Assembly (NCBI RefSeq): GCF_029227855.1
Contig: NZ_CP074356.1
DNA length: 64,000 bases
Source: Escherichia coli
GTDB lineage: Bacteria > Pseudomonadota > Gammaproteobacteria > Enterobacterales > Enterobacteriaceae
Direction: 5' to 3' (one strand)
Positions 1 through 64,000 of this stretch are shown here, piece after piece (within the stretch, counting starts at the first letter, position 1; the number at the start of each line of letters is the position of its first letter). Position numbers and translations under genes: made by a program. A model generated the notes under the pieces. That model worked only from the letters and a program-made list of their open reading frames with translations, ran no database searches and had not been told where the DNA came from.

Positions 1-408
1 TCCGCGCCCATCATTATATTGATGCTCATTGCCGCCGCCTTACTGGTACGCCGGATGCGCTTGCTGGAAATGGGCGATGATACCGCGTGTGCGTTGGGCG
101 TCAGCGTCGAACGTTCGCGGCTGTTAATGATGCTGGTGGCAGTGGTGCTCACCGCTGCGGCAACGGCGCTTGCCGGGCCGATTTCCTTTATTGCTTTAGT
201 CGCGCCACACATTGCCCGGCGCATTAGCGGCACCGCTCGCTGGGGGCTGACCCAGGCGGCGCTGTGCGGGGCGTTGTTACTGCTGGCGGCCGATCTCTGC
301 GCCCAACAACTGTTTATGCCGTATCAACTTCCGGTTGGCGTCGTTACCGTCAGCCTCGGTGGTATTTACCTTATCGTCTTGTTAATTCAGGAGTCTCGCA
401 AAAAATGA
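1..408 (+). CDS. fepG: Ferric enterobactin ABC transporter permease FepG, C-terminal part (5' end outside window)
   Basis: ORF 19..408 is hydrophobic permease-like and ends ...LIVLLIQESRKK; its stop overlaps the fepC start (ATGA at 405-408); operon context fepG-fepC. Confidence 0.85.
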   Translation, partial: SAPIIILMLIAAALLVRRMRLLEMGDDTACALGVSVERSRLLMMLVAVVLTAAATALAGPISFIALVAPHIARRISGTARWGLTQAALCGALLLLAADLCAQQLFMPYQLPVGVVTVSLGGIYLIVLLIQESRKK

Positions 409-1220
409 CCGAATCAGTAGCCCGTTTGCGTGGCGAACAGTTAACCCTCGGATATGGCAAATATACCGTTGCGGAAAATCTGACTGTAGAAATTCCTGAT
501 GGTCACTTCACGGCAATTATCGGGCCAAATGGCTGCGGTAAATCCACGTTACTGCGTACTTTAAGCCGCCTGATGACGCCTGCTCACGGGCATGTCTGGC
601 TGGATGGTGAGCACATTCAACATTACGCCAGTAAAGAGGTTGCACGCCGGATTGGCCTGTTGGCGCAAAATGCTACCACGCCGGGCGATATCACCGTGCA
701 GGAGCTGGTGGCGCGTGGACGTTACCCGCATCAACCGCTGTTTACCCGCTGGCGCAAAGAGGATGAAGAAGCGGTAACGAAAGCGATGCAGGCCACGGGA
801 ATCACTCATCTGGCAGATCAAAGCGTGGATACCCTTTCTGGCGGACAACGCCAGCGAGCGTGGATAGCAATGGTGCTGGCCCAGGAAACGGCAATTATGC
901 TGCTCGATGAACCAACGACCTGGCTGGATATCAGTCATCAGATTGATTTGCTGGAACTGTTAAGCGAACTGAACCGCGAGAAAGGCTATACCCTGGCGGC
1001 GGTGCTGCACGATCTTAATCAGGCCTGTCGTTACGCCAGCCATTTGATTGCATTGCGGGAAGGGAAAATTGTTGCTCAGGGAGCGCCGAAAGAGATTGTC
1101 ACTGCTGAATTGATCGAGCGCATTTATGGTCTGCGCTGCATGATAATTGACGATCCGGTTGCCGGAACGCCGCTCGTGGTGCCGCTCGGACGAACGGCAC
1201 CTTCAACCGCAAATAGTTAA
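405..1220 (+). CDS. fepC: Ferric enterobactin ABC transporter ATP-binding protein FepC
   Basis: Translation MTESVARLRGEQL... with Walker A GPNGCGKST and ABC signature LSGGQRQR; the ORF-track start at 264 is an upstream extension, ATG at 405 overlaps the fepG stop. Confidence 0.93.
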   Translation: MTESVARLRGEQLTLGYGKYTVAENLTVEIPDGHFTAIIGPNGCGKSTLLRTLSRLMTPAHGHVWLDGEHIQHYASKEVARRIGLLAQNATTPGDITVQELVARGRYPHQPLFTRWRKEDEEAVTKAMQATGITHLADQSVDTLSGGQRQRAWIAMVLAQETAIMLLDEPTTWLDISHQIDLLELLSELNREKGYTLAAVLHDLNQACRYASHLIALREGKIVAQGAPKEIVTAELIERIYGLRCMIIDDPVAGTPLVVPLGRTAPSTANS

Positions 1221-2350
1221 ACTAAGTGCTCTTCCATCACGGCATCCTGTTTTCTGGATGCCATCGCATGGCGCAACAGCACGCCACCACAAGCCACCAT
1301 CCCGCCGATCATCGCAGAAAGGATCACAATAATCGCCTTACCCGGACCGTCTTTTTTCACTGGCAATGACGGGCTTAACTGATATTTAAACGGCGTAAAA
1401 TTCACATCGTTGATATTTGCTTTTGTTAACTGCTCAACAAGATACTGACGATTACGTAATTCACCGTTCAGTTCCGCAACGTCAGTAACCGCTTTTTCAA
1501 TTTCCAGTTTGCGTTCAATACCGTCTGCGCCGAGAGAAATAGAGAAATCGGGGTCATCTTTAACGGCCTGACCATTACTGTAAACGGGCTTTTTAATTCC
1601 TGCCGCGTTAGCAATGTCGAGTGAATAATTGAGGCGCTGAATGTTTGCATCAAGTTGATTTTTCGTTTTAATGCGGTCCTGAGCCAGTTTTTCTTTTTCA
1701 AACTGGGTTTTGATCTCCAGTTTATTACGGACGTTTTCTATCGACTCTTTCACCACCAACGCAGAGATATAATCGATATACCCTCTCAAAACGGTCTGCG
1801 CCTCTTCACTGGTTGGCGCGGTAAAACTTAGCGTCCAGGAGTTATACAGTGACGGTTCATCTTTTTTCTTACTGGCATTGTCATCAACCGCTTTCATTTT
1901 TTCGCTCAATGCGACAATTGCGCGATGCAAATCCAGTTCGTCGATTTTCGCCTCTTTTAATTGGTCCATCACATAAGGTGTTGAGCGCAGGTACTCTTCC
2001 AGCAAGCTAACCGACTGAAACTTCTTGATAAACAGGTTAAATGCTTCTGTACGATCAATTTTGATATCCAGATCCAGCACACGAAGCTTAGTGAATGTTT
2101 TCTCAAGCGCCTGCCACTGAACAGGTTCTGGAGGCGTGACAACCGCCACGCTGGTCCATTTTTGCGGCAGGATGAAAGAGATCAGTAAACCTGCGCAGGC
2201 AAATGCAAAAATGACCGCCATGACCGTTTTTTTGGCCCGCCATAAAACTGCGATTAGATTAAGTAAATCAATTTCATTATTACTGGGCGACGCCAGAGGA
2301 TACTCGGGAAAATGAGCGTCACTTCCCTGTTTAATATTCAGTGATGACAT
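1217..2350 (-). CDS. fepE: Polysaccharide co-polymerase (Wzz-like) FepE
   Basis: 377-aa ORF MSSLNIKQGSDAHFPEYPLAS...; convergent with fepC, 4-bp overlap of the 3' ends. Confidence 0.92.
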   Translation of the reverse strand: MSSLNIKQGSDAHFPEYPLASPSNNEIDLLNLIAVLWRAKKTVMAVIFAFACAGLLISFILPQKWTSVAVVTPPEPVQWQALEKTFTKLRVLDLDIKIDRTEAFNLFIKKFQSVSLLEEYLRSTPYVMDQLKEAKIDELDLHRAIVALSEKMKAVDDNASKKKDEPSLYNSWTLSFTAPTSEEAQTVLRGYIDYISALVVKESIENVRNKLEIKTQFEKEKLAQDRIKTKNQLDANIQRLNYSLDIANAAGIKKPVYSNGQAVKDDPDFSISLGADGIERKLEIEKAVTDVAELNGELRNRQYLVEQLTKANINDVNFTPFKYQLSPSLPVKKDGPGKAIIVILSAMIGGMVACGGVLLRHAMASRKQDAVMEEHLV

Positions 2351-2520
2351 GGGGTATAACCTGAAAATGAGTCCAATAGGGGGAAATCTCCACGGCGCTC
2401 ACTTTACCAGTTGGTGAGAATTATCCGAAGCTGAAGTTTGTAAATTCCTTCCACTGAATGCAACATTCACTCTATTTAAGAGAAATATCCACCAAATCCA
2501 TAAATTAAATAAATGATAAA

Positions 2521-2550
2521 CCCATAATTATTTCCTGTAATTATGGGTTT
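2521..2550 (-). terminator. Candidate Rho-independent terminator downstream of entF
   Basis: Perfect 10-bp inverted repeat cccataatta/taattatggg with 7-nt loop; on the minus strand it is followed by a T-rich run, about 20 bp past the entF stop. Confidence 0.45.
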
Positions 2551-2565
2551 ATCGATAATATTAAT

Positions 2566-5500
2566 TTACCTGTTTAGCGTAGCGCGAATAATCGGCCCAA
2601 TTTTTTCAAACGCCCCTGGAGAGATAATATCCACATGCGCACAATCCTGACGATAGATATCCAGCTCCGCAATCCACGGCGACCAGGCGCGTTCGGGATT
2701 CATACCTTCCTGAAGCGTGCGTTCAGCAACAAACAGCGTCGCTTTACCGTCAAACGGTACACTATGAGCAGTCGTCAGCAGGCGCACAGCATCAGCGTAG
2801 TTGCCTTCAATGGTGGTAAACAACTCCGTTGAAGTACTTCCCTGCTGTGCCGCCAGGAAGGCCTCGCGCTCGCGGTTAATCTCCGCCAGCACTTCCGGGT
2901 CCAGGCCATTAGCCTCTTTTTCCTGCCAGTTTTGCGTTTCTGGCGGCCAGGTATCCAGCAAGCCAAAAAATGCCACCTGTTCGCCACGGGCACGCAGCCG
3001 CGCCGCAATACCCTGCGCCAGCGTACCGCCCAGCGAATAACCCAGCAGGTAATAAGGGCCGTGCGGTTGATGCTCAAGTAACGTTGCCAGATGCGCTTCG
3101 CAGACTTCATCCAGATTTGCCGCGGTCTGCATGGGGCCATTGGGGCGCGGCGACTGAATGCCGATAATCGACCATTGTGGATCGAGATAACGCGAGAGCA
3201 CGCTGAACTGCCAGGCAAAACCGGACGCAGGATGGAAACAAAACAGCGTCGGGCCATTACCTTCACGCAACGGCAGAATGGTTTCGAATCCCATGCGCCG
3301 GGAGCTGTCTTCTTCACCATCAATAATCGTTGCCAGTTTGGCGACAGTTGACGCGACCATCACCTGCCCCGGCGTCACCTGGCGGGTAAACTGCCGACTT
3401 AACTGCGCAGCCAGTTTCATTGCCAGTAGCGAATGACCGCCAAGCGCGAAGAAATCAGCATCGGCATCCTGCACGTCACAACCCAGCAACGACGAGAATG
3501 CCGCGGCGATAATCGTTTCACTGCCCGCTTTCGGCGCACGCCCCGGCGCTTGTGCCTTCAGTTCAGGCAACGGTAAGGCTTTGCGATCCAGCTTGCCGTT
3601 GGCGCTAAGCGGCAACTGCGGAAGTTGCAGCAGAACCACGGGCACCATATGCGGTGGCAATGTTTCGCGCAACTGCGCCTGCAATGCAGTGGTATCCAAC
3701 GGCAGGCCTGATTGCGACACCAGATACCCAACCAACTGACGCGCATCGCCTCCCGTTGCGGCAGCCTGGTTAATAACGCAGGCGTGGGTCACGGCCTGTT
3801 CAACGTCCGGCAGCGCCTGCATCACGCGGTCGATTTCGCCCAGTTCGATACGCTGCCCGCGAATTTTTAGCTGATCGTCACTGCGCCCGAGGTACTCCAC
3901 CGCGCCGTTATCCAGCCAGCGGGCAACGTCTCCGGTACGGTACATCCGTTCACCTGGGGCAAAAGGATCGGCAATAAAGCGGCTGGCGGTCAGATCGGGG
4001 CGTCCGAGATAGCCCTGCGCCAGTTGTATGCCAGTGAGATAGAGATCACCCGCCACACCTGGCGGCACCGGATGCATCATCGCATCAAGAATACGCAGGC
4101 CCGTATTCCACACCGGATAACCAATCGGCACACTACTGCCGCGCACCTGTGCCAGTTCCTCGCCAAAAGCCGGATACCAGCTGACATCTACCGCCGCTTC
4201 CGTCGGGCCATATAGATTATGCAACGGCACGCTGGTTAACTGTTGCCATTCGCGGCATAAATCAGCGGGTAAGGCCTCACCACTACAGAAAACCTGTTTC
4301 AACGTCGCGCAATTCTGGCGAGCGGTTTGCGGCGTCAGCGATGCAACAAATGCCGCCAGCATCGACGGCACAAAGTGCGTAGTCGTTACGCCATATTCGG
4401 CAAAGAATTGCTGCATAGCGAGCGGGTCGCGGTGCGCTTCCGGTTCAGCCATCACCAGTTTAGCCCCGGCAATAAACGGCCAGAAAAACTCCCACACCGA
4501 GACATCAAAACTGCACGGCGTTTTTTGGGCAACGACATCTTCGCCTGTAAGCGGGTAGTGGTTTTGCATCCAAAGCAGGCGGTTAACGATAGCCGTCTGC
4601 CCGACCATTACCCCTTTCGGCCTGCCGGTGGAGCCAGAGGTAAAGATGATATAAGCCGTGTGGTGCGGTTGTGAAAGTTTCAGCGGCGCACTGCCCTGCG
4701 GTGTAAGCGGGGCGTTATAGCAAAGGCTGGTTAAATCTGGAACATCGGCAAAGCGCGGCAGTTGATCGTCGGTGGTGATTAACAGCGACGGACGCGCATC
4801 TTCCAGCATCATTTTCAGGCGATCGTCCGGATAGCCGGTATCCAGCGGTAACCAGGCCGCACCAGCCTCAACAATTGCATGTAGCGCCAGAGTCAAAAAG
4901 ACCGAGCGCGGTAGCGCCACCGCCACGCTGTCGCCTGGTTTAACGCCGCGCTCACGCAGCAGATTCGCCAGCGCCACCACCTGCTCGCGCATTTCCCGAT
5001 AGCTAAACTGGTAACTCGCATCAACCAGCGCCGGAGCATGCGGTGTTTTTGCCGCTTGTTCTGCCACCAGCGCGCTCAGCGTGGTTTCTGGAATCTCAAC
5101 CTGAGTGGCGTTGATCTGCGCCAGCTGCACATATTCACCTGGCAGCATAATATCGACATCGCCGCACAACAGCGCCGGATCCGCGGCGAACTGGGCAATC
5201 AGCATTTTCAGGCGTTCAGCATGCTGGATTAACGTTGGCTCATCGTAACGCTGTTTATTGGCGAGGATCTCAATACTCAAATCACCGTGTTCATCCGGGA
5301 ACAGGGCCAGTTCAAGGTCATTAACCGGACCGGTTGCCAGGGTATGGGTTTGCGTCTGAACACCAGGAATATCCAGTTGGTAATCAAATACCTTGATATT
5401 GAGTACCGGACCGAACAGCGGTTCCTCTCCTGCCGCTCGCCCGCTGTCACGGACAATTTGTTCGGCATCGTAACGTTGATAACGACGCATTTTTTTCAGT

Positions 5501-6447
5501 TGTGCTGCCAGTCGGGTTGCCAGTTCCGGCAGCGTTTCTTGTGCCGCAATGTGAATCCCCAACGGCAAAACGTTGAGCACGGGTCCGGTAGCCGTCAGCG
5601 CCGCCGAGCCCAGTCGACGCATAAAGATAAATCCGGCGGCGTAGTCCATGCGATTGCACAATCGCCCCAGCCACAAGGCTGCCAACGCAAGTGCTAAATC
5701 GGTACGCTGCACACCTGAAAGTTGCGTAGCCAGCTGGCGGAATTCCCCGTCGGTAAACTCCAGTTTCAGGCGCAGAATATCTGCCGAGACGCTGCGCCCC
5801 GGTAAAGGTGCCGGAGAAAGTGACGCGGGCGGCGGCAGTTGACGACGCTGTTCCGTCCAGAATGCCGCATCACGCTGCCAGGCTTCGCTTTCGCGGTATT
5901 GCTGGTACTCTTCCACGACATCAGCGAAAGGCGTAAACGGCGAAGCAGGCGTTGGTTCGCCACGCAGCCATGCGCAGTAAATATTGGCGATCTGGCGGGT
6001 AATGGCCGGGAAACTGAAGCCATCGACCAGCAAATGGTGATAACGCTGATACCAGTACCAGCGGTTATCTGCCACCTGAATGAGCTGATGAAAGACCAGC
6101 GGTTTGCCGCTGTCGGCACGTAGATTTTGCTGTAAATCCGCCTGCATTAATGCCCGCGCAGTACCGTGCGGATCAATGTTGGTTCGCAGGTCGATAATTT
6201 CTGGCAGTTCGAACGTCAGCGCATCATCGACCCACTGCCAGACTTCGCCGTTATCTTCCGTAAAACGCATCCGCAGCGTATCTGCTTGCGCTATTCCGGC
6301 AACCACCGCGCGGGCCAGTAGTGGCGCATCAACCTCTCCGGTTAACTCAACGTAATGCGCCACGCTCCAGGCGGAGGGTAAATCCGACAGTTTTTCTGCC
6401 ATCCAGATGCCGGGCTGTGCGGCGACCAAAGGTAAATGCTGGCTCAT
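2566..6447 (-). CDS. entF: Enterobactin nonribosomal peptide synthetase EntF (C-A-PCP-TE)
   Basis: 1293-aa ORF; adenylation motifs (FTSGSTGRPKG), PCP serine (GGHSLLAMK), thioesterase GYSLGG; matches remembered EntF length and N-terminus MSQHLPLVAAQPGIW. Confidence 0.96.
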   Translation of the reverse strand: MSQHLPLVAAQPGIWMAEKLSDLPSAWSVAHYVELTGEVDAPLLARAVVAGIAQADTLRMRFTEDNGEVWQWVDDALTFELPEIIDLRTNIDPHGTARALMQADLQQNLRADSGKPLVFHQLIQVADNRWYWYQRYHHLLVDGFSFPAITRQIANIYCAWLRGEPTPASPFTPFADVVEEYQQYRESEAWQRDAAFWTEQRRQLPPPASLSPAPLPGRSVSADILRLKLEFTDGEFRQLATQLSGVQRTDLALALAALWLGRLCNRMDYAAGFIFMRRLGSAALTATGPVLNVLPLGIHIAAQETLPELATRLAAQLKKMRRYQRYDAEQIVRDSGRAAGEEPLFGPVLNIKVFDYQLDIPGVQTQTHTLATGPVNDLELALFPDEHGDLSIEILANKQRYDEPTLIQHAERLKMLIAQFAADPALLCGDVDIMLPGEYVQLAQINATQVEIPETTLSALVAEQAAKTPHAPALVDASYQFSYREMREQVVALANLLRERGVKPGDSVAVALPRSVFLTLALHAIVEAGAAWLPLDTGYPDDRLKMMLEDARPSLLITTDDQLPRFADVPDLTSLCYNAPLTPQGSAPLKLSQPHHTAYIIFTSGSTGRPKGVMVGQTAIVNRLLWMQNHYPLTGEDVVAQKTPCSFDVSVWEFFWPFIAGAKLVMAEPEAHRDPLAMQQFFAEYGVTTTHFVPSMLAAFVASLTPQTARQNCATLKQVFCSGEALPADLCREWQQLTSVPLHNLYGPTEAAVDVSWYPAFGEELAQVRGSSVPIGYPVWNTGLRILDAMMHPVPPGVAGDLYLTGIQLAQGYLGRPDLTASRFIADPFAPGERMYRTGDVARWLDNGAVEYLGRSDDQLKIRGQRIELGEIDRVMQALPDVEQAVTHACVINQAAATGGDARQLVGYLVSQSGLPLDTTALQAQLRETLPPHMVPVVLLQLPQLPLSANGKLDRKALPLPELKAQAPGRAPKAGSETIIAAAFSSLLGCDVQDADADFFALGGHSLLAMKLAAQLSRQFTRQVTPGQVMVASTVAKLATIIDGEEDSSRRMGFETILPLREGNGPTLFCFHPASGFAWQFSVLSRYLDPQWSIIGIQSPRPNGPMQTAANLDEVCEAHLATLLEHQPHGPYYLLGYSLGGTLAQGIAARLRARGEQVAFFGLLDTWPPETQNWQEKEANGLDPEVLAEINREREAFLAAQQGSTSTELFTTIEGNYADAVRLLTTAHSVPFDGKATLFVAERTLQEGMNPERAWSPWIAELDIYRQDCAHVDIISPGAFEKIGPIIRATLNR

Positions 6448-6662
6448 TGTGCCTCCTGCAACTGGGTGAAATTCGCCGGTGTCAGAGTACGCCAGTGGGC
6501 TTCAAGCCACTGCTGGCAGGACGCCTGTGACTGCGGCTGACACACAACGACCCAGCCTGCCGGTAAGGCGCATTGTTGCGGCCACAGACTGAATTGCCCC
6601 TGCGCATTGCGCAAAATGTTAAACGCTCCCTGCGGATCATCGAAGGGATTACTGAATGCCAT
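6444..6662 (-). CDS. ybdZ: MbtH-like protein YbdZ
   Basis: 72-aa product MAFSNPFDDPQGAF...SLWPQ...; ATG at 6660-6662 (the ORF track begins two codons upstream at a TTG); 4-bp overlap with the entF start. Confidence 0.88.
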   Translation of the reverse strand: MAFSNPFDDPQGAFNILRNAQGQFSLWPQQCALPAGWVVVCQPQSQASCQQWLEAHWRTLTPANFTQLQEAQ

Positions 6663-6664
6663 AT

Positions 6665-7867
6665 TCAACTCCTGTCATGGAAAAGTGGTTGCCAGAGGTC
6701 GATTAGCCCCTGCATCAAGCCACCGCGCCAACAAAGCGCATCATGTCCGCCGTCAACCTGACGCCAGAAAATGGATTCTTTTATGGGGTGTAATTGCGCA
6801 TACAGCGCCTGATTGGCCCGCATGATCATCGGCTCGCGAATACCCGCTTCCAGCATAATGCGCAGACCTTCGGCGCTAACTTCACCAGCTTTAAGTTGCT
6901 CAAGTAAAACACCTTCTTGCTGCCCGCCCCGATGAGGCCACCAGTACGATCCTGACTGGCTTAATACACAGCCAAAGCGTTCAGGCCAGTGCAGTCCGGC
7001 ATACAGCGCGGAAAGTCCACCAAAACTCTGCCCGGCGACCACGGTGCGATCGGCGCGATCGCTAAAAGGGGCAATAGCTTTCACCAGGGGTAATAACTCT
7101 TGCTGTACTGCCAGCCAGAAATCCGCATTACACGGCAGTTCGTGGGCGCGGTGCGTGGTGTCAATAGCGTCGATCAACACATACACGGCGGGAGGAAGTT
7201 GCTGACGATGGGTCAACGAAGTCAGCACAGGCCAGACAGGCATACTCTGCGCCCAAAATTCGCCATCGAGCAAAACTGCCAGCGGGCGTTCTCCTGCTGT
7301 TGCATCGCCGGTGGTAAAAATCCATACACGGCGTGAATTTTTCAACCGCTCACTTTTCCAGATAATTTCTTTGGCAGGCGTTTCTGGCGCTTGCGGACAA
7401 TCCCATCCCGGTTGTAGGGGCGCTTGCGGCATTTCGAGTGCAGAAACAGCGTGCCCTCGCCCGCCTTTCCAGCTTTGTGGATTCAGCGGATCGGCTATCG
7501 CCTGGGGCAATAGTTTTCGCCAGCCTTCACGTAATTCGAGGCGATCGGGGGATGGTGCAGAAAAAATGTCATCGCGTTCGGTGGGAATAAAACAGTAGCT
7601 GCCGCGCCAGTTGGCATTAAGTTGTGTCGTCCACTGCCAGACGTTGGTACCTGCAATTCGCTGCATCGACTGGGGCTGGCTGTTCTGATGGTGATCGGTC
7701 ACACCAGTGATGTAGACCCATACGCGCTTTATCGTCGAGTATTCTTCAGAACCTTGGGGATCACGCCACCAGAAAGTGACCTCAAACATTTCGTCATTCA
7801 GACGCTGCCATTCCGGGCCATGTTTCGACTGCCACCAGCTCTCACTTCCTACTTTTAACGCCGTCAC
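6665..7867 (-). CDS. fes: Enterochelin esterase Fes
   Basis: 400-aa ORF MTALKVGSESWWQSKHGPEWQRL... with esterase GQSFGG motif; the first codon appears to be GTG. Confidence 0.93.
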   Translation of the reverse strand: MTALKVGSESWWQSKHGPEWQRLNDEMFEVTFWWRDPQGSEEYSTIKRVWVYITGVTDHHQNSQPQSMQRIAGTNVWQWTTQLNANWRGSYCFIPTERDDIFSAPSPDRLELREGWRKLLPQAIADPLNPQSWKGGRGHAVSALEMPQAPLQPGWDCPQAPETPAKEIIWKSERLKNSRRVWIFTTGDATAGERPLAVLLDGEFWAQSMPVWPVLTSLTHRQQLPPAVYVLIDAIDTTHRAHELPCNADFWLAVQQELLPLVKAIAPFSDRADRTVVAGQSFGGLSALYAGLHWPERFGCVLSQSGSYWWPHRGGQQEGVLLEQLKAGEVSAEGLRIMLEAGIREPMIMRANQALYAQLHPIKESIFWRQVDGGHDALCWRGGLMQGLIDLWQPLFHDRS

Positions 7868-7916
7868 ACCATAACCCCATGTTTACTGTGAAATTTTTCA
7901 TTGATTGCAGAAATAT

Positions 7917-7939
7917 ATTGATAATATTATTGATAACTA
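7917..7939. promoter_or_regulatory. Fur box-like site in the fes-fepA divergent promoter region
   Basis: attgataatattattgataacta contains GATAAT-type hexamer repeats resembling the Fur consensus; located between divergent iron-regulated genes. Confidence 0.55.
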
Positions 7940-8109
7940 TTTGCATTTGCAATAGCGTAATGGCGCGCCGTGGGAAGCGCGGACATTAATTAACCAACTG
8001 CACTGCGTGTCTTTCAGGATCAAAGGTTTTCGCGGTAGCGGGATGCGTCGTGTTGATGACGACCATGCCCGACAGTTGCAATTCGTGGCAAAAATGCAGG
8101 AATAAAACA

Positions 8110-10350
8110 ATGAACAAGAAGATTCATTCCCTGGCCTTGTTGGTCAATCTGGGGATTTATGGGGTAGCACAGGCACAAGAGCCAACCGATACTCCTGTTT
8201 CACATGACGATACCATTGTCGTTACCGCCGCCGAGCAGAACTTGCAGGCACCTGGCGTTTCGACCATCACCGCAGATGAAATCCGCAAAAACCCGGTTGC
8301 CCGCGATGTGTCGGAGATCATCCGTACCATGCCAGGCGTTAACCTGACCGGTAACTCCACCAGTGGTCAGCGTGGGAATAACCGACAGATTGATATTCGC
8401 GGCATGGGTCCGGAAAACACGCTGATTTTGATTGACGGCAAGCCGGTAAGCAGCCGTAACTCGGTGCGTCAGGGCTGGCGTGGCGAGCGCGATACCCGTG
8501 GTGATACCTCCTGGGTGCCACCTGAAATGATTGAACGTATTGAAGTTCTGCGTGGTCCGGCAGCTGCGCGTTATGGCAACGGCGCGGCGGGCGGCGTGGT
8601 TAACATCATTACCAAAAAAGGCAGTGGTGAGTGGCACGGCTCGTGGGACGCATATTTCAATGCGCCAGAACATAAAGAGGAAGGTGCCACCAAACGCACT
8701 AACTTTAGCCTCACCGGTCCGCTGGGCGACGAATTCAGCTTCCGCTTGTATGGCAACCTCGACAAAACTCAGGCTGACGCGTGGGATATCAACCAGGGCC
8801 ATCAGTCCGCGCGTGCCGGAACGTATGCCACGACGTTACCAGCCGGGCGCGAAGGGGTGATCAATAAAGATATTAACGGCGTGGTGCGCTGGGACTTCGC
8901 ACCATTACAATCGCTGGAACTGGAAGCAGGTTACAGCCGCCAGGGTAACCTGTATGCGGGCGATACCCAGAACACCAACTCTGACTCCTATACCCGCTCG
9001 AAATATGGCGATGAAACCAACCGTCTGTATCGCCAGAACTACTCGCTGACCTGGAACGGCGGCTGGGATAACGGCGTGACCACCAGCAACTGGGTGCAGT
9101 ACGAACACACCCGTAACTCGCGTATTCCGGAAGGTCTGGCGGGCGGTACCGAAGGGAAATTTAACGAAAAAGCGACACAGGATTTCGTCGATATCGATCT
9201 CGATGACGTGATGCTGCACAGCGAAGTTAACCTGCCGATTGATTTCCTCGTTAACCAGACGCTGACGCTGGGTACGGAGTGGAATCAGCAGCGGATGAAG
9301 GACTTGAGTTCCAACACCCAGGCGCTCACCGGGACGAATACCGGCGGCGCTATTGATGGCGTGAGTGCCACCGACCGTAGCCCGTATTCAAAAGCAGAAA
9401 TTTTCTCGCTGTTTGCCGAAAACAATATGGAGCTGACTGACAGCACCATCGTAACGCCGGGGCTGCGTTTCGATCATCACAGCATTGTTGGCAATAACTG
9501 GAGTCCGGCTCTAAACATATCGCAAGGTTTAGGCGATGACTTCACGCTGAAAATGGGCATTGCCCGTGCTTATAAAGCGCCGAGTCTGTACCAGACTAAC
9601 CCAAACTACATTCTCTACAGTAAAGGTCAGGGCTGCTATGCCAGCGCGGGCGGCTGCTATCTGCAAGGTAATGATGACCTGAAAGCGGAAACCAGCATCA
9701 ACAAAGAGATTGGTCTGGAGTTCAAACGCGACGGCTGGCTGGCGGGTGTGACCTGGTTCCGTAACGATTATCGCAATAAGATTGAAGCGGGCTATGTGGC
9801 TGTAGGGCAAAACGCAGTCGGCACCGATCTCTATCAGTGGGATAACGTACCGAAAGCGGTGGTTGAAGGTCTGGAAGGATCGTTAAACGTACCGGTTAGC
9901 GAAACGGTGATGTGGACCAATAACATCACTTATATGCTGAAGAGTGAAAACAAAACCACGGGCGACCGTTTGTCGATCATCCCGGAGTATACGTTGAACT
10001 CAACGCTGAGCTGGCAGGCACGGGAAGATTTGTCGATGCAAACAACCTTCACCTGGTACGGCAAGCAGCAGCCGAAGAAGTACAACTATAAAGGTCAGCC
10101 AGCGGTTGGACCGGAAACCAAAGAAATCAGTCCGTACAGCATTGTGGGTCTGAGCGCGACCTGGGATGTGACGAAGAATGTCAGTCTGACCGGCGGCGTG
10201 GACAACCTGTTCGACAAACGTTTGTGGCGTGCAGGTAATGCCCAGACCACGGGCGATCTGGCAGGAGCCAACTATATCGCCGGTGCCGGGGCGTATACCT
10301 ATAACGAGCCGGGACGTACGTGGTATATGAGCATTAATACTCACTTCTGA
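8110..10350 (+). CDS. fepA: TonB-dependent ferric enterobactin outer-membrane receptor FepA
   Basis: 746-aa product MNKKIHSLALLVNLGIYGVAQA..., TonB box DTIVVTA, C-terminal ...YMSINTHF; the ORF-track start at 8050 is an upstream extension. Confidence 0.96.
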   Translation: MNKKIHSLALLVNLGIYGVAQAQEPTDTPVSHDDTIVVTAAEQNLQAPGVSTITADEIRKNPVARDVSEIIRTMPGVNLTGNSTSGQRGNNRQIDIRGMGPENTLILIDGKPVSSRNSVRQGWRGERDTRGDTSWVPPEMIERIEVLRGPAAARYGNGAAGGVVNIITKKGSGEWHGSWDAYFNAPEHKEEGATKRTNFSLTGPLGDEFSFRLYGNLDKTQADAWDINQGHQSARAGTYATTLPAGREGVINKDINGVVRWDFAPLQSLELEAGYSRQGNLYAGDTQNTNSDSYTRSKYGDETNRLYRQNYSLTWNGGWDNGVTTSNWVQYEHTRNSRIPEGLAGGTEGKFNEKATQDFVDIDLDDVMLHSEVNLPIDFLVNQTLTLGTEWNQQRMKDLSSNTQALTGTNTGGAIDGVSATDRSPYSKAEIFSLFAENNMELTDSTIVTPGLRFDHHSIVGNNWSPALNISQGLGDDFTLKMGIARAYKAPSLYQTNPNYILYSKGQGCYASAGGCYLQGNDDLKAETSINKEIGLEFKRDGWLAGVTWFRNDYRNKIEAGYVAVGQNAVGTDLYQWDNVPKAVVEGLEGSLNVPVSETVMWTNNITYMLKSENKTTGDRLSIIPEYTLNSTLSWQAREDLSMQTTFTWYGKQQPKKYNYKGQPAVGPETKEISPYSIVGLSATWDVTKNVSLTGGVDNLFDKRLWRAGNAQTTGDLAGANYIAGAGAYTYNEPGRTWYMSINTHF

Positions 10351-10389
10351 TGCTAACGTCAGATTGTTGACAAAGTGCGCGTAGTTCAT

Positions 10390-10487
10390 GCCGGATGCGG
10401 CGTGAACGCCTTATCCGGCCTACAAAAATCTTGCCAATTCAATATATTGCAGGACCACGTAGGCCTGATAAGCGTAGCGCATCAGGC
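10390..10487. repeat. REP/BIME elements (two REP palindromes) between fepA and entD
   Basis: gccggatgcggcgtgaacgccttatccggcctac and gtaggcctgataagcgtagcgcatcaggc are typical E. coli REP sequences. Confidence 0.8.
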
Positions 10488-10515
10488 AGTTTTGCGTTTG
10501 TCATCAGTCTCTAAT

Positions 10516-11145
10516 ATGGTCGACATGAAAACTACGCATACCGCCCTCCCCTTTGCCGGAAATACGCTGCATTTTGTTAAGTTCGATCCGGCGAGTTTTT
10601 GTGAGCAGGATTTACTCTGGCTGCCACACTACGCGCAACTGCAACACGCTGGACGTAAACGTAAAACAGAGCATTTAGCCGGACGGATCGCTGCAGTTTA
10701 TGCGCTGCGGGAATATGGCTATAAATGTGTGCCCGCAATCGGCGAGCTACGCCAACCTGTGTGGCCTGCGGGGGTATACGGCAGTATTAGCCACTGTGGG
10801 GCTACGGCATTAGCCGTGGTATCTCGTCAACCGATTGGCATTGATATTGAAGAAATTTTTTCTGCGCAAACAGCGGCAGAATTGACAGACAACATTATTA
10901 CACCAGCAGAACACGAGCGACTCGCAGAATGCGGTTTAACCTTTTCTCTGGCGCTGACACTGGCATTTTCCGCCAAAGAGAGCGCATTTAAGGCAAGCAA
11001 GATACAGGCCGCTCAAGGTTTTCTGGATTATCAGATAATTAGCTGGAATAAACAGCAGATCATCATTCGACTAGAGGATGAGCAGTTTGCTGTGCACTGG
11101 CAGATAAAAGAAAAAATAGTCATAACGCTGTGCCAACACGATTAA
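10516..11145 (+). CDS. entD: Phosphopantetheinyl transferase EntD
   Basis: 209-aa product MVDMKTTHTALPFAGNTLHFVKFDP...; the ORF-track start at 10375 runs through the REP element and is rejected. Confidence 0.92.
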   Translation: MVDMKTTHTALPFAGNTLHFVKFDPASFCEQDLLWLPHYAQLQHAGRKRKTEHLAGRIAAVYALREYGYKCVPAIGELRQPVWPAGVYGSISHCGATALAVVSRQPIGIDIEEIFSAQTAAELTDNIITPAEHERLAECGLTFSLALTLAFSAKESAFKASKIQAAQGFLDYQIISWNKQQIIIRLEDEQFAVHWQIKEKIVITLCQHD

Positions 11146-11164
11146 TTGACAACATCTGGTACGA

Positions 11165-11635
11165 TTCGCCCGCAGCCATTACTGACCGCGGGCGAAAGTG
11201 TAAAGCAGGTGCCTTACCATCCTGACCTGACAACCGGATATGCGGGGATTGCTCCCCGCACAACGGCTACTTCTTCGGTTCGTAAGCGAGAACAGCCTTA
11301 AACTCAATATTACGTTCCTTCACCGTAAACTCACACAGCGAGTCGCGGACCAGAAGCGTAAATCCCAGCACCGTTAAACACAGCACTATGACTGCCACAA
11401 GGGCATATTTCGTCAGCATGTTTATATTGCCTCCATGCGAAGAAGGGACTACCATCCGAGTTGTTCAGGTTTGGGTAGGTAGCCCCAGGGTTGATAGAAA
11501 TATCGTCCTGGGGCTTCATCTTTCCAGACCTCAGAGTTAACCTGAAACCGGAAAGCTTCAGGCACCCGCCGTTATCTTACCCTTCCTCAGCAAAATAGCT
11601 GTTTATTTATACAGTGAATCCTGTTTCGGACTTCT
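11165..11635. repeat. Tandem repeat unit 1 carrying a hok/sok-type type I toxin-antitoxin locus
   Basis: About 470 bp that realigns with 11670-12137 at roughly 95% identity by eye; contains hok copy 1. Confidence 0.85.
11267..11419 (-). CDS. hokE: Hok-family small membrane toxin (HokE-like), copy 1
   Basis: 50-aa product [50 protein letters not shown]; an overlapping mok-frame ORF is present (11331..11519). Confidence 0.85.
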
Positions 11636-11669
11636 GTTGGCAAAACTGATCATTGCCCTTAAAACGACA

Positions 11670-12137
11670 TCGCCCGCAGCCATTGCTGACCGCGGGCGAA
11701 AGTGTAAAGCAGGTGCCTTACCACCCTGACCTGACAACCGGATATGCGGGGATTACTCCCCGCACAACGGCTACTTCTTCGGTTCGTAAGCGAGAACAGC
11801 CTTAAACTCAATATTACGTTCCTTCACCGTAAACTCACACAGCGAGTCTCCGACCAGAAGCGTAAATCCCAGTACCGTCAAACACAGCACTATGACTGCC
11901 ACAAGGGCATATTTCGTCAGCATGTTTATATTGCCTCCATGCGAAGAAGGGACTACCATCCAAATTGTCTGGTTTGGAGTGGCAGCCCCAGGGTTGATAG
12001 AAATATCTCCTGGGGCTTCATCTTTCCAGACCTCAGAGTAAACCTGAAACCGGAAAGCTTCAGGCACCCGCCGTTATCTTACCCTTCCTCAGCAAAATGG
12101 CTGTTTATTTATACAGTGAGTCCTGTTTCGGACTTCT
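11670..12137. repeat. Tandem repeat unit 2 carrying a second hok/sok-type locus
   Basis: Direct repeat of 11165-11635 with scattered substitutions. Confidence 0.85.
11771..11923 (-). CDS. Hok-family small membrane toxin, copy 2
   Basis: 50-aa product identical to copy 1 except G for R at the LLV(G/R)DSL position. Confidence 0.8.
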
Positions 12138-12354
12138 CACTCCTAATTTGATCAACTGAAGCTGAACCCGTTTTTTTCTGCATGCCTCAATCGTCAAAAT
12201 TCTTCGCCACCAGCCAGCTCTGCCATAACTTGTCACATTGCAAAAGTAGCCAAATTGCTTCAGTCACCATCACCAAAAAAAAGAAACATTCCAGAACTTC
12301 CGCATCTCGCCCAGCCGCTCCGACTTCTATACTGAATAGAAAACGCCAACATAA

Positions 12355-13482
<1,128 letters not shown>

Positions 13483-13547
13483 GCCGGGAATTGCCTTACA
13501 GAAGAATATCCCTGACAATGGTGTTTTAACTTACATTTAACAATGTT

Positions 13548-13796
13548 ATGAAACACCCTTTAGAAACCTTGACCACCGCAGCAGGCATTTTGCTGATGGC
13601 TTTCCTTTCTTGCCTGCTGCTGCCCGCCCCCGCACTGGGGCTGACGCTGGCACAAAAACTGGTGACCATGTTCCATCTGATGGATCTTAGCCAGCTTTAC
13701 ACTTTATTGTTTTGTCTGTGGTTTTTAGTGCTGGGCGCTATTGAGTATTTTGTTCTGCGCTTTATCTGGCGACGCTGGTTCTCGCTGGCGGATTAA
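13548..13796 (+). CDS. ybdJ: Small inner membrane protein YbdJ
   Basis: 82-aa hydrophobic ORF between ybdK and ybdF. Confidence 0.75.
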
Positions 13797-13860
13797 ACGT
13801 CGATTATCGCCGAACTTCGCGGCATACTTTGCTTATTCTCCTTCGCCTAAAGGAACGTTT

Positions 13861-14229
13861 ATGGATAAGCAATCACTGCACGAAACGGCGAAACGCCTGG
13901 CCCTTGAGTTACCCTTTGTCGAGCTTTGCTGGCCTTTTGGCCCGGAGTTCGATGTTTTTAAAATTGGCGGCAAGATTTTTATGCTGTCGTCGGAGCTGCG
14001 CGGCGTCCCCTTTATCAATCTGAAGTCCGATCCACAAAAATCCCTGTTAAATCAGCAGATATACCCGAGCATTAAACCAGGATATCACATGAATAAAAAG
14101 CACTGGATTTCGGTTTATCCCGGCGAGGAAATCTCCGAAGCGTTACTTAGCGATCTGATCAACGATTCGTGGAATCTGGTGGTTGATGGTCTGGCTAAAC
14201 GCGATCAAAAAAGAGTGCGTCCAGGCTAA
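13861..14229 (+). CDS. ybdF: Uncharacterized protein YbdF
   Basis: 122-aa product [21 protein letters not shown]...; the ORF-track start at 13741 is an upstream extension. Confidence 0.8.
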
Positions 14230-14322
14230 AGCGGAAATCTATAGCGCATTTTTCTCGCTTACCATTTCTCGTTGAACCTTGTAATCTGCTGGCACGCAAA
14301 ATTACTTTCACATGGAGTCTTT

Positions 14323-14976
14323 ATGGATATCATTTCTGTCGCCTTAAAGCGTCATTCCACTAAGGCATTTGATGCCAGCAAAAAACTTACCCCGGAACAG
14401 GCCGAGCAGATCAAAACGCTACTGCAATACAGCCCATCCAGCACTAACTCCCAGCCGTGGCATTTTATTGTTGCCAGCACGGAAGAAGGTAAAGCGCGTG
14501 TTGCCAAATCCGCTGCCGGTAATTACGTGTTCAACGAGCGTAAAATACTTGATGCCTCGCACGTCGTGGTGTTCTGTGCAAAAACCGCGATGGACGATGC
14601 CTGGCTGAAGCTGGTTGTTGACCAGGAAGATGCCGATGGCCGCTTTGCCACGCCGGAAGCGAAAGCCGCGAACGATAAAGGTCGCAAGTTCTTCGCCGAT
14701 ATACACCGTAAAGATCTGCATGATGATGCGCAGTGGATGGCAAAACAGGTTTATCTCAACGTCGGTAACTTCCTGCTCGGCGTGGCGGCGCTGGGTCTGG
14801 ACGCGGTGCCCATCGAAGGTTTTGACGCCGCCATCCTCGATGCAGAATTTGGTCTGAAAGAGAAAGGCTACACCAGTCTGGTGGTTGTTCCGGTAGGTCA
14901 TCACAGCGTTGAAGATTTTAACGCTACGCTGCCGAAATCTCGTCTGCCGCAAAACATCACCTTAACCGAAGTGTAA
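14323..14976 (+). CDS. nfsB: Oxygen-insensitive NAD(P)H nitroreductase NfsB
   Basis: 217-aa product [31 protein letters not shown]... Confidence 0.95.
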
Positions 14977-14985
14977 TTCTCTCTT

Positions 14986-15010
14986 GCCGGGCATCTGCCC
15001 GGCTATTTCC
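14986..15010 (+). terminator. Candidate terminator after nfsB
   Basis: gccggg-catctg-cccggc hairpin followed by tatttcc. Confidence 0.4.
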
Positions 15011-15035
15011 CCTCAGATTCTCCTGATTTGCATAA

Positions 15036-16331
<1,296 letters not shown>

Positions 16332-16342
16332 TTAATAAATAT

Positions 16343-16367
16343 CCTCCGGCATAGCCGGAGGTTTTTC
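16343..16367 (+). terminator. Rho-independent terminator after ybdG (or subterminal hairpin of IS200)
   Basis: cctccggc-ata-gccggagg stem-loop followed by TTTTT. Confidence 0.6.
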
Positions 16368-16442
16368 AAATGCGCCTATAAGGCTCTCTTACCAGCCGCG
16401 CCCTAACAGGCGCACACGATCTGACATTTGCATCCAACTTCG

Positions 16443-16901
16443 TTACTTACGGCCCGTAAACGGGCTGCCCGGATAGGGAATCGATAACTGCTCTCCCATT
16501 TTATCCTCTTCAAGCTGGTGCTTTATGTAATCCTGTATCTTCGCCGTGTTCTTACCCACTGTATCGACGTAGTACCCTCTGCACCAGAACTCCCTGTTCC
16601 TGTATTTGAATTTCAAATCACCAAACTGCTCGTAAAGCATCAGACTGCTTTTCCCTTTCAGATATCCCATAAACCCGGATACGCTCATTTTGGGCGGGAT
16701 CTCCACAAGCATATGGATATGATCTGCACAGCATTCAGCTTCCAGAATCCGTACGCTTTTCCACTCACACAGCTTTCTCAAAATACTGCCTATTGCTCTA
16801 CGCTTCTCTCTGTAGAACACCTGTCTTCGGTATTTTGGCGCAAAAACTATGTGATATTTACAGTTCCATCGGGTGTGCGCTAAGCTCTTTTCGTTCCCCA
16901 T
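16443..16901 (-). CDS. tnpA: IS200 transposase TnpA (HUH Y1 transposase)
   Basis: Product MGNEKSLAHTRWNCKYHIVFAPKYRRQVFY...HIHMLVEIPPKMSVS...; HxH motif and catalytic Tyr context. Confidence 0.9.
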   Translation of the reverse strand: MGNEKSLAHTRWNCKYHIVFAPKYRRQVFYREKRRAIGSILRKLCEWKSVRILEAECCADHIHMLVEIPPKMSVSGFMGYLKGKSSLMLYEQFGDLKFKYRNREFWCRGYYVDTVGKNTAKIQDYIKHQLEEDKMGEQLSIPYPGSPFTGRK

Positions 16902-17043
16902 TGGGACCCCCTTTTGATTTCTTGTTTGACACTTGCAGTTGCCAGACCGCAAAGTGTTTTAACAAATCAAAAGGGGTTTTAATAACTGGCTCAAAGCTGA
17001 AAGCTTTCCGGAACCCCCAGCCTAGCTGGGGGTTTTCTGTGCA

Positions 17044-17078
17044 CAAAAAAACCGCTCTCATCGAATGGATGAGAGCGG
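17044..17078 (-). terminator. Rho-independent terminator of pheP
   Basis: ccgctctcatc-gaat-ggatgagagcgg hairpin, followed on the minus strand by TTTTTTT. Confidence 0.7.
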
Positions 17079-17109
17079 ACATCGTTTTGTCGGATGTAGC
17101 GTGAATGCC

Positions 17110-18486
17110 TTATTTCCGACGCAGCGTTTTAAATGCCACAAACAGGAATACAATCCACACCGGCAGCAGGATCGCTGACAAGCGCATATCATCCATCGTG
17201 CACATCAGCAGCAAAATCATGCCGAGGAAGGCAATACAAAGATAGTTGCCGAACGGATAAAGCAGCGCCTTAAACTGTGTTTCACGTCCCTGACGTCGCA
17301 TCGCCGCGCGAAAACGCAGATGCGCCAGGCAGATCATAATCCAGTTCAACAGCAGCGTTGCTACCACCAGCGCCATCAGCAGACCAAACGCTTTTTGCGG
17401 CAGCAGATAGTTGATTAACACCACCAGCGAAGTGATCGCTCCGGAAAGCATCAGCGAGTTAATCGGCACGCCGCGACGGCTGACGCGAGTCAAAAACTTC
17501 GGCGCATTACCCTGCACAGAAAGGCCAAACAGCATGCGGCTGTTAGAGTAAACCCCGCTGTTATACACCGACAACGATGCCACCAGAATGACGAAGTTCA
17601 GCGCAGAAGCCACTACGTTGCTGTCGAGATTATGGAAAATCATCACAAACGGGCTACTGTTAGATTTCACTTCCACCCACGGATAGAGTGCCAGTAAAAC
17701 CACCAGTGAACCGATGTAAAACAGCAGGATGCGATACACCACCTGATTCACTGCTTTAGGGATGCTTTTTTCCGGATCGCGCGCTTCAGCGGCAGTAATC
17801 CCAATCAGTTCCAGACCGCCGAAGGAGAACATAATCACCGCCAGCGATAAAATCAGCCCATTCCAGCCGGTGGCAAAGAAACCACCGTAGCGCCAGAGGT
17901 TGTCGATACTGGCTTTCTCGCCGCCGTGACCAGAAAACAGCAGCCACAGGCCAAAGCCGATCATGCCGATGATCGCCAGCACTTTAATCAGCGCAAACCA
18001 GAACTCGGTTTCGCCATATAAGCGCACGTTCACCAGGTTAACAGCGTTGATGATAATAAAGAAGGCGGCAGCCCAGATCCAGGTAGGAACATCCGGGAAC
18101 CAGTACTGCATATAAATGCCCGCAGCCGTTAGCTCTGCCATCCCCACCAGCACGAACATCACCCAGTAGTTCCAGCCAGAGAGGAAGCCCGCAAACGGTC
18201 CCCAGTATTTATAGGCAAAGTGGGCAAATGAACCGGATACCGGCTCTTCGACCACCATCTCGCCGAGCTGGCGCATAATCAGGAAAGCGATGATCCCGGC
18301 GACGCCGTAGCCCAGCAATACAGCCGGACCCGCCATCTGAATCGCCGGGCCAATGCCAAGAAACAGACCAGTACCAATTGCGCCACCCAGCGCAATCAGT
18401 TGAATATGACGGTTATGTAATCCGCGATGAAGCGTCGGCTCTTGATTCGACGCAGTATCTTCCGATACGGTTGACGCGTTTTTCAC
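17110..18486 (-). CDS. pheP: Phenylalanine-specific permease PheP (APC family)
   Basis: 458-aa product MKNASTVSEDTASNQEPTLHRGLHNRHIQLIALGGAIGTGLF... Confidence 0.95.
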   Translation of the reverse strand: MKNASTVSEDTASNQEPTLHRGLHNRHIQLIALGGAIGTGLFLGIGPAIQMAGPAVLLGYGVAGIIAFLIMRQLGEMVVEEPVSGSFAHFAYKYWGPFAGFLSGWNYWVMFVLVGMAELTAAGIYMQYWFPDVPTWIWAAAFFIIINAVNLVNVRLYGETEFWFALIKVLAIIGMIGFGLWLLFSGHGGEKASIDNLWRYGGFFATGWNGLILSLAVIMFSFGGLELIGITAAEARDPEKSIPKAVNQVVYRILLFYIGSLVVLLALYPWVEVKSNSSPFVMIFHNLDSNVVASALNFVILVASLSVYNSGVYSNSRMLFGLSVQGNAPKFLTRVSRRGVPINSLMLSGAITSLVVLINYLLPQKAFGLLMALVVATLLLNWIMICLAHLRFRAAMRRQGRETQFKALLYPFGNYLCIAFLGMILLLMCTMDDMRLSAILLPVWIVFLFVAFKTLRRK

Positions 18487-18587
18487 GCCTTTCCCCTGTG
18501 TGTCTTTTTTGTTGAGGGGCACCTTTTAACATTTAGTGCCCATCGTCGCAAGACACAATCCACACGGTTAAACGGGGTATCCTGCTT

Positions 18588-21500
18588 TTATTTCCGTACC
18601 CGATGTCGGTGCAGCCACATCAGCTTATACGCCGCCGGGATAATAAACAGCGACAGCAAAGGCGCGGTGATCATGCCGCCAATCATCGGTGCGGCAATCC
18701 GGCTCATCACCTCTGAACCAGCCCCCGTTCCCCACAGAATCGGCAGCAGACCGGCGATAATCACCGCCACCGTCATCGCTTTCGGGCGCACGCGCAGTAC
18801 CGCGCCGTGATACAACGCCTCATCCAGCTTCTGCTCACTGAATGTTTGCGGATTATTCAACGACGGCTCGGCCTCTATGGCGTGACGTAAATACATCAGC
18901 ATCACCACGCCAAATTCGGCGGCGACCCCGGCAAGGGCAATAAAGCCAGTACCCGTCGCCACGGAAAGATGAAAGCCCATCCACCACAGCAACCAGATGC
19001 CGCCCACCAGCGCAAACGGTACGCTGCTGATAATCAGCAACGCTTCGCCCACCCGACGGAATGCCAGATACAACAGCACGAAGATGATCATCAGTGTCAT
19101 CGGCACCATGAGTTTCAGCTTATGGTTGGCGCGCTCCAGTAGCTCGAACTGCCCGGAGAATGCCACGCTGGTGCCCGGTTTTAACTGCACTTTTTCATCT
19201 ATCGCTTTTTGCAAATCGTGAACCACCGACACCATGTCACGATCGCGGGCATCGATATAAATCCAGCTCGTCGGGCGCGCATTCTCGGTTTTCAGCATCG
19301 ACGGTCCGGTAGAGACTTTAATGTCGGCCACGTCTGCCAGGGTGATTTGCTGCTTCATCGGCGTCAGGATCGGCAACTGGCGCAGTGCCTGCGGACTATC
19401 GCGCCAGCTTTGCGGATAACGCAGATTAATTGGATAACGGGCAATCCCTTCCACCGTTTCGCCAACCATCGCCCCGCCCACCGCAGAAGTCACAAACAAC
19501 TGCACATCCGCCACCGTCATACCGTAACGCGCGGCTTTTTCACGGTTAATCTCAACGTTGATATAGCGCCCACCTTCCAGACGCTCGGCAAGCGCAGAAG
19601 CCACGCCTGGTACCGTTCGTGCCACCTCTTCAATTTGCTCCGCCATCGCGTCGATATCCGCCAGCACAGTGCCGGAAACTTTAATGCCGATGGGGCTTTT
19701 AATGCCAGTCGAGAGCATATCGATACGGTTACGAATTGGCGGCACCCACAGATTCGCCAGCCCCGGCAGCCGCACGGTGTTATCCAGTTCCTCAATGATT
19801 TTGTCCATCGTCATGCCAGGCCGCCACTGATCCTGCGGCTTAAGCTGGATGGTCGTTTCAACCATCTCGAGCGGAGCAGAATCGGTGGCGGTTTCCGCTT
19901 TCCCGGTTTTGCCAAATACCCGCGCCACTTCAGGTACGCTCATAATTAGCTTGTCGGTTTTTTGCAGCATACTCGCCGCCTCTGCTGCGGAAATCCCCGG
20001 CAGCGTCGATGGCATATACAACAAGTCGCCTTCATTGATCTGCGGTAAAAATTCCCCGCCAACTTTATTGAGCGGCCAGAGAACCGTCAGCACCGAAAGC
20101 GCTGCCACCAGCAGCGTGGTTTTTGGCCAGTGCAGTACTTTCAGCAACAGCGGATGATAAGCACGAATCAAAAAGCGATTGAGCGGGTTACTGCTTTCTG
20201 GCGGAATTTTGCCACGGATCCAGTAACCCATCAGGATAGGGATCACTATGATCGCCAGCAGCGCCGCACCCGCCATCGCATAAGTTTTGGTGAACGCCAG
20301 CGGGCCAAACAGACGCCCTTCCTGCCCTTCCAGGGTGAAGATCGGGATAAACGACAACGTGATAATCAGCAGACTGATAAACAGCGCCGGCCCCACTTCA
20401 ACAGACGCATCGGTGATCACCTGCCAGCGCGTTTTATTATCCAGCGTGGCGTCAGGATGCTGGTGCTGCCACTCTTCCAGTCGTTTATGCGCATTCTCGA
20501 TCATGACGATAGCGGCATCGACCATCGCCCCGACGGCAATCGCAATGCCGCCCAGCGACATAATATTGGCATTCAGCCCCTGGAAGTGCATGACAATAAA
20601 AGCAATACACAACCCCAGCGGCAACGAAATAATCGCCACCAGCGCCGAGCGCACATGCCAGAGAAACAGCGCACAGACTACCGCCACCACAATAAACTCT
20701 TCCAGCAACTTGCCGCTGAGGTTGTCGATGGCGCGGTCAATGAGCTGGCTGCGATCGTATGTTGTAACTATCTCCACGCCTTCCGGCAGACTGCTTTTCA
20801 GCGTTTCCAGTTTGTCTTTCACGGCGGCGATCACTTCTCGGGCGTTTTTGCCGGAGCGCAGGATCACCACCCCGCCCGCCACTTCGCCTTCGCCGTTCAG
20901 TTCGGCAATGCCCCGGCGCATCTCCGGGCCAATCTGGACCTTCGCAACATCGCGCAGATAAACGGGCACGCCATTTTCACTGGCTTTTAAAACGATGTGA
21001 TTAAAGTCGTCGAGCGTTTGCAGATAGCCGCTGGCGCGCACCATATATTCCGCTTCCGCCAGTTCGATCGACGAACCGCCCGCTTCCTGGTTTGAAGCAT
21101 CCAGCGCGCTTTTTACTTCGGCGAGACTGATGCCATATTGCGCCAGGCGCTGGGGATCGATAACCACCTGATACTCTTTCACCACACCGCCCACCGACGC
21201 CACTTCCGCAACGTCAGGGATGGTTTTTAGCTCATATTTGAGAAACCAGTCCTGCAATGAGCGTAAATCGGCCAGATCGTGCTTACCGCTGCGATCCACC
21301 AGTGCATATTCATAGATCCAGCCAACACCCGTGGCATCTGGCCCCAGCTCAGCGCTGACTCCCGCAGGCAGCTTACCCTGTACCTGGTTGAGGTACTCCA
21401 GCACCCGCGAGCGCGCCCAGTATGGATCGGTGCCATCTTCGAAAATGACATACACATAAGAGTCGCCAAACTGCGAGAAACCGCGCACAGTCTTCGCGCC

Positions 21501-21731
21501 AGGCACCGACAACATAGTGGTGGTTAGCGGATAAGTCACCTGATTTTCAACGATTTGCGGTGCCTGACCGGGATAGCTGGTTTTAATAATCACCTGCACA
21601 TCAGAGAGATCCGGCAGTGCATCCACTGGCGTGTTAATGATGGTCCAGGTGCCCCAGATACTCAGAAACAACGCGCCCATCAGCACCAGAAAACGGTTCG
21701 CCACCGAGCGACGAATAATCCATTCAATCAT
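18588..21731 (-). CDS. cusA: Cu(I)/Ag(I) efflux RND transporter CusA
   Basis: 1047-aa RND permease [27 protein letters not shown]...; cusCFBA operon context. Confidence 0.96.
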
Positions 21732-21742
21732 TGGTTATTCCC

Positions 21743-22966
21743 TCAATGCGCATGGGTAGCACTTTCAGAGCGCATCCGCTCCAGTGCGCCAGAAATATTG
21801 GCTTCGGAATCAATCAGGAACAGGCCGCTGGAAACCACCTTTTCACCTTCCGCCAGACCAGAGCGTAATGCGGTGACGCCTTGCGATGCCTGGAAAACGG
21901 CAACGCGTTTCGGTACAAAGCGCCCGTCGGCATCAACGGTAATCACCCGCTGTTCGCTGCCGGTATCAATCAGCGCTTGTGACGGAATGAGCAGCATCGG
22001 TTCGCTGGCGGTGTTGAGTTGCAACCAGGCGTTCATTCCCGGCTTTAGCGCCTCGTCGGTGTTGTCGACTTCCAGGCGCAGCTGCAGCGTGCGGGTTGCG
22101 GCATCCACGCCGGGTAGCAGCGTCCATTTGCGGATGGTGAGTGTTTTATCAGGTCGTGCCGGAACGGTGAGCGTAAACTGCGAGGCATCTTTCACCAGCC
22201 AGGCGATGGACTCCGGGATCGCGGCAGTGATCCACACCGGATCCATACCCTGAATTTTCGCGACCACGTTATCTTTGGCGATATTCATTCCCGCGCGCAG
22301 ATCAAACGCGGTGATCACGCCATCAATGGGCGCTTTGAGCGTAAAGCGAGTCTGGATTTTTTGCGTGGCGATCAGGCGGCGAATATCCGCCTCCGGCATT
22401 CCCGCCAGTCTCAGCCGCTCAAGAATGCCTTCAGTCTGGGTCGCCGTACCGCCAGTTTCGCGCAGCAGTAAATACTCACTCTGCGCTTCCACCCAGTCGG
22501 GAATGGTCAGGTCGAGAAGCGGCGCGCCCTTTTGTACTTTATCGCCCACGGTAAGCGGATACACCTTGTCGATAAACCCGGCGGCGCGGGCCTGCACAAT
22601 GGCATACTGATACTCGTTGTAACTGACATTCGCCGGGAAACTTTGGGCAAAAGTCAGCGGCCCGCGCGTGACGGTCGCCGTTTTCACCCCCAGATTCTGC
22701 GTCTGAGTCGGGTCAATGCGCACACCAGACGCAGAACTCTCTTCATCGGCATATTTCGGCACCAGATCCATATCCATAAACGGCGATTTACCTGGTTTAT
22801 CGAACCGCGTATTGGGATACATCGGGTCGTACCAGAATAAGATTTTACGTTCTGCGGTCGACGTTTTTTCTGCGGGCGGTTCCGCCTTTGCAAACCAGGT
22901 AAAACCTGCCGCAGAAATAATACCGCCCGCGATCATGCTGCCGATAATAAGCGCGATTTTTTTCAT
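21743..22966 (-). CDS. cusB: Cu(I)/Ag(I) efflux membrane fusion protein CusB
   Basis: 407-aa ORF MKKIALIIGSMIAGGIISAAGFTWF... Confidence 0.95.
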   Translation of the reverse strand: MKKIALIIGSMIAGGIISAAGFTWFAKAEPPAEKTSTAERKILFWYDPMYPNTRFDKPGKSPFMDMDLVPKYADEESSASGVRIDPTQTQNLGVKTATVTRGPLTFAQSFPANVSYNEYQYAIVQARAAGFIDKVYPLTVGDKVQKGAPLLDLTIPDWVEAQSEYLLLRETGGTATQTEGILERLRLAGMPEADIRRLIATQKIQTRFTLKAPIDGVITAFDLRAGMNIAKDNVVAKIQGMDPVWITAAIPESIAWLVKDASQFTLTVPARPDKTLTIRKWTLLPGVDAATRTLQLRLEVDNTDEALKPGMNAWLQLNTASEPMLLIPSQALIDTGSEQRVITVDADGRFVPKRVAVFQASQGVTALRSGLAEGEKVVSSGLFLIDSEANISGALERMRSESATHAH

Positions 22967-22981
22967 CTCATTAAACCTGGG

Positions 22982-23314
22982 TTACTGGCTGACTTTAATA
23001 TCCTGTAATAAAGAAAGGTTGCCCTGCTGGACAAAATTAAACGCCACTTTGTCGCCGGTTTTTATTTCGCCCATCTTCGTCTGCGGGGTGATGGTAAAGC
23101 GCATGGTCATCTCCGGCCAGTTCACGGCAGCAATCGGATCGTGATGGATAGTGATTTTTTTGCTTTCCAGATCAATACCTTTTACCACCCCTGTGGCACT
23201 AATGACCTGCGGTTGTGCTTCGCTCATGGTTTCATGATGATGTTCGTTAGCCTGGGCATTAAAGCCAATAACGGTAAACAGACTGAACATTGCGACTTGC
23301 AGTGCTTTTTTCAT
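22982..23314 (-). CDS. cusF: Periplasmic copper/silver chaperone CusF
   Basis: 110-aa ORF with signal peptide and a His/Met-rich segment. Confidence 0.93.
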   Translation of the reverse strand: MKKALQVAMFSLFTVIGFNAQANEHHHETMSEAQPQVISATGVVKGIDLESKKITIHHDPIAAVNWPEMTMRFTITPQTKMGEIKTGDKVAFNFVQQGNLSLLQDIKVSQ

Positions 23315-23337
23315 TTATTCTCTCCTGGAGTTAAAAA

Positions 23338-24720
23338 TTATTGCTGCCAACCGCCACCAAGTGCGGTATATAAAGAAATTTCGTTAACCTGACGGGCATA
23401 ATTCAGGTCAAGTAAAGTTTGTCGGGTTGCAAATAAAGAACGTTCGGCATCCAGCACTTCCAGATAACTGATTGCGCCGTGCTGATATAATGCCCGCGCC
23501 CGTTGCAAAGTAATTTGCAGCGATGCCAGATAACGCTGCTGGGCGCTAATTTGATCGTTCAGGCTTTGACGTAATGCCAGCGCATCTGCCACTTCTTTAA
23601 AGGCATTCTGGATTTTCTGTTCATAATTCACCACCGACTGCTGCTGGCGAATTTCGGCGATATCCAGATTGGCCTGGTTGCGTCCGGCATTAAAAATGGG
23701 GATCTCAATTTTGGGAATAAAATTCCACATCCCGCTGCTGGCGTTAAATAAGGACGACAGATCGCTGCTGGCGGTCGATATTCCGCTGGTCAGACTGATA
23801 GACGGGAAAAATGCCGCGCGTGCAGCGCCAATATTGGCATTAGCCGCCATCAACGCGTGTTCAGCTTCCATAATATCCGGGCGCTGCAATAAGATTTGCG
23901 ACGACAAGCCCGCCGGTAATTTAACGCTTTGCAGGCTGTCGCTGTTTACTGTTTGCGCTTGCGGCAGCTTGCCGTAGCTTCCCAGCAACAGTTGCAATGC
24001 ATTATTCGCCTGCGCCAGTTCCCCCTGACGTTTAGCGATGTCGCTGCGGGTACTTTCTATCACCCCGCGAGCCTGTTCCAGCGCCAGAACATTGCTGCTA
24101 CCGGTCAACAGTTGTTTTTCGACAAACGCATATGACTGCTGATAATTACGCAGCGTTTCTTCGGCTATTTGCAATTGCGCATACGCCAGTTGCTGATTGA
24201 AATAGCTTTGCGCGACATTAGAAACCAGCAGAATATGCACCGCGCGCTGGGCTTCCTCAGTGGCTAAATAATTTTGGCGCTCGGCTTCGCTCATGTTCTT
24301 TAAGCGACCGAAAAAATCGAGATCAAAGCTGGCGTTAAGGCCGGTCGAAAACTCCCGTGTCGTGGCGGTATTCCCTTTAAGATTACCGCTCCAGCTGCCG
24401 CTGCCCTCGCCATTGAGCTGTGGGTAGCGGTCGGCATCGGTCAGACGATATTGCGCCCGTGCCTCCTGCACTTTCAGCGTCGCCATGCGCAAATCCCGGT
24501 TATTCACCAGCGCCTCGCTAATCAGCGTCTTCACCTGATTATCAATAAAAAAGGTGCGCCAGCCCGCGTTCTGGTAGTTATCTGCTGCGTTAACCAGGCC
24601 GTTCTGGCTGAGTGAGAACTGCTTCGGTACGGGCATTGCCGGACGCTGATAATCCGGTGCCAATGAACAACCGGTTAGCGCAAGGGCCACACAAAATGGC
24701 AGAAGTTTACAAGGAGACAT
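23338..24720 (-). CDS. cusC: Outer membrane efflux channel CusC
   Basis: Product MSPCKLLPFCVALALTGCSLAPDYQRP... with lipoprotein signal; the ORF track begins two codons upstream at a GTG. Confidence 0.94.
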   Translation of the reverse strand: MSPCKLLPFCVALALTGCSLAPDYQRPAMPVPKQFSLSQNGLVNAADNYQNAGWRTFFIDNQVKTLISEALVNNRDLRMATLKVQEARAQYRLTDADRYPQLNGEGSGSWSGNLKGNTATTREFSTGLNASFDLDFFGRLKNMSEAERQNYLATEEAQRAVHILLVSNVAQSYFNQQLAYAQLQIAEETLRNYQQSYAFVEKQLLTGSSNVLALEQARGVIESTRSDIAKRQGELAQANNALQLLLGSYGKLPQAQTVNSDSLQSVKLPAGLSSQILLQRPDIMEAEHALMAANANIGAARAAFFPSISLTSGISTASSDLSSLFNASSGMWNFIPKIEIPIFNAGRNQANLDIAEIRQQQSVVNYEQKIQNAFKEVADALALRQSLNDQISAQQRYLASLQITLQRARALYQHGAISYLEVLDAERSLFATRQTLLDLNYARQVNEISLYTALGGGWQQ

Positions 24721-24789
24721 AGGCACATAATTTCTGGTGATTTTATGCCGCCAACTTTACCCGCCAGGCTCTGATTTTCCGGTGACAGG

Positions 24790-24811
24790 AAAATGACAAA
24801 ATTGTCATTTT
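24790..24811. promoter_or_regulatory. CusR box in the cusC-cusR divergent promoter region
   Basis: Palindrome AAAATGACAAAATTGTCATTTT, matching the remembered CusR operator (AAAATGACAAnnTTGTCATTTT). Confidence 0.8.
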
Positions 24812-24876
24812 ACCAATAAGCGATTGCCATCTGATCCCGCTACTCTAGAATTGCCCGGGCAACATGTGGAGGAAAT

Positions 24877-25560
24877 ATGAAACTGTTGATTGTCGAAGAT
24901 GAAAAGAAAACCGGAGAATACTTGACCAAAGGGTTAACCGAAGCCGGTTTTGTGGTCGATTTGGCCGACAACGGGCTGAATGGCTACCATCTGGCGATGA
25001 CCGGAGATTATGATCTGATAATCCTCGATATTATGCTGCCGGACGTGAACGGCTGGGATATCGTGCGCATGTTGCGTTCCGCCAATAAAGGGATGCCGAT
25101 TCTGTTGCTTACCGCGCTTGGTACCATTGAACATCGCGTCAAGGGGCTGGAGTTGGGGGCGGATGACTATCTGGTGAAGCCGTTCGCTTTTGCTGAACTG
25201 CTGGCGCGGGTGCGCACTCTACTGCGGCGCGGGGCGGCGGTAATTATCGAAAGTCAGTTTCAGGTTGCCGATCTGATGGTCGATCTCGTCAGCCGCAAAG
25301 TCACCCGCAGCGGCACGCGCATCACTCTGACCAGTAAAGAATTTACTCTGCTGGAGTTTTTCCTCCGCCATCAAGGCGAAGTGCTGCCCCGCTCGCTTAT
25401 CGCCTCGCAGGTGTGGGACATGAATTTCGACAGCGATACCAACGCCATTGATGTGGCAGTGAAGCGGCTGCGCGGCAAAATCGACAACGACTTTGAGCCG
25501 AAGCTGATTCAAACCGTGCGCGGCGTGGGTTACATGCTTGAGGTGCCGGATGGTCAGTAA
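24877..25560 (+). CDS. cusR: Copper-responsive response regulator CusR (OmpR family)
   Basis: 227-aa [28 protein letters not shown]... Confidence 0.96.
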
Positions 25561-26998
25561 GCCATTTCAGCGCCCGTTTTCGCTGGCAACCCGCCTGACC
25601 TTTTTTATCAGCCTGGCCACCATCGCGGCGTTTTTCGCCTTTGCCTGGATCATGATTCACTCGGTAAAAGTGCATTTTGCTGAGCAGGATATTAATGATT
25701 TAAAAGAGATTAGCGCCACACTCAAGCGCGTTCTTAATCATCCCGAAGAGACACAAGCCCGACGCTTAATGACGCTGGAAGATATCGTCAGTGGTTATTC
25801 CAATGTGTTGATTTCCCTGGCAGATAGCCAGGGTAAAACGGTGTATCACTCCCCCGGTGCGCCGGATATCCGCGAGTTTACGCGTGACGCCATACCCGAT
25901 AAAGACACGCGGGGCGGCGAGGTGTATCTCCTTTCCGGCCCGACGATTATGATGCCGGGCCACGGTCACGGGCATATGGAACACAGCAACTGGCGGATGA
26001 TTAACTTGCCGGTTGGCCCGTTGGTGGACGGCAAACCGATTTATACGCTCTACATCGCGCTTTCGATCGATTTTCATCTTCATTACATAAATGATTTGAT
26101 GAATAAACTTATTATGACCGCATCGATCATCAGCATCCTGATCGTCTTTATCGTGCTGTTGGCGGTACATAAAGGTCACGCACCGATCCGCAGCGTCAGC
26201 CGTCAAATCCAGAACATTACCTCGAAAGATCTCGACGTTCGCCTTGACCCGCAGACCGTGCCGATTGAGCTGGAACAGCTGGTACTGTCGTTCAACCATA
26301 TGATCGAGCGTATTGAGGATGTCTTTACTCGCCAGTCCAATTTCTCAGCGGATATCGCTCACGAAATTCGTACACCAATTACGAATCTCATCACGCAAAC
26401 GGAAATCGCCCTCAGCCAGTCGCGCAGCCAGAAGGAGCTGGAAGATGTGCTCTACTCTAATCTCGAAGAGCTGACGCGAATGGCGAAAATGGTCAGCGAT
26501 ATGCTGTTTCTCGCCCAGGCCGATAACAACCAGTTAATCCCCGAAAAGAAAATGCTCAACCTGGCGGATGAAGTCGGCAAAGTGTTCGATTTTTTCGAGG
26601 CATTAGCGGAAGATCGCGGCGTGGAGTTGCGGTTTGTTGGTGACGAGTGTCAGGTTGCGGGCGATCCGCTGATGCTGCGTCGGGCGTTAAGCAACCTGCT
26701 TTCGAACGCCCTGCGTTATACGCCGCCCGGAGAGGCAATTGTTGTGCGCTGCCAGACGGTCGATCACCAGGTGCAAGTTACCGTCGAAAACCCCGGTACG
26801 CCCATTGCGCCCGAGCACTTACCGCGATTGTTTGACCGTTTCTATCGCGTTGACCCTTCCCGCCAGCGAAAAGGTGAAGGTAGCGGTATTGGGCTGGCGA
26901 TAGTGAAATCGATTGTTGTCGCGCATAAAGGCACGGTTGCGGTAACGTCAGATGCGCGGGGGACAAGGTTTGTGATTATGCTGCCGGAGAGAGAGTGA
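25550..26998 (+). CDS. cusS: Copper-sensing histidine kinase CusS
   Basis: Product [23 protein letters not shown]... with H-box [13 protein letters not shown]; overlaps the cusR stop by 11 bp. Confidence 0.94.
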
Positions 26999-27734
26999 TT
27001 ATTAAGTTCAAATTCAGGGCGTGGTGCATCACCTCCTGGTATTGTTGATCAACAAATTAGAGAAAAACTTATTAAACATATGAAATATCGAAGGCTTTTA
27101 TTTTTCAAAGTTTCACGAGATGTTTGTATATGAAACTTAGTTAAATCTGTGTTTCTTCCAATTGTAGATCACAATGCCCTTTCTAAATTTTCATCGTTAT
27201 AAACAAGCCATCTATCATATAAAGCAATGAATAATTTAATCGCGATTAATCATCATTAATTGTTATATTATTCACTCAATCTATTTATCAAGTGAATTTG
27301 ATAAATTCCTAATTTAAAATATCCACTATTGAGCCAGTATTTAACAACGTTAAGATGTGCAATGTGCAGATCATGTTATCAGGGTGGAGCGGTAGCATAT
27401 ATTTCTTATGCAATCATTCATTTTAATAATGTTAATTGGATTATTTATTGCTGTGAATAAAAATATATTATGAATATTGGTTTAACTTTGCGTTTTTGTT
27501 ACTCGTTGTGATATGCGTACCTGTCCTGAATAACGCCAAGAAACAAGAGGTTGAGCTTGTGATTATTTTTTTGACTGAACAGACACCCGTTTCTGTAAAG
27601 TAATATTTAAACAAAATTCTCACATAACCATAGCATTTTCTGTTCCTTCCCTAATAACGTCTGAAGTCGTCCCGCTTATCACATTATCCGCAGTTGTACG
27701 GTACGGATCATTATTCATTTTACTGGAGGTTGCT

Positions 27735-29636
27735 ATGTCAACCGGATTACGTTTCACACTGGAAGTGGACGGCCTGCCGCCGGATGCTTTTGCGGTGGTT
27801 TCCTTTCATCTGAACCAGTCACTCTCTTCGCTCTTTTCCCTCGATCTCTCCCTGGTCAGCCAGCAGTTTCTCTCCCTTGAATTTGCGCAGGTGCTGGACA
27901 AAATGGCCTACCTGACGATATGGCAGGGCGATGAAGTACAGCGCCGGGTGAAAGGCGTGGTGACCTGGTTTGAACTCGGGGAGAACGACAAAAACCAGAT
28001 GCTGTACAGCATGAAGGTGCACCCGCCGCTGTGGCGTGCCGGTCTGCGCCAGAACTTCCGTATCTTCCAGAACGAGGACATCAAAAGCATCCTCGGCACG
28101 ATGTTGCAGGAAAACGGGGTGACCGAATGGAGTCCGCTGTTCAGCGAGCCGCATCCTTCCCGTGAGTTTTGTGTCCAGTACGGTGAGACTGATTACGATT
28201 TCCTGTGCCGGATGGCGGCGGAGGAAGGCATCTTCTTTTATGAGGAGCATGCTTACAAAAGTACCGACCAGAGCCTGGTGCTGTGCGACACAGTCCGCCA
28301 TCTGCCCGAATCTTTTGAAATCCCATGGAACCCGAACACCCGTACCGAGGTGAGCACCCTCTGCATCAGCCAGTTCCGCTACAGCGCACAAATCCGCCCT
28401 TCTTCCGTGGTGACCAAAGACTACACCTTTAAACGCCCCGGCTGGGCCGGACGTTTTGAACAGGAAGGCCAGCACCAGGACTACCAGCGCACGCAGTATG
28501 AAGTGTATGACTACCCCGGACGTTTCAAGGGTGCCCACGGGCAGAACTTTGCCCGCTGGCAGATGGACGGCTGGCGAAACAATGCAGAAACCGCGCGGGG
28601 AATGAGTCGCTCGCCGGAGATATGGCCGGGACGACGAATTGTGCTGACGGGGCATCCGCAGGCGAACCTGAACCGGGAATGGCAGGTGGTGGCAAGTGAA
28701 CTGCACGGCGAACAGCCACAGGCGGTGCCAGGACGGCAGGGAGCGGGGACGGCGCTGGAGAACCATTTTGCGGTGATCCCGGCAGACAGAACATGGCGAC
28801 CACAGCCGTTGCTGAAACCGCTGGTCGACGGCCCGCAGAGCGCTGTCGTGACAGGACCGGCAGGCGAGGAAATCTTCTGCGACGAACATGGTCGCGTGCG
28901 GGTGAAGTTCAACTGGGACCGCTATAACCCGTCAAACCAGGACAGTTCGTGCTGGATCCGTGTGGCACAGGCGTGGGCAGGCACCGGTTTTGGCCACCTG
29001 GCGATACCGCGTGTGGGTCAGGAGGTGATTGTAGACTTCCTCAACGGCGATCCGGACCAGCCGATCATTATGGGGCGCACCTACCACCAGGAAAACCGCA
29101 CCCCCGGCAGCCTGCCGGGAACAAAGACGCAGATGACCATCCGCTCCAAAACGTACATGGGCAGCGGATTTAATGAGCTGAAGTTTGATGATGCGACAGG
29201 GAGAGAACAGGTCTACATCCACGCGCAGAAGAACATGGATACCGAAGTGCTCAACGACCGTACCACCACCGTAAAACACGATCACCACGAAACCGTAAAA
29301 AATGACCAGACGGTCACGATCCAGGAAGGTAACCGCCTTCTTACGGTGGAAAAAGGCCACAAGATCACCGGAGTACTGAAAGGGTCTTTATCTGAGGATG
29401 TCTTTCAGGACAGAGGCACGATTGCCGGTTCGGTGCATGTTGACGCTGTAAACAATGGTGGCGAAGGCGACGGTATACAGGCTTATACGGCGATTAAGGA
29501 AATTTTGCTGGCCGTGGAGGAAAGCAAAATTGCGCTGACGCCGGATGGCATTCAGCTACAGGTCGGGGAATCGACGGTAATCAGGCTGTCGAAGGATGGC
29601 ATCACCATCGTGGGCGGTTCTGTTTTCATCAACTGA
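27735..29636 (+). CDS. vgrG: Type VI secretion spike protein VgrG (Rhs-element Vgr protein)
   Basis: 633-aa ORF MSTGLRFTLEVDGLPPDAFAVVSFHLNQSLSSLFSLDLSL...; gp27/gp5-like organisation, immediately upstream of Eag/PAAR-Rhs genes. Confidence 0.88.
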   Translation: MSTGLRFTLEVDGLPPDAFAVVSFHLNQSLSSLFSLDLSLVSQQFLSLEFAQVLDKMAYLTIWQGDEVQRRVKGVVTWFELGENDKNQMLYSMKVHPPLWRAGLRQNFRIFQNEDIKSILGTMLQENGVTEWSPLFSEPHPSREFCVQYGETDYDFLCRMAAEEGIFFYEEHAYKSTDQSLVLCDTVRHLPESFEIPWNPNTRTEVSTLCISQFRYSAQIRPSSVVTKDYTFKRPGWAGRFEQEGQHQDYQRTQYEVYDYPGRFKGAHGQNFARWQMDGWRNNAETARGMSRSPEIWPGRRIVLTGHPQANLNREWQVVASELHGEQPQAVPGRQGAGTALENHFAVIPADRTWRPQPLLKPLVDGPQSAVVTGPAGEEIFCDEHGRVRVKFNWDRYNPSNQDSSCWIRVAQAWAGTGFGHLAIPRVGQEVIVDFLNGDPDQPIIMGRTYHQENRTPGSLPGTKTQMTIRSKTYMGSGFNELKFDDATGREQVYIHAQKNMDTEVLNDRTTTVKHDHHETVKNDQTVTIQEGNRLLTVEKGHKITGVLKGSLSEDVFQDRGTIAGSVHVDAVNNGGEGDGIQAYTAIKEILLAVEESKIALTPDGIQLQVGESTVIRLSKDGITIVGGSVFIN

Positions 29637-29663
29637 TTCACTCAGATTATCAGGGAGTATTTT

Positions 29664-30125
29664 ATGCAGTTCACTTTTAATGAAGGCCACATTCAACTGC
29701 CGTCTCAATGGCAGGATCAGTCAATGCAGGTCCTGGTGTCCACAGATAACAGTGGCATCAACCTGGTCATTACCCGCGAAGCCGTTCCACAGGGAACCCT
29801 GACACCAGAGCTGTACCAGGAAACGCTGGCGCTGTACCAGGGCAAACTTGATGGGTACACCGAACATGCCTGCCGGGAAATCACTCTGGCAGAGGCCCCG
29901 GCCTGGCTGCTGGATTATTCCTGGAACGGTCCGGAAGATGAGGGGAATCAGGGGCGGATTAGCCAGATAGCCGTATTCCAGCGGCGTGGAGATACGCTGC
30001 TGACCTTCACTTTCAGCACCTCCTTATCCCTGAAGAACAGTCAAAAGACGATGCTGCTGGAGGTGATAAAGAGCTTCACCCCGTTGCCACCGGAGAATGA
30101 CATCCAAAAGGACCAGCCGCGCTGA
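29664..30125 (+). CDS. DUF1795/Eag-family T6SS effector chaperone (EagR-like)
   Basis: 153-aa ORF placed between vgrG and a prePAAR-Rhs gene, the canonical position of Eag chaperones; assignment from context and overall similarity, no HMM run. Confidence 0.7.
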   Translation: MQFTFNEGHIQLPSQWQDQSMQVLVSTDNSGINLVITREAVPQGTLTPELYQETLALYQGKLDGYTEHACREITLAEAPAWLLDYSWNGPEDEGNQGRISQIAVFQRRGDTLLTFTFSTSLSLKNSQKTMLLEVIKSFTPLPPENDIQKDQPR

Positions 30126-30144
30126 CATAAACGAGGGATAACAC

Positions 30145-33100
30145 ATGAGTGAAGGACCAGGCGGGCCACAGGGAGCGACCGCAGGCGGTACGCTGGCAAT
30201 GCGAATGCTGTCACAGCAGGCGATGGTCGCCAGCCAGATGAAACGGGCAGCCAACGACAAAGCCATTGCACAGATGCTGGCATCAAAAAAGTCCGGCCCC
30301 CCCGCCGCCAGGCTGGGCGATGAAATTCAGCACAAGAGTTTTTTGGGGGCGCTGGCAGGGGCCGTGCTGGGGGCGATAGTGACCATCGCAGAAGGTTGCC
30401 TGATTATGGCCGCCTGTGCCACCGGCCCTTATGCGCTGGTTCTGGTGCCTGCGCTGATGTATGCCAGCTATAAGGCGAGTGATTATGTGGAGGAGAAACA
30501 GAACCAGCTTGAATCATGGATAAACAGCTTTTGTGACACGGACGGCGCCATCAATACCGGTTCTGAAAATGTAAACATTAACGGAAAGCCCGCTGCCAGG
30601 GCCGCCGTCACCCTTCCCCCTCCTCCCCCACCTGGAGCAATACCTGAAATCCCACAGGGGGAACCCTCATGGGGTGATATTGCCACTGACCTGCTTGAAT
30701 CGGCAGCGGAAAAAGCAGTACCACTGGCGAAGGCCTGGGGGAACGCTGTTATCACCCTGACGGACAGCAATGCCGGTTTTATGGATCGCGTCAGCGCCGG
30801 CGCATCGCTTCTGTTTCCCGCCGGTCCGGTATTAATGGAGTTTGCCACCATGGTGGGCGGGCGTGGCGAAATCAAAAAAGATGTGGATTTCCCGGAAGCC
30901 GGTGAGGACACGGCGCTCTGCGACAAGGAGAACAAACCACCGAGGATAGCCCAGGGCAGCAGCAACGTCTTTATCAACAATCAGCCCGCCGCGCGCAAGG
31001 GCGACAAACTGGAGTGCAGCGCGGCAATCGTGGAAGGTTCGCCGGACGTCTTTATTGGCGGTGAACAGGTGACCTATCTGGATATCCAGCCAGAGTTCCC
31101 GCCGTGGCAGAGAATGATCCTGGGGGGAATAACGATAGCCAGCTATCTTCTGCCGCCAGCGGGACTGCTGGGAAAACTGAAGAATCTGGCGAGACTCGGC
31201 AAACTGGGGAACCTGCTGGGGAAAAGCGGGAAGCTGCTGGGGGCAAAGCTCGGCGCGTTGCTGGGAAAAACAGATAAGTCGTTAAAAAGTATTGCCAATA
31301 AAGTCATCAGATGGGTAACAGATCCTGTCGATCCGGTAACCGGCGCGTACTGCGACGAACGTACCGACTTTACGCTGGGCCAGACCCTCCCCCTCTCCTT
31401 CACCCGTTTCCACAGTTCTGTACTGCCGCTGCATGGCCTGACCGGCGTGGGCTGGAGCGACTCCTGGAGCGAATACGCCTGGGTGCGTGAACAGGGAAAC
31501 CGGGTGGATATCATCAGCCAGGGAGCCACGCTGAACTTCGCCTTCGACGGTGACAGTGATACGGCGGTTAACCCGTATCACGCCCAGTACATTCTGCGCC
31601 GCCGCGATGATTATCTGGAGCTGTTCGACAGGGATGCACTGAGCAGCCGCTTCTTTTATGACGCCTTTCCGGGAATGCGTCTGCGCCACCCGGTGACTGA
31701 CGATACCAGCGATGACCGCCTGGCACACAGCCCCAATGACCGGATGTACATGCTGGGCGGGATGAGCGACACCGCCAGCAACCGCATCACGTTTGAGCGC
31801 GACAGCCAGTACCGGATCACAGGTGTCAGTCACACCGACGGGATCCGGCTTAAACTGACGTACCACGCCAGCGGCTACCTGAAAGCCATTCACCGCACGG
31901 ATAACGGCATACAGACGCTGGCGACCTACGAACAGGATGCGCGGGGGCGGCTGACAGAAGCGGATGCGCGGCTGGACTACCACCTGTTTTATGAGTACGA
32001 CGCTGCGGACCGGATCATCCGCTGGTCCGATAACGACCAGACGTGGAGCCGTTTCACCTACGATGAACAGGGCCGGTGCGTGAATGTCACCGGGGCGGAG
32101 GGCTATTACAACGCCACGCTGGACTATGGTGACGGCTGCACCACCGTGACGGACGGCAAGGGCATTCACCGTTATTACTATGATCCTGACGGCAATATTC
32201 TGCGGGAAGCAGCGCCGGACGGCAGCACCACCACGTATGAATGGGATGAATTCCATCACCTGCTGGCCCGTCACTCCCCTGCCGGGCGGGTGGAGAAATT
32301 TGAATACAACGCCGCACACGGTCAGTTAAGCCGTTACACGGCGGCAGACGGCGCGGAGTGGCAGTACCGCTATGATGAGCGCGGCCTGCTCAGCAACATC
32401 ACCGACCCTGCCGGGCAGACGTGGACACAGCAGTGTGATGAACGCGGCCTGCCGGTAAGTCTGGTGTCGCCACAGGGCGAAGAGACCCGGCTGGCATACA
32501 CCGCTCAGGGGCTGCTGTCGGGAATATTCCGCCAGGATGAACGGCGTCTGGGCATAGAGTACGACCACCACAACCGGCCGGAAACACTCACCGACGTGAT
32601 GGGCCGTGAACACCACACCGAATACAGCGGTCACGACCTGCCGGTGAAGATGCGCGGCCCCGGCGGTCAGTCAGTGCGGTTGCAGTGGCAGCAGCACCAT
32701 AAACTGAGTGGCCTTGAGCGCACTGGCACCGGCGCGGAAGGGTTCAGCTATGACCGCCACGGCAACCTGCTGGCCTGGACGGACGGCAATGGTGTTGTCT
32801 GGACAATGGAGTACGGCCCGTTCGATTTGCCGGTGGCGCGAACGGACGGTGAAGGCCACCGCTGGCAGTACCGCTATGATAAAGACACGCTGCAACTGAC
32901 AGAAGTCATTAACCCGCAGGGTGAGTCATATCTTTATGTTCTGGATAACTGCGGCCGGGTGACGGAAGAGCATGACTGGGGCGGCGTGGTCTGGCGTTAC
33001 CGCTATGACGCCGATGGCCTGTGTACCGCCAGGGTCAACGGCCTGGAGGAAACCATCCTCTACAGCCGGGACGACGCAGGCCGCCTGGCAGAAGTCATCA

Positions 33101-34974
33101 CGCCGGAAGGCAAAACGCAGTATGCGTATGACAAATCCGGCAGGCTGACGGGTATCTTCAGCCCGGACGGCACATCACAGCGCACCGGCTATGACGAACG
33201 CGGGCGGGTGAATGTCACCACTCAGGGCCGACGGGCCATTGAATACCACTACCCCGATGAACACACCGTCATCCGCTGTATCCTGCCACCGGAAGATGAA
33301 CGCGACAGACACCCCGGTGAATCCCTGCTGAAAACCACGTACCGCTACAACGCAGCCGGAGAACTGGCAGAGGTCATCCTGCCGGAGGATGAGACGCTGA
33401 CGTTCAGCCGTGATGAGGCAGGACGTGAAGTGCTCCGGCACAGTAACCGGGGTTTTGCCTGTGAGCAGGGCTGGAATGCAGCCGGTCAGCTTACCAGCCA
33501 GCGCGCCGGACTTTTCCCGGCAGAAGCCACATGGGGCGGGCTGCTCCCCTCACTGGTACGGGAGTACCGTTACGACAGCGCGGGCAATGTGTCGGCTGTC
33601 ACCAGCCGGGAAGATTACGGACGGGAAACTCGCCGGGAGTACCGGCTGGACCGGAACGGCCAGGTCACGGCGGTGACAGCCTCAGGCACCGGGCTGGGCT
33701 ATGGCGAAGGCGATGAGTCCTATGGCTATGACAGTTGTGGCTACCTGAAGGCGCAGTCTGCGGGCAGGCACCGGATAAGTGAAGAGACTGAGCGGTATGC
33801 CGGAGGCCACCGGCTGAAACAGGCCGGAAACACGCAGTATGACTATGACGCCGCAGGCCGGATGGTCAGCCGCACCAGACACCGTAACGGCTATCGCCCG
33901 GAAACAGAGCGGTTCCGGTGGGACAGCCGGGACCAGCTGACCGGGTATTGCAGCGCACAGGGTGAACAGTGGGAATACCGCCACGACGCCAGCGGCAGAC
34001 GGACGGAAAAACGCTGCGACCGGAAGAAAATCCGCTTCACGTACCTGTGGGACGGCGACAGTATTGCGGAAATCCGGGAATACCGCGATGATAAACTGTA
34101 CAGCGTAAGGCACCTGGTGTTTAACGGCTTTGAGCTGATAAGCCAGCAGTTTAGCCGGGTACGGCAGCCGCACCCGTCCGTGGCCCCGCAGTGGGTGACG
34201 CGGACGAATCATGCGGTGAGCGATCTGACGGGCCGTCCGCTGATGCTCTTTAACAGTGAAGGTAAAACCGTCTGGCGACCGGGACAGACCAGCCTGTGGG
34301 GGCTGGCACTCAGCCTGCCCGCGGACACCGGCTACCCGGACCCGCGCGGGGAACTGGACGCGGAAGCCGACCCCGGCCTGCTGTATGCAGGACAGTGGCA
34401 GGATGCGGAATCCGGGCTGTGCTATAACCGGTTCCGGTATTACGAGCCGGAAACAGGGATGTACCTGGTGAGTGATCCGCTGGGGTTGCTGGGGGGTGAG
34501 CAGACTTACCGGTATGTGCCGAATCCGTGTGGGTATGTTGATCCTTTGGGATTAGCAACATGTCCCATAATCAGACAACGGGTGCTGGCTAACCTTGAAG
34601 CCAGTCGGGCAGCAAGGGCTGCATCTAATTTTGGTAAGAAAAATATCTATGATTTTATCAAGGCAACTCAATCTGCTATCCCTGGCACCTCTATCCCAAA
34701 ATCTTTTGAGATTATAACTGCTAATGGTACTTTCTGGGTACACCCAAATGCTACAAAACATATGGCTGAATATTTGACTCGGAACGGTCTCTCACATTCA
34801 ACTTCTGTAGAGAGCCAAATAATGTTAACAAGTTTTCACGAAGCTGTAAGTTTGGCTAGTGCTCAAGGTATAAAGTATGAAGAAATGATGAATGTTGGCG
34901 GCTGGGAACTAGTATTTAGTCAAGCTAAATCTGACTCGGCTTTATCAGTTATTAAACATGCTCTTTATAAATGA
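30145..34974 (+). CDS. prePAAR/PAAR-domain Rhs polymorphic toxin (T6SS effector) with variable C-terminal toxin domain
   Basis: 1609 aa; prePAAR motif AARLGDEIQH near the N-terminus with hydrophobic helices; PAAR-like segment (GDKLECSAAIVEGSPDVFIGGE); many YD/RHS repeats; PxxxxDPxGL core-end motif (NPCGYVDPLGL) followed by about 150 aa of divergent C-terminus. Confidence 0.9.
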   Translation: MSEGPGGPQGATAGGTLAMRMLSQQAMVASQMKRAANDKAIAQMLASKKSGPPAARLGDEIQHKSFLGALAGAVLGAIVTIAEGCLIMAACATGPYALVLVPALMYASYKASDYVEEKQNQLESWINSFCDTDGAINTGSENVNINGKPAARAAVTLPPPPPPGAIPEIPQGEPSWGDIATDLLESAAEKAVPLAKAWGNAVITLTDSNAGFMDRVSAGASLLFPAGPVLMEFATMVGGRGEIKKDVDFPEAGEDTALCDKENKPPRIAQGSSNVFINNQPAARKGDKLECSAAIVEGSPDVFIGGEQVTYLDIQPEFPPWQRMILGGITIASYLLPPAGLLGKLKNLARLGKLGNLLGKSGKLLGAKLGALLGKTDKSLKSIANKVIRWVTDPVDPVTGAYCDERTDFTLGQTLPLSFTRFHSSVLPLHGLTGVGWSDSWSEYAWVREQGNRVDIISQGATLNFAFDGDSDTAVNPYHAQYILRRRDDYLELFDRDALSSRFFYDAFPGMRLRHPVTDDTSDDRLAHSPNDRMYMLGGMSDTASNRITFERDSQYRITGVSHTDGIRLKLTYHASGYLKAIHRTDNGIQTLATYEQDARGRLTEADARLDYHLFYEYDAADRIIRWSDNDQTWSRFTYDEQGRCVNVTGAEGYYNATLDYGDGCTTVTDGKGIHRYYYDPDGNILREAAPDGSTTTYEWDEFHHLLARHSPAGRVEKFEYNAAHGQLSRYTAADGAEWQYRYDERGLLSNITDPAGQTWTQQCDERGLPVSLVSPQGEETRLAYTAQGLLSGIFRQDERRLGIEYDHHNRPETLTDVMGREHHTEYSGHDLPVKMRGPGGQSVRLQWQQHHKLSGLERTGTGAEGFSYDRHGNLLAWTDGNGVVWTMEYGPFDLPVARTDGEGHRWQYRYDKDTLQLTEVINPQGESYLYVLDNCGRVTEEHDWGGVVWRYRYDADGLCTARVNGLEETILYSRDDAGRLAEVITPEGKTQYAYDKSGRLTGIFSPDGTSQRTGYDERGRVNVTTQGRRAIEYHYPDEHTVIRCILPPEDERDRHPGESLLKTTYRYNAAGELAEVILPEDETLTFSRDEAGREVLRHSNRGFACEQGWNAAGQLTSQRAGLFPAEATWGGLLPSLVREYRYDSAGNVSAVTSREDYGRETRREYRLDRNGQVTAVTASGTGLGYGEGDESYGYDSCGYLKAQSAGRHRISEETERYAGGHRLKQAGNTQYDYDAAGRMVSRTRHRNGYRPETERFRWDSRDQLTGYCSAQGEQWEYRHDASGRRTEKRCDRKKIRFTYLWDGDSIAEIREYRDDKLYSVRHLVFNGFELISQQFSRVRQPHPSVAPQWVTRTNHAVSDLTGRPLMLFNSEGKTVWRPGQTSLWGLALSLPADTGYPDPRGELDAEADPGLLYAGQWQDAESGLCYNRFRYYEPETGMYLVSDPLGLLGGEQTYRYVPNPCGYVDPLGLATCPIIRQRVLANLEASRAARAASNFGKKNIYDFIKATQSAIPGTSIPKSFEIITANGTFWVHPNATKHMAEYLTRNGLSHSTSVESQIMLTSFHEAVSLASAQGIKYEEMMNVGGWELVFSQAKSDSALSVIKHALYK

Positions 34975-35504
34975 CGATTATGCTTACATTAGAAAATGAA
35001 ACAAACTACAAAGATGTTGTTGTTAATATAGATGAATTTGTACCTTTTGATATAACTTTTGGAAAGGGGAGCGAACAGTGTTTGTACTGGAGAGGCGGCA
35101 ATGGTAAAAGTTCTTTGGTTGAAGTTGGGTTAAATATGTACAGCGGAGAAGTAAGTAACATCACACTAGCAAATATCGATTCAGGTGAAATTAACATTAC
35201 AGATGAGATGTTAGCCAACAACCTTCCTGAAATACAAGGGTCTGTTATATTTCAGACAAGCGAGTGGCTTAATAAAGACATTTCCGAATACTCAAACAGA
35301 TTTATTGATGATTTTGATTGCAATATCAAGTTAATAATTGGTAGTAATTACATTAAATTATTATTTAAAAAAGCAACAAATCCCATTTGTTATATCATTA
35401 ATAGGAATATAAGATTTGGTTTTTCTTTGAGTAGGGAACTTTCGACATTGGAAATATTAGACCTCAATCAAGAAAAATTAGATATTCTAAAGTTATTTAA
35501 ATAG
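34971..35504 (+). CDS. Putative cognate immunity protein for the Rhs C-terminal toxin
   Basis: 177-aa ORF whose ATG overlaps the rhs stop (ATGA); markedly AT-rich; position typical of rhsI genes. Confidence 0.7.
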   Translation: MTIMLTLENETNYKDVVVNIDEFVPFDITFGKGSEQCLYWRGGNGKSSLVEVGLNMYSGEVSNITLANIDSGEINITDEMLANNLPEIQGSVIFQTSEWLNKDISEYSNRFIDDFDCNIKLIIGSNYIKLLFKKATNPICYIINRNIRFGFSLSRELSTLEILDLNQEKLDILKLFK

Positions 35505-35983
35505 TTTTAGTGTTTGAAACTTACCGAGAGATGATAGCTATGAATGAATACAAAAACATCCATCTTGGAGGAAACAATGGAATGTTAATCCATTAAAAAA
35601 CATACTTCAATATCTTTAGTGAAGAAAGAGTTGTATGAAAGAAATATATCTTATGTGAGCGACATGATGCATGCTAATTATATTATTGGCCGGAAATTTT
35701 ATGATGATAGCAAAAAGGAGGGGTTATTTCTGTAAGAATGGATATACCCGCAGGGTTTGAACCAGACATTTATTTGTTGAAGTCTAAGATCCAAATGGAA
35801 GCATTTATATCCCTCAGATATTATGCGTTGACGGGTTGATAAAGATACTTTTAGAGGGTTAATAAATGGAGAACGTATAATAAATCTCTTAAACAAACTA
35901 TAACCTGTACTAATGAAAAAAATGGGAATAGATAAGTTAATAGCCTATTCTAAAAATGGTAAAGTGGTTTTACTTCCAAAATA

Positions 35984-36427
35984 ATGGAGTTTAGTATGAA
36001 AATCGAAGCTAATTCCCTTACTCATCCCTATGACTACAACGCCTCACTGAACAATTATTTACATTATTTTGAGAATTTCTCTCGTAATGACTGGAATAAA
36101 GATTCATGTGGAGGATATTTTACTTTTAGAGATGATGACAGAGAGTGTGTTTTGTTTTTTGTGAATTATGGTGATAATTTTTCATTGCGCTATGATTGTA
36201 CACAAAGTTCTGATGGAATAGTGTCATGCTGGTATAGTAACCATGAAGATGATAAAATGAATATCATCGTCGATGCTGATACAGAACAATTTATCCCTTT
36301 AGGTTCTTGCTTACCTCCTGATATTACTTTATCAGTAATAAAAGATTTTTTCAAAAATCCTTTAGAGAAATCAAAAAAAGTAAAATGGATGAATGCAGAT
36401 GACATTGACTGGTCATCTGTGTATTAA
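35984..36427 (+). CDS. Hypothetical protein, possible orphan immunity gene
   Basis: 147-aa ORF in AT-rich DNA downstream of the toxin/immunity pair; no recognisable motif. Confidence 0.4.
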   Translation: MEFSMKIEANSLTHPYDYNASLNNYLHYFENFSRNDWNKDSCGGYFTFRDDDRECVLFFVNYGDNFSLRYDCTQSSDGIVSCWYSNHEDDKMNIIVDADTEQFIPLGSCLPPDITLSVIKDFFKNPLEKSKKVKWMNADDIDWSSVY

Positions 36428-37318
36428 AGTTGGATTGGATAATTATCTGTTTCAAAAATCATTAAATTTAGAACCTATCTGTTCAACAGAGCTGCCTTGA
36501 ACAGCAGGTTCTTTTATGATGTCCAGGAGCGAATATGCCTGTGATGTCTGGCACTCAGCATCTGACTGACCTGGACTACTGATCCTACTCACACAGGGAG
36601 CTAGACCTGGAAGCAACCTACTGTAAGCAGTGCAGTAGCAGCCCACCTCACATCAGTCCTTGCAAGGTGTGGGCCTTTGTGATCTTGCTCTGTATTGCTG
36701 AGATCCTCAGGAAGGACTCGAAATTTAATCAGGAAGGCCGTTGCTAAAAATCAAAAAATAAATTCAAGAGCAATTTCTAAAACTTTTGAATCTACTGTAT
36801 CGGATGAGGTTTTCACTCCTTTCCAAAAGGTGAGTTTTCAAGCATTCAAGTTTCTGTTATGACCAAAACTTCACCATTTAACACTAATCCGAGTATTATG
36901 TTACCATGAAGAAAAAAGATATTAGATTTGCAATATCCATTAACTCCAACTCAAGTAAGATAGAATTAATGGAAAAATTAAAAACATAATCCCAGGGCTT
37001 ATTGAAATAACTCCCAGTGCATTAAGAGAAGAAAAAACATGGTAGTTATTGAAGATAATGATCTTTATGACTCTATAAAAGCAGAGGGAGTTGATGGATG
37101 GATGTATTATAAATTCATATTATCCATATTCCCATTAAAGGGAGTAGACACAACATTAGAATATCAACGGAAATTATCTTTTCTTTTCTTAAAGAAATTA
37201 AAAGATGCGGGTCTGTTAGGTGAACTTATATGCGAGGATGATTTTCATGACTGATGACCTCTACATATATCCTCAGTTCGTGGCTGGTATTACATGATCT
37301 GACAGGGAAAGATCGTAG

Positions 37319-37613
37319 CGAAATCAAAAAAGACGTGGATTTCCCGGAAGCCGGTGAAGACACGGCGCTCTGCGACAAGGAGACTAAACCGCCGAGGATA
37401 GCCCAGGGCAGCAGCAACGTTTTTATCAACAATCAGCCTGCCGCACGCCAGGGAGACAAACTGGAGTGCAGTGCGGCGATCGTGGAAGGTTCGCCGGACG
37501 TCTTTATTGGGGGTGAGCAGGTCACCTATCTGGATATCCAGCCGGAGTTCCCGCCGTGGCAGAGAATGATCCTGGGGGGAATAACGATAGCCAGCTATCT
37601 TCTGCCGCCAGCG
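37319..37613 (+). pseudogene. Duplicated fragment of the Rhs PAAR-domain region
   Basis: 295 bp nearly identical to 30867-31161 of the full-length rhs gene; encodes EIKKDVDFPEAGEDTALCDK...ITIASYLLPPA inside ORF 37254..37631; lacks the N-terminus and core. Confidence 0.85.
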
Positions 37614-37750
37614 CAGGGAAAGATCACGTAACGCTGCTTTTTTGTACTAAATAATTCGCACTAAATGTTCAATAATTGAGATATTCCTTATTACCTAAAT
37701 ACAGTTCCACCAAGATTACCTAAACCCAAATGAGGTAAAAGATAGTGGGT

Positions 37751-38112
37751 ATGAATAAAAATGAAATCCATTTCCCTATAGGATATGGTTGGTTGAATGA
37801 AAAAAAATTATTGGCACCAGTGAATTTAGCCAATTAGAACCATGGTTTTATCTAGATGAGAACAGGTGTTTTTTTGCGAATAAAAAATGGCCAAATGTCA
37901 TAGGTGAACAATTATTCGCTTTTGCTAAACGTCAAGATAATGATGAATTGGCTTGTTTCAAAATTAATGAATCTGGAGTCTGTGAGGGTGTTTATTTAAT
38001 TAATGGGTGGACTCCTAACGGGTTTGATATTATACAATTTTACCCTGATTTTTGGGAATGGGTACATTTGGTTATACAAGATGTCTCGGAGTGGATTGAT
38101 AATAAAGGATAA
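37751..38112 (+). pseudogene. Frameshifted small gene (immunity-protein-like) with an A8 tract at the frame switch
   Basis: ATG at 37751 reads 27 codons to a stop; a shifted frame from about 37813 continues for 99 codons to TAA at 38110-38112; the shift coincides with gaaaaaaaatt at 37798-37808. Confidence 0.45.
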
Positions 38113-38141
38113 TTTGAAACAAAAGTAAAAAACCGCCTTCA

Positions 38142-38840
38142 TTGAAGGTAACGTGGAGTGGTGGGCGGAGCAGCCTGCCCGCAGACACAGACTACCCGGA
38201 CCCGCGCGGGGAGCGGGACGCGGAAGCCGACCCCGGCCTGCTGTATGCAGGACAGTGGCAGGATGCGGAATCCGGACTGTGCTATAACCGGTTCCGGTAT
38301 TACGAGCCGGAAACCGGGATGTACCTGGTGAGTGATCCCCTGGGGTTGCTGGGGGGTGAGCAGACTTACCGGTATGTGCCTAATCCTAGTGGGTATGTTG
38401 ATCCTCTGGGATTAGCAACGTGTCCTATACTCAGACAGTGGGCGCTGACTAACCTTGAAGCCAGTCGGGCAGCAAGGGCTGCATCTAATTTTGGTAAGCC
38501 TCTGGTCCAGCGAAATAAAACGATTGGCGATAAAGTAAGGGATATGATTGCCAAAGAGAGGGGAACCACTCTAATTGAACAAAATTATAGAGTGACAGGA
38601 GGATTAAAGCGTATTGACGTTGTTGATGGAGTAACGGGTATAGAATCTAAAGTCGATCGAACAGGGTTAACAACCCGAGTACGGCAAGAGGTAGCGCGGG
38701 ATATTAAGATTTTGAGAAGTGAGCAACTTGATCAAATTGAATGGGTGTTTACAAGAAGTTCAACTACAGGGAAGATTGGGCCAACTAAACCACTTGAAGA
38801 TCTTTTAAATAAACATGGTATACCGATTATTTATCGATAA
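38142..38840 (+). CDS. Orphan Rhs C-terminal fragment: core end (DPxGL) plus alternative C-terminal toxin domain, candidate PD-(D/E)xK nuclease
   Basis: 38171-38498 nearly identical to 34311-34638 of the full rhs; the C-terminal domain diverges after ...AASNFGK; contains RIDVVDG...GIESK; the ORF begins at TTG and has no PAAR or core of its own. Confidence 0.7.
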   Translation: MKVTWSGGRSSLPADTDYPDPRGERDAEADPGLLYAGQWQDAESGLCYNRFRYYEPETGMYLVSDPLGLLGGEQTYRYVPNPSGYVDPLGLATCPILRQWALTNLEASRAARAASNFGKPLVQRNKTIGDKVRDMIAKERGTTLIEQNYRVTGGLKRIDVVDGVTGIESKVDRTGLTTRVRQEVARDIKILRSEQLDQIEWVFTRSSTTGKIGPTKPLEDLLNKHGIPIIYR

Positions 38841-38851
38841 GGAGTGATAGT

Positions 38852-39409
38852 GTGAAACTCAAACCGATTGGTGACTTTTTAAACAAAAATGGGTTTATAA
38901 AAAATGGTAACAATGATTTTTATAAAGTTCATGATAAGTTTGTAAATTGTATAAATTTTCAAAAAAAGAGTACAGGTGATATTTTTTTTATAAACACAGG
39001 TGTTCATCCTGTGTTCGAAAATTTTTGCAATGAACCACCGAAAAAAGAAATAGATTGTTACATCCGTAACCGTGTGTGTGATGGACTAAGTATATCTTTG
39101 CTGCATTCTTTTGAAGGTAGTGAGTTTGTTATCAGTGAGATAAAAAACAAAGCGTTTTGTTTTTTTGAATACTTTGATTCATTGAATAAAATATTCGATG
39201 CTATTCGTGTTGTAGATATTGAAGAGAGAAATATTTGCGATGAGCTAAGTGGTGTAAGCAGCGTAAGATTAGCTTTGATGTGTATGAACTACCAGTATGA
39301 GAAAAAAAAATTTAGCCTTGTTTCTGATTTTGCGAACTATGGTCTTGCTATATCTAGAGGCCCGGTACCGAAAAAAGCATTTAAGGATATGATAAAAATA
39401 ACAGAGTGA
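38852..39409 (+). CDS. Putative immunity protein for the orphan Rhs C-terminal toxin
   Basis: 185-aa AT-rich ORF with GTG start 11 bp after the orphan toxin stop and GGAG upstream. Confidence 0.6.
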   Translation: MKLKPIGDFLNKNGFIKNGNNDFYKVHDKFVNCINFQKKSTGDIFFINTGVHPVFENFCNEPPKKEIDCYIRNRVCDGLSISLLHSFEGSEFVISEIKNKAFCFFEYFDSLNKIFDAIRVVDIEERNICDELSGVSSVRLALMCMNYQYEKKKFSLVSDFANYGLAISRGPVPKKAFKDMIKITE

Positions 39410-39434
39410 TACCTAATCCGGTGTAATACTTGCT

Positions 39435-39646
39435 GCCTGTGTACCGCGAAGATTAACGGCCGGGAGGAAACTATTCTCTACAACCGGGACGCCACAGGCC
39501 GCCTGGCAGAAGTCATCACGCCGGAAGGCAAAACGCAGTATGCGTATGACAAATCCGGCAGGCTGACGGGTATCTTCAGCCCGGACGACACATCACAGCG
39601 CACCGGCTATGAAGAACGCGGGCGGGTGAATGTCACCACTCAGGGC
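39435..39646 (+). pseudogene. Internal Rhs core fragment
   Basis: About 210 bp at roughly 90% identity to 33018-33228 of the full-length rhs; truncated at both ends, abutting the ISAs1 left end. Confidence 0.8.
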
Positions 39647-40936
39647 AGGGAAAGATCATCCAAAGTACACTTTTTGTACTAAATAATTCGCATTTTATGT
39701 TTAAAAATGGAGATATTCCTCATTACCTAAAGCTGTTTTTTATTGCTTATACATGATCAAATACTCCTTACATAATTAAGGAGAACAAAATGGAACTTAA
39801 AAAATTGATGGAACATATTTCTATTATCCCCGATTACAGACAAGCCTGGAAAGTGGAACATAAATTATCGGATATTCTGCTGTTGACTATTTGTGCCGTT
39901 ATTTCGGGTGCAGAAGGCTGGGAAGATATAGAGGATTTTGGGGAAACACATCTCGATTTTTTGAAGCAATATGGTGATTTTGATAATGGTATTCCTGTTC
40001 ACGATACCATCGCCAGAGTTATATCCTGTATCAGTCCTTCAAAATTTCACGAGTGTTTTATTAACTGGATGCGAGATTGCCATACTTCAGATGATAAAGA
40101 CGTCATCGCAATTGATGGAAAAACACTCCGGCATTCTTATGACAAGAGTCGCCGCAAGGGAGCGATTCATGTCATTAGTGCGTTCTCAACAATGCACAGT
40201 CTGGTCATCGGACAGATCAGGACGGATGAGAAATCCAATGAAATTACAGCTATCCCTGAACTTCTTAACATGCTGGATATTAAAGGAAAAATCATCACAA
40301 CTGATGCGATGGGTTGCCAGAAAGATATTGCAGAGAAGATACAAAAACAGGGCGGTGATTATTTATTCGCTGTAAAAGGAAACCAGGGGCGGCTAAATAA
40401 AGCCTTCGAGGAAAAATTTCCGCTGAAAGAATTAAATAATCCAGAGCATGACAGTTACGCCATTAGTGAAAAGAGTCACGGCAGAGAAGAAATCCGTCTT
40501 CATATTGTTTGCGATGTCCCTGATGAACTTATTGATTTCACGTTTGAATGGAAAGGACTGAAGAAATTATGCGTGGCAGTCTCTTTTCGGTCAATAATAG
40601 CAGAACAAAAGAAAGAGCCAGAAATGACGGTCAGATATTATATCAGTTCTGCTGATTTAACCGCAGAGAAGTTCGCCACAGCAATCCGAAACCACTGGCG
40701 CGTGGAGAATAAGCTGCACTGGCGTCTGGACGTGGTAATGAATGAAGACGACTGCAAAATAAGAAGAGGAAACGCCGCAGAATTATTTTCAGGGATACGG
40801 CACATCGCTATTAATATTTTAACGAATGATAAGGTATTCAAGGCAGGGTTAAGACGTAAGATGCGAAAAGCAGCCATGGACAGAAACTATCTCGCGTCAG
40901 TCCTTGCGGGGAGCGGGCTTTCGTAATCTTGCCCTG
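39646..40936 (+). mobile_element. ISAs1-family insertion sequence (H-repeat element), about 1.29 kb
   Basis: Imperfect terminal inverted repeats CAGGGAAAGATCA (39646-39658) and TAATCTTGCCCTG (40924-40936); single transposase ORF; inserted in rhs-derived sequence. Confidence 0.75.
39790..40926 (+). CDS. ISAs1-family transposase (H-repeat-associated protein, YhhI/YdcC-like)
   Basis: 378-aa [55 protein letters not shown]...; the stop codon lies inside the right inverted repeat. Confidence 0.88.
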
Positions 40937-41123
40937 CGTTAACCGCCCCTCCTTGACACCACGCTTTTGTCTACATTCTACACAAACGGCAACTTTTATA
41001 ACCAGTGTAAAAATAACGTGCCGCAATAGTCATACCTATTAATGGTAAAAAGCTGTCACAATTCATAAAAAACCTTAATATACGCCACCCTAAACATAAC
41101 CAGCGTTAATGTAAGGTTTTTGT

Positions 41124-43361
41124 GTGGACTGGCTTCTTGATGTTTTTGCTACCTGGCTCTACGGCTTAAAAGTAATCGCGATAACGTTAGCGGTCATCAT
41201 GTTCATCAGCGGGCTGGACGATTTTTTTATTGATGTCGTCTACTGGGTACGCCGCATTAAACGCAAGTTGAGTGTTTATCGCCGCTACCCGCGAATGAGT
41301 TACCGCGAACTGTATAAACCAGATGAAAAACCGTTAGCGATTATGGTTCCGGCGTGGAATGAAACGGGCGTCATCGGCAATATGGCCGAGCTGGCGGCGA
41401 CCACGCTCGACTATGAAAACTATCATATCTTTGTTGGCACCTACCCCAACGACCCCGATACACAGCGTGATGTTGACGAAGTGTGCGCTCGCTTCCCGAA
41501 CGTGCATAAGGTAGTCTGCGCGCGTCCTGGCCCCACCAGCAAAGCCGACTGCCTGAACAACGTGCTGGACGCCATCACCCAGTTTGAGCGTAGCGCCAAT
41601 TTCGCTTTTGCTGGTTTTATTCTGCATGACGCCGAAGACGTAATTTCACCGATGGAATTGCGTCTGTTCAACTATCTGGTCGAGCGTAAAGATCTGATTC
41701 AGATCCCGGTGTATCCGTTCGAACGCGAATGGACGCACTTCACCAGCATGACTTACATTGATGAGTTTTCAGAACTGCATGGCAAAGATGTTCCGGTGCG
41801 TGAAGCCCTCGCCGGACAAGTGCCCAGCGCAGGCGTCGGTACCTGTTTCAGCCGCCGCGCCGTGACCGCACTGTTAGCTGACGGTGACGGTATTGCTTTC
41901 GACGTGCAGAGTCTTACTGAAGATTACGACATTGGTTTCCGCCTGAAAGAAAAAGGTATGACGGAAATTTTTGTCCGTTTTCCGGTGGTGGACGAAGCCA
42001 AAGAACGCGAGCAGCGTAAATTTTTACAGCACGCGCGGACGTCAAACATGATCTGCGTGCGCGAATATTTCCCTGATACCTTTTCGACTGCGGTTCGACA
42101 AAAATCTCGCTGGATCATCGGCATTGTTTTCCAGGGCTTTAAAACCCACAAATGGACCTCCAGCCTGACGCTGAACTACTTTCTCTGGCGCGACCGCAAA
42201 GGGGCAATCAGTAACTTTGTCAGCTTTCTCGCGATGCTGGTGATGATCCAGCTTCTGCTGTTACTGGCGTATGAAAGTTTGTGGCCCGATGCCTGGCATT
42301 TCCTTTCTATTTTCAGCGGCAGCGCATGGTTAATGACCCTGCTGTGGCTAAACTTTGGTTTGATGGTTAACCGCATCGTGCAGCGGGTGATTTTTGTCAC
42401 TGGCTACTACGGTCTGACGCAGGGGCTGCTATCTGTCCTGCGTCTTTTCTGGGGCAACCTGATTAACTTCATGGCCAACTGGCGCGCGTTAAAACAGGTA
42501 CTTCAACACGGCGATCCACGTCGTGTCGCGTGGGATAAAACAACGCATGACTTCCCCAGCGTGACTGGCGATACCCGCTCGTTGCGCCCGTTAGGCCAAA
42601 TTCTGCTGGAAAATCAGGTCATCACTGAAGAACAACTCGATACAGCACTGCGTAATCGCGTCGAAGGTCTACGCCTGGGCGGTTCAATGCTGATGCAGGG
42701 GCTGATTAGCGCCGAACAGCTGGCACAGGCGCTGGCAGAGCAAAACGGCGTGGCGTGGGAATCCATCGACGCCTGGCAGATCCCGTCCTCGCTGATTGCC
42801 GAAATGCCGGCCTCCGTGGCGCTGCATTATGCAGTGCTGCCGCTGCGTCTGGAAAATGATGAGTTAATTGTCGGCAGTGAAGATGGTATTGACCCGGTTT
42901 CGCTGGCGGCCCTGACGCGTAAAGTCGGACGCAAAGTGCGTTACGTCATTGTTCTGCGGGGACAAATTGTCACGGGGTTACGCCACTGGTATGCGCGCCG
43001 ACGCGGTCACGATCCGCGGGCAATGTTGTACAATGCGGTTCAGCATCAGTGGCTCACGGAACAGCAGGCCGGTGAAATCTGGCGGCAATATGTGCCGCAT
43101 CAGTTCCTGTTCGCCGAAATACTGACCACGCTCGGTCATATTAATCGTTCAGCAATTAACGTGTTGTTATTGCGCCATGAACGCAGTTCTCTGCCGCTCG
43201 GCAAGTTTTTGGTCACCGAAGGCGTTATCAGCCAGGAAACGTTGGATCGCGTCCTGACAATTCAACGCGAATTACAAGTTTCGATGCAATCACTATTACT
43301 CAAAGCAGGTTTAAATACAGAACAGGTTGCGCAACTGGAGTCCGAAAATGAAGGAGAATAA
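41124..43361 (+). CDS. nfrB: NfrB, phage N4 adsorption protein B (family-2 glycosyltransferase with C-terminal c-di-GMP-binding domain)
   Basis: 745-aa product MDWLLDVFATWLYGLKVIAITLAVIMF...; GTG start. Confidence 0.93.
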   Translation: MDWLLDVFATWLYGLKVIAITLAVIMFISGLDDFFIDVVYWVRRIKRKLSVYRRYPRMSYRELYKPDEKPLAIMVPAWNETGVIGNMAELAATTLDYENYHIFVGTYPNDPDTQRDVDEVCARFPNVHKVVCARPGPTSKADCLNNVLDAITQFERSANFAFAGFILHDAEDVISPMELRLFNYLVERKDLIQIPVYPFEREWTHFTSMTYIDEFSELHGKDVPVREALAGQVPSAGVGTCFSRRAVTALLADGDGIAFDVQSLTEDYDIGFRLKEKGMTEIFVRFPVVDEAKEREQRKFLQHARTSNMICVREYFPDTFSTAVRQKSRWIIGIVFQGFKTHKWTSSLTLNYFLWRDRKGAISNFVSFLAMLVMIQLLLLLAYESLWPDAWHFLSIFSGSAWLMTLLWLNFGLMVNRIVQRVIFVTGYYGLTQGLLSVLRLFWGNLINFMANWRALKQVLQHGDPRRVAWDKTTHDFPSVTGDTRSLRPLGQILLENQVITEEQLDTALRNRVEGLRLGGSMLMQGLISAEQLAQALAEQNGVAWESIDAWQIPSSLIAEMPASVALHYAVLPLRLENDELIVGSEDGIDPVSLAALTRKVGRKVRYVIVLRGQIVTGLRHWYARRRGHDPRAMLYNAVQHQWLTEQQAGEIWRQYVPHQFLFAEILTTLGHINRSAINVLLLRHERSSLPLGKFLVTEGVISQETLDRVLTIQRELQVSMQSLLLKAGLNTEQVAQLESENEGE

Positions 43362-46320
43362 CCTTAATCGCGTCATCGGATGGTCTGGTTTACTGCTGAC
43401 GTCTTTATTGAGTACCAGCGCACTCGCAGACAATATCGGCACCAGCGCAGAAGAGCTGGGGCTGAGCGATTATCGCCATTTTGTTATTTATCCCCGTCTC
43501 GACAAGGCGCTGAAGGCACAGAAAAATAACGACGAAGCAACCGCCATCCGCGAATTTGAATATATACACCAGCAGGTGCCGGATAATATTCCGCTAACTT
43601 TATACCTTGCGGAAGCCTATCGCCATTTTGGTCATGATGACCGGGCGCGGCTGTTGCTTGAGGATCAACTGAAACGTCACCCAGGAGATGCCCGACTTGA
43701 GCGCAGTCTGGCGGCTATTCCAGTTGAAGTGAAAAGCGTTACGACTGTTGAAGAACTGCTTGCCCAGCAAAAAGCGTGCGATGCTGCGCCGACCCTGCGT
43801 TGTCGCAGTGAAGTTGGGCAGAATGCCCTGCGGCTGGCACAATTACCTGTCGCCAGAGCGCAACTGAACGATGCGACGTTTGCTGCATCGCCGGAAGGAA
43901 AAACGCTGCGAACCGATCTGCTGCAACGGGCAATCTACCTGAAGCAATGGTCCCAGGCAGATACGCTATACAATGAAGCACGCCAGCAGAACACATTAAG
44001 CGCGGCAGAACGCCGCCAGTGGTTTGATGTGCTTCTTGCCGGGCAGCTGGACGATCGGATCCTGGCGCTGCAATCACAGGGGATCTTCACCGATCCGCAG
44101 TCATATATTACTTACGCGACCGCGCTGGCTTATCGTGACGAAAAAGCACGCCTCCAGCGTTATCTCATTGAAAATACGCCGCTATTTACCACGGACGCAC
44201 AAGAGAAAAGTTGGCTCTATCTGTTATCTAAATACAGCGGCAACCCCGTTCAGGCGTTGGCGAATTATACGGTACAGTTTGCCGATAACCGCCAGTATGT
44301 TGTTGGCGCGACGCTACCGGTGCTGTTAAAAGAAGGTCAGTACGACGCAGCGCAAAAACTGCTCGCCACCCTCCCCGCCAATGAAATGCTTGAGGAGCGT
44401 TATACCGTTAGCGTGGCGACCCGTAACAAGGCTGAAGCTCTGCGTCTGGCACGATTGCTGTATCAGCAAGAACCGGCAAATCTTACCCGCCTGGATCAAC
44501 TGACCTGGCAACTGATGCAGAACGAGCAGTCACGCGAAGTTGCCGATTTATTGCTGCAACGCTATCCTTTCCAGGGCGATGCGCGTGTCAGCCAGACTTT
44601 AATGGCGCGACTGGCGTCTCTGCTGGAAAGTCATCCTTACCTGGCAACTCCGGCGAAGGTGGCGATTTTATCGAAACCCTTACCGCTGGCGGAGCAACGT
44701 CAGTGGCAAAGTCAGTTGCCGGGTATTGCAGATAATTGCCCGGCAATAGTTCGCTTGCTGGGCGATATGTCGCCTTCCTACGATGCCACCGCCTGGAACC
44801 GTCTGGCAAAGTGTTATCGGGACACGCTACCCGGTGTGGCGTTGTATGCATGGCTTCAGGCCGAACAACGACAACCGAACGCCTGGCAACATCGTGCGGT
44901 AGCCTATCAGGCGTATCAGGTTGAGGACTACGCCACCGCACTGGCGGCCTGGCAGAAAATCAGTCTTCACGACATGAGCAATGAGGATCTGCTTGCTGCT
45001 GCCAATACCGCCCAGGCGGCAGGAAATGGTGCGGCTCGCGATCGCTGGCTTCAGCAGGCAGAACAACGTGGGCTGGGAAACAATGCCCTCTACTGGTGGC
45101 TGCATGCGCAACGTTACATTCCTGGTCAGCCGGAACTCGCACTGAACGATCTCACGCGCTCAATCAATATTGAGCCTTCTGCCAACGCTTACGTTGCGCG
45201 GGCGACAATTTATCGCCAACGTCATAATGTCCCGGCGGCGGTGAGTGATTTGCGCGCCGCGCTGGAACTGGAACCGAATAATAGCAACACCCAGGCAGCG
45301 CTCGGTTACGCCTTGTGGGATAGCGGTGATATCGCACAGTCGCGGGAAATGCTCGAACAGGCGCATAAAGGGCTACCGGACGATCCGGCACTTATCCGAC
45401 AACTGGCCTACGTGAACCAGCGTCTGGATGACATGCCTGCGACGCAGCACTACGCCCGGCTGGTGATTGATGACATTGATAATCAGGCGCTGATAACCCC
45501 ACTGACCCCAGAGCAAAATCAGCAACGCTTCAATTTCCGCCGTCTGCATGAGGAGGTCGGTCGCCGCTGGACGTTCAGTTTCGATTCTTCTATCGGCTTG
45601 CGTTCCGGCGCAATGAGTACCGCTAACAATAATGTCGGCGGCGCAGCGCCAGGGAAAAGCTATCGTAGCTATGGGCAACTGGAAGCCGAGTACCGCATCG
45701 GACGCAATATGCTGCTGGAAGGCGACCTGCTCTCAGTTTATAGCCGCGTCTTTGCCGATACCGGAGAAAACGGGGTGATGATGCCGGTGAAAAATCCGAT
45801 GTCCGGCACCGGTCTGCGCTGGAAGCCGCTGCGCGATCAGATCTTTTTCCTCGCCGTCGAACAGCAGTTGCCGCTGAACGGGCAAAATGGCGCATCCGAT
45901 ACCATGCTGCGCGCCAGCGCCTCATTCTTTAATGGCGGCAAATACAGCGACGAATGGCACCCGAACGGTTCAGGCTGGTTTGCCCAAAACCTGTACCTCG
46001 ATGCGGCGCAATATGTCCGCCAGGATATTCAGGCGTGGACGGCAGATTATCGCGTAAGCTGGCATCAGAAGGTGGCGAACGGACAGACTATTGAGCCTTA
46101 CGCTCACGTTCAGGACAACGGTTATCGTGATAAAGGCACTCAGGGCGCGCAGCTTGGCGGTGTCGGGGTCCGCTGGAATATCTGGACCGGCGAGACGCAC
46201 TACGACGCCTGGCCGCACAAAGTCAGTCTCGGCGTCGAATATCAACATACCTTTAAGGCGATTAATCAACGTAACGGAGAGCGCAACAACGCGTTTCTCA
46301 CCATTGGAGTGCACTGGTAA
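43348..46320 (+). CDS. nfrA: NfrA, outer-membrane phage N4 receptor (TPR plus beta-barrel)
   Basis: 990-aa product MKENNLNRVIGWSGLLLTSLLSTSALA...; overlaps the nfrB 3' end by 14 bp. Confidence 0.93.
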   Translation: MKENNLNRVIGWSGLLLTSLLSTSALADNIGTSAEELGLSDYRHFVIYPRLDKALKAQKNNDEATAIREFEYIHQQVPDNIPLTLYLAEAYRHFGHDDRARLLLEDQLKRHPGDARLERSLAAIPVEVKSVTTVEELLAQQKACDAAPTLRCRSEVGQNALRLAQLPVARAQLNDATFAASPEGKTLRTDLLQRAIYLKQWSQADTLYNEARQQNTLSAAERRQWFDVLLAGQLDDRILALQSQGIFTDPQSYITYATALAYRDEKARLQRYLIENTPLFTTDAQEKSWLYLLSKYSGNPVQALANYTVQFADNRQYVVGATLPVLLKEGQYDAAQKLLATLPANEMLEERYTVSVATRNKAEALRLARLLYQQEPANLTRLDQLTWQLMQNEQSREVADLLLQRYPFQGDARVSQTLMARLASLLESHPYLATPAKVAILSKPLPLAEQRQWQSQLPGIADNCPAIVRLLGDMSPSYDATAWNRLAKCYRDTLPGVALYAWLQAEQRQPNAWQHRAVAYQAYQVEDYATALAAWQKISLHDMSNEDLLAAANTAQAAGNGAARDRWLQQAEQRGLGNNALYWWLHAQRYIPGQPELALNDLTRSINIEPSANAYVARATIYRQRHNVPAAVSDLRAALELEPNNSNTQAALGYALWDSGDIAQSREMLEQAHKGLPDDPALIRQLAYVNQRLDDMPATQHYARLVIDDIDNQALITPLTPEQNQQRFNFRRLHEEVGRRWTFSFDSSIGLRSGAMSTANNNVGGAAPGKSYRSYGQLEAEYRIGRNMLLEGDLLSVYSRVFADTGENGVMMPVKNPMSGTGLRWKPLRDQIFFLAVEQQLPLNGQNGASDTMLRASASFFNGGKYSDEWHPNGSGWFAQNLYLDAAQYVRQDIQAWTADYRVSWHQKVANGQTIEPYAHVQDNGYRDKGTQGAQLGGVGVRWNIWTGETHYDAWPHKVSLGVEYQHTFKAINQRNGERNNAFLTIGVHW

Positions 46321-47211
46321 ATGCGTAAGTTCATTTTCGTATTGCTGACACTGCTTTTGGTCAGCCCTTTTTCCTTTGCGATGAAAGGTATTATCTGGCA
46401 ACCACAAAACCGTGATAGTCAGGTTACCGATACCCAGTGGCAGGGGCTGATGAGTCAGTTACGTTTGCAAGGCTTCGATACCCTGGTTTTGCAATGGACC
46501 CGTTACGGCGATGCATTCACCCAGCCAGAACAGCGCGCGTTATTGTTTAAGCGTGCAGCAGCTGCGCAACAGACTGGCCTGAAGCTGATTGTCGGGCTGA
46601 ATGCCGATCCGGAATTTTTTATGCACCAGAAACAGTCATCCGCGGCGCTGGAAAGCTATCTTAATCGCCTGCTGGCTGCCGATCTCCAGCAAGCCAGATT
46701 ATGGAGCGCCGCGCCTGGCGTAACGCCGGATGGCTGGTACATCAGCGCGGAAATTGACGACCTGAACTGGCGCAGCGAAGCCGCCCGTCAACCGTTGCTG
46801 ACATGGTTAAACAACGCGCAGCGGTTGATTAGCGATGTTTCAGCAAAACCGGTTTATATCAGTAGTTTTTTCGCCGGAAACATGTCGCCAGATGGCTATC
46901 GCCAACTGCTGGAACAAGTTAAAACAACCGGCGTTAATGTCTGGGTACAGGATGGCAGCGGCGTGAATAAACTTACCGCTGAACAGCGTGAACGTTATCT
47001 ACAGGCCAGCGCCGATTGCCAAAGTTCCGCCCCTGCCAGCGGCATTGTTTATGAACTGTTTGTCGCCGGCAAAGGCAAAACCTTTACAGCGAAACCGAAA
47101 CCGAATGCAGAGATCGCCTCGCTGTTAGCGAAACGTTCCTCTTGCGGTAAAGACACGCTCTATTTCTCTCTGCGCTATTTGCCCGTCGCACACGGCATTC
47201 TCGAGTATTAA
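46321..47211 (+). CDS. ybcH: YbcH, uncharacterized secreted protein co-transcribed with nfrA
   Basis: 296-aa ORF with signal peptide MRKFIFVLLTLLLVSPFSFA; starts at the base after the nfrA stop. Confidence 0.88.
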   Translation: MRKFIFVLLTLLLVSPFSFAMKGIIWQPQNRDSQVTDTQWQGLMSQLRLQGFDTLVLQWTRYGDAFTQPEQRALLFKRAAAAQQTGLKLIVGLNADPEFFMHQKQSSAALESYLNRLLAADLQQARLWSAAPGVTPDGWYISAEIDDLNWRSEAARQPLLTWLNNAQRLISDVSAKPVYISSFFAGNMSPDGYRQLLEQVKTTGVNVWVQDGSGVNKLTAEQRERYLQASADCQSSAPASGIVYELFVAGKGKTFTAKPKPNAEIASLLAKRSSCGKDTLYFSLRYLPVAHGILEY

Positions 47212-47393
47212 ATCCCCTCCAGGTAAGTCGGGTACGACCTGGCTTACCTCTTTCGCTCTCGTCAGAATTCCATCAAGATTAATTGCTAAAAAGCGTGCTA
47301 AAGAAAGAAGATCGTTATCGGCGAACGGGCCGATCACTCATGCAGGAAGCATAGATCCTTTGAGCGGAGTTTCTGATATCTGAGGAGTGCGAA

Positions 47394-48155
47394 ATGCAAT
47401 TGAGCAGCAGTGAACCTTGCGTGGTGATCCTGACCGAAAAAGAGGTAGAGGTAAGCGTTAATAACCATGCCACGTTTACCCTTCCGAAAAATTACCTGGC
47501 CGCCTTCGCGTGCAACAATAACGTCATTGAACTCTCAACGTTAAATCACGTATTAATCACCCACATCAACCGCAACATCATCAACGATTATCTGTTGTTT
47601 TTAAATAAGAACTTAACCTGCGTAAAGCCCTGGTCGCGGCTGGCTACCCCGGTTATCGCTTGTCATAGCCGTACACCGGAAGTGTTCCGGCTAGCCGCCA
47701 ACCACAGCAAGCAGCAACCCAGCAAACCCTGCGAAGCGGAGTTGACGCGCGCATTGCTTTTTACCGTATTGTCTAACTTTCTTGAGCAATCGCGGTTTAT
47801 TGCCCTACTGATGTATATCTTACGCAGCAGCGTCCGCGACAGCGTCTGCCGCATTATTCAAAGCGATATTCAGCATTACTGGAATCTGCGAATTGTCGCC
47901 AGTTCGCTATGTTTAAGCCCCAGCCTGCTCAAAAAGAAATTAAAAAACGAAAATACCAGCTATAGCCAGATTGTCACAGAGTGTCGTATGCGTTACGCCG
48001 TACAGATGTTATTGATGGATAACAAAAATATCACTCAGGTAGCGCAATTATGTGGCTATAGCAGCACGTCGTACTTTATCTCTGTTTTTAAGGCGTTTTA
48101 CGGCCTGACACCGTTGAATTATCTCGCCAAACAGCGACAAAAAGTGATGTGGTGA
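47394..48155 (+). CDS. envY: AraC-family transcriptional regulator EnvY
   Basis: 253-aa ORF MQLSSSEPCVVILTEKEVE... with C-terminal AraC-type helix-turn-helix. Confidence 0.9.
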   Translation: MQLSSSEPCVVILTEKEVEVSVNNHATFTLPKNYLAAFACNNNVIELSTLNHVLITHINRNIINDYLLFLNKNLTCVKPWSRLATPVIACHSRTPEVFRLAANHSKQQPSKPCEAELTRALLFTVLSNFLEQSRFIALLMYILRSSVRDSVCRIIQSDIQHYWNLRIVASSLCLSPSLLKKKLKNENTSYSQIVTECRMRYAVQMLLMDNKNITQVAQLCGYSSTSYFISVFKAFYGLTPLNYLAKQRQKVMW

Positions 48156-48200
48156 AGGGCAAAGCGGAAACGGATAAGACGGGGATAAATGAAGAAGAAA

Positions 48201-48277
48201 TGGCGCGCCCTGCAGGATTCGAACCTGCGGCCCACGACTTAGAAGGTCGTTGCTCTATCCAACTGAGCTAAGGGCGC
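48201..48277 (-). tRNA. argU: tRNA-Arg (anticodon UCU), argU
   Basis: Reverse complement reads GCGCCCTTAGCTCAGTTGGATAGAGCAACGACCTTCTAAGTCGTGGGCCGCAGGTTCGAATCCTGCAGGGCGCGCCA; cloverleaf with TCT anticodon and CCA end. Confidence 0.95.
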
Positions 48278-48519
48278 GTTGATACCGCAATGCGGTGTAA
48301 TCGCGTGAATTATACGGTCAACCCTTGCTGAGTCAATGGCTTTTGATCTGGTTGCTGAACAAGTGAACGACCGCGTCTGATTTTCTGATTTATTTCGCTA
48401 TAGCGGCAAACAAACGCACATTGCTGCGCGTCTGAATCAAGAAAACCCGTATTTTTATGTATCAAAGTACAATTTCCCGCCCTAACGGAAAATTGTCCGA
48501 TCCAATGAGACTGGTAACT

Positions 48520-49152
48520 ATGAAACCAACGTCGGTGATCATTATGGATACTCATCCTATCATCAGAATGTCTATTGAAGTTCTGTTGCAAAAAAACAAT
48601 GAATTGCAAATTGTCCTGAAAACGGATGATTATCGCATAACCATCGATTATCTCCGAACCCGTCCTGTTGATTTAATCATTATGGATATAGACTTGCCCG
48701 GAACAGACGGTTTTACCTTCCTGAAAAGGATCAAACAAATCCAGAGCACAGTGAAAGTATTATTTTTATCATCGAAATCAGAATGCTTTTATGCTGGCAG
48801 AGCGATACAAGCTGGTGCTAACGGTTTTGTCAGTAAATGCAATGATCAGAATGATATTTTTCATGCCGTTCAGATGATCCTCTCCGGATACACTTTTTTT
48901 CCCAGCGAAACGCTCAACTATATAAAAAGCAATAAATGCAGTACGAATAGTTCAACGGTCACGGTGCTATCTAATCGTGAAGTGACCATATTACGTTATC
49001 TGGTTAGCGGATTATCCAATAAAGAAATTGCCGATAAGTTATTACTTAGCAATAAAACAGTTAGTGCGCATAAATATAATATTTATGGCAAGCTAGGTTT
49101 GCATTCAATTGTAGAGCTTATCGACTACGCCAAATTATATGAATTAATATAA
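48520..49152 (+). CDS. fimZ: Fimbrial response regulator FimZ (LuxR/NarL family)
   Basis: 210-aa product MKPTSVIIMDTHPIIRMSIEVLL...; the ORF-track start at 48457 is an upstream extension. Confidence 0.92.
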   Translation: MKPTSVIIMDTHPIIRMSIEVLLQKNNELQIVLKTDDYRITIDYLRTRPVDLIIMDIDLPGTDGFTFLKRIKQIQSTVKVLFLSSKSECFYAGRAIQAGANGFVSKCNDQNDIFHAVQMILSGYTFFPSETLNYIKSNKCSTNSSTVTVLSNREVTILRYLVSGLSNKEIADKLLLSNKTVSAHKYNIYGKLGLHSIVELIDYAKLYELI

Positions 49153-49154
49153 TA

Positions 49155-49670
49155 TTAATTGTAATTGATCATAAATATCGCATCCGCTTTCGCCACACCT
49201 GGCTGAACACCGCTGGCTAACGCTCGATAATTGGCAAAAAAGTTTAGTGTGACATTGCCATTTGCATCTACTTCCTCAGTCGGACTCGCCTCCCCCAGTG
49301 CGAGCCGGGAGCGATCGCTATTACGTAATTCGATGGCGACGGTTTGTGCCATTGCGGGATCATCCAGAGCCAGCAGATTGGTATCGGATGCCGGCGTTCC
49401 CGTAAATAAAATCGCGACTGAACCCGGAGGACATCCCTCCAGCCGCAGGCTAAAAGGGACGAGTGCCGTGGTATCGCCAGCGGTCAGTAGTTGTGTCGTA
49501 GGCCATCTGCCTAAATCTACCGTCTTATCAATATCCGCTGTGTTTACGGTACAGGAGAAATCAACAACGTTACCGTGCAAATTGATATTAATCGTTCCTA
49601 AAGGGTCAACTGCCCATCCACTGGAACTCCACAGTAGCCCGCAGAAACAGCTAAAGAGCACTCTTCTCAT
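49155..49670 (-). CDS. sfmF: Fimbrial-like minor subunit SfmF
   Basis: 171-aa product MRRVLFSCFCGLLWSSSGWA...; convergent with fimZ. Confidence 0.88.
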   Translation of the reverse strand: MRRVLFSCFCGLLWSSSGWAVDPLGTININLHGNVVDFSCTVNTADIDKTVDLGRWPTTQLLTAGDTTALVPFSLRLEGCPPGSVAILFTGTPASDTNLLALDDPAMAQTVAIELRNSDRSRLALGEASPTEEVDANGNVTLNFFANYRALASGVQPGVAKADAIFMINYN

Positions 49671-49680
49671 TCTCCGTACC

Positions 49681-50688
49681 TCATTGATAATCGACGCGTA
49701 AATACCCCAGCGCGCTAAACGGCCCTTCGGTCGGTTTTTGACCGGTAATACTGATAGGCCAGGCGCGAAGTGTGACATTGGCTGCCGCAGCTGCATCCAG
49801 ACGGAAAGGAATAACGCTATTGAGATCGTTAGGCGTGATCGGCGTATCGTTCTGATCGGCCACAATAAAACCTAAATCCTGATTGTCCGACACCATCGCC
49901 TGACCAGAAACGGCACTGGCTTCCAGACGCATTGTTAAATAAGCCTGCGCAGCAACATTCGTACATTTGATCGCAATGCTCTTGGTTTGCGGCATGACAC
50001 CAGCTGGTCGATTCCCCGGCCCTGCCGCACTAAATAACGATGCGCCGATATCACCAAAATCAAATTCAACAATTTGCCCGGCATTTAATTCGCAGTTTTG
50101 CGGTACTTCAACCCGGCCACCAAAACTAATGGTATAAACAGGTGTAACCAACGGATCGTTAGGCGTTGATGTCACATACACGGTAAACATCACCTGTCTG
50201 GGGATCTCCACCATGTTAATAAAGGGACGAATAACCTTTAAACGAAATATCAAACGAGAATCCATCACCCCGAACGGAAGGTTTTGCGAAACGTTAGGAT
50301 CTGTTCCCATACGAATATAATTTTGCGGAGGGAATTGAATATCCATCACGCTATCAACCAGACTCATCGCACCTAATAGATAATCATTTAATTGCATATA
50401 TTTATAATTATCGATAGTTTCCTGAACAATAAAGTTAGTGACATAACTACGGTATGTATAATTCACCAGCGTGCCGGGTGGACAAATTGCTGACACACCT
50501 ACCCAGCCGGATTTTTCCGGTAAAACAACAATCTGGCCTGGCTGGTTATTGGTGCTATTAAAGACATTTGAGAGATCATAGTGTTCATCTTCTGCTACGC
50601 CAGTACTATTTGCACAAACAGTAGCCCAGGATATGTTTGCCAGACACAAACATGCCATTGCCAATAATAATCTGCAGATTATCTTCAT
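49681..50688 (-). CDS. sfmH: Fimbrial adhesin-like protein SfmH
   Basis: 335-aa ORF MKIICRLLLAMACLCLANISWA... Confidence 0.88.
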   Translation of the reverse strand: MKIICRLLLAMACLCLANISWATVCANSTGVAEDEHYDLSNVFNSTNNQPGQIVVLPEKSGWVGVSAICPPGTLVNYTYRSYVTNFIVQETIDNYKYMQLNDYLLGAMSLVDSVMDIQFPPQNYIRMGTDPNVSQNLPFGVMDSRLIFRLKVIRPFINMVEIPRQVMFTVYVTSTPNDPLVTPVYTISFGGRVEVPQNCELNAGQIVEFDFGDIGASLFSAAGPGNRPAGVMPQTKSIAIKCTNVAAQAYLTMRLEASAVSGQAMVSDNQDLGFIVADQNDTPITPNDLNSVIPFRLDAAAAANVTLRAWPISITGQKPTEGPFSALGYLRVDYQ

Positions 50689-50700
50689 TGATAATTTCCT

Positions 50701-53310
50701 TTATGAGCCAGGATGTGTGCAAACTGCCGAAATAACAGTGACGGCTTGCTGTAAGCTTTGCTTCGGCAATACATAGTGCGCAATGCAGCGTGAGTTCGCG
50801 CCGTCTCCCCACTGAACCAGTAATTCACCAGACAATGGCGCACCACTTAAATAAACTTGCCCGTCATCACCCACCATACTGGTTATTCCGGTACTGTTTT
50901 CCCGTACCAGTGATCCAAACGGCACCGGTTTTCCGCCCTGGGTAACGGTAATGAGCGCCCGCACGCCTATGCGGGTATCAAAATTGGCACGAACCAACGC
51001 GCCTTGCGTCGGCACAACGCTGCTAATATTTTTTTCAACATCGATGGAATTCCCCATCGTATTGGTATCAAGCGCGATACGGTTATATCGATAAACCGTG
51101 GCATACGGCATTACCGCATAGCCGCGCCAGTCGGTTAAAATTCCAGTTTGATTTTCAATGCGTACACCGCCTGCGCCTGGCGCTTTAATCAAAACATTGG
51201 TATCCCCTAAAGGCTGGCTCAGCGTTATACCATTTTCATGCCCGACCACACCGCCAGACAGCTGCCAGTTAACGTCATGTTGATCGCGGTCGTAGTTATA
51301 CCCGACCCCCAGCGTACCGTAAGCGGCCTGCCAGTTTGCCGTGGCGCTGCCCGTATACCCATTATTCGAGGTATCGCCCTGGCTTACGTGATAACTCAGG
51401 TTGTGGCCTTCCAGTAAGGTCCCACCAACGCCTGCCAGCCAGCTATTTTGCCCGTTGCTGTTACGGTTGGCGTTAAAAGAGGCATAAGCGCGGTCGAGCG
51501 CATTTTCCCGGGTGTAGCGACGTTTGGTCAGAACATTGAAAGGCACTGAAACATTAAGTCCGACAATACGTTCGTTATCGGGGATCCCTACAGATTCATT
51601 CCACGAAAATGAGAGTGAATAACTGATGCCAACCCAGCTGCTGGTATACCCCACCTGATACCAGGTATCTGAATCCGAAGTATTCCAGTATTTTTGATGG
51701 GTACCAGAGATATAAAGCGAGCCAAAGTCATTAAGTGATTGTGAAATATTTAACTGCAAACGGTCTTTACGGCTAAAGCGTAAATTGTGGTAATTCACGA
51801 TTATCGGTTCATCGCGATGCTCACCGTCATAATCGTAATCATATTCGTACCCCTCCATTCGACGATACGCAACATCATCAAGGGTATAAAAACCTTGTGT
51901 CGAATAGCGGTAACCCATTAACTGAAAATTGGTGCCGAAAGTGTTCATTGATTTCGCATAGAGGAAGCGAATGGAATCCCCCTCATGACGACTGTCGTCG
52001 GCTAACTGACTGCGCGCATGCGTTACATCCAGCGACACTGCGCCCCAGTTCCCGAGATTGCGCCCCAGCCCTAATAAAAAGGCGGTGTAATTTGCAGATA
52101 ATTGCGTCCCGCCGTAGGCAGTAAATTCCTGTGGTAAACCGCCGAGTGCCGTGCCCTGAAAAAAGAAAGGCGACGATTGCTGACTATTACCGCTACGAAA
52201 ATCACCCGCCGTCAGGTCAAATTTGAAACGCCCTTCGCGTTGTAAAATTGGCACTGTTGAATACGGAATCGTGTAATTCTGCTGATTACCATCGCGCTCG
52301 TCGATGGTGACGTCCAGATCGCCATTTGAAGATGTCGGGTGCAAATCTGTAATTTCAAAAGCGCCGGGGGAAACATAGCTTTGATAGATAATAAAACCAT
52401 TTTGCCGAATCGTTAGCTGGGCCGCCGTACGGGCAATCCCACGTACCGTTGGGGCAAACCCTTGCTGGCTATCAGGATACATATTATCGGAAGAGTAAAG
52501 CCGTACACCACGAAATCCAACGCCATCGAAAATATCACTTCCTGTATTGCCGTCTCCCATTACCAGTTCACTTTTCAGCGGAATAATGGCGCGCTGTACC
52601 CAGGTGCCAATATTATTCCACTGTTCTGAATGATATCCATTTCCGCGAAAATAGTTCCAGGAACCATTGTTGCGTAAACGCCACGGGCCAATATTAATCC
52701 CGCTGAGTTCACTAAAAAAATAGCTATCGTTACCATTACCTCTGTTACCGGTGAAATTATAATTCAGGAGTAAAGCAGGAATACCTTCATCCCACTCTTC
52801 AGGCGGAATGTAACCGTGAGCGCTACTCAACAACGCTATCTGAGGAATAGTGATGTTCAGGCGCATCGCTGCAAAATCAAAGTTAATTGTGGCATCAGGT
52901 ACAGCTTTCAGTAAATTAATGCATTTATTATTTTGCTGCTGGGCTAACTCGGGGAATGCACTGCTATTAAGGCCAATTCGTTCAAGGAGTGCCTGATTAA
53001 AACAAGGCATTAACCCACCTGATTTATCACCTGTATTTACTGTCGTCGATTCAAATACGATATCCTGTGAACCAATGAACTCATCATTACGCCAGAGATC
53101 CACCCGATACACACCCGCAGGTTGATGATTACCTCTCTCAAAGCGCGATAAATCAGCAACGGATGTGCCATTCTCTAATAAAAATGCCGGGTTGAAATAA
53201 CTTTCCGCATAGCTTAAAAAGGAGGGTAAAATGGCAAGAGATGAATAACAAATTCCGGCCAGACACCAGGTATACCTCTGCGGAATATCCGTAGTAGTGG
53301 GTATTTTCAT
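50701..53310 (-). CDS. sfmD: Fimbrial outer-membrane usher SfmD
   Basis: 869-aa usher-family ORF. Confidence 0.92.
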
Positions 53311-53340
53311 AATTAGCTCTGATATTGTCAGATGATTCGG

Positions 53341-54033
53341 TTAGTTTAAGTTCACTTCTCTGACCGGGGTTACTGAACCATAATCATTAACGGTCTGAAA
53401 TTTCAGCTTTCCCTGCACTCCTGAGGGTAAGGGAATTTGTGAATTAACTCTGGGTGCAGCCATAGCATTCCCCAGTTTTTGGCTGCCCACTTGCAAGTTA
53501 ACCAGGGTGACATAAAAAGGTGATGGATTATGAACATTGATATAGTTACCGGATCGCGAAAACTTGAGTGTGTCCGGCGCTTCTGCGGGTAATTCTTGTA
53601 ATTGAATTGGACGGAGAAATAATTTCATGCGCGATAAAATCGCCAGTTGCAAAACATTCCTGCCGTTCAATGCATTTTTATCTACCGAAGGGATCGTCTT
53701 AACATTCATCCAGAACAAAGACTCACGATCTGCCGCCAGCGGTGGACCGGTGTAAATAATACGCAAAGTATTTTCGCTTTTGGGTTCACTAACAAACAGT
53801 GGCGGTGTAATGATGAATGACTTTTCTTTTACACCGCTGCTGTTTTCAATCCACGAATTGACCAGAAAGCGCTCATTGGTATGGCTATTTCTAATCCATA
53901 CCGCAGTCTGTTTAGCATCAGCGGGATAAATAATACGCGTGGCACCTAATGCGATCCCTCCGGCAGCATGGGCGCTGGCCGAAATGATTAAATAAAATAT
54001 AATGAGCATCAATAACTTTATTTTAGTCATCAT
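53341..54033 (-). CDS. sfmC: Fimbrial periplasmic chaperone SfmC
   Basis: 230-aa PapD-like chaperone [23 protein letters not shown]... Confidence 0.92.
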
Positions 54034-54252
54034 AGTTAATACGCCTTGTGTATTCCTGACGGCAAAAATAAGGAGTATAAAGAAATGATTGCTTTGGTTT
54101 CTTACAACACATCATTCCCTTTTCATTTAATAAAGCGGCATGATACAAAGTGAGCGTGATTTCGATTTACATTGCCACCATACCGCTTCAGACAACCGGT
54201 ACATTACTTTGTTATAAGACGTGATATATAATTCAAAACAACGTGGTTTTGA

Positions 54253-54795
54253 TTATTCGTATCTCATAATAAAAGTCGCGTCAGCATTTGCTTGCCCTGC
54301 TGATGCACTTGTACCGGTGCCTTTATAACGTGCAGAAAAATGAAGAACGTTGGTCCCGGGGATCAAGTTCTGGTTGGTTGAGAAGCTATTCCCATCAGGT
54401 TTGAGAATTGCGGATGTATTATCAAGTATTTCAATACCGACACCCGTTGCTGTTGTTGTATTAGTACTGGATGCAATGGCCAATAAATTATCATTGATTG
54501 CATCCGCCTGACCAGAAAATGCAACGGCAGCATTAGCGGCAACGACAGGATCGCAGTCGTTCAACTGTATAGTGAATGGAATTAATGCAGAGGTATTACC
54601 AACAGCATTGAAAATATCGGTACGATATTGACCGAGTGTGACAACCTGGTCTGCCGAGTCAGTATTCACTGAACAGGCAGCATTCACCAGTTCGCCTTCA
54701 AAGTGAATTGTACCGCCATCTACAACGGCAGCATAACTACCCGTAGCGGCGAATAGTGCGGCGGCCAGCGCAGACGAAATAAATCTTAATTTCAT
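54253..54795 (-). CDS. sfmA: Type 1-like fimbrial major subunit SfmA
   Basis: 180-aa product [22 protein letters not shown]...; the ORF-track start at 54828 is an upstream extension. Confidence 0.9.
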
Positions 54796-55265
54796 ATATA
54801 TTCCTTCAATCTCATTTATCGACTCCACATCCGTATATAACCGATTACTTTATTTAAGACACTGATAGTAGTAAATTCCTTTTTATCCTCTAAGAATGTC
54901 TTAATTGAAAATATGCACTCTATTCTAAAAAATAGAGAGCCCCGTTAGATGAATACTTCCGCGCAAAATATATTCAACACAAATATAGACCTGAAGCGGT
55001 AAATTACCAGGCTGAAAATTCTTTTTATATTGTCAGGTATTTCTTAAATTATCTTAATCCTTTGACAAGGAAATAAGTCAGTTCCAGATTTACAACGCCA
55101 TCATGGACGAAAAATGAAGCTTTCAATCTCAGCGACAGTGCGCCTCACCTTCGCACGAGGTCGCTTCACGCGATAAATCTGAAACGAAACCTGACAGCGC
55201 GCCCCGCTTCTGACAAAATAGGCGCATCCCCTTCGACCTACGTAACAGATGGAATCCTCTCTCTG

Positions 55266-56132
55266 ATGGCAGCAAAGATTATTGACGGTAAAACGATTGC
55301 GCAGCAGGTGCGCTCTGAAGTTGCTCAAAAAGTTCAGGCGCGTATTGCAGCCGGACTGCGGGCACCAGGACTGGCCGTTGTGCTGGTGGGTAGTAACCCT
55401 GCATCGCAAATTTATGTCGCAAGCAAACGCAAGGCTTGTGAAGAAGTCGGGTTCGTCTCCCGCTCTTACGACCTCCCGGAAACCACCAGCGAAGCGGAGC
55501 TGCTGGAGCTTATCGATACGCTGAATGCCGACAACACCATCGATGGCATTCTGGTTCAACTGCCGTTACCGGCGGGTATTGATAACGTCAAAGTGCTGGA
55601 ACGTATACACCCGGACAAAGACGTAGACGGTTTCCATCCTTATAACGTCGGTCGCCTGTGCCAGCGCGCGCCGCGTCTGCGTCCCTGCACCCCGCGCGGT
55701 ATTGTCACGCTGCTTGAGCGTTACAACATTGATACCTTCGGCCTCAACGCCGTGGTGATTGGCGCATCGAATATCGTTGGCCGCCCGATGAGCATGGAAC
55801 TGCTACTGGCAGGTTGCACCACCACCGTGACTCACCGTTTCACTAAAAATCTGCGTCACCACGTAGAAAATGCCGATCTATTGATCGTTGCCGTCGGTAA
55901 GCCAGGCTTTATTCCCGGTGACTGGATCAAAGAAGGCGCAATTGTGATTGATGTCGGCATCAACCGTCTGGAAAATGGCAAAGTTGTGGGCGACGTCGTG
56001 TTTGAAGACGCGGCTAAACGCGCCTCATACATTACGCCTGTTCCCGGCGGCGTTGGCCCGATGACGGTTGCCACGCTGATTGAAAACACGCTACAGGCGT
56101 GCGTTGAATATCATGATCCACAGGGTGAGTAA
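55266..56132 (+). CDS. folD: Bifunctional methylenetetrahydrofolate dehydrogenase/cyclohydrolase FolD
   Basis: 288-aa [26 protein letters not shown]... Confidence 0.96.
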
Positions 56133-56133
56133 C

Positions 56134-56346
56134 ATGGCGACATTTTCTTTAGGTAAACATCCGCACGTTGAGCTGTGCGACTTGCTGAAACTGGAAGGCT
56201 GGAGCGAAAGCGGCGCGCAGGCGAAAATCGCGATTGCCGAAGGCCAGGTGAAAGTCGACGGTGCGGTTGAAACGCGCAAACGCTGCAAAATCGTCGCCGG
56301 GCAGACAGTGAGTTTTGCAGGTCACAGCGTACAGGTTGTTGCCTGA
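56134..56346 (+). CDS. ybcJ: S4-domain RNA-binding protein YbcJ
   Basis: 70-aa product MATFSLGKHPHVELCDLLKLEGW...; ATG 2 bp after the folD stop. Confidence 0.88.
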   Translation: MATFSLGKHPHVELCDLLKLEGWSESGAQAKIAIAEGQVKVDGAVETRKRCKIVAGQTVSFAGHSVQVVA

Positions 56347-56453
56347 TCCCTTTCCCGGCCTGTAACAACAGGCCGGTTCTCTTTTCAGACTTTTGCCCTC
56401 TACGCCCCATTCATCCATGCTGATAGCATCGACATTTTGCCGAAGCGATCATC

Positions 56454-56975
56454 ATGCCAACCGTTATTACGCACGCCGCCGTTCCCCTTTGCATTGGTTT
56501 AGGGTTGGGTTCGAAAGTCATCCCTCCGCGTCTTTTATTTGCCGGAATCGTCCTGGCGATGCTGCCTGATGCCGACGTATTGTCGTTTAAATTTGGCGTT
56601 GCTTACGGCAATGTTTTTGGTCATCGCGGGTTTACCCATTCGCTGGTGTTTGCGTTTGTTGTCCCGCTGTTATGTGTGCTGATTGGACGTCGATGGTTCA
56701 GGGCTGGGCTGATTCGCTGCTGGCTGTTTTTAACCGTCTCGTTGTTATCGCACAGCTTGCTGGATTCGGTAACCACTGGCGGTAAGGGCGTTGGCTGGCT
56801 GTGGCCGTGGTCAGATGAACGCTTTTTCGCTCCCTGGCAGGTGATTAAAGTCGCGCCGTTTGCATTGTCTCGTTACACCACGCCGTACGGACATCAGGTG
56901 ATTATTTCTGAATTGATGTGGGTGTGGTTGCCGGGGATGCTACTGATGGGAATGTTGTGGTGGTGCAGGCGATAA
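56454..56975 (+). CDS. ybcI: Inner membrane protein YbcI (DUF457)
   Basis: 173-aa hydrophobic ORF MPTVITHAAVPLCIGLGLGS... Confidence 0.88.
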   Translation: MPTVITHAAVPLCIGLGLGSKVIPPRLLFAGIVLAMLPDADVLSFKFGVAYGNVFGHRGFTHSLVFAFVVPLLCVLIGRRWFRAGLIRCWLFLTVSLLSHSLLDSVTTGGKGVGWLWPWSDERFFAPWQVIKVAPFALSRYTTPYGHQVIISELMWVWLPGMLLMGMLWWCRR

Positions 56976-57010
56976 CCGGATGCGAAAACTCGCATCCGGC
57001 AATAGCGCAA

Positions 57011-58396
57011 TTACTTACGACGCCAGGTGGTCCCTTGCGGGCCATCTTCCAGCACGATCCCCATCTCGTTAAGACGGTCACGCGCCGCATCTGCCGCCGC
57101 CCAGTCTTTCGCTTTACGGGCATCCAGACGCTGTTGAATTAACGCTTCAATCTCAGCCACTTCACTGTCGTCTGCCTGCGCGCCGCTTTGCAGGAACGCT
57201 TCCGGTTCTTGCTCCAGCAGGCCCAATACAGCGGAAAGTTTACGCAGATGAGACGCCATTGCATTCGCCGCTGCCATATCTTCTGCTTTCAGACGGTTCA
57301 CTTCACGGGCCATATCAAACAGCACGGAATAGGCTTCCGGGGTGTTGAAATCGTCGTCCATCGCTTCAATAAAGCGCGCTTCAAACGCTTCCCCACCGGC
57401 AGGCGCAACGGTTTTATCTGTGCCGCGCAGCGCAGTGTAGAGACGCTCCAGCGCCGCACGCGCCTGCTTCAGGTTCTCTTCGCTGTAGTTCAACTGGCTG
57501 CGATAGTGCCCCGACATCAGGAAGTAACGCACGGTTTCGGCATCGTAGTATTTCAGCACATCGCGCACGGTGAAGAAGTTACCCAGCGATTTGGACATCT
57601 TCTCGCGGTCAACCATTACCATCCCGGAGTGCATCCAGTAGTTCACATACTGACCATCATGCGCACAGGTGGACTGAGCGATTTCGTTTTCGTGGTGCGG
57701 GAACATCAGGTCTGAACCGCCGCCGTGAATATCAAAGTGGTTACCCAGCTGCTTGCAGTTCATTGCCGAACATTCAATGTGCCAGCCTGGACGGCCCGCG
57801 CCCCACGGCGACGGCCAGCTCGGTTCGCCCTCTTTCGACATCTTCCACAGAACGAAATCCATCGGGTTGCGTTTGTCGTCGACCACGTCAACGCGCGCGC
57901 CTGCCTGCAGCTGGTCGAGATCCTGACGCGACAGCACGCCATATGTCGGATCGGTCGGTACGTCAAACATCACGTCGCCGTTGTCCGCCACATAAGCGTG
58001 ACCTTTGGCGATCAGTTGTTCAGTGAGTTCAATAATTTCTGCGATATGGTGCGTCGCGCGCGGCTCCATATCCGGGCGCAGAATGTTCAAAGCATCAAAA
58101 TCTTTGTGCATTTCGGCGATCATGCGATCCACCAGCGCCACAAAGCTTTCGCCATTTTCATTGGCGCGTTTGATGATTTTGTCATCGATATCAGTAATGT
58201 TGCGCACATACTTCAGCTTATAGCCGAGGAAACGCAGATAGCGCGCAACCACGTCAAAGGCAACAAAGGTACGCCCGTGACCGATATGACAGAGATCGTA
58301 AACGGTGATTCCACACACGTACATGCCGACTTCCCCGGCGTGAATAGGCTTAAATTCCTCTTTTTGGCGTGTCAGAGTATTGAAGATTTTTAGCAT
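57011..58396 (-). CDS. cysS: Cysteine--tRNA ligase CysS
   Basis: 461-aa [46 protein letters not shown]... with HIGH and KMSKS motifs. Confidence 0.97.
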
Positions 58397-58569
58397 CGAA
58401 GATTCCGTTTAGACATGTGTGGGTAATTGAGTTGCGTATAATACCCATATTTCCCGCGCGAATCAGCATACATTGCGTGATGATCCGATCGTGCGGTTAT
58501 GCTATAACACCACCCTATATATGACCCGAACCGGGTTGAAGCACCAATCAAACGGAACAGGATGCAAAA

Positions 58570-59064
58570 ATGGTTACTTTCCACACCAATCACGGCGATA
58601 TTGTCATCAAAACTTTTGACGATAAAGCACCTGAAACAGTTAAAAACTTCCTGGACTACTGCCGCGAAGGTTTTTACAACAACACCATTTTCCACCGTGT
58701 AATCAACGGCTTTATGATTCAGGGCGGCGGTTTTGAGCCGGGCATGAAGCAAAAAACCACCAAAGACCCGATCAAAAACGAAGCCAACAACGGTCTGAAA
58801 AATACCCGTGGTACGCTGGCAATGGCCCGTACTCAGGCACCGCACTCTGCAACTGCACAGTTCTTCATCAACGTGGTTGATAACGACTTCCTGAACTTCT
58901 CTGGCGAAAGCCTGCAAGGTTGGGGTTACTGCGTGTTTGCTGAAGTGGTTGAAGGCATGGACGTGGTAGACAAAATCAAAGGTGTGGCAACCGGTCGTAG
59001 CGGTATGCACCAGGACGTGCCAAAAGAAGACGTTATCATTGAAAGCGTGACCGTTAGCGAGTAA
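58570..59064 (+). CDS. ppiB: Peptidyl-prolyl cis-trans isomerase B (cyclophilin) PpiB
   Basis: 164-aa [30 protein letters not shown]... Confidence 0.96.
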
Positions 59065-59066
59065 TC

Positions 59067-59789
59067 GTGGCGACACTCTTTATTGCAGATCTTCATCTCT
59101 GCGCGGAAGAACCGGCGATCACCGCCGGTTTTCTGCGTTTTTTAGCGGGGGAAGCCCGCAAGGCCGACGCGCTGTATATTCTTGGCGATCTGTTTGAAGC
59201 GTGGATTGGCGACGACGATCCCAACCCACTCCATCGCCAGATGGCGGCAGCGATCAAAGCGGTGTCCGATTCCGGTGTTCCCTGTTATTTCATTCATGGC
59301 AACCGTGATTTTCTGCTCGGCAAACGCTTTGCCCGTGAAAGCGGCATGACGTTATTGCCGGAAGAAAAGGTGCTCGAACTGTATGGTCGCCGGGTATTGA
59401 TTATGCATGGCGACACGCTGTGCACCGATGACGCCGGTTATCAGGCTTTTCGCGCCAAAGTCCACAAACCCTGGCTGCAAACGCTATTCCTCGCCCTGCC
59501 GTTGTTTGTGCGCAAACGCATTGCCGCGCGAATGCGAGCGAACAGCAAAGAAGCCAACAGCAGTAAATCGCTGGCGATCATGGACGTTAACCAAAACGCG
59601 GTGGTCAGTGCGATGGAAAAACATCAGGTGCAATGGCTGATTCACGGGCATACCCATCGCCCGGCAGTACATGAACTTATCGCCAATCAGCAACCTGCTT
59701 TCCGCGTCGTGCTGGGTGCCTGGCATACTGAAGGTTCAATGGTGAAAGTCACGGCAGATGACGTTGAGCTGATTCATTTTCCGTTTTAA
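59067..59789 (+). CDS. lpxH: UDP-2,3-diacylglucosamine pyrophosphatase LpxH
   Basis: 240-aa calcineurin-like phosphoesterase [22 protein letters not shown]... Confidence 0.95.
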
Positions 59790-59905
59790 ATACCCGCAAC
59801 TTTGCTGATTTCACAGCCACGCAACCGTTTTCCTTGCTCTCTTTCCGTGCTATTCTCTGTGCCCTCTAAAGCCGAGAGTTGTGCACCACAGGAGTTTTAA
59901 GACGC

Positions 59906-60415
59906 ATGTCTTCCCGCAATAATCCGGCGCGTGTCGCCATCGTGATGGGGTCCAAAAGCGACTGGGCTACCATGCAGTTCGCCGCCGAAATCTTCGAAAT
60001 CCTGAATGTCCCACACCACGTTGAAGTGGTTTCTGCTCACCGCACCCCCGATAAACTGTTCAGCTTCGCCGAAAGTGCCGAAGAGAACGGTTATCAGGTG
60101 ATTATTGCGGGCGCAGGCGGCGCAGCGCACCTGCCAGGCATGATTGCCGCCAAAACGCTGGTGCCAGTGCTGGGCGTGCCAGTACAGAGCGCCGCACTGA
60201 GCGGTGTCGATAGCCTCTACTCCATCGTACAAATGCCGCGCGGCATTCCGGTGGGTACACTGGCGATTGGTAAAGCTGGCGCGGCAAACGCGGCGTTACT
60301 GGCAGCACAAATTCTTGCAACTCATGATAAAGAGCTACACCAGCGTCTGAATGACTGGCGCAAAGCCCAAACTGACGAAGTGCTGGAAAACCCGGACCCG
60401 CGAGGTGCGGCATGA
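59906..60415 (+). CDS. purE: N5-carboxyaminoimidazole ribonucleotide mutase PurE
   Basis: 169-aa product [24 protein letters not shown]...; the ORF-track start at 59879 is an upstream extension. Confidence 0.96.
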
Positions 60416-61479
60416 AACAGGTTTGCGTCCTCGGTAACGGGCAGTTAGGCCGTATGCTGCGTCAGGCAGGCGAACCGTTAGGCATTGCTGTCTGGCCAGT
60501 CGGGCTGGACGCTGAACCGGCGGCGGTGCCTTTTCAACAAAGTGTGATTACCGCTGAGATCGAACGCTGGCCGGAAACCGCATTAACCCGCGAGCTGGCG
60601 CGCCATCCGGCCTTTGTGAACCGCGATGTATTCCCGATTATTGCTGACCGTCTGACTCAGAAGCAGCTTTTCGATAAGCTCCACCTGCCGACCGCACCGT
60701 GGCAGTTACTTGCCGATCGCAGCGAGTGGCCTGCGGTGTTTGATCGTTTAGGTGAGCTGGCGATTGTTAAGCGTCGCACTGGTGGCTATGACGGACGCGG
60801 TCAATGGCGTTTACGCGCCGATGAAACCGAACAGTTACCGGCTGAATCCTACGGCGAATGTATTGTCGAGCAGGGCATAAACTTCTCTGGTGAAGTGTCG
60901 CTGGTTGGTGCGCGCGGCTTTGATGGCAGCACCGTATTTTATCCGCTGACGCATAACCTGCATCAGGACGGTATTTTACGCACCAGCGTCGCTTTCCCGC
61001 AGGCCAACGCGCAGCAACAGGCACAAGCTGAAGAGATGTTGTCGGCGATTATGCAGGAGCTGGGCTATGTGGGCGTGATGGCGATGGAGTGTTTTGTCAC
61101 CCCGCAAGGTCTGCTGATCAACGAACTGGCTCCGCGTGTGCATAACAGCGGTCACTGGACACAAAACGGTGCCAGCATCAGCCAGTTTGAGCTGCATCTG
61201 CGGGCGATTACCGATCTGCCGTTACCGCAACCGGTAGTGAATAGCCCGTCGGTGATGATCAACCTGATTGGTAGCGATGTGAATTATGACTGGCTGAAAC
61301 TGCCGCTAGTGCATCTGCACTGGTACGACAAAGAAGTCCGTCCGGGGCGTAAAGTGGGGCATCTGAATTTGACCGACAGCGACACATCGCGTCTGACCGC
61401 GACGCTGGAAGCCTTAATCCCGCTGCTGCCGCCGGAGTATGCCAGTGGCGTGATTTGGGCGCAGAGTAAGTTCAGTTAA
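60412..61479 (+). CDS. purK: N5-carboxyaminoimidazole ribonucleotide synthase PurK
   Basis: 355-aa ATP-grasp ORF; start overlaps the purE stop (ATGA). Confidence 0.96.
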
Positions 61480-61498
61480 CCTGGTGCACATATTCTTA

Positions 61499-61586
61499 CC
61501 GGATTCGGCGTGAACGCCTTATCCGGCTTAACGCTCCGGTACCCATTGTAGGCCTGATAAGACGCGTCAAGCGTCGCATCAGGCAC
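61499..61586. repeat. REP/BIME elements downstream of purK
   Basis: ggattcggcgtgaacgccttatccggc and gtaggcctgataagacgcgtcaagcgtcgcatcaggc REP palindromes. Confidence 0.8.
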
Positions 61587-61605
61587 AAATGTCTAATGCC
61601 TACGA

Positions 61606-62499
61606 CTACAGCGAAATACAGGTCCCCGCTTCGCCCGCCAGCGTCTCTTCAATCCGCGATAACGCCCCAATCCACGCAGGTTTGCCACGGCTTCTGACAT
61701 AGCCACTCACCGCCGTTACCTTCGGCCCCATCGAACCATCGGCTTTGGCAAATGGCGCTAACTCATCCGGTGTGGCACGGCGAATGGCGCGTTGCTGCGG
61801 CGTTCCCCAGTTTTCATAAACCGCGTCAGCATCGGTGAGGATCACCAGCCCATCGGCGTTAATCTGCTCAGCGAGCAACGCAGCGGCGAGATCTTTATCA
61901 ATCACTGCTTCACTCCCTGCTCCGTCATCCGTCACAGGCACACCGCCGCCGCCACTGCAAATCACCACATGCCCCTCTTTGAGCAACAACTCGATGGCTT
62001 CGCTGTCGAGAATTTTACGCGGTTGCGGAGACGCCACCACCCGGCGCAAATATTTACCATCACGTTTCATCTGCCAGCCGTAAGCCGCTTCCAGTGCCTC
62101 TTGTTCTTCTGGCTGATAAACCGGACCGATAAACTTCTCTGGCTGCAAAAACGCCGGATCATCAGGCGAAATCTCAATGCGCGTCAGCACCGTCGTCACG
62201 GGCGGCATCTGCGGCTGTGCGCTCAAGCTCTGCGCCAGCATATAGCCAATCATCCCCTGGCTTTCCGCCACCAGCACATCCAGCGGATACGGTTCTACCT
62301 CTTTCCACGCCAGATTCTGTAACGCCAGCAGCCCCACCTGCGGCCCGTTGCCGTGAACAATCGCCAGCCGATAAGAACGGGCCAGGCGCGCCAGCGCAGG
62401 TACAGCGCTGGCGATATTGCGATATTGATTTTCTGCCGTCAGCGCCTCACCGCGCTGAAGCAAGGCATTGCCCCCAAGAGCTACAACCAGTGTTTTCAT
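61606..62499 (-). CDS. ybcF: Carbamate kinase-like protein YbcF (ArcC paralogue)
   Basis: 297-aa [28 protein letters not shown]..., carbamate kinase fold signature. Confidence 0.9.
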
Positions 62500-63311
62500 G
62501 GTTTTCCTTGTAATAATTGTTGACCAAGCCAGAACCCCAGCAGCGTATCGGCCCCTGACGTGTGCCCCAGCGCCAGCAGCGAATCAATCGCAACAGCGGT
62601 ACGTTTCGGGCAACTCAGAGCATGGACAAAGTGCAGGAGTGGCGAGGCGAAATATCCTTGCGCGGCATAACGTAAATAACTGACGCTCACCGCTGTGGTA
62701 ACGAGTTGAAGATTGTCGGAACAGACAAAAAATGGGCGACCGGAGCGCGCATCTAAAGCGCCATAATACCAGGCCGCCAGCAGCATTCCGCTCAGCGTGT
62801 CATCATGACTCGGCGTTAATCCCGGACCTTTGCCCAGCCAGTGCCGCCAGTCGGTCTTCACGCCATTGAGCGCGGCCTGAAAACAGTGGCGAAACTGGCG
62901 TAATTCAGCAGGAAGCGGATCGCCTGCCGCCAACGCCAGTGGCCCGAAAAGCCCGGTTTCCTCCGCGCGTTGCATCCATGCAGCTGCAAGCGGTTGAGGA
63001 TGCGCAGGCGGCGTAATACGCAGCAAACAATAACGCTGTGGCTGTTTAACCGTGAAACGTCCGAGGCGAATCCCTTGAGCCACTACCTTCGGTCGTTCAT
63101 TGCCGCATAATCCACCGCATAACGCATCGAATTGCGCGCGTCGAAGCACCCATCCTCCGGGGCCGAAACCACTACCCTGACGATGCAGCGTTAACAGTTC
63201 GCCGCTTTCCGTCATCAGGTTAATCGCCCGCCGCCACACGCCCGCTAACCGCCAGGACTGGCGATAATTCGGTGCGCTACGGCTGGCAAGCAGAGGATGG
63301 ATGATTGTCAT
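62496..63311 (-). CDS. ylbF: DUF2877-family protein YlbF
   Basis: 271-aa product [24 protein letters not shown]...; the ORF-track start at 63404 is an upstream extension; 4-bp overlap with the ybcF start. Confidence 0.85.
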
Positions 63312-63321
63312 TGCGTGTTCC

Positions 63322-64000
63322 TCAAGCAATACCCATGCTTGCAGCCAGTGCTTCCAGCGCCTGTTCAAAGCACGCCAGCGGTGCCCGCACGGTGCCTGCG
63401 CCAATCTGCCCGATCCCCTCCTCTTTATGGGCGATACCGGTATTGATGAGTGGCGTAATGCCGGTTTCTACCACGCGACGAATGTCCAGCCCCAGGCACG
63501 CGCCCTGGAAATCCCAGCCGGGGATCTGCAACTGCATATTGCGTTCAAGGTAAATTTCCGCCATTTCTTCAGATACCGCTCTGGCCGCTTCCATGCCACC
63601 CGCACCGACAAAGCGTGTTACGCCAGGTGCGGCGATCATTGCCGCACCACCGATACCAAAGGTTTCGGTAATCGCGCTATCGCCCATATCCGGGTTCGCC
63701 TGCTCCTGCGAGAAGCCGGTGAAAAACAGACCTTGCGGAGTGTTTACAGGCGCAGTAAACCAGCGTTCACCCAGCCCGCTTACCCGAATCCCGAACATAT
63801 TGCCGTTGCGGGTCATAGCCGTAACGATGCTGCCTGCGCGGATCATCGCGCCTGCATCCATCGCCGCCTTGCAGTAAGCCATCGCGAGGTTGAGGAAGAA
63901 CTGATCGGTCACGCTGAGAAAATCCATCACTTCCGCGATGTGCTGTTTATCATGATCGAGGCGAGCAATTTGTGGGGCCAGCGCACGCATTAACAGTGCA
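63322..64000 (-). CDS. ylbE: DUF1116-family protein YlbE, C-terminal part (5' end beyond window)
   Basis: Open minus-strand frame running to the window edge; conserved fdrA-ylbE-ylbF-ybcF neighbourhood. Confidence 0.75.

Follow-up and report, generated by a model that had tools for sequence, protein, structure and literature searches.

The DNA between cusS and nfrB in this Escherichia coli chromosome is very probably a T6SS effector island of the vgrG-eagR-prePAAR/PAAR-Rhs-immunity type at the nfrB-cusS locus, with an EC869-type tRNase tip on its Rhs protein and displaced cassettes behind it. It was analysed within a stretch of 64,000 nucleotides, here called the window (Table 1). Neither this type of island nor its precise position in the chromosome is new to the literature: Jackson et al. 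(2009, BMC Genomics 10:584) listed nfrB-cusS, their Rhs locus 4, among the conserved Rhs loci. A first-pass annotation had recognised the island's VgrG/Eag/prePAAR-Rhs architecture, its ISAs1 element and its orphan toxin/immunity pair; this structural reading is right throughout, and every element listed was found within a few tens of bases of its original placement. The same annotation regarded the island as the likeliest place in the window for any undescribed effector/immunity biology, which is only half right: the kind of island, the locus and the main toxin are known, and the orphan toxin alone has no named family.

Alignment to K-12 confirmed that cusS and nfrB, separated here, are neighbours in MG1655, with a 149-bp spacer and no insert. 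Relative to K-12 the insert measures ~14.0 kb (window 26974-40982): homology is lost after 26973, within the last cusS codons, and the junction alters the C-terminal end of CusS, where a K-12-type ending would be ...TRFVITLPA. The limits first proposed, 26999-40936, were approximately right but mark the stop codon of cusS and the point where ISEc1 finishes, not the true ends. Of 5426 complete E. coli genomes surveyed for site occupancy, as suggested with the original description, 2380 (~44%) have the identical left junction and 2326 the empty K-12 form.

Table 1. Features of the island, in window coordinates
Feature	Coordinates	Strand	Evidence or remark
Left junction and AT-rich leader upstream of vgrG	26974..27734	+	Last cusS codons replaced
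vgrG, T6SS spike protein, 633 aa	27735..29636	+	TIGR03361, E = 4e-188
eagR-type chaperone gene (DcrB/DUF1795), 153 aa	29664..30125	+	Pfam PF08786, E = 1.7e-27
Full-length prePAAR-TMD-PAAR-Rhs effector, 1609 aa	30145..34974	+	NCBIfam YD repeat, Rhs_assc_core, PAAR stretch
Rhs C-terminal toxin region, aa 1471-1609	34555..34974	+	Linker and EC869-type BECR tRNA nuclease domain
Cognate immunity gene rhsI, CdiI(EC869) homologue	34980..35504	+	7VMC_C, E = 3e-18, 34% identity
Displaced MafB19-like deaminase Rhs toxin, last 26 codons	35904..35981	+	tblastn
Orphan immunity gene of deaminase module, intact, 143 aa	35996..36427	+	MS1665 and Salmonella homologues
Frameshifted 3' stub of a further Rhs toxin and frameshifted immunity gene	36695..37254	+	tblastn
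PAAR-region fragment of a second, truncated rhs copy	37314..37613	+	94% DNA identity to 30862-31161
Disrupted copy of a 120-aa gene, intact in FDAARGOS_448	37752..38112	+	Alignment with two gaps
Orphan module: Rhs 3' core in frame with predicted PD-(D/E)xK-fold toxin domain	38142..38840	+	
DUF4304 immunity gene of orphan module, 185 aa	38852..39409	+	Pfam PF14137, E = 6.7e-10
Internal Rhs core fragment (~aa 958-1028 of main Rhs), cut by IS	39435..39646	+	94% DNA identity to 33017-33228
ISAs1-family ISEc1 ('H-repeat') element	39650..40936	+	RefSeq; transposase gene 39790-40926
Right junction	40937..40982	+	K-12 homology from 40983 on

All four main open reading frames are intact, the 4.8-kb rhs gene included. 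HMM searches, proposed as a check on these frames, recovered VgrG, DUF1795 and RHS; the PAAR stretch of the Rhs protein scored below the NCBIfam cut-off (42.5 versus 124 bits), and the alignment of Rhs residues 254-1472 to Tre23 (7PQ5, E = 6e-259) spans the PAAR region. The Rhs protein carries a prePAAR motif (AARLGDEIQH, aa 54-63), a hydrophobic region (aa 64-107), a PAAR motif (aa 281-284), a YD-repeat shell and the sequence PCGYVDPLGL (aa 1461-1470), and the Eag chaperone also matches EagT6 (6XRF/1TU1, E = 1e-5). A T6SS core cluster that might deliver the effector had been named as something to look for, and a 100%-identical record of the source genome holds a complete one at aspV-yafT. It comprises tssA, B, C, E, F, G, H, J, K and M, a tssL-type IcmH/DotU gene, tagH, vasI, a VasL-domain gene, two hcp genes, vgrG and rhs, with no pseudogenes annotated. 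Its VgrG is 93% identical to that of the island over aa 1-529, the C-terminal ~100 aa differing, and the aspV T6SS could deliver the island effector, a pairing drawn only from this VgrG similarity. According to summaries of Ma et al. 2017 (in PMC6730261 and bioRxiv 10.1101/2024.03.05.583533), vgrGO1 and eagR are required for Rhs-CT delivery in E. coli.

The families involved suggest how the island would act. The Rhs protein, its N-terminal transmembrane part shielded by the Eag chaperone, would sit through its PAAR domain on the island's own VgrG spike, and the aspV-yafT T6SS would fire this spike. Cleavage behind PCGYVDPLGL would free the C-terminal toxin, which the Rhs shell would release into a neighbouring cell, where it would most likely bind domain II of EF-Tu and cut the acceptor stem of particular tRNAs so that translation stops; the CdiI-like protein encoded downstream would guard the producer.

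Neither of the two toxin domains had been placed in a family at first. By sequence, the main toxin is a member of the CdiA-CT(EC869) tRNA nuclease family, for which a structure has been solved (PDB 7VMC) and the mechanism studied (PMC9071432); the orphan toxin remains without a named family, yet it too falls in a known superfamily by fold prediction. The main toxin region consists of a 28-aa linker (34555-34638) and a nuclease domain (34639-34971) that matches 7VMC_B with E = 8e-41; identity is 61% across 124 aa and rises to 66% in a 109-aa core. His216 and His281, both implicated in catalysis, are kept. So are HALYK at the C-terminal end and every one of the five EF-Tu contacts (Y220, L221, Q235, M237 and Y284) named for EC869 by Wang et al. 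(2022, NAR, PMC9071432). Arg263 of EC869 is replaced by Gly and Arg271 by Ala, followed by Lys; in EC869, R271A clearly reduced toxicity and R263A attenuated it only slightly (PMC9071432). Since these two arginines are not kept, tRNA choice or activity may differ from that of EC869. RefSeq labels the rhsI product 'RNA-binding protein'.

We consider it unlikely that the main toxin has the EC869 fold but acts differently, on other tRNAs or another RNA, or without EF-Tu/EF-Ts. The limited identity to EC869, the two arginine changes, the divergence of the immunity proteins and the variation in tRNA target among related BECR CdiA toxins all speak for such a difference, but the retained histidines, HALYK tail and complete set of EF-Tu contacts speak against it. 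More improbable still is that the island is a silent relic, its genes intact but not expressed or not deliverable here, so that only the immunity genes matter. A large part of the island is decayed, and the T6SS serving the island VgrG may be of either named class (T6SS1 or T6SS2). In the 760-bp, 28%-GC leader before vgrG (GC 0.28 over 27000-27499), promoter-like sites are no more frequent than in shuffled sequence, and the operon may therefore be silenced under many conditions. The intact main reading frames argue against a relic, however, as do the conservation of the arrangement at 98.8-100% identity in ~120 genomes and the presence of a T6SS core free of annotated pseudogenes, with a VgrG so close to that of the island. 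We favour an effector island with a tRNase tip of EC869 type.

The DNA behind the operon, originally described as decayed and AT-rich, is indeed decayed, but within it lie two displaced Rhs toxin 3' stubs with their immunity genes, the first gene intact and the second frameshifted. The deaminase stub is 85-88% identical by tblastn to a Salmonella PF14437 toxin and to the Rhs C-terminal region of E. coli MS1665, homology to the latter starting at 35903. In MS1665, the gene that comes immediately after the full-length Rhs-deaminase is 97% identical to this stub's immunity gene, and a 70%-identical homologue follows a PF14437 toxin in Salmonella. With the C-terminal region of GF43's main Rhs (E. 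coli) and its 116-aa immunity protein as queries, tblastn placed the second toxin stub at 36695-36906 and its immunity gene at 36906-37251, with a 71-aa ORF (37039-37254) forming the C-terminal part of the latter. The PAAR-region fragment, a pseudogene in RefSeq, matches the PAAR stretch at E = 1e-8. Of the 120-aa gene the window copy retains just a 54-aa ORF, the intact form (WP_001038643.1) lying at the equivalent place in FDAARGOS_448; judged only from its position, it is probably another orphan immunity gene. At the right-hand end, ydcC/yhhI-type ISEc1 copies match query positions 1-1287 of the IS element.

Comparative genomics finds counterparts of these downstream fragments among the main cassettes of other strains. 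In PapRG-06-3 and three other genomes, a full-length Rhs at this locus has the orphan PD-(D/E)xK toxin, with DUF4304, as its main tip; in PapRG-06-3 the same DUF4304 gene follows the same toxin. MS1665 has the deaminase cassette in the main position and carries the tRNase cassette, including the identical immunity protein (WP_001370340.1), as an orphan. Orphan and main copies are joined by direct repeats at 94% identity, the orphan Rhs 3' core at 38171-38498 repeating 34311-34638 to give 328 bp of homology to the main gene. Orphan rhs-CT/rhsI modules, and toxins common to CdiA and Rhs, have already been described in the literature. The DNA behind the operon would then be a record of repeated C-terminal displacement, in which an incoming toxin/immunity cassette recombines into the rhs 3' end and shifts the previous cassette downstream. 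Its leftovers would be the deaminase stub with an intact immunity gene, the second stub with a broken one, the PAAR fragment, the complete orphan cassette (Rhs 3' core, PD-(D/E)xK toxin and DUF4304) and the piece of Rhs core truncated by ISEc1. Against relatives that still fire those toxins, the immunity genes kept in the island can give protection, and the orphan cassette can act as a reserve, recombining through its homology to the main gene.

The orphan toxin is confidently predicted to belong to the PD-(D/E)xK nuclease superfamily. Its family is widespread, has no Pfam model and keeps the classical E...D...ExK metal site invariant. A 2731-aa Rhs-repeat protein with a toxin domain 55% identical to the orphan's likewise has a DUF4304 gene behind it. 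Fold alone does not fix the substrate, and the PD-(D/E)xK-fold CdiA-CT toxins of Burkholderia pseudomallei are tRNases. Our search found no close characterised relative, and the toxin might be an RNase, for instance a tRNase, rather than a DNase. We consider this doubtful, given the invariant metal site and the structures that match best: DNA enzymes (NucS, restriction and nicking endonucleases) and the EC869 CdiA-CT in PDB 4G6U, which is a DNase, with TseT (Tox-REase-5) matching as well. Not far short of an even call is whether the toxin is already dead in this strain, with selection acting only on its DUF4304 immunity gene. A Gly-to-Asp change at 38655-38657 (ESKVGRT to ESKVDRT), two residues past the catalytic Lys, affects a position that at least 90% of 35 diverse family members conserve; neither FDAARGOS_448 nor PapRG-06-3 nor the database copies have the change. 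The ORF starts with TTG and lacks delivery domains; having neither PAAR domain nor Rhs shell, the toxin is not deliverable as it stands. Nevertheless, this is a single substitution in an otherwise intact domain, and the homology for recombination is intact too.

The orphan toxin shares its predicted fold and its E...D...ExK site with TseT (7DYM, 9OZ0), EC869 CdiA-CT 4G6U and Tox-REase-1 to -10 (Zhang et al. 2012); members of its family, like these PD-(D/E)xK polymorphic toxins, always form the C-terminal end of a large secreted protein and have an immunity gene behind them. The main toxin and its immunity protein resemble the EC869 CdiA-CT/CdiI pair in the nuclease domain, histidines, EF-Tu contacts and homologous immunity, and differ in the two arginines and in an immunity identity of only 34%. 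The island domain rides an Rhs/T6SS scaffold, whereas that of EC869 rides a CdiA/T5SS filament, and the match begins at about residue 177-182 of 7VMC_B, the N-terminal CdiA-CT part not being common to both. PAAR domain and Rhs shell align with Tre23 of Photorhabdus laumondii, and the prePAAR motif, hydrophobic N-terminal region and Eag gene are those of class I prePAAR Rhs effectors, from which, as from Tre23, the C-terminal toxin differs. As far as they are described in PMC6730261 and bioRxiv 10.1101/2024.03.05.583533, the E. coli vgrGO1-eagR-PAAR-Rhs-CT islands have the same gene order (vgrG, DcrB/DUF1795, PAAR-Rhs with variable toxin, immunity), lie outside the T6SS core cluster and carry tandem rhs fragments and immunity genes. 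The toxin combination differs, and neither summaries of Ma et al. 2017 nor a literature search on EC869 and Rhs yielded an EC869-type tRNase tip on an Rhs protein. The closest parallel in site and history is locus 4 of Jackson et al. 2009, which shares the chromosomal position and whose displacement model has the same displaced C-terminal tips and core fragments downstream, with an ISEc1 ('H-repeat') copy; nothing differs in kind, the present strain holding one particular set of tips.

Direct alignment to MG1655 fixed the position and extent of the island. The cusS and nfrB genes are adjacent in K-12, as the first-pass annotation had stated, with a spacer of 149 bp, and it is here that the window carries an insert. 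Homology to K-12 stops at 26973 and starts again at 40983, so that the insert occupies 26974-40982, ~14.0 kb of DNA in place of ~27 bp. The insert is real; the ends originally proposed for it (26999-40936) mark the stop codon of cusS and the right end of an IS copy. Because the left junction falls within the final codons of cusS, CusS ends in ...IMLPERE here, compared with ...TRFVITLPA in K-12. The C terminus altered by this junction (26974-26998) is 2 residues longer than that of K-12, and all sampled island-bearing genomes have the same end. Ordinary core genes flank the insert: fep/ent, cusCFBA and cusRS precede it in the window, and nfrBA, ybcH, envY, tRNA-Arg and sfm come after it.

The nfrB-cusS interval is conserved Rhs locus 4 of E. 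coli (Jackson et al. 2009, BMC Genomics 10:584). The empty K-12 junction, represented by a 301-bp probe across it, was intact in 2326 of 5426 complete genomes, and the window-type left junction (an 821-bp probe comprising the end of cusS, the leader and the start of vgrG) was intact in 2380 of the same 5426; across E. coli, the site is thus empty in about half and occupied in about half. DNA of the main toxin and its immunity gene was present in 135 genomes, and that of the orphan pair in 114. Over the interval 26000-42000 the window has 100% identity to JNEC-KY178 (NZ_AP045174.1), a clinical isolate of human origin from Japan, and a further ~120 complete genomes align to it at 98.8-99.4%. An Rfam scan of the same interval found no RNA family, and scanning the vgrG leader for promoters and terminators gave no signal exceeding that of shuffled sequence. 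The island is real and was correctly described; its kind is thoroughly known and its site has been reported before, and it is very common among E. coli.

Several other features of the window were observed alongside the island. In the window strain the tRNA-Arg gene after envY (48201-48277) is followed immediately by fimZ and the sfm fimbrial genes and no prophage is present, whereas the cryptic prophage DLP12 of K-12 has its end just past envY. Between entD and ybdK (11267-11923) are two hokE toxin genes in tandem, each overlapped by a damaged ORF, and an IS200C copy occupies 16443-16901, between ybdG and pheP.

All of the components named in the first-pass annotation were recovered: VgrG, Eag chaperone, Rhs, immunity gene, PAAR fragment, orphan tip with its immunity gene, Rhs core fragment and ISAs1-family element. 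The VgrG directly upstream in the module matched TIGR03361 (E = 4e-188; 626 bits, cut-off 186), and the product of the gene between vgrG and rhs matched the Pfam DcrB family (PF08786, DUF1795; E = 1.7e-27) and EagT6 (E = 1e-5). The 1609-aa Rhs carries a prePAAR motif, AARLGDEIQH, at aa 54-63 (pattern AARxxDxxxH), followed by a hydrophobic transmembrane region at aa 64-107 (mean hydropathy >1.4 over aa 63-107); a second such region is weakly indicated. Its PAAR stretch matched model positions 53-94 of NF033420 at 42.5 bits against a cut-off of 124 (E = 5e-11), and Rhs also matched the PAAR protein 4JIW (E = 1e-5). Residues 254-1472 align to Tre23 (7PQ5; E = 6e-259), with the PAAR region inside the start of the alignment. 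The shell contains TIGR01643 YD repeats in 10 stretches and the TIGR03696 Rhs-associated core at aa 1408-1470, and the boundary motif PxxxxDPxGL is present as PCGYVDPLGL (aa 1461-1470).

A T6SS core cluster that could deliver such an effector had been proposed for checking, and a complete one is present in the aspV-yafT region of the 100%-identical NZ_AP045174.1. It lies between yafT/tRNA-Asp and yafV (4,008,633-4,031,194 of that record) and comprises tssA, B, C, E, F, G, H, J, K and M, a tssL-type IcmH/DotU gene, tagH and vasI, together with a VasL-domain gene, two hcp genes and a vgrG-rhs pair of its own. The VgrG of the cluster is 93% identical to that of the island over residues 1-529 and unrelated after this point, a pattern that fits a single machine with two spikes that differ in their cargo-binding ends. 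Two reports (PMC6730261; bioRxiv 10.1101/2024.03.05.583533) describe vgrGO1 and eagR as needed to deliver such Rhs tips in E. coli.

The cluster falls in the 50 kb next to a stretch at 3.94-3.99 Mb of NZ_AP045174.1 that holds Flag-2. This lateral flagella cluster, outside the window, is nearly complete, with a frameshifted flhB (L003:14431-50000 and L004:1-1728, two stretches of that genome). A transposase protein identical to that of the window's IS200C copy is encoded near the T6SS cluster (L004:46988-47446). Elsewhere in that genome, also outside the window, genes for an 'RNA-directed DNA polymerase' and a carbon-nitrogen hydrolase overlap next to an integrase remnant and tRNA-Thr (L003:1-2149; NZ_AP045174.1 3938942-3942149); this may be a reverse-transcriptase defence island.

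Pfam gave no match in the C-terminal part of the main Rhs (30145-34974) or in the main immunity protein. A PDB sequence search, by comparison, matched Rhs residues 1485-1609 to chain B of 7VMC ('tRNA nuclease CdiA'; E = 8e-41), with 61% identity over 124 residues and 66% over a 109-residue core. The immunity protein encoded directly downstream (34980-35504) matched CdiI, chain C of the same entry (E = 3e-18, 34% identity). This protein, WP_001370340.1, is labelled 'RNA-binding protein' or 'hypothetical protein' in RefSeq depending on the genome, and the former label looks like an annotation error. The 7VMC structure is the CdiA-CT/CdiI(EC869)/EF-Tu complex, and tRNA acceptor-stem cleavage by CdiA-CT(EC869) is stimulated by EF-Tu, EF-Ts and GTP (Wang et al. 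2022, PMC9071432).

In EC869, mutating His216 or His281 lowers toxicity and the C-terminal five residues are also needed; R271A lowered toxicity, and the effect of R263A was slight (PMC9071432). These residues were mapped onto the main toxin with the 7VMC chain numbering taken as the published numbering plus 21. The main toxin keeps His216 and His281 (TKHMAEY and KHALYK) as well as the C-terminal HALYK tail, and all five EF-Tu domain II contacts (Tyr220, Leu221, Gln235, Met237 and Tyr284) are identical in the alignment. Two basic residues of the tRNA-binding face are changed: Arg263 is Gly, and Arg271 is Ala, with a Lys after it. Given the 7VMC homology and the conserved residues, we assign the main toxin to the CdiA-CT(EC869)-type BECR tRNA nuclease family. 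Its sequence suggests an EF-Tu-assisted tRNA nuclease, the exact tRNA choice of which may differ. The S. Typhimurium Rhs2/SciX pair was considered as the same toxin and ruled out, being an Ntox47 BECR nuclease akin to PDB 5T86 and not to EC869.

Neither toxin domain of the island had been placed in a characterised family at first pass. That view does not stand for the main toxin, which falls in a structurally solved family, and stands in part for the orphan, for which the superfamily is known and the family has no Pfam model. The orphan ORF (38142-38840) consists of 328 bp of Rhs 3' core fused in frame with a 113-residue domain containing RIDVVD...IESK. The orphan protein had no Pfam match. 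Searched both as a single sequence and as a profile, the orphan toxin had no PDB sequence match, nor did DUF4304. Searched exhaustively, 1.84 billion representative proteins yielded at least 549 clusters (50% identity) at E <= 0.001. In these the domain always forms the extreme C terminus; the carrier proteins reach 3630 aa, and several are Rhs/YD-repeat proteins. Carriers were judged from this search and from direct genome comparisons; a word-indexed protein search returned short fragments only for both toxins and missed the parent Rhs.

Alignment of 35 diverse family members revealed invariant D44, E53 and K55 and an E31 conserved in at least 90%, which together make up a D...(D/E)xK metal site. 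AlphaFold2 on this alignment predicted a structure (pLDDT 94.8, pTM 0.86) with the order H-E-E-E-H-E-H-E, matching the alpha-beta-beta-beta-alpha-beta core fold of PD-(D/E)xK enzymes. On this predicted structure, the orphan toxin belongs to the PD-(D/E)xK nuclease superfamily, in a family without a Pfam model. The 35 members searched against Pfam, including Tox-REase-2, -3, -5, -7 and -9, gave no match and one faint REase hint. To our knowledge, Tox-REase-1, -4, -6, -8 and -10 have no Pfam models. Among these families of Zhang et al. (2012), Tox-REase-1, -4 and -6 have motif strings, such as 'E, D, ExK, Q', that are loose but compatible with the orphan toxin. The window copy carries Asp for Gly (38655-38657; ESKVGRT to ESKVDRT) two residues past the catalytic Lys. 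The Gly is found in at least 90% of the 35 members and in the FDAARGOS_448 and PapRG-06-3 copies, and its replacement may be an inactivating change in an undeployed orphan toxin.

The orphan toxin directly precedes a DUF4304 gene (38852-39409). A DUF4304 gene also lies 3' of the gene for an Rhs-repeat protein of 2731 aa, the toxin of which shares 55% identity with the orphan, but the genes downstream of two other family members are unrelated to DUF4304, so the pairing is lineage-specific and not universal. A literature search found no paper on DUF4304. It is conceivable, if rather doubtful, that the orphan represents a large PD-(D/E)xK polymorphic toxin family without a formal description, with DUF4304 as one cognate immunity family and a possibly new substrate (DNA or a specific RNA); were this true, DUF4304 would receive its first functional assignment.

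Comparison between strains connects the two toxins. The Rhs 3' core of the orphan is a 328-bp repeat, 94% identical to 34311-34638 of the main gene, and a chimeric probe joining the main-gene core to the orphan tip is contiguous in four genomes. At the cusS-nfrB site of PapRG-06-3, a full-length 1611-aa Rhs, behind the same vgrG and an identical Eag protein, ends in the orphan-type PD-(D/E)xK domain and is followed by a DUF4304 gene. In MS1665, the main Rhs is tipped by a MafB19-like deaminase. The tRNase tip lies downstream there as an orphan fragment with 97% identity over 346 aa, and the gene after it encodes the same immunity protein, WP_001370340.1. The orphan is, judging from these comparisons, a displaced main tip, that is, a case of C-terminal displacement. 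Remnants of further cassettes lie between the main and orphan modules and beyond the latter.

Displaced cassette remnants and the mobile element in the island (window coordinates)
Feature	Coordinates	Strand	Basis or comment
Deaminase toxin remnant, last 26 residues	35904-35981	+	homology to MS1665 main tip
Deaminase immunity gene, 143-aa ORF	35996-36427	+	97% identical to MS1665 gene
Frameshifted 3' toxin stub	36695-36906	+	same toxin is main tip in GF43
Frameshifted immunity gene of GF43-type module; 71-aa ORF is its C-terminal part	36906-37251	+	GF43 comparison
Broken 120-aa gene	~37752-38112	+	intact in FDAARGOS_448
Rhs core fragment	39435-39646	+	stops where ISEc1 copy begins
ISEc1 copy (ISAs1-family)	39650-40936	+	

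A Salmonella homologue of the 143-aa deaminase immunity protein (70% identical) is encoded directly 3' of a PF14437 toxin. The main Rhs tip of GF43 (L015:1356-6218, a stretch of that strain) has the sequence HGSRARGD...SDIDIK, similar to the G[SG]...DxD signature of minimal nucleotidyltransferases, and this toxin, left in the window as a stub, may be of the NTase type. The homology between the main and orphan genes extends 28 codons beyond DPLGL (34555-34638 and 38415-38498), through a linker reading ATCPI[IL]RQ...LEASRAARAASNFGK. The linker precedes tRNase and PD-(D/E)xK toxins in the window, PapRG-06-3, MS1665 and a Salmonella fragment, the MS1665 copy having an additional RAA repeat, and is missing before the deaminase and GF43-type tips.

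What was observed comprises the gene content and homologies, the conserved residues, the exchange of cassettes between strains and the presence of a T6SS cluster; how the module would operate is suggested by the families involved. Eag would chaperone the Rhs effector, which would mount on VgrG via its PAAR and self-cleave at DPLGL. The toxin would then enter the cytoplasm of the target cell and cleave tRNA with the help of EF-Tu, and the immunity protein would neutralise it. The orphan toxin, a putative metal-dependent nuclease, would be deployable solely once recombination had joined it to the main gene. The immunity genes of orphan cassettes might shield against kin still firing those toxins.

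The general consequence of the island is small. It is a well-resolved case of Rhs tip swapping at one E. coli site, with the same cassettes serving as main tip in some strains and as orphan in others. The sole lead, a modest one, is the PD-(D/E)xK/DUF4304 pairing: linking a common toxin family that lacks a Pfam model to DUF4304 would better the annotation of many genomes, in which the main immunity gene is currently mislabelled and the orphan toxin appears as a pseudogene or a hypothetical protein.

The closest known system to the main toxin differs in its carrier, as CdiA-CT(EC869) is borne by a CdiA two-partner-secretion protein and the toxin here by Rhs. Because the match begins near residue 177-182 of the 7VMC chain, it leaves out the N-terminal part of CdiA-CT; what the two carriers, CdiA and Rhs, have in common is the nuclease domain alone, without the delivery system. 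Sharing of toxin domains between CdiA and Rhs carriers has been described in general terms (Poole et al. 2011). With a tRNA nuclease of the EC869 type, probably dependent on EF-Tu, carried by a T6SS Rhs protein, one toxin delivered by two secretion routes can be compared directly.

What the first reader, a model, noticed from the sequence alone, without database searches (positions are those of the whole stretch)
26999..27734. 736-bp AT-rich non-coding leader upstream of vgrG
The sequence between the cusS stop and the vgrG start is strongly AT-rich, contains A/T tracts and has no ORF of 60 aa or more. It is the presumed left junction of the island and a likely H-NS-silenced promoter region controlling the effector operon.
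Basis: inference. Interest (0 to 1): 0.35.

Follow-up and report, generated by a model that had tools for sequence, protein, structure and literature searches.

The report
RfaH-type leader before orphan vgrG operon
The AT-rich gap between cusS and vgrG is the true left edge of a known E. coli type VI secretion effector island, and it carries a small conserved element that probably recruits the anti-termination factor RfaH so the long operon can be transcribed once H-NS silencing is lifted.

Summary
Window 26999-27734 is 736 bp, 31.5% G+C against 51% for the window, and its longest ORF is 51 aa.

K-12 has only 149 bp between cusS and nfrB. Its homology stops at about 26977-26991, inside the last cusS codons, and resumes at 40983. 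The whole leader is therefore island DNA. There are no flanking direct repeats.

The leader has two parts:
- 26999-27245 occurs only next to cusS.
- About 27246-27734 is a paralogous module, about 80% identical to the K-12 yncH-rhsE spacer.

Inside the module is a 58-nt core (27344-27401) that recurs upstream of many different orphan T6SS/Rhs modules. Its 3' end, AGCGGTAGCATA (27388-27399), is an ops-type RfaH recruitment site. A conserved -10-like hexamer lies about 30 nt upstream of it.

In UPEC CFT073 the homologous core upstream of c1882 binds RfaH, but only in a strain lacking hns and stpA, and it is H-NS-bound in wild type. The K-12 paralogue is also reported to bind H-NS and RNA polymerase.

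The best reading is an H-NS-silenced, probably RfaH-dependent promoter and leader. It is a new member of a known kind. Function in this allele is inferred, not shown.

The parts
26977..26998 (+). Last codons and stop of cusS, supplied by the island-linked haplotype. This is the left junction zone.
   Evidence: K-12 aligns at 95.7% up to 26976. After that, 5 of 15 nt differ while the protein stays similar (VI.LP), then homology ends. The C-terminus is VIMLPERE* here and VITLPA* in K-12.
26999..27245 (.). Spacer next to cusS that is specific to this locus. It is AT-rich (G+C 0.30).
   Evidence: It is single-copy and always adjacent to cusS, in 2,845 of 5,426 genomes. O157 strains lack about 27020-27183. 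Strain D5 has an IS1 inserted at 27207-27215 with a 9-bp duplication. No ORF of 30 aa or more, no terminator and no Rfam match was found.
27246..27343 (+). Very AT-rich (G+C 0.24) upstream block shared with other orphan T6SS leaders. It includes the box AAGTGAATTTGATAAATTCC and a 9/10 match to the H-NS motif TCGATAAATT at 27298-27307.
   Evidence: Conserved between leader types A, B and C. The motif match is and is not significant window-wide (9 matches found, 5.4 expected). The motif itself comes from PMC2094087.
27329..27356 (+). Candidate sigma70 promoter P0: -35-like TTGAGC (27329-27334), a 16-nt spacer, and -10-like TAAGAT (27351-27356). The putative start is near G27364.
   Evidence: All 15 sequences tabulated (about a dozen sequence families) carry a hexamer 6-8 nt upstream of GTGCAGAT, although the intervening bases vary. 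It reads TAAGAT, TATGAT, TAAAAT, TAGAAT or TAACAT, and in one case TATACA, which lacks the final T. The -35 matches are weak. This is inference; no start-site data could be obtained.
27344..27401 (+). Conserved core cassette: the -10-like box, then GTGCAGAT (27364-27371), then TATCAGGG (27377-27384), then the ops-like element.
   Evidence: It is the only significant profile hit in the window (nhmmer E=7e-14). It was found in the same orientation in 4,737 of 5,426 E. coli genomes, in E. whittamii, Escherichia sp. E1V33 and Superficieibacter electus, and in at least 5 non-E. coli metagenomic families. It lies upstream of the first gene of vgrG, PAAR-vgr, toxin/immunity or Rhs-tip modules.
27388..27399 (+). 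ops-like element AGCGGTAGCATA. The core CGGTAG is at 27390-27395 and the pause base T11 is at 27398.
   Evidence: It matches the ops consensus GGCGGTAGCGTG at 9 of 12 positions, with positions 3-8 and T11 intact (consensus and position requirements from PMC5995543 and bioRxiv 10.1101/2025.02.08.637259). It matches the RfaH-bound kps ops GGCGGTAGCATA of CFT073 at 11 of 12 positions. The homologous core of CFT073 c1882 (GGCGGTAGCGTA) gives an RfaH ChIP signal (PMC9765446 Data set S2).
27400..27734 (+). AT-rich (G+C 0.33) untranslated leader running to the vgrG start. The Shine-Dalgarno GGAGG is at 27725-27729.
   Evidence: It is shared, at 67-86% identity with indels, with type B leaders, while vgrG immediately downstream is about 100% identical. 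Folding energy does not stand out (z=0.07) and there is no covariation. The K-12 predicted promoter TTGACT-17-TATTAC and the K-12 PhoB site are not conserved here.
27735..40982 (+). The co-directional island served by the leader: vgrG (27735-29636), a DcrB/EagR-like gene (29664-30125), rhs (30145-34974), an immunity candidate (34971-35504), orphan tips (35984-39409) and an ISAs1/H-repeat element (transposase ORF 39790-40926).
   Evidence: ORFs are. K-12 homology resumes at 40983.

Best explanation
The interval is the 5' regulatory leader and left boundary of the cusS-nfrB orphan type VI secretion island, made of vgrG, an eagR-like gene, rhs, immunity genes and orphan tips. This island is the EHEC 'vgrG-2 orphan locus' and 'rhsW3' of E. 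coli W.

Proposed mechanism:
1. In wild-type cells the AT-rich DNA (24-33% G+C around the core) is coated by H-NS/StpA, which blocks initiation.
2. When silencing is relieved, RNA polymerase starts at a weak sigma70 promoter in the conserved core (-10-like TAAGAT at 27351-27356, start near 27364).
3. About 25-35 nt later the polymerase meets an ops-type site on the non-template strand (AGCGGTAGCATA, 27388-27399). There it pauses and loads RfaH.
4. RfaH-modified polymerase resists pausing induced by Rho and by H-NS filaments. It can then cross the 335-nt untranslated AT-rich leader and the roughly 13-kb co-directional operon.

What is shown and what is inferred:
- Shown here: the junction, the modular structure of the leader, the conservation and gene context of the core, and the ops match.
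- Shown elsewhere, on homologues only: H-NS binding, sigma70 binding and RfaH binding.
- Inferred: the exact promoter and start site, and that this allele's ops variant (A at position 1) works.
For: Junction:
- K-12 has 149 bp between cusS and nfrB.
- K-12 homology breaks at 26976 and resumes at 40983.

Composition and lack of coding.

Modular leader.

The core is conserved, always in the same orientation, upstream of different first genes:
- vgrG (window, O157, S1-IND)
- the rhsE locus (an Rhs gene that starts with vgrG's first codons in strain 1916D6; the 5'-truncated rhsE pseudogene in K-12)
- a toxin plus immunity pair followed by vgr
- PAAR followed by vgr
- Rhs tips and nuclease/immunity pairs in other genera

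ops identity:
- Positions 3-8 (CGGTAG) and T11 are intact and on the sense strand.
- PMC5995543 shows that positions 3-8 are needed for RfaH recruitment and that T11 is the pause base.

Evidence from homologues:
- CFT073 c1882 carries the same core, with ops at 1715753-1715764, 313 nt upstream of its first gene. It shows RfaH ChIP signal and a sigma70 peak only in the hns stpA double mutant, and H-NS binding in wild type (PMC9765446).
- The CFT073 kps ops GGCGGTAGCATA, bound by RfaH in wild type, differs from the window's site only at position 1.
- EAEC T6SS transcription needs RfaH and ops (bioRxiv 10.1101/2025.02.08.637259).
- The K-12 paralogue spacer is listed as binding RpoD holoenzyme and H-NS (PMC3946193) and as H-NS-bound in vivo (PMC10294691).

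Operon shape: about 13 kb of co-directional genes follows the leader, as in known RfaH operons.
Against: - No experiment addresses this allele.
- Position 1 of ops is A instead of G. G1C lowered the RfaH effect in reporters (PMC5995543), and G1A has not been tested. Positions 10 and 12 also differ from the canonical site.
- A loose ops pattern ([AG]GCGGTAGNNT) occurs three times in the window, two of them inside genes, so the match alone is weak.
- Similarity to the RfaH-bound CFT073 leader is confined to about 55 nt.
- The candidate promoter has weak -35 matches. The generic promoter scan finds no more sites than in shuffled sequence (3 found, 3.9 expected).
- ops would lie unusually close to the start (+25), against +46 in waaQ and +67 to +817 in CFT073 transcription units.
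- The leader outside the core diverges fast (67-86% identity) next to a vgrG that is about 100% identical, so most of it is under little constraint.
Confidence: 0.62

Rival explanations
1. The interval is a plain H-NS-bound, AT-rich junction and promoter region. The ops-like 12-mer is a decayed or chance match that no longer recruits RfaH in this allele, so expression is controlled only at initiation.
For: The window's site has A at ops position 1, and A at positions 10 and 12. Every ops substitution tested except G2C lowers RfaH stimulation (PMC5995543). Two other loose ops-like matches in the window lie inside genes and are surely non-functional. Promoter-like hexamers are no more frequent than in shuffled sequence.
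Against: The 12-mer sits in the best-conserved 58 nt of the leader, and every variant recovered in the searches keeps the CGGTAG core. It lies on the sense strand in an untranslated leader, which is the only context where CFT073 ops sites bind RfaH. The CATA ending is functional in kps. About 2,300 genomes keep this exact variant.
Confidence: 0.25
2. The conserved core is the operator or promoter of an unidentified DNA-binding regulator, or a recombination anchor left at island boundaries. Its resemblance to ops is secondary.
For: GTGCAGAT and TATCAGGG, upstream of ops, are invariant in every variant recovered (the collection scan patterns required part or all of these boxes), yet they are absent from the wza and waaQ JUMPStart sequences, with which the core shares only 17-20 of 39 positions. 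In two metagenomic families the core abuts truncated rhs fragments directly. In types D and E it abuts an ISAs1 end.
Against: Spacing between the boxes varies from 6 to 14 nt, which is awkward for a single dimeric DNA-binding site. There is no second or inverted copy at the right end of the island: profile and mismatch searches found none and a local alignment gave only 66% identity with gaps. There are no direct repeats at the island junctions. RfaH binding to the homologous CFT073 site is experimental.
Confidence: 0.08
3. The core encodes a small product of its own: either a short RNA derived from the 5' leader, like RirA of waaQ, or a micro-ORF (MCRSCYQGGAVAY...).
For: K-12 annotates the sRNA RirA over the waaQ ops leader. 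An ORF is open through the core in several leader types, and the two differences between types A and B (GGA/GGG and GCA/GCG) are synonymous in that frame.
Against: There is no terminator after the core, no Rfam match and no fold-energy signal on any of five cores (z between -0.85 and +0.56). The spacing between boxes changes by amounts that are not multiples of 3. A 4-nt indel shifts the reading frame of the C-terminus between types A and B.
Confidence: 0.05

Closest known systems
Leader of c1882-c1889 in UPEC CFT073, a cryptic RfaH-regulated orphan T6SS PAAR-vgr island at ansP-yncG (Hustmyer et al. 2022, PMC9765446)
   Same: It has the same core cassette: a -10-like hexamer, GTGCAGAT, ATCAGGG and ops. 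The core lies about 310-350 nt upstream of the first gene, on the sense strand, in AT-rich DNA, and heads a co-directional orphan T6SS module. That leader is H-NS-bound and binds RfaH when hns and stpA are deleted.
   Different: It is at a different chromosomal locus with different cargo. Sequence similarity is limited to about 55 nt (83%). The CFT073 ops is GGCGGTAGCGTA and the window's is AGCGGTAGCATA. An ISAs1 left-end remnant follows the core in CFT073 but not here.
K-12 yncH-rhsE intergenic spacer
   Same: It is an approximately 80% paralogue of window 27255-27680, including the core with ops GGCGGTAGCGTA. It is reported to bind H-NS and RpoD holoenzyme (PMC3946193, PMC10294691).
   Different: In K-12 the last 56 nt of the leader, vgrG and the 5' part of rhsE are deleted. 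The predicted K-12 promoter TTGACT-17-TATTAC and the weak PhoB site are not conserved in the window; there is an 11-bp gap in the spacer.
JUMPStart/ops leaders of waaQ, wza (cps), rfb, kps and hly
   Same: An ops element lies on the non-template strand in the 5' untranslated leader of a long, horizontally acquired, H-NS-bound operon. A G-rich run precedes ops.
   Different: The 5' half of JUMPStart (CAGTG..GGTAGCT) is not shared; ungapped identity is 17-20 of 39 positions, mostly from ops itself. The cargo is T6SS effectors, not envelope polysaccharide or hemolysin. The canonical TG at positions 11-12 is TA here, as in kps.
ops1 and ops2 of the EAEC sci1 T6SS cluster (Taillefer et al. 2025 preprint)
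   Same: RfaH/ops control of T6SS genes in E. coli. The minimal motif GGTAGNNT is kept.
   Different: Those sites lie inside the main structural cluster (hcp-clpV and an accessory intergenic region), not at the head of an orphan effector island, and they do not belong to this conserved cassette.

Membership tests
ops element (RfaH recruitment site) | Core bases 3-8 (C G G T A G) of GGCGGTAGCGTG, which are needed for RfaH recruitment | tested here: met
   CGGTAG is at 27390-27395. The requirement comes from PMC5995543.
ops element (RfaH recruitment site) | T at position 11 (the pause base), that is the minimal motif GGTAGNNT | tested here: met
   GGTAGCAT is at 27391-27398. The motif is as quoted in bioRxiv 10.1101/2025.02.08.637259.
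ops element (RfaH recruitment site) | G at positions 1, 10 and 12 of the canonical 12-mer | tested here: not met
   The window has A at all three. A10 and A12 occur in the RfaH-bound kps ops GGCGGTAGCATA. A1 also occurs in a second lineage of this cassette (L059 type), but no A1 site has been shown to bind RfaH.
ops element (RfaH recruitment site) | Located on the non-template strand in an untranslated 5' leader of a long co-directional operon | tested here: met
   The site is on the plus strand, 336 nt upstream of the vgrG ATG, with no ORF over it that is conserved. About 13 kb of plus-strand genes follow.
ops element (RfaH recruitment site) | RfaH binding and rfaH-dependent distal gene expression | not testable with these tools
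   The only evidence is by homology: the same cassette in CFT073 gives RfaH ChIP signal in the hns stpA double mutant (PMC9765446).
JUMPStart 39-bp element | A conserved 5' half (CAGTG...GGTAGCT...) upstream of ops | tested here: not met
   Ungapped identity to K-12 wza and waaQ JUMPStart is 17-20 of 39 positions, nearly all within ops and the G-run. The cassette has its own 5' half, GTGCAGAT..TATCAGGG.
H-NS-silenced regulatory region of a horizontally acquired island | AT-rich relative to the genome and absent from the island-free reference at this locus | tested here: met
   G+C is 0.315 against 0.51. The sequence is absent from K-12 between cusS and nfrB.
H-NS-silenced regulatory region of a horizontally acquired island | H-NS occupancy and derepression in hns mutants | not testable with these tools
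   Evidence comes from paralogues and homologues only (PMC3946193, PMC10294691, PMC9765446). A single 9/10 match to the H-NS motif at 27298-27307 is not significant.
sigma70 promoter | -35 and -10 hexamers with 16-18 nt spacing and a mapped transcription start | tested here: inconclusive
   A conserved -10-like hexamer lies 6-8 nt before GTGCAGAT in all 15 sequences tabulated, but the -35 matches are weak (2-4 of 6). The generic scan is not enriched. Start-site tables could not be reached.
Orphan vgrG-Rhs T6SS auxiliary island (EHEC vgrG-2 locus Z0700-Z0707; E. coli W rhsW3) | vgrG, a DUF1795/DcrB-like chaperone gene, rhs and immunity genes located between cusS and nfrB | tested here: met
   ORFs, Pfam matches and RefSeq names agree. 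Literature: PMC12981562, PMC5363993, PMC7216683 and PMC3032704.

The most novel reading that the evidence does not exclude
The 58-nt core is a portable 'promoter plus ops' expression cassette that travels with orphan T6SS effector, Rhs and toxin-immunity modules. It is seen at several chromosomal loci in Escherichia and in other Enterobacterales. If so, RfaH, together with H-NS/StpA, would be the common elongation-level switch for a cell's whole arsenal of orphan T6SS effectors. That would include the cryptic rhsE remnant of K-12 and the island in this window. The A1 ops variant, fixed in about 2,300 genomes, could be a tuned or attenuated form.
Probability: 0.45. Interest if true: 0.55.

Novelty: new member of a known kind. 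Interest (0 to 1): 0.4.

Why it matters
Orphan vgrG-rhs islands supply much of the strain-to-strain variation in E. coli contact-dependent weaponry, but how they are switched on is largely unknown. If this leader is an H-NS-silenced, RfaH-dependent unit, three things follow:
- It would explain why these islands are silent in laboratory culture.
- It would link their expression to the same regulator that controls LPS, capsule, hemolysin and the main T6SS cluster.
- It would provide a simple sequence marker (GTGCAGAT-N-TATCAGGG-N4-GCGGTAGC) for finding the heads of such operons in genomes and metagenomes.

It also gives a concrete test in tractable strains. E. coli W carries the identical leader, and the B-strain derivative C41(DE3) keeps the whole leader plus a 270-bp vgrG stub.

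For annotation, the result shows that the island junction lies inside the last cusS codons, which changes the CusS C-terminus.

Tried and rejected
- Rfam at a permissive threshold gave only chance-level hits; the best was RAGATH-6 at 24 bits against a gathering score of 170.
- Structured-RNA readings were not supported. Five cores folded with z between -0.85 and +0.56. The putative 399-nt 5' UTR gave z=0.07. RNAalifold on four leaders found 0 compensatory pairs.
- RNAalifold's predicted pairing between the core and the vgrG start region was no better than shuffled or other windows; 40% of shuffles did as well.
- A micro-ORF through the core was rejected because box spacing varies by amounts that are not multiples of 3 and a 4-nt indel shifts the frame.
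- A search for target-site duplications or inverted repeats at the island ends found no direct repeat of 7 nt or more. The weak inverted similarity of the right flank to the core (66% with gaps) is not shared by ISAs1 flanks elsewhere.
- Comparisons by eye with sigma54, dif/Xer, IHF, RcsAB, CsrA and Fur motifs gave no convincing match. These are not tool results.
- The promoter published for the K-12 paralogue (TTGACT-17-TATTAC, PMC3946193) and its PhoB site (PMC10294691) are not conserved in the window.
- Transcription-start tables could not be used. The Cappable-seq GTF is truncated before 1.5 Mb, the SMRT-Cappable-seq supplements have no entry, and the dRNA-seq paper of Thomason et al. is not held.
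- The H-NS motif count is not significant across the window.
- Plasmid hits were mislabelled chromosomes.

Full report
OBSERVATION

The interval is as described. The cusS ORF ends at 26998 and the vgrG ATG is at 27735. G+C is 0.315 against 0.51 for the window. Only 1.1% of 736-nt windows are as low, and most of the others lie in the AT-rich Rhs-tip/immunity part of the same island. The longest internal ORF is 51 aa. RefSeq annotates nothing in identical copies. Full-length copies at 99% identity or more occur in about 2,300 of 5,426 complete E. coli genomes, including E. coli W. In the E. coli B derivative C41(DE3) the whole leader survives with only the first 270 bp of vgrG.

JUNCTION

K-12 MG1655 has 149 bp between cusS and nfrB. 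K-12 aligns with the window up to 26976 at 95.7% identity and again from 40983 at 100%. Between 26977 and 26991 the two sequences still encode similar residues (VI.LP), but 5 of 15 nt differ. After that there is no homology. CusS ends VIMLPERE* here, VITLPA* in K-12 and FMIKLPEKG* in a third haplotype.

The island therefore spans about 26977/26992 to 40982, and the whole leader belongs to it. No direct repeat of 7 nt or more flanks it. Near its right end lies an ISAs1/H-repeat element (transposase ORF 39790-40926), followed by 46 nt of unique sequence.

The island itself is known:
- 'rhsW3' in region b0570-b0569 of E. coli W (PMC3032704)
- the 'vgrG-2 orphan locus' Z0700-Z0707 of EHEC EDL933 (PMC12981562, PMC5363993, PMC7216683)

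MODULAR ANATOMY

Window 26999-27245 is single-copy and always next to cusS. O157 strains lack about 27020-27183. Strain D5 carries an IS1 at 27207-27215.

From about 27246 to 27734 the leader is a paralogous module. It is about 80% identical to the yncH-rhsE spacer of K-12, where vgrG has been deleted. It is also related to the leader of the same locus in strain 1916D6.

A strain with a 'type B' leader at the cusS locus (S1-IND-02-A) is only 67-86% identical to the window across the leader, yet about 100% identical from the first base of vgrG onward. The leader alleles are therefore old and have been shuffled by recombination. Most of the leader is weakly constrained.

THE CONSERVED CORE

One block stands out, at 27344-27401. 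It is the only significant profile hit in the window (nhmmer E=7e-14). Together with about 60 nt of flanking sequence it gives a match in 4,737 of 5,426 E. coli genomes. It is always on the same strand as the downstream genes, and in the E. coli leader types measured it lies 285-397 nt upstream of the first gene. Across E. coli and other genera those genes are:
- vgrG (types A and B)
- a small toxin-like ORF plus an immunity-like lipoprotein, followed by vgr, a DcrB-like gene and rhs (type C)
- PAAR, vgr and DUF4123 or M35 (types D and E)
- at the cusS locus of other E. coli, orphan toxin/immunity genes with no vgrG at all

An exact-pattern scan of one genome per species found the core in E. 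whittamii, Escherichia sp. E1V33 and Superficieibacter electus.

A degenerate pattern in metagenomes gave 120 loci. These include at least five families from organisms other than E. coli, lying upstream of Rhs C-terminal fragments with barstar or SUKH immunity genes, or upstream of an AHH nuclease with Imm43.

Aligned, the families share four elements:
- a hexamer (TAAGAT, TATGAT, TAAAAT, TAGAAT or TAACAT; TATACA in one family)
- 6-8 variable nt, then GTGCAGAT
- 6-14 variable nt, then (T)ATCAGGG
- 4 nt, then GCGGTAGC(R)T

WHAT THE CORE IS

The 3' box is an ops element. The consensus is GGCGGTAGCGTG, and GGTAGNNT is its most conserved part (bioRxiv 10.1101/2025.02.08.637259). Positions 3-8 are required for RfaH recruitment and T11 is the pause base (PMC5995543).

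Type B, D and several other families carry GGCGGTAGCGTA, -CGTG or -CATG. The window carries AGCGGTAGCATA at 27388-27399 on the sense strand. Positions 3-8 and T11 are intact, and positions 1, 10 and 12 differ.

Hustmyer et al. (PMC9765446) mapped RfaH in UPEC CFT073. Among eight RfaH-bound loci, all with ops in an untranslated leader and all H-NS/StpA-bound, is c1882-c1889, whose ops GGCGGTAGCGTA lies at 1715753-1715764, 313 nt upstream of c1882. RfaH signal and a sigma70 peak appear there only in the hns stpA double mutant, and H-NS covers the region in wild type.

I fetched that region. It is the ansP-yncG PAAR-vgr orphan island, and its leader contains the same core cassette, here called type D.

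The kps ops of CFT073, bound by RfaH in wild type, is GGCGGTAGCATA. That is one base (position 1) away from the window's site.

The 5' half of the classical JUMPStart sequence of wza and waaQ is not shared (17-20 of 39 positions). The cassette is therefore an ops leader of its own type rather than a JUMPStart copy.

H-NS AND THE PROMOTER

There is no direct evidence for this allele. For the K-12 paralogue:
- Genomic SELEX lists an RpoD-holoenzyme 'constitutive promoter' and H-NS in the yncH>rhsE spacer (PMC3946193).
- Position 1527862, upstream of rhsE, is flagged as H-NS-bound in vivo (PMC10294691).

The promoter predicted there (TTGACT-17-TATTAC) is disrupted in the window by an 11-bp gap, and the weak PhoB box is not conserved.

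The conserved -10-like hexamer sits 6-8 nt before GTGCAGAT. With TTGAGC 16 nt upstream in the window, it is my candidate promoter, which would put ops at about +25. The -35 matches are weak. The generic promoter scan is not enriched over shuffles. I could not obtain transcription-start data. A 9/10 match to the H-NS motif TCGATAAATT at 27298-27307 lies in a conserved box but is not statistically meaningful.

MECHANISM PROPOSED

H-NS/StpA silences initiation on the AT-rich leader. After derepression, RNA polymerase starts in the core, pauses at ops and loads RfaH. The modified polymerase then transcribes through the 335-nt untranslated leader and the roughly 13-kb co-directional vgrG-eagR-rhs-immunity-orphan array without Rho- or H-NS-induced termination.
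- Shown here: the junction, the modularity, the conservation and context of the core, and the ops match.
- Shown on homologues in the literature: binding of H-NS, sigma70 and RfaH.
- Inferred: the promoter position and the activity of the A1 ops variant.

RIVALS

- The ops-like site is inactive here and control is by initiation only. This is plausible because of A1 (G1C is deleterious in reporters) and because loose ops matches also occur by chance, two of them within genes in this window.
- The core is an operator or recombination anchor. This is weakened by the variable box spacing and by the absence of a second copy or of repeats.
- The core makes a RirA-like sRNA or a micro-ORF. There is no terminator, no structure and no frame conservation.

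VERDICT

It missed the ops/RfaH element, the paralogy with the rhsE leader and the fact that the junction lies inside cusS.

The feature is a new member of a known kind, an H-NS-silenced, ops-bearing leader of a horizontally acquired operon. The recurrence of one compact cassette in front of many different orphan T6SS/Rhs modules is, as far as the papers I could search show, not described as such. It is the part worth following up.

Noticed in passing
window 26977-26998: The last 5-7 codons of cusS differ between island-positive and island-free haplotypes ([17 protein letters not shown] and VIVLPERE* against VITLPA* in K-12). The island junction therefore alters the CusS C-terminus.
   Followed up: partly
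window 39646-40936, with the right junction at 40983: An ISAs1/H-repeat element (transposase ORF 39790-40926) lies near the right end of the island, followed by 46 nt of unique sequence before K-12 homology resumes. The same IS left-end sequence (CAGGGAAAGAT...AAGGAGAACAAAATGGAAC) lies 9 nt after the ops core in type D and E leaders (L014, L015, CFT073 L137) and about 150 nt after it in E. whittamii (L012).
   Followed up: partly
window 27735 onward, compared with L007 from 9744 onward: There is a sharp identity step exactly at the vgrG start codon: 67-86% in the leader against about 100% in vgrG between the window and strain S1-IND-02-A. This points to recombination or gene conversion that homogenises the coding part but not the leader.
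   Followed up: partly
L113 1625-2300 (also L024 and L122): Other E. coli (cusS 96% identical) carry at the same cusS junction a quite different island. It has an 80-nt spacer, a divergent ops core (GGCGGTAGCGTA), then an orphan Tox-GHH2 fragment, immunity-like genes and ISAs1, with no vgrG.
   Followed up: partly
L090 3546-3600 and L134 3368-3410: In two metagenomic contigs from organisms other than E. coli, the ops core (GGCGGTAGCATG, the same 12-mer as the hlyC ops) is fused within about 25 nt to a 5'-truncated rhs fragment. In L134 it lies between successive Rhs-tip/immunity modules. Orphan tips may each carry their own ops cassette.
   Followed up: partly
L016 7001-7725 (E. coli C41(DE3); the same in BL21 derivatives): B strains keep the complete 736-bp leader plus the first 270 bp of vgrG, followed by DLP12-type prophage remnants. 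This is a ready-made natural reporter context for the leader in a laboratory strain.
   Followed up: no
L141 (strain D5), equivalent to window 27207-27215: An IS1 is inserted in the part of the leader next to cusS, with a 9-bp target duplication (GCCATCTAT). It lies about 140 nt upstream of the promoter/ops core. A second strain (600029) has a similar two-piece match.
   Followed up: partly
window 20675 (-) and 13136 (-): Two other loose ops-like matches (GGCGGTAGTCT inside cusA and GGCGGTAGCCT) lie within coding regions. Sites in that context did not bind RfaH in CFT073, so these are probably chance matches.
   Followed up: no
window 48201-48277: tRNA-Arg(TCT) (argU) lies between envY and fimZ with no DLP12 prophage, ompT or appY. 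The prophage attachment site is empty in this strain.
   Followed up: partly
window 35984-39409: There is a low-G+C (below 0.36) array of orphan ORFs downstream of rhs and its immunity gene. It includes a PAAR-motif protein (37254-37631) and a DUF4304 protein (38852-39409). These are probably displaced Rhs tips and immunity genes.
   Followed up: partly
L005 9477-14192 (strain 1916D6): The intact 'RHS element core protein' at the rhsE locus begins with the same first codons as vgrG (ATGTCAACCGGATTACGTTTCACACTGGAA). This suggests an in-frame vgrG-rhs fusion left by deletion.
   Followed up: no
L140 1167-1239 (K-12 waaQ leader): The annotated sRNA RirA covers the waaQ ops element. Its 5' end lies about 45 nt upstream of ops and a U-run follows ops. 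No comparable terminator follows ops in the window's leader.
   Followed up: partly

Follow-up and report, generated by a model that had tools for sequence, protein, structure and literature searches.

A predicted T6SS-delivered Rhs effector of Escherichia coli carries an exchangeable C-terminus related to the CdiA-CT(EC869) tRNA nuclease

Class I prePAAR Rhs effectors of the T6SS use Eag chaperones, as exemplified by RhsA of Pseudomonas protegens. A further Rhs protein, Rhs1 of Photorhabdus, is described in PMC8636562. Among toxins, the closest described system is the CdiA-CT(EC869)/CdiI(EC869) pair of the enterohaemorrhagic strain E. coli EC869, whose tRNase was first described by Jones et al. 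(2017 PNAS, as cited in PMC9071432) and whose structure and biochemistry were reported by Wang et al. (2022 NAR, PMC9071432). [quoted passage not shown] Its toxicity is linked to H216, H281 and R271, with H216 and H281 described as residues that 'might be involved in catalysis' of a mechanism that is only partly defined, and an R263A mutation had little effect; EF-Tu domain II is contacted by Y220, L221, Q235, M237 and Y284 (PMC9071432). The toxins CdiA-CT(NC101) and CdiA-CT(Kp342) also make 3' acceptor cuts on specific tRNAs, with EF-Tu, EF-Ts and GTP stimulating the reaction (PMC9071432, PMC5737660). Cofactor use varies even among relatives, since CdiA-CT(EC3006) is independent of EF-Tu and EF-Ts whereas CdiA-CT(Kp342) requires both (PMC9071432, PMC9086364).

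Analysis of a 64-kb stretch of E. coli DNA (the window) revealed a locus that combines features of these systems. We consider it very probable that this locus encodes a T6SS-delivered Rhs effector with an exchangeable CdiA-CT(EC869)-type tRNA nuclease C-terminus and a cognate immunity gene. The gene order and the carrier domains were directly established (Table 1), as were the homologies of both proteins to the solved toxin-immunity pair, the predicted fold of the toxin and the conservation of its key residues described below.

Table 1. Features of the rhs locus, in window coordinates
Feature	Position	Strand	Evidence or remark
vgrG, T6SS spike protein, 633 aa	27735..29636	+	TIGR03361 VI_Rhs_Vgr E=4e-188; RefSeq: T6SS tip protein VgrG
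Eag-type chaperone gene, DcrB/DUF1795 family, 153 aa	29664..30125	+	Pfam DcrB PF08786 E=1.7e-27, full model; RefSeq 'DcrB-related protein'
prePAAR-PAAR-Rhs effector gene, 1609 aa, intact	30145..34974	+	Pfam prePAAR_I, PAAR_motif, DUF6531, many RHS_repeat; NCBIfam YD_repeat, RHS_core, Rhs_assc_core
prePAAR motif AARLGDEIQH, residues 54-63	30304..30333	+	Regular-expression match; Pfam prePAAR_I E=1.5e-4
PAAR domain, residues 267-310	30943..31074	+	Pfam PAAR_motif E=9.8e-10
Rhs C-terminal autoproteolysis region (predicted), DPLGL-x17-DPLGL, residues 1444-1470	34474..34554	+	Motif positions; toxin boundary after L1470
28-residue linker ATCPIIRQRVLANLEASRAARAASNFGK	34555..34638	+	Outside structured toxin domain
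EC869-type tRNase toxin domain (predicted), BECR fold, residues 1499-1609	34639..34971	+	7VMC_B match, AlphaFold model, Foldseek, family conservation
Key toxin codon H1539	34759-34761	+	
Key toxin codon K1595	34927-34929	+	
Key toxin codon H1605	34957-34959	+	
rhsI immunity gene, CdiI(EC869) homologue	34971..35504	+	177 aa from ATGA start, or 174 aa from ATG at 34980

The carrier shows the features of a class I prePAAR Rhs effector. Behind the AARxxDxxxH motif, a Kyte-Doolittle scan shows a hydrophobic stretch (about residues 64-105), giving the N-terminal transmembrane segment of this class. Next comes the PAAR domain, which was also matched by the NCBIfam model T6SS_PAAR_dom (E=5e-11) at 42.5 bits, under the model's curated cutoff of 124. 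The remaining features of the class are a YD/RHS shell (NCBIfam TIGR01643, E=1e-69; Rhs_assc_core, E=1.7e-17), a PxxxxDPxGL motif, and adjacent vgrG and Eag genes. By analogy with the known Eag/prePAAR system, the DcrB/DUF1795 protein is a probable chaperone for the prePAAR transmembrane region. The 4830-nt rhs ORF has zero internal stops and matches the rhs of strain JNEC-KY178 at every one of its 4830 nt; the T6SS cluster of that strain, which runs from tssA to tssM and includes hcp and vgrG, lies about 400 kb from rhs. No T6SS core genes were found within the 64-kb window, and it is the identity of the rhs gene to that of JNEC-KY178 that suggests a T6SS in the source genome.

The C-terminus of the Rhs ORF reads ...YRYVPNPCGYVDPLGL/ATCPIIRQRVLANLEASRAARAASNFGKKNIYDFIKATQ...WVHPNATKHMAEY...HALYK and contains two copies of DPLGL, at residues 1444-1448 and 1466-1470, the second within PCGYVDPLGL (residues 1461-1470), which fits the PxxxxDPxGL autoprotease motif. 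By analogy with the known Rhs aspartyl-protease motif, cleavage would occur at DPLGL. An earlier sequence-only reading of this DNA had correctly recognised a DPLGL cleavage motif within NPCGYVDPLGL and a tail after it, which measures 139 aa rather than the approximately 150 proposed.

Base composition changes sharply across this boundary: the GC fraction falls from 0.603 for the Rhs core to 0.512 for the 28-codon linker, and further to 0.366 for the toxin domain and 0.305 for the ORF that follows, compared to 0.51 for the whole window. For most other E. coli rhs alleles, DNA homology ends around the second DPLGL (window positions ~34526-34575), and the same rhs in other E. coli carries alternative payloads, namely zincin-like metallopeptidase or restriction-endonuclease-fold toxins. 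The loss of allele homology near the second DPLGL and the drop in GC at the junction support a polymorphic Rhs C-terminal toxin that is exchanged together with its adjacent immunity gene as a cassette, as the sequence-only reading had proposed from the AT-rich cassette against a GC-rich Rhs core.

The linker that separates the boundary from the toxin domain is common to an orphan Rhs-CT downstream (ATCPILRQWALTNLEASRAARAASNFGK), and a 94% DNA repeat (34311-34610 and 38171-38470) spans part of it; the 7VMC model begins only at residue 175. We considered whether the linker is a general trait of this rhs family and rejected this, because most alleles diverge at DPLGL and sharing was limited to the local orphan module.

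The last ~110-125 residues of the Rhs protein matched chain B of PDB 7VMC, 'tRNA nuclease CdiA' (the CdiA-CT of E. coli EC869), with E=8.1e-41 in phmmer and 61% identity over 124 aligned columns (chain residues 182-306, to the protein end), and a BLASTP comparison with cdiA of an O157:H7 strain gave 57% identity over 138 aa (E=7e-48). Homology extends over the full length of the reference structured toxin domain, taken as residues 175-285 of CdiA-CT(EC869). The AlphaFold2 model of the toxin (pLDDT 92.4) consists of three strands, two helices and three strands and superposes on 7vmc_B in Foldseek with a TM of 0.94 and an rmsd of 1.3 Å over 111 aligned columns. This was the only significant PDB match of the model, followed by weak matches to ParE-type BECR toxins, and the predicted structure shares the EC869 fold of two three-stranded sheets around helix alpha-3. 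Together, the sequence and the structure model show that the Rhs C-terminus is closely related to the EF-Tu-using tRNA nuclease CdiA-CT(EC869), and the same activity is predicted here.

An exhaustive representative search for homologues of the toxin retrieved 615 cluster representatives at E<=0.001, with carriers that include CdiA, Rhs/YD, apparently LXG-like and other proteins. Scans of the toxin domain against Pfam-A and NCBIfam gave zero matches, and a word-indexed protein search returned just 20 short fragments without names. Because neither library has a model for the toxin or its immunity protein, the domain lay beyond the reach of Pfam-type knowledge, and the 'hypothetical' labels of current annotation are explained.

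The residues that matter in EC869 are largely retained in the Rhs toxin. Both toxicity-linked histidines are kept (H216 as H1539 and H281 as H1605), and all five EF-Tu contacts are identical (Y1543, L1544, Q1558, M1560 and Y1608). In an alignment of 153 family members, the H216 and Q235 columns are invariant and the H281 column contains His in 152. R271 corresponds in this alignment to K1595, a conservative change at a position occupied by Arg in 123/153 and Lys in 17/153 sequences, although a plain pairwise alignment sets A1594 opposite R271. R263 is replaced by Gly at a position that is variable across the 153 sequences, and the near-invariant Pro of the last 'LPV' strand (143/153) is Ser in the Rhs toxin.

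The ORF that follows rhs is a relative of CdiI(EC869), as judged by its match to chain C of 7VMC (CdiI, 'Contact-dependent inhibitor I'; E=3.4e-18) and by comparison with CdiI from an O157:H7 strain (35% identity across 139 aa, E=4e-21). A gene of the cognate immunity family thus lies directly downstream of the toxin and overlaps its stop. The 177-aa ORF described by the sequence-only reading does begin on the rhs stop codon (aaATGAcg), consistent with translational coupling of an intact immunity ORF, and the second in-frame ATG, at 34980, is the start used by RefSeq (174 aa, WP_001370340.1). No obvious Shine-Dalgarno sequence precedes either ATG, so either may be the true start. Pfam-A and NCBIfam scans of this ORF gave zero matches, a word-indexed search found relatives only in E. 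coli and E. fergusonii, all labelled 'hypothetical', and its structure model, built on a 3-sequence alignment, reached a pLDDT of 38.7. At only 35% identity, cross-protection with EC869 is unlikely, and the immunity protein may have diverged into a separate immunity group.

Examination of 5426 complete E. coli genomes revealed the cassette at 99% identity or more in 135 (~2.5%). This number of carriers, together with the highly significant homologues of both proteins, indicates that the cassette is not a chance feature. In 35 further E. coli genomes, a toxin segment of ~70% DNA identity lies inside cdiA, annotated, among the records listed, as 'contact-dependent inhibition effector tRNA nuclease' or 'VENN motif pre-toxin domain-containing protein'. 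Some carriers have decayed copies: in AR_0067 codon 740 of rhs is a stop, and in strain 1579 the gene is broken by IS1.

The island around rhs is littered with rhs fragments and contains an ISAs1 element. The orphan Rhs-CT downstream (38142-38840) gave nothing significant in PADLOC, Pfam and PDB searches, PADLOC found nothing on nearby small ORFs and a 185-aa ORF, and a 147-aa ORF had only a weak Pfam match to Imm1 (E=0.15).

We infer the following mechanism, which covers secretion, DPLGL cleavage, nuclease activity, EF-Tu/EF-Ts dependence, the particular tRNAs that are cut and the neutralising role of the immunity protein. The Eag/DcrB chaperone would cover the prePAAR transmembrane segment, and the PAAR domain would attach Rhs to the VgrG spike, whose gene lies a short way upstream, with the toxin held inside the YD-repeat shell until autoproteolysis at DPLGL releases the 139-residue tail. 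T6SS firing would place the ~110-residue toxin domain in the target cytoplasm, where it would bind EF-Tu domain II and, with EF-Ts and GTP as a scaffold, cut within the 3' acceptor strand those tRNAs in which the discriminator is G73 and the 1-72 pair is weak, leading to a halt in translation. In the producer, the immunity protein of 174-177 aa would cover the active-site face of the toxin and so block it.

The sequence-only reading had left the toxin family unassigned and its activity and target open, and had suggested a Foldseek comparison of the C-terminal domain. It is true that Pfam-A and NCBIfam match neither protein and that the immunity ORF is a 'hypothetical protein' in older RefSeq assemblies. 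Nevertheless, that comparison yielded a confident family match (TM 0.94 to 7vmc_B), the toxin matches a characterised enzyme at E=8e-41 with 61% identity, the immunity protein matches that enzyme's partner at E=3e-18, and the family numbers hundreds of representatives, so we give next to no credence to a toxin outside every known family. The domain falls instead within the characterised EC869 tRNA nuclease family, and its sequence predicts the activity and target accordingly assigned to that family.

A more serious alternative is that the Rhs toxin shares fold and ancestry with EC869 while its function has diverged, for example to an RNase with another tRNA set or cut site, or to one independent of EF-Tu and EF-Ts. 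Roughly 39% of the aligned residues differ from EC869, so that the tRNA set or cofactor dependence could differ, and the R263G, R271K and Pro-to-Ser changes may likewise alter the tRNA set or cofactor need; related BECR CdiA toxins do vary in both cofactor need and substrate (PMC9071432, PMC9086364). This alternative nonetheless appears unlikely given the identity of the EF-Tu contacts and of both histidines, the nearly superposable predicted backbone, and the fact that each substitution is either conservative or falls at a position that varies across the family. Less likely still is that the cassette no longer functions and persists as a relic through passive carriage in a clonal set of E. 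coli strains, being neither expressed nor delivered. The rhs pseudogene of AR_0067, the IS1 interruption in strain 1579 and the rhs fragments and ISAs1 element of the island would fit such decay, and the near-identity of the 135 cassette copies, which provides little information on selection, would fit passive carriage. In contrast, within the window the rhs, vgrG, chaperone and immunity genes are all intact, the immunity ORF overlaps the rhs stop, the functional toxin residues are retained, and JNEC-KY178, with its identical rhs, carries a complete T6SS cluster. A delivered EC869-type tRNase with its cognate immunity protein thus remains our preferred reading.

We hold as doubtful the more specific proposal that an EF-Tu/EF-Ts-activated acceptor-stem tRNase is delivered here by a type VI system, not by CDI. 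If true, a toxin without the CDI cytoplasm-entry domain would place the EF-Tu-dependent step in the nuclease domain and not in the entry route. A literature search did not find an Rhs- or T6SS-borne EC869-type tRNase described, which is not proof of absence from the literature. The locus opens no new biology, as the characterised homologue already leads one to expect its mechanism, but it allows a specific and testable annotation of both genes, as a tRNA acceptor-stem nuclease of the EC869 type and the matching immunity protein, in place of the current labels, a generic RHS protein and a 'hypothetical protein' or 'RNA-binding protein', the last of which is probably wrong. It is also a clear example of a toxin/immunity type that, within a single species, is used on both CdiA (type V) and Rhs (type VI) carriers, and it exposes a gap in domain libraries, in which a toxin family of this size has no Pfam or NCBIfam model.

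With the EC869 pair, the locus shares a toxin homologous over its whole length, the same toxicity-linked histidines and EF-Tu contacts, a homologous immunity protein and an immunity gene positioned right at the toxin gene's 3' end; it differs in having Gly and Lys at the positions of R263 and R271, in the low identity of the immunity proteins, and in lacking the ~170-residue N-terminal part of the EC869 CdiA-CT, including the cytoplasm-entry domain, in place of which stands the 28-residue linker. The EC869 toxin is carried by a CdiA filament with CdiB export (type V) and a VENN boundary, whereas here a PAAR-Rhs protein, predicted to sit on a T6SS spike, takes this role, and DPLGL marks the boundary. 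A CdiA filament, two-partner-secretion domain, FHA repeats, VENN motif and cdiB were all lacking from the locus; the carrier has PAAR, RHS repeats and DPLGL instead, and the genes beside it are vgrG and one of the DcrB family. The locus would resemble a CDI-system toxin in its action, yet is not a CDI system. CdiA-CT(NC101) (PDB 5I4Q) and CdiA-CT(Kp342) (PDB 6CP9) are BECR-fold tRNases with the same general mode of action, but they show no detectable sequence similarity to the Rhs toxin, for which sequence and fold searches of the PDB gave 7VMC as the sole significant match, and they differ in tRNA sets, cut sites (72/73 for NC101) and EF-Tu docking (PMC9071432). Finally, the locus agrees with class I prePAAR Rhs effectors in the gene order vgrG, eag (DcrB/DUF1795), prePAAR-PAAR-Rhs and immunity gene, and in the AARxxDxxxH motif with its transmembrane segment, the YD-repeat shell and the PxxxxDPxGL motif, such that the C-terminal payload is the only difference.

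The C-terminal toxin of the 1609-aa Rhs protein is homologous to CdiA-CT(EC869), the tRNA nuclease of E. coli EC869, and the ORF directly downstream, rhsI, encodes a homolog of its immunity protein CdiI. Neither the Rhs tail nor the rhsI ORF had a match in Pfam-A or NCBIfam. A PDB sequence search matched the tail to 7VMC chain B, "tRNA nuclease CdiA" (E=8.1e-41), in an alignment extending to the final residue of both proteins, and the rhsI product to 7VMC chain C, "Contact-dependent inhibitor I" (E=3.4e-18); this entry holds the EF-Tu/CdiA-CT/CdiI complex of the enterohaemorrhagic E. coli strain EC869 (Wang et al. 2022, PMC9071432). Word-indexed protein searches yielded little: 20 short unnamed fragments for the toxin and, for RhsI, relatives from E. 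coli and E. fergusonii alone, each labeled "hypothetical". The Rhs toxin is 61% identical to the EC869 toxin over 124 aligned columns and 57% identical over 138 residues to a cdiA product of an O157:H7 genome, and RhsI is 35% identical over 139 residues to the CdiI of an O157:H7 strain. An AlphaFold2 model of the toxin domain (residues 1499-1609), built on 49 family sequences and with a mean pLDDT of 92.4, had 7vmc_B as its sole significant PDB match (TM 0.94, rmsd 1.3 Å, 111 columns), followed by weak matches to ParE-type toxins of the BECR fold; the RhsI structure model (pLDDT 38.7) was unusable. The sequence-only reading had left the toxin family unassigned, a view refuted by the agreement of the toxin with 7VMC in both sequence and predicted fold and by the match of its neighbor to the immunity chain.

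The Rhs C-terminus reads ...NPCGYVDPLGL, then ATCPIIRQRVLANLEASRAARAASNFGKKNIYDFIKATQ...WVHPNATKHMAEY...IKHALYK, exactly as first quoted, but the tail past the second DPLGL of the DPLGL-x17-DPLGL motif pair comprises 139 residues instead of the ~150 originally estimated. The rhsI ATG at 34971 overlaps the rhs TGA stop at 34972-34974, and an alternative in-frame ATG at 34980 is the RefSeq start (WP_001370340.1, 174 aa); no clear ribosome-binding site was found at either position. GC content drops from 0.603 in the Rhs core to 0.512 over the 28 codons past DPLGL and 0.366 over the other 111, and the rhsI ORF has 0.305, compared with an average of 0.51 for the window. The ORF ends and GC values thus bore out the initial description of the Rhs end, with its DPLGL motif, ATGA overlap and AT-rich downstream ORF. 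WP_001370340.1 (34980-35504) is named "RNA-binding protein" in newer RefSeq assemblies and "hypothetical protein" in older ones; the former name looks mis-propagated because the homology of this protein is to CdiI of 7VMC.

Features of the rhs island and of the region downstream of it
Feature	Position	Strand	Remark
vgrG	27735-29636	+	first gene of co-oriented run
153-aa ORF	29664-30125	+	co-oriented run
rhs (1609-aa ORF)	30145-34974	+	co-oriented run
rhsI (177-aa ORF)	34971-35504	+	co-oriented run
147-aa ORF	35984-36427		WP_001522501.1, "hypothetical"
rhs fragment	37314-37613		
91-nt repeat copy	37609-37699		
orphan Rhs-CT module	38142-38840		
copy of rhs 3' end within orphan module	38171-38470		
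185-aa ORF	38852-39409		RefSeq DUF4304
rhs fragment	39435-39646		
91-nt repeat copy	39641-39731		
ISAs1 transposase gene	39790-40926		

In the EC869 toxin, the substitutions H216A, H281A and R271A lower toxicity and R263A and Y220A have little effect, while F218 and E259 of EF-Tu contact toxin residues Y220, L221, Q235, M237 and Y284 (PMC9071432). The two histidines correspond to Rhs H1539 and H1605, and the five contact residues to Y1543, L1544, Q1558, M1560 and Y1608, respectively; in a family alignment of 153 sequences, the H216 and Q235 columns are invariant and the H281 column is H in 152. R271 falls opposite A1594 by plain pairwise alignment, but the family alignment places it with K1595, at a column where R is found in 123 and K in 17 of the 153 sequences. 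The position of R263, G1586 in Rhs, is variable, with N, G and R in 51, 44 and 25 of the 153 sequences, respectively. An unusual change in the Rhs toxin is a Ser at the near-invariant Pro that precedes the last strand (Pro in 143 of 153 sequences).

By homology, EC869-like tRNA cleavage is the most likely mechanism of Rhs-CT. A toxin of the same fold with diverged substrate or cofactor use seems unlikely: 61% identity to EC869 leaves room for such divergence, and related BECR toxins do vary in these respects, but the EF-Tu contact residues are fully conserved. The toxin would be secreted within the Rhs shell on the PAAR/VgrG spike and, once released by autocleavage, would bind domain II of EF-Tu and use EF-Tu:GTP:EF-Ts as a scaffold. 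Cleavage would fall in the 3' acceptor strand, between positions 71 and 72, of tRNAs in which a weak 1-72 pair is combined with G73, and would produce a 2',3'-cyclic phosphate, with tRNA-Gln and tRNA-Asn, and in vitro also tRNA-Trp and tRNA-fMet, as the substrates expected from EC869. RhsI would neutralize the toxin by masking its active-site face, as expected from EC869 CdiI.

In the carrier protein, the prePAAR motif AARLGDEIQH occupies residues 54-63 and leads into a hydrophobic segment; the protein also contains a PAAR domain, DUF6531, numerous RHS/YD repeats and an Rhs-associated core. Upstream of rhs, the 153-aa ORF encodes a DcrB/DUF1795 protein (E=1.7e-27), a family that supplies Eag chaperones for prePAAR effectors, and the gene ahead of it encodes VgrG (E=4e-188). 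This locus, which sits between cusS and nfrB on the E. coli chromosome, is arranged in the way that is standard for islands encoding class I prePAAR Rhs effectors. No T6SS core genes were found in the window. Over its full 4830 nt the rhs gene has the same sequence as in strain JNEC-KY178, in which a T6SS cluster containing tssA, B, C, E, F, G, H, J, K and M, dotU, hcp and vgrG lies ~400 kb from rhs. That cluster (positions ~24600-50000 within the interval NZ_AP045174.1 3975000-4024999) gives the strain a second vgrG and another Rhs ("RHS element core protein", 1499 aa), has a small ORF downstream, and adjoins a Flag-2 flagellar cluster, ~400 kb from the cusS island.

Of 5426 complete E. coli genomes, 135 carried the toxin-immunity segment (34640-35504) at ≥99% identity, as a single chromosomal copy. 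In a further 35 genomes, a stretch inside cdiA matched the toxin-coding part at ~70% identity; the gene is annotated in the records listed as "contact-dependent inhibition effector tRNA nuclease" or "VENN motif pre-toxin domain-containing protein". Cassette exchange, which the sequence-only reading had proposed from the composition of the locus, is confirmed at the second DPLGL because homology to other rhs alleles ends around this motif and those alleles bear different toxins, of the zincin-like metallopeptidase or restriction-endonuclease-fold type. The rhs copy of strain AR_0067 (NZ_CP032261.1, locus positions 4666-9495) shows 146 differences over 4830 nt and is interrupted by a stop at codon 740, with a toxin/immunity end still identical to that of the window, suggesting that rhs in the carrier strains has either recombined within its core or decayed independently. 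This pseudogene copy, together with an IS1 insertion in strain 1579, is what would be expected if the cassette were a dead relic, but the genes are intact in the window and we regard that explanation as highly improbable.

Beyond E. coli, an exhaustive search recovered 615 cluster representatives of the toxin domain at E≤0.001. Among the best 150 of the 615 matches the domain was always C-terminal, in proteins of 98-3382 residues. Carriers, judged from simple motif checks and from the look of their N-termini, included VENN-type CdiA, Rhs/YD proteins, apparently LXG-like N-termini and others. From this spread of representatives and carriers, the EC869-type domain is therefore a widespread polymorphic-toxin domain, yet one not covered by domain libraries.

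The AT-rich 147-aa ORF, ~480 bp past rhsI, had a weak Pfam match to Imm1 (E=0.15) and may be an orphan immunity gene from an earlier toxin cassette. In the orphan Rhs-CT module, the 3' end of rhs (34311-34610) recurs at 94% identity, with DPLGL and part of the 28-residue linker, and is fused to a different C-terminal domain of ~113 aa, which has a PD-(D/E)xK-like "IDVVD...ESK" string and no match in Pfam, PDB or PADLOC; the 185-aa ORF that follows is probably its immunity gene. Two more pieces of rhs match the main gene at 94% identity (one in the PAAR region 30862-31161, the other in 33017-33228) and directly precede copies of a 91-nt AT-rich repeat that are 81% identical, suggesting that recombination or displacement took place repeatedly, with a shared sequence at the junction. 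The ISAs1 transposase gene lies beyond the second pair.

CdiA and Rhs proteins have been known to share C-terminal toxins since the work of Poole et al. 2011 (PMC3150448), and no description of an Rhs-borne EC869-type tRNase was found in the literature searched; the finding is of practical use for annotation and of small conceptual surprise. In contrast to the CDI system of EC869, the Rhs toxin is without the N-terminal part of CdiA-CT, including the cytoplasm-entry domain, and its delivery would depend on the Rhs shell and PAAR/VgrG spike rather than on CDI.

What the first reader, a model, noticed from the sequence alone, without database searches (positions are those of the whole stretch)
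35505..37253. Decayed AT-rich graveyard downstream of the immunity gene with one intact 147-aa ORF
About 1.7 kb of AT-rich sequence with many short interrupted reading frames, for example a 27-codon frame at 36907 and the 71-aa ORF 37039..37254, plus a single intact 147-aa ORF at 35984..36427. This resembles the orphan immunity gene arrays that accumulate 3' of rhs loci; the intact ORF could be a functional orphan immunity gene conferring protection against a toxin not encoded here.
Basis: inference. Interest (0 to 1): 0.45.

Follow-up and report, generated by a model that had tools for sequence, protein, structure and literature searches.

The report
Orphan deaminase-immunity gene behind rhs
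This AT-rich stretch behind an E. coli rhs toxin gene is the debris of two older toxin/antidote pairs pushed aside when a new toxin tip was acquired; one antidote gene, against a DNA/RNA-deaminase toxin this strain no longer makes, is still intact. This is a well-known kind of evolutionary leftover.

Summary
The window is an E. coli vgrG-eagR(DUF1795)-PAAR-Rhs island between cusS and nfrB.

In other E. coli strains the same rhs gene ends in a MafB19-like deaminase domain. A 143-aa gene follows it 11 bp downstream. Here a 1334-bp block (34569-35902) has replaced the deaminase catalytic domain. The block carries a tRNase-like toxin tip, its immunity gene and a 398-bp tail.

What remains of the old module:
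- the last 26 deaminase codons (35904-35984);
- the intact immunity ORF, true start probably 35996 (143 aa, not 147), with an Imm1-like fold.

Further downstream lie:
- a short ISAs1-like end remnant;
- the last ~71 codons of a nucleotidyltransferase-fold Rhs toxin (36692-36909);
- that toxin's immunity gene (36906-37254), broken by two 1-bp deletions. The gene is intact in O121 strains.

The immunity ORF occurs in 165 of 5426 complete E. coli genomes; the deaminase domain occurs in only 32. Identity as a displaced, orphaned immunity gene is well supported. Expression and protection are inferred, not shown. This is an ordinary, already described phenomenon (Rhs C-terminal displacement), so interest is low.

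The parts
34569..34974 (+). Toxin tip of the current full-length PAAR-Rhs (30145-34974). It is the first part of the 1334-bp incoming block that displaced the older deaminase tip.
   Evidence: Homology to the deaminase-type rhs of strains AR_0019 and OkiPb01715 stops at 34568. The tip is 57% identical over 138 aa to a CdiA-CT that RefSeq annotates as a tRNA nuclease.
34971..35504 (+). Cognate immunity gene of the current toxin (177 aa by ORF; RefSeq starts it at 34980).
   Evidence: 35% identical (tblastn E=5e-19 in a small database) to the ORF immediately after the related cdiA gene. RefSeq annotates it in this position.
35505..35902 (.). 398-bp AT-rich tail of the incoming block. It holds only broken frames and its origin is unidentified.
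   Evidence: It always travels with the toxin/immunity block (135 genomes). It is 99.75% identical between the window and O121 RM8352, while the flanks are 96.7-98.7% identical. No homologue was found for a conceptual translation, apart from a noisy contig of the same locus. Two degenerate-codon scans of 100,044 species genomes found nothing, and there is no Rfam match.
35903..35984 (+). 3' remnant of the displaced MafB19-like deaminase Rhs toxin: the last 26 codons (35904-35981) plus stop TAA (35982-35984). The catalytic HAE and CPNC motifs are gone.
   Evidence: tblastn: 88% identity to residues 175-200 of the AR_0019 Rhs tip and 85% to the Salmonella toxin tail. DNA homology to the intact genes begins at 35903. 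The intact tip matches Pfam MafB19-deam at E=1.9e-13.
35996..36427 (+). Intact orphan immunity gene (143 aa, Imm1-like) for the displaced deaminase toxin. An alternative upstream ATG at 35984 gives the 147-aa ORF. The Shine-Dalgarno GGAG lies at 35986-35989.
   Evidence: for the ORF. Synteny with MafB19-deam toxins. It shares a 90% cluster with HMPREF9348_01318, which a preprint names as the deaminase immunity protein. AF2 pLDDT is 93.3. AFDB hits annotated Imm1 have TM 0.85-0.94. The Pfam Imm1 match is sub-threshold.
36428..36531 (.). Non-coding tail of the deaminase/immunity module.
   Evidence: 92% identical to the sequence that follows a different deaminase-immunity gene (P0020 family) in another E. 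coli rhs locus (L006/L007).
36532..36691 (.). GC-richer (52%) filler. Its last ~46 bp resemble the 3' end of ISAs1-family (H-repeat) transposase genes, so it is probably an IS remnant.
   Evidence: GC by segment. The stretch 36647-36692 is 78% identical to the end of the window's own ISAs1 transposase gene (40891-40936). The stretch 36645-36692 is 83% identical to an annotated ISAs1-family transposase on an Enterobacter plasmid. The protein-level match is not significant, so this assignment is tentative.
36692..36909 (+). 3' remnant (last ~71 codons, one frameshift between 36811 and 36838) of a nucleotidyltransferase-fold Rhs toxin. Stop TGA is at 36907-36909. The catalytic N-terminal half is missing.
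   Evidence: tblastn to L012 7225-7989, residues 184-254: 60-72% identity, E=7e-23. That toxin matches Pfam NTP_transf_2 at E=3.3e-6 over residues 134-217.
36906..37254 (+). Second orphan immunity gene (116 codons when intact), a pseudogene here. It carries 1-bp deletions in A-runs at 36973-36977 and 37032-37037, which produce the 27-codon frame and the 71-aa ORF.
   Evidence: Alignment with L009. The 116-aa version is intact in O121 RM8352 (WP_024026036.1). The 64%-identical homologue P0026 lies 11 bp after the NTase-fold Rhs toxin. It is broken in a different way (5-bp deletion) in OkiPb01715.
37314..37613 (+). Fragment of an rhs gene from the PAAR region (equal to 30862-31161 of the main rhs, 94% identical). 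It marks the downstream edge of the graveyard. In OkiPb01715 it continues into a long rhs core.

Best explanation
The region is layered debris left by Rhs C-terminal displacement, and the intact ORF is an orphaned immunity gene.

Shown by comparison:
- The ancestral arrangement, still present in about 31 complete E. coli genomes, is vgrG-eagR-rhs ending in a MafB19-like cytosine-deaminase-fold toxin domain, followed 11 bp later by a 143-aa immunity gene.
- In the window's lineage a 1334-bp block recombined in. It carries a tRNase-like toxin tip, its immunity gene and a 398-bp tail. The upstream junction is in the conserved rhs core (about 34568) and the downstream junction is at about 35903.
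- This deleted the deaminase catalytic domain but left its last 26 codons and the whole immunity gene.
- An older module of the same kind lies further downstream: a nucleotidyltransferase-fold toxin remnant plus its frameshifted immunity gene. It sits behind a probable ISAs1 end remnant.

Inferred mechanism: the 143-aa Imm1-like protein is still made. Translation would use its own GGAG ribosome-binding site. Transcription would come by read-through from the rhs operon, since no terminator-like site lies between the genes. The protein would bind and block the deaminase domain that other E. coli strains inject through the type VI secretion system. That would make this strain resistant to a toxin it no longer deploys. 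The second immunity gene is dead here.
For: Locus identity and annotation. Breakpoints against strains with the intact deaminase rhs. Deaminase identity of the displaced tip, with HAE and CPNC motifs visible: Pfam MafB19-deam E=1.9e-13, sequence. Toxin tail remnant. Independent synteny of homologues with MafB19-deam toxins in Salmonella and in a second E. coli locus. More distant family members sit in immunity-gene arrays behind Rhs or large toxin genes. Imm1-like fold (AF2 pLDDT 93.3; AFDB hits annotated Imm1 at TM 0.85-0.94). Conserved C-terminal aromatic residue and Trp match the published description of Imm1 as a deaminase-immunity family. The toxin domain is present in 32 of 5426 genomes and the immunity ORF in 165. 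The ORF is annotated as a non-pseudogene in 60 of 60 sampled genomes. The ribosome-binding site and the spacing to the toxin stop are preserved. No plus-strand terminator-like site lies in 34900-37700. The second module is documented. Orphan Rhs and T6SS immunity genes are documented elsewhere (PMC5361080, PMC3967940, PMC10539506). The orthologous pair in E. coli MS 145-7 is named a deaminase effector/immunity pair in bioRxiv 10.1101/2024.03.05.583533.
Against: There is no expression or protection data. The promoter scan found fewer sigma-70-like sites than in shuffled sequence (4 against 11.2), and only one weak site upstream of the ORF. The window allele differs from the cognate allele by 4 non-synonymous and 3 synonymous changes (F7S, H30R, L56V, Y68C). 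That count neither shows purifying selection nor guarantees that the allele still binds the toxin. Divergence in the ORF segment (1.3%) is not clearly lower than in neighbouring non-coding DNA (about 2.4%). Many of the 109 genomes with the window allele are probably clonal relatives, so intactness may simply reflect youth. In strain ISHS7 the ORF has decayed (ATG to ATT plus a 1-bp deletion). According to a review, the E. coli deaminase Rhs-CT itself was predicted but not tested experimentally; only Rhs-CT1, CT3 and CT5 were tested.
Confidence: 0.8

Rival explanations
1. Neutral relic. The ORF is what was left behind by displacement, as above, but it is no longer expressed or no longer neutralises the toxin. 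It is intact only because too little time has passed for it to be disrupted.
For: Only 7 substitutions separate it from the cognate allele, 4 of them non-synonymous. Divergence is not clearly lower than in the flanks. No convincing promoter was found. The neighbouring immunity gene and the ISHS7 copy show that such genes do decay. Many carriers look clonal.
Against: The ORF is intact in two flank backgrounds that differ by 2-3% (the window lineage and O121), whereas the adjacent 116-codon gene has been broken independently in at least two different ways. The ribosome-binding site is preserved. It is annotated intact in 60 of 60 sampled genomes. Orphan immunity genes have been reported as protective in other systems (PMC10539506 abstract).
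Confidence: 0.3
2. The ORF is not an immunity protein but some other accessory of the toxin, such as a chaperone, adaptor or regulator. Its position after the toxin gene would then be misleading.
For: The window protein itself does not reach significance against any curated family (Pfam Imm1 E=0.14; no NCBIfam or PADLOC hit). No solved structure resembles it.
Against: The T6SS chaperone role is already filled by the DUF1795/DcrB-related gene upstream of rhs (PMC6730261). The gene sits 10-11 bp after the toxin stop in three independent contexts, which is the canonical immunity position. Structural neighbours are annotated Imm1. Relatives occur in immunity arrays alongside SUKH, Imm51 and DUF4304 genes.
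Confidence: 0.05
3. The AT-rich stretch is a non-coding functional element (a small RNA, regulatory region or mobile element) rather than gene debris.
For: The 398-bp tail (35505-35902) and the 160-bp GC-richer piece (36532-36691) have no identified coding homologue.
Against: No Rfam match at E<=1 on either strand. The sequence occurs only at this locus in E. coli, with one copy per genome and none on plasmids. About three quarters of the 1749 bp is accounted for by identified toxin and immunity remnants.
Confidence: 0.05

Closest known systems
Rhs C-terminal displacement with orphan toxin/immunity modules (the Jackson et al. 2009 model is cited from my own knowledge; Poole et al. 2011, PMC3150448; Koskiniemi et al. 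2014, PMC3967940)
   Same: A full-length rhs gene carries a new toxin tip and immunity gene. Older tips and immunity genes are stacked 3' of it. The junction lies in the conserved core just before the DPxGL-type boundary. H-repeat/ISAs1 elements are nearby.
   Different: The Salmonella LT2 orphan keeps enough rhs core to recombine back and be re-expressed. Here the deaminase remnant keeps only 26 codons with no core homology, so the toxin cannot be resurrected and only the immunity gene can matter.
Sequential effector displacement producing immunity-gene arrays in Vibrio cholerae T6SS clusters (Kirchberger et al. 2017, PMC5361080)
   Same: Successive incoming effector/immunity pairs replace the effector but leave the older immunity genes as an array. 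Short 3' stubs of the old effector remain in front of the retained immunity gene.
   Different: That system involves a different organism and different effector classes (not Rhs). In the window one retained immunity gene is intact and the next is frameshifted.
E. coli vgrGO1-eagR-Rhs-CT islands (Ma et al. 2017, as summarised in PMC6730261 and bioRxiv 10.1101/2024.03.05.583533)
   Same: The island architecture is the same. The displaced module is the 'Rhs-MafB19 deaminase' effector/immunity pair of E. coli MS 145-7 (HMPREF9348_01319 and HMPREF9348_01318). The window ORF is in the same 90% protein cluster as HMPREF9348_01318.
   Different: In the window the effector half is deleted. According to the review, the deaminase pair was catalogued but not among the pairs tested experimentally.
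Pfam Imm1 (PF14430), immunity proteins of deaminase polymorphic toxins (Zhang et al. 2012, PMC3482391)
   Same: Alpha+beta fold, conserved aromatic residue and Trp near the C-terminus, and a position as neighbour of a deaminase toxin. AFDB neighbours annotated Imm1 have TM 0.85-0.94.
   Different: The sequence match is below threshold for the window protein (E=0.14). The published partner of Imm1 is the SCP1.201 deaminase clade, and the MafB19 clade was tabulated with SUFU and SUKH immunity proteins. The MafB19 + Imm1-like pairing is therefore a minor extension.

Membership tests
Orphan immunity gene left by Rhs C-terminal displacement | Lies 3' of a full-length rhs gene that has its own, different toxin tip and immunity gene | tested here: met
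   PAAR-Rhs at 30145-34974 with a tRNase-like tip, followed by the 177-aa immunity gene and then the ORF.
Orphan immunity gene left by Rhs C-terminal displacement | The same gene is the immediate downstream partner of a toxin tip in other strains or species | tested here: met
   It lies 11 bp after the deaminase Rhs at the same locus in AR_0019 and OkiPb01715. Homologues lie 10-11 bp after MafB19-deam ORFs in Salmonella and in a second E. coli locus.
Orphan immunity gene left by Rhs C-terminal displacement | A stub of the displaced toxin remains upstream, and the replacement has a definable breakpoint | tested here: met
   The last 26 codons are at 35904-35981. The breakpoints are at 34568/34569 and 35902/35903.
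Orphan immunity gene left by Rhs C-terminal displacement | The cognate toxin is absent from the genome | tested here: met
   There is no deaminase domain elsewhere in the 64-kb window. The catalytic-domain DNA is found in 32 genomes, and these do not include NZ_AP045174.1, which matches the region at 100%. Toxins too diverged for blastn would be missed.
Orphan immunity gene left by Rhs C-terminal displacement | The gene is expressed and protects against the cognate toxin | not testable with these tools
   Only indirect evidence: intact ORF, GGAG ribosome-binding site, and no terminator-like site upstream.
Pfam Imm1 (PF14430) | Significant match to the family profile | tested here: inconclusive
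   The window protein scores E=0.14. Among 82 relatives, 16 match at E<=0.1 and one at 3.8e-5.
Pfam Imm1 (PF14430) | Alpha+beta fold with a conserved aromatic residue and Trp near the C-terminus (Zhang et al. 2012) | tested here: met
   The AF2 model (pLDDT 93.3) has mixed strands and helices. F118 and W131 are nearly invariant in 82 sequences. AFDB50 neighbours annotated Imm1 have TM 0.85-0.94 and E down to 3e-11.
Pfam Imm1 (PF14430) | Gene neighbour of a deaminase-fold polymorphic toxin | tested here: met
   The deaminase clade here is MafB19-like rather than the SCP1.201 clade listed for Imm1.
MafB19-like deaminase toxin (PF14437), applied to the remnant at 35903-35984 | HxE and CxxC zinc-binding motifs of the deaminase fold | tested here: not met
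   The window keeps only the residues after the CPNC motif. The intact relatives have HAE and CPNC. The remnant is therefore a dead fragment of a family member, not a toxin.
Nucleotidyltransferase-fold Rhs toxin with 116-aa immunity protein (second module) | Catalytic NTase domain present and immunity ORF intact | tested here: not met
   Only residues 184-254 of the toxin remain, with a frameshift, while the Pfam domain spans 134-217. The immunity gene has two 1-bp deletions here and is intact in O121.

The most novel reading that the evidence does not exclude
The Imm1-like 143-aa protein is a working inhibitor of an uncharacterised MafB19-clade nucleic-acid deaminase, and selection keeps it in strains that have lost the toxin. 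About five times more complete E. coli genomes carry the antidote (165) than the weapon (32). On this reading, resistance without armament is the commoner state for this toxin in E. coli. The pair would also be an untested deaminase/inhibitor couple of the kind exploited for base editing (DddA/DddI, SsdA).
Probability: 0.45. Interest if true: 0.3.

Novelty: already known. Interest (0 to 1): 0.15.

Why it matters
It matters little for discovery. The result is a clean, fully resolved example of how rhs loci record their history. The newest toxin/immunity block is nearly identical between lineages whose flanks differ by 2-3%. Behind it sit an intact orphan antidote and, further back, an older frameshifted one. 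The practical uses are three. (1) Annotation: two 'hypothetical proteins' and an 'RNA-binding protein' in RefSeq can be read as immunity genes, one of them a pseudogene fragment. (2) Prediction of which E. coli strains should resist deaminase-armed competitors. (3) It points to an untested MafB19-clade deaminase and its inhibitor.

Tried and rejected
1. Deaminase remnant upstream of 35903. I tested whether the whole 480 bp before the ORF is a decayed deaminase domain. Only the last 26 codons match, and DNA and protein homology stop at 35903. The apparent 'HAN' motif upstream has the wrong spacing. Rejected.

2. Origin of the 398-bp tail (35505-35902).
- A frameshift-corrected conceptual protein found only P0154. 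This proved to be the same E. coli locus on a 998-bp contig with homopolymer errors.
- Two degenerate-codon DNA patterns found nothing in 100,044 species genomes.
- Comparison with the region downstream of the related cdiA/cdiI pair gave nothing beyond the immunity gene.
- Left unexplained.

3. Structured RNA. Rfam gave no hit at E<=1 for 34500-39800.

4. The GC-richer piece (36532-36691). It is not dispersed in E. coli. Only its last ~46 bp resemble ISAs1 transposase gene ends, and the protein-level similarity is not significant. The assignment is tentative.

5. Curated families for the ORFs. NCBIfam and PADLOC gave nothing. PDB sequence and Foldseek searches gave nothing. The 116-aa protein has no Pfam family.

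6. Selection test. There are too few substitutions (4 non-synonymous, 3 synonymous) for a meaningful dN/dS.

7. SsdA. From memory I had linked SsdA to the MafB19 family. The papers found describe SsdA as DYW-like/BaDTF2 and do not mention MafB19, so I do not use that link.
Full report
**Where we are.** The window around the finding is an E. coli chromosomal island between cusS and nfrB. The finding region is 100% identical to E. coli JNEC-KY178 (NZ_AP045174.1). The gene order is as follows:

| Coordinates | Feature |
|---|---|
| 27735-29636 | vgrG |
| 29664-30125 | DcrB-related/DUF1795 (EagR-type) gene |
| 30145-34974 | 1609-aa PAAR-Rhs protein |
| 34971-35504 | 177-aa ORF |
| 35505-37253 | the finding |
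| 37314-37613 | PAAR-region rhs fragment |
| 38142-38840 | orphan rhs C-terminus |
| 38852-39409 | DUF4304 gene |
| 39790-40926 | ISAs1 transposase |
| from 41124 | nfrB |

**The observation.**
- Region 35505-37253 has 33.9% GC, against 51.0% for the window.
- The ORFs at 35984..36427 (147 aa) and 37039..37254 (71 aa) exist as stated. All other frames are short.
- In 2000 shuffles of the region, no ATG-ORF reached 143 codons (mean 59, maximum 141). The intact ORF is therefore not a chance frame.
- Two corrections. The 27-codon frame starts at 36906, not 36907. The intact ORF most likely starts at 35996 (143 aa), because a GGAG lies at 35986-35989, RefSeq uses that start, and the Salmonella homologue begins there.

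**What the intact ORF is.**
- *Sequence families.* Pfam gives only a weak Imm1 hit (E=0.14-0.15). NCBIfam and PADLOC give nothing.
- *Close homologues.* They form a small family in E. coli, Salmonella and Achromobacter.
- *Context.* The Salmonella homologue (70% identity) lies 11 bp after an ORF with a MafB19-deam domain. An E. coli homologue of 47% identity lies 9 bp after an Rhs C-terminus with the same domain.
- *Same locus, other strains.* In 30 complete E. coli genomes, the sequence from 35903 onward lies at the 3' end of an annotated rhs gene. In AR_0019 and OkiPb01715, the same vgrG-DcrB-rhs island next to nfrB has a 1613-aa Rhs followed 11 bp later by the 143-aa gene WP_000687356.1. 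The last 200 residues of that Rhs match Pfam MafB19-deam at E=1.9e-13 and show the HAE and CPNC motifs.
- *Wider family.* A profile search finds 128 cluster representatives, mostly 135-155 aa. Of 82 aligned members, 16 touch Imm1 at E<=0.1, the best at 3.8e-5. F118 and W131 are nearly invariant.
- *Structure.* The AlphaFold2 model is confident (pLDDT 93.3). It has no PDB neighbour. In AFDB50 it aligns with proteins annotated 'Immunity protein Imm1' at TM 0.85-0.94.
- *Literature.* Zhang et al. 2012 describe Imm1 as an alpha+beta immunity family with a C-terminal aromatic residue and Trp, partnered with deaminase toxins.
- *Other contexts.* More distant members sit in immunity arrays behind Rhs or other large toxin genes.
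- *Named orthologue.* The window protein is in the same 90% cluster as HMPREF9348_01318 of E. coli MS 145-7. A preprint, citing Ma et al. 2017, names that protein as the immunity protein of the Rhs-MafB19 deaminase effector.

**Anatomy of the 'graveyard'.** Alignment of the window with AR_0019 (L008), OkiPb01715 (L009), ISHS7 (L010) and O121 RM8352 (L011) gives the following layers.

1. *Shared core, 27905-34568.* This is collinear with the deaminase-type islands at 95-99% identity.

2. *Incoming block, 34569-35902 (1334 bp).* It replaces 337 bp of deaminase catalytic domain.
   - It encodes a toxin tip 57% identical to a CdiA-CT that RefSeq annotates as a tRNA nuclease.
   - It encodes an immunity protein 35% identical to the ORF after that cdiA.
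   - It ends in a 398-bp tail (35505-35902) for which I found no homologue.
   - It is 99.8% identical between the window and O121, although the flanks differ by 1.3-3.3%. It is therefore younger than its surroundings.

3. *Deaminase stub, 35903-35984.* The last 26 deaminase codons plus the stop.

4. *Immunity gene, 35996-36427.*

5. *Module tail, 36428-36531.* It is shared with a second deaminase module.

6. *Filler, 36532-36691.* GC is 52%. Its end resembles the 3' end of ISAs1-family transposase genes. This assignment is tentative.

7. *NTase toxin stub, 36692-36909.* The last ~71 codons, with one frameshift, of a nucleotidyltransferase-fold Rhs toxin (tblastn E=7e-23; Pfam NTP_transf_2 E=3.3e-6 in the intact relative).

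8. *Second immunity gene, 36906-37254.* Its start overlaps the toxin stop (ATGA).
   - It is 116 codons and intact in O121.
   - In OkiPb01715 a 5-bp deletion breaks it instead.
   - Its 64%-identical homologue lies 11 bp after the NTase-fold Rhs toxin in a metagenomic rhs array.

9. *rhs fragment, 37314-37613.* A fragment from the PAAR region.

**Distribution.**
- The immunity ORF is in 165 of 5426 complete E. coli genomes. It is always chromosomal and nearly always single-copy. It was annotated as a normal gene in all 60 genomes sampled.
- The deaminase catalytic-domain DNA is in only 32 genomes. NZ_AP045174.1 is not among them.
- About 135 genomes carry the displaced arrangement.
- The 64-kb window has no other deaminase domain.
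- In ISHS7 a further displacement has occurred, and the 143-aa gene has lost its start codon and acquired a frameshift.

**Mechanism, and what is inferred.** The comparisons show the history: C-terminal displacement by recombination in the conserved rhs core, with an illegitimate downstream junction. Function is inferred.
- The ribosome-binding site and the spacing to the toxin stop are preserved.
- No terminator-like site separates the gene from the rhs operon. The promoter scan is unremarkable.
- The expected activity is stoichiometric binding and blocking of the injected deaminase domain, as for other T6SS and Rhs immunity proteins.
- Evidence for selection is weak. There are 4 non-synonymous and 3 synonymous differences from the cognate allele, and the ORF segment is not clearly more conserved than its flanks.
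- The best comparative hint is that the ORF is intact in two diverged backgrounds, while its neighbour was broken independently at least twice.
- I put identity as a displaced deaminase-immunity gene at about 0.9, and current protective function at about 0.5-0.6.

**Comparison with what is known.** This is the textbook pattern of Rhs C-terminal displacement and orphan modules (PMC3150448, PMC3967940). It also matches the sequential effector displacement that leaves immunity arrays in other T6SS systems (PMC5361080). Orphan Rhs immunity proteins are reported as protective in Serratia (PMC10539506 abstract). The island type and the deaminase pair were catalogued in E. coli by Ma et al. 2017, as summarised. 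According to the review, the deaminase pair itself was not among those tested experimentally. The only small extension is that an Imm1-like protein partners a MafB19-clade deaminase, whereas the 2011-2012 tables list SUFU and SUKH for that clade and SCP1.201 for Imm1.

**Verdict.** Interest is low (0.15).

Noticed in passing
window 38142-39409: A complete orphan rhs C-terminus (232-aa ORF with the Rhs-associated core motif and an unidentified toxin tip) sits next to a DUF4304 gene in the immunity position. It keeps 328 bp of 94% identity to the main rhs (38171-38498 against 34311-34638). Unlike the deaminase stub, it could recombine back onto the main rhs and be re-armed, as described for the Salmonella orphan (PMC3967940).
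   Followed up: partly
window 37745-38115: Another decayed gene of about 120 codons, with one frameshift in an A-run near 37800. It lies between the PAAR fragment and the orphan rhs C-terminus and is probably a further dead immunity gene. The conceptual translation has no NCBIfam or PADLOC hit.
   Followed up: partly
window 35505-35902: The 398-bp tail of the incoming toxin/immunity block has no detectable homologue anywhere searched, yet it is 99.75% conserved among E. coli carriers. Its origin and any role are unexplained.
   Followed up: yes
window 34569-35902 compared with L011 (O121 RM8352): The incoming block has 3 mismatches in 1334 bp between two lineages, while the flanking rhs core has about 3% and the downstream debris about 2% divergence. 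This suggests recent horizontal spread of the block, with identical junctions, between E. coli lineages.
   Followed up: partly
window 34971-35504: RefSeq names this protein (WP_001370340.1) 'RNA-binding protein' in some genomes and 'hypothetical protein' in others. By position, and by 35% identity to the ORF after a tRNA-nuclease cdiA, it is the immunity protein of the current Rhs toxin.
   Followed up: partly
window 37314-37613 and 39435-39646: Two further rhs fragments lie downstream, both 94% identical direct repeats of the main gene (30862-31161 and 33017-33228). They could act as substrates for deletion or duplication.
   Followed up: no
L010 (E. coli ISHS7, NZ_CP092252.1) 100-8064: This strain shows a third layer. 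Yet another toxin tip and a 129-aa immunity gene sit on the main rhs. The tRNase-like tip and its immunity gene have become the orphan, and the deaminase-immunity gene has decayed. The three stages of the same process can be seen across strains.
   Followed up: partly
L005 (Achromobacter sp. UMC71) 7589-8023: The Achromobacter homologue (50% identity) of the deaminase-immunity protein stands alone between unrelated genes, with no toxin gene nearby. It may be an isolated orphan immunity gene outside any rhs locus.
   Followed up: no
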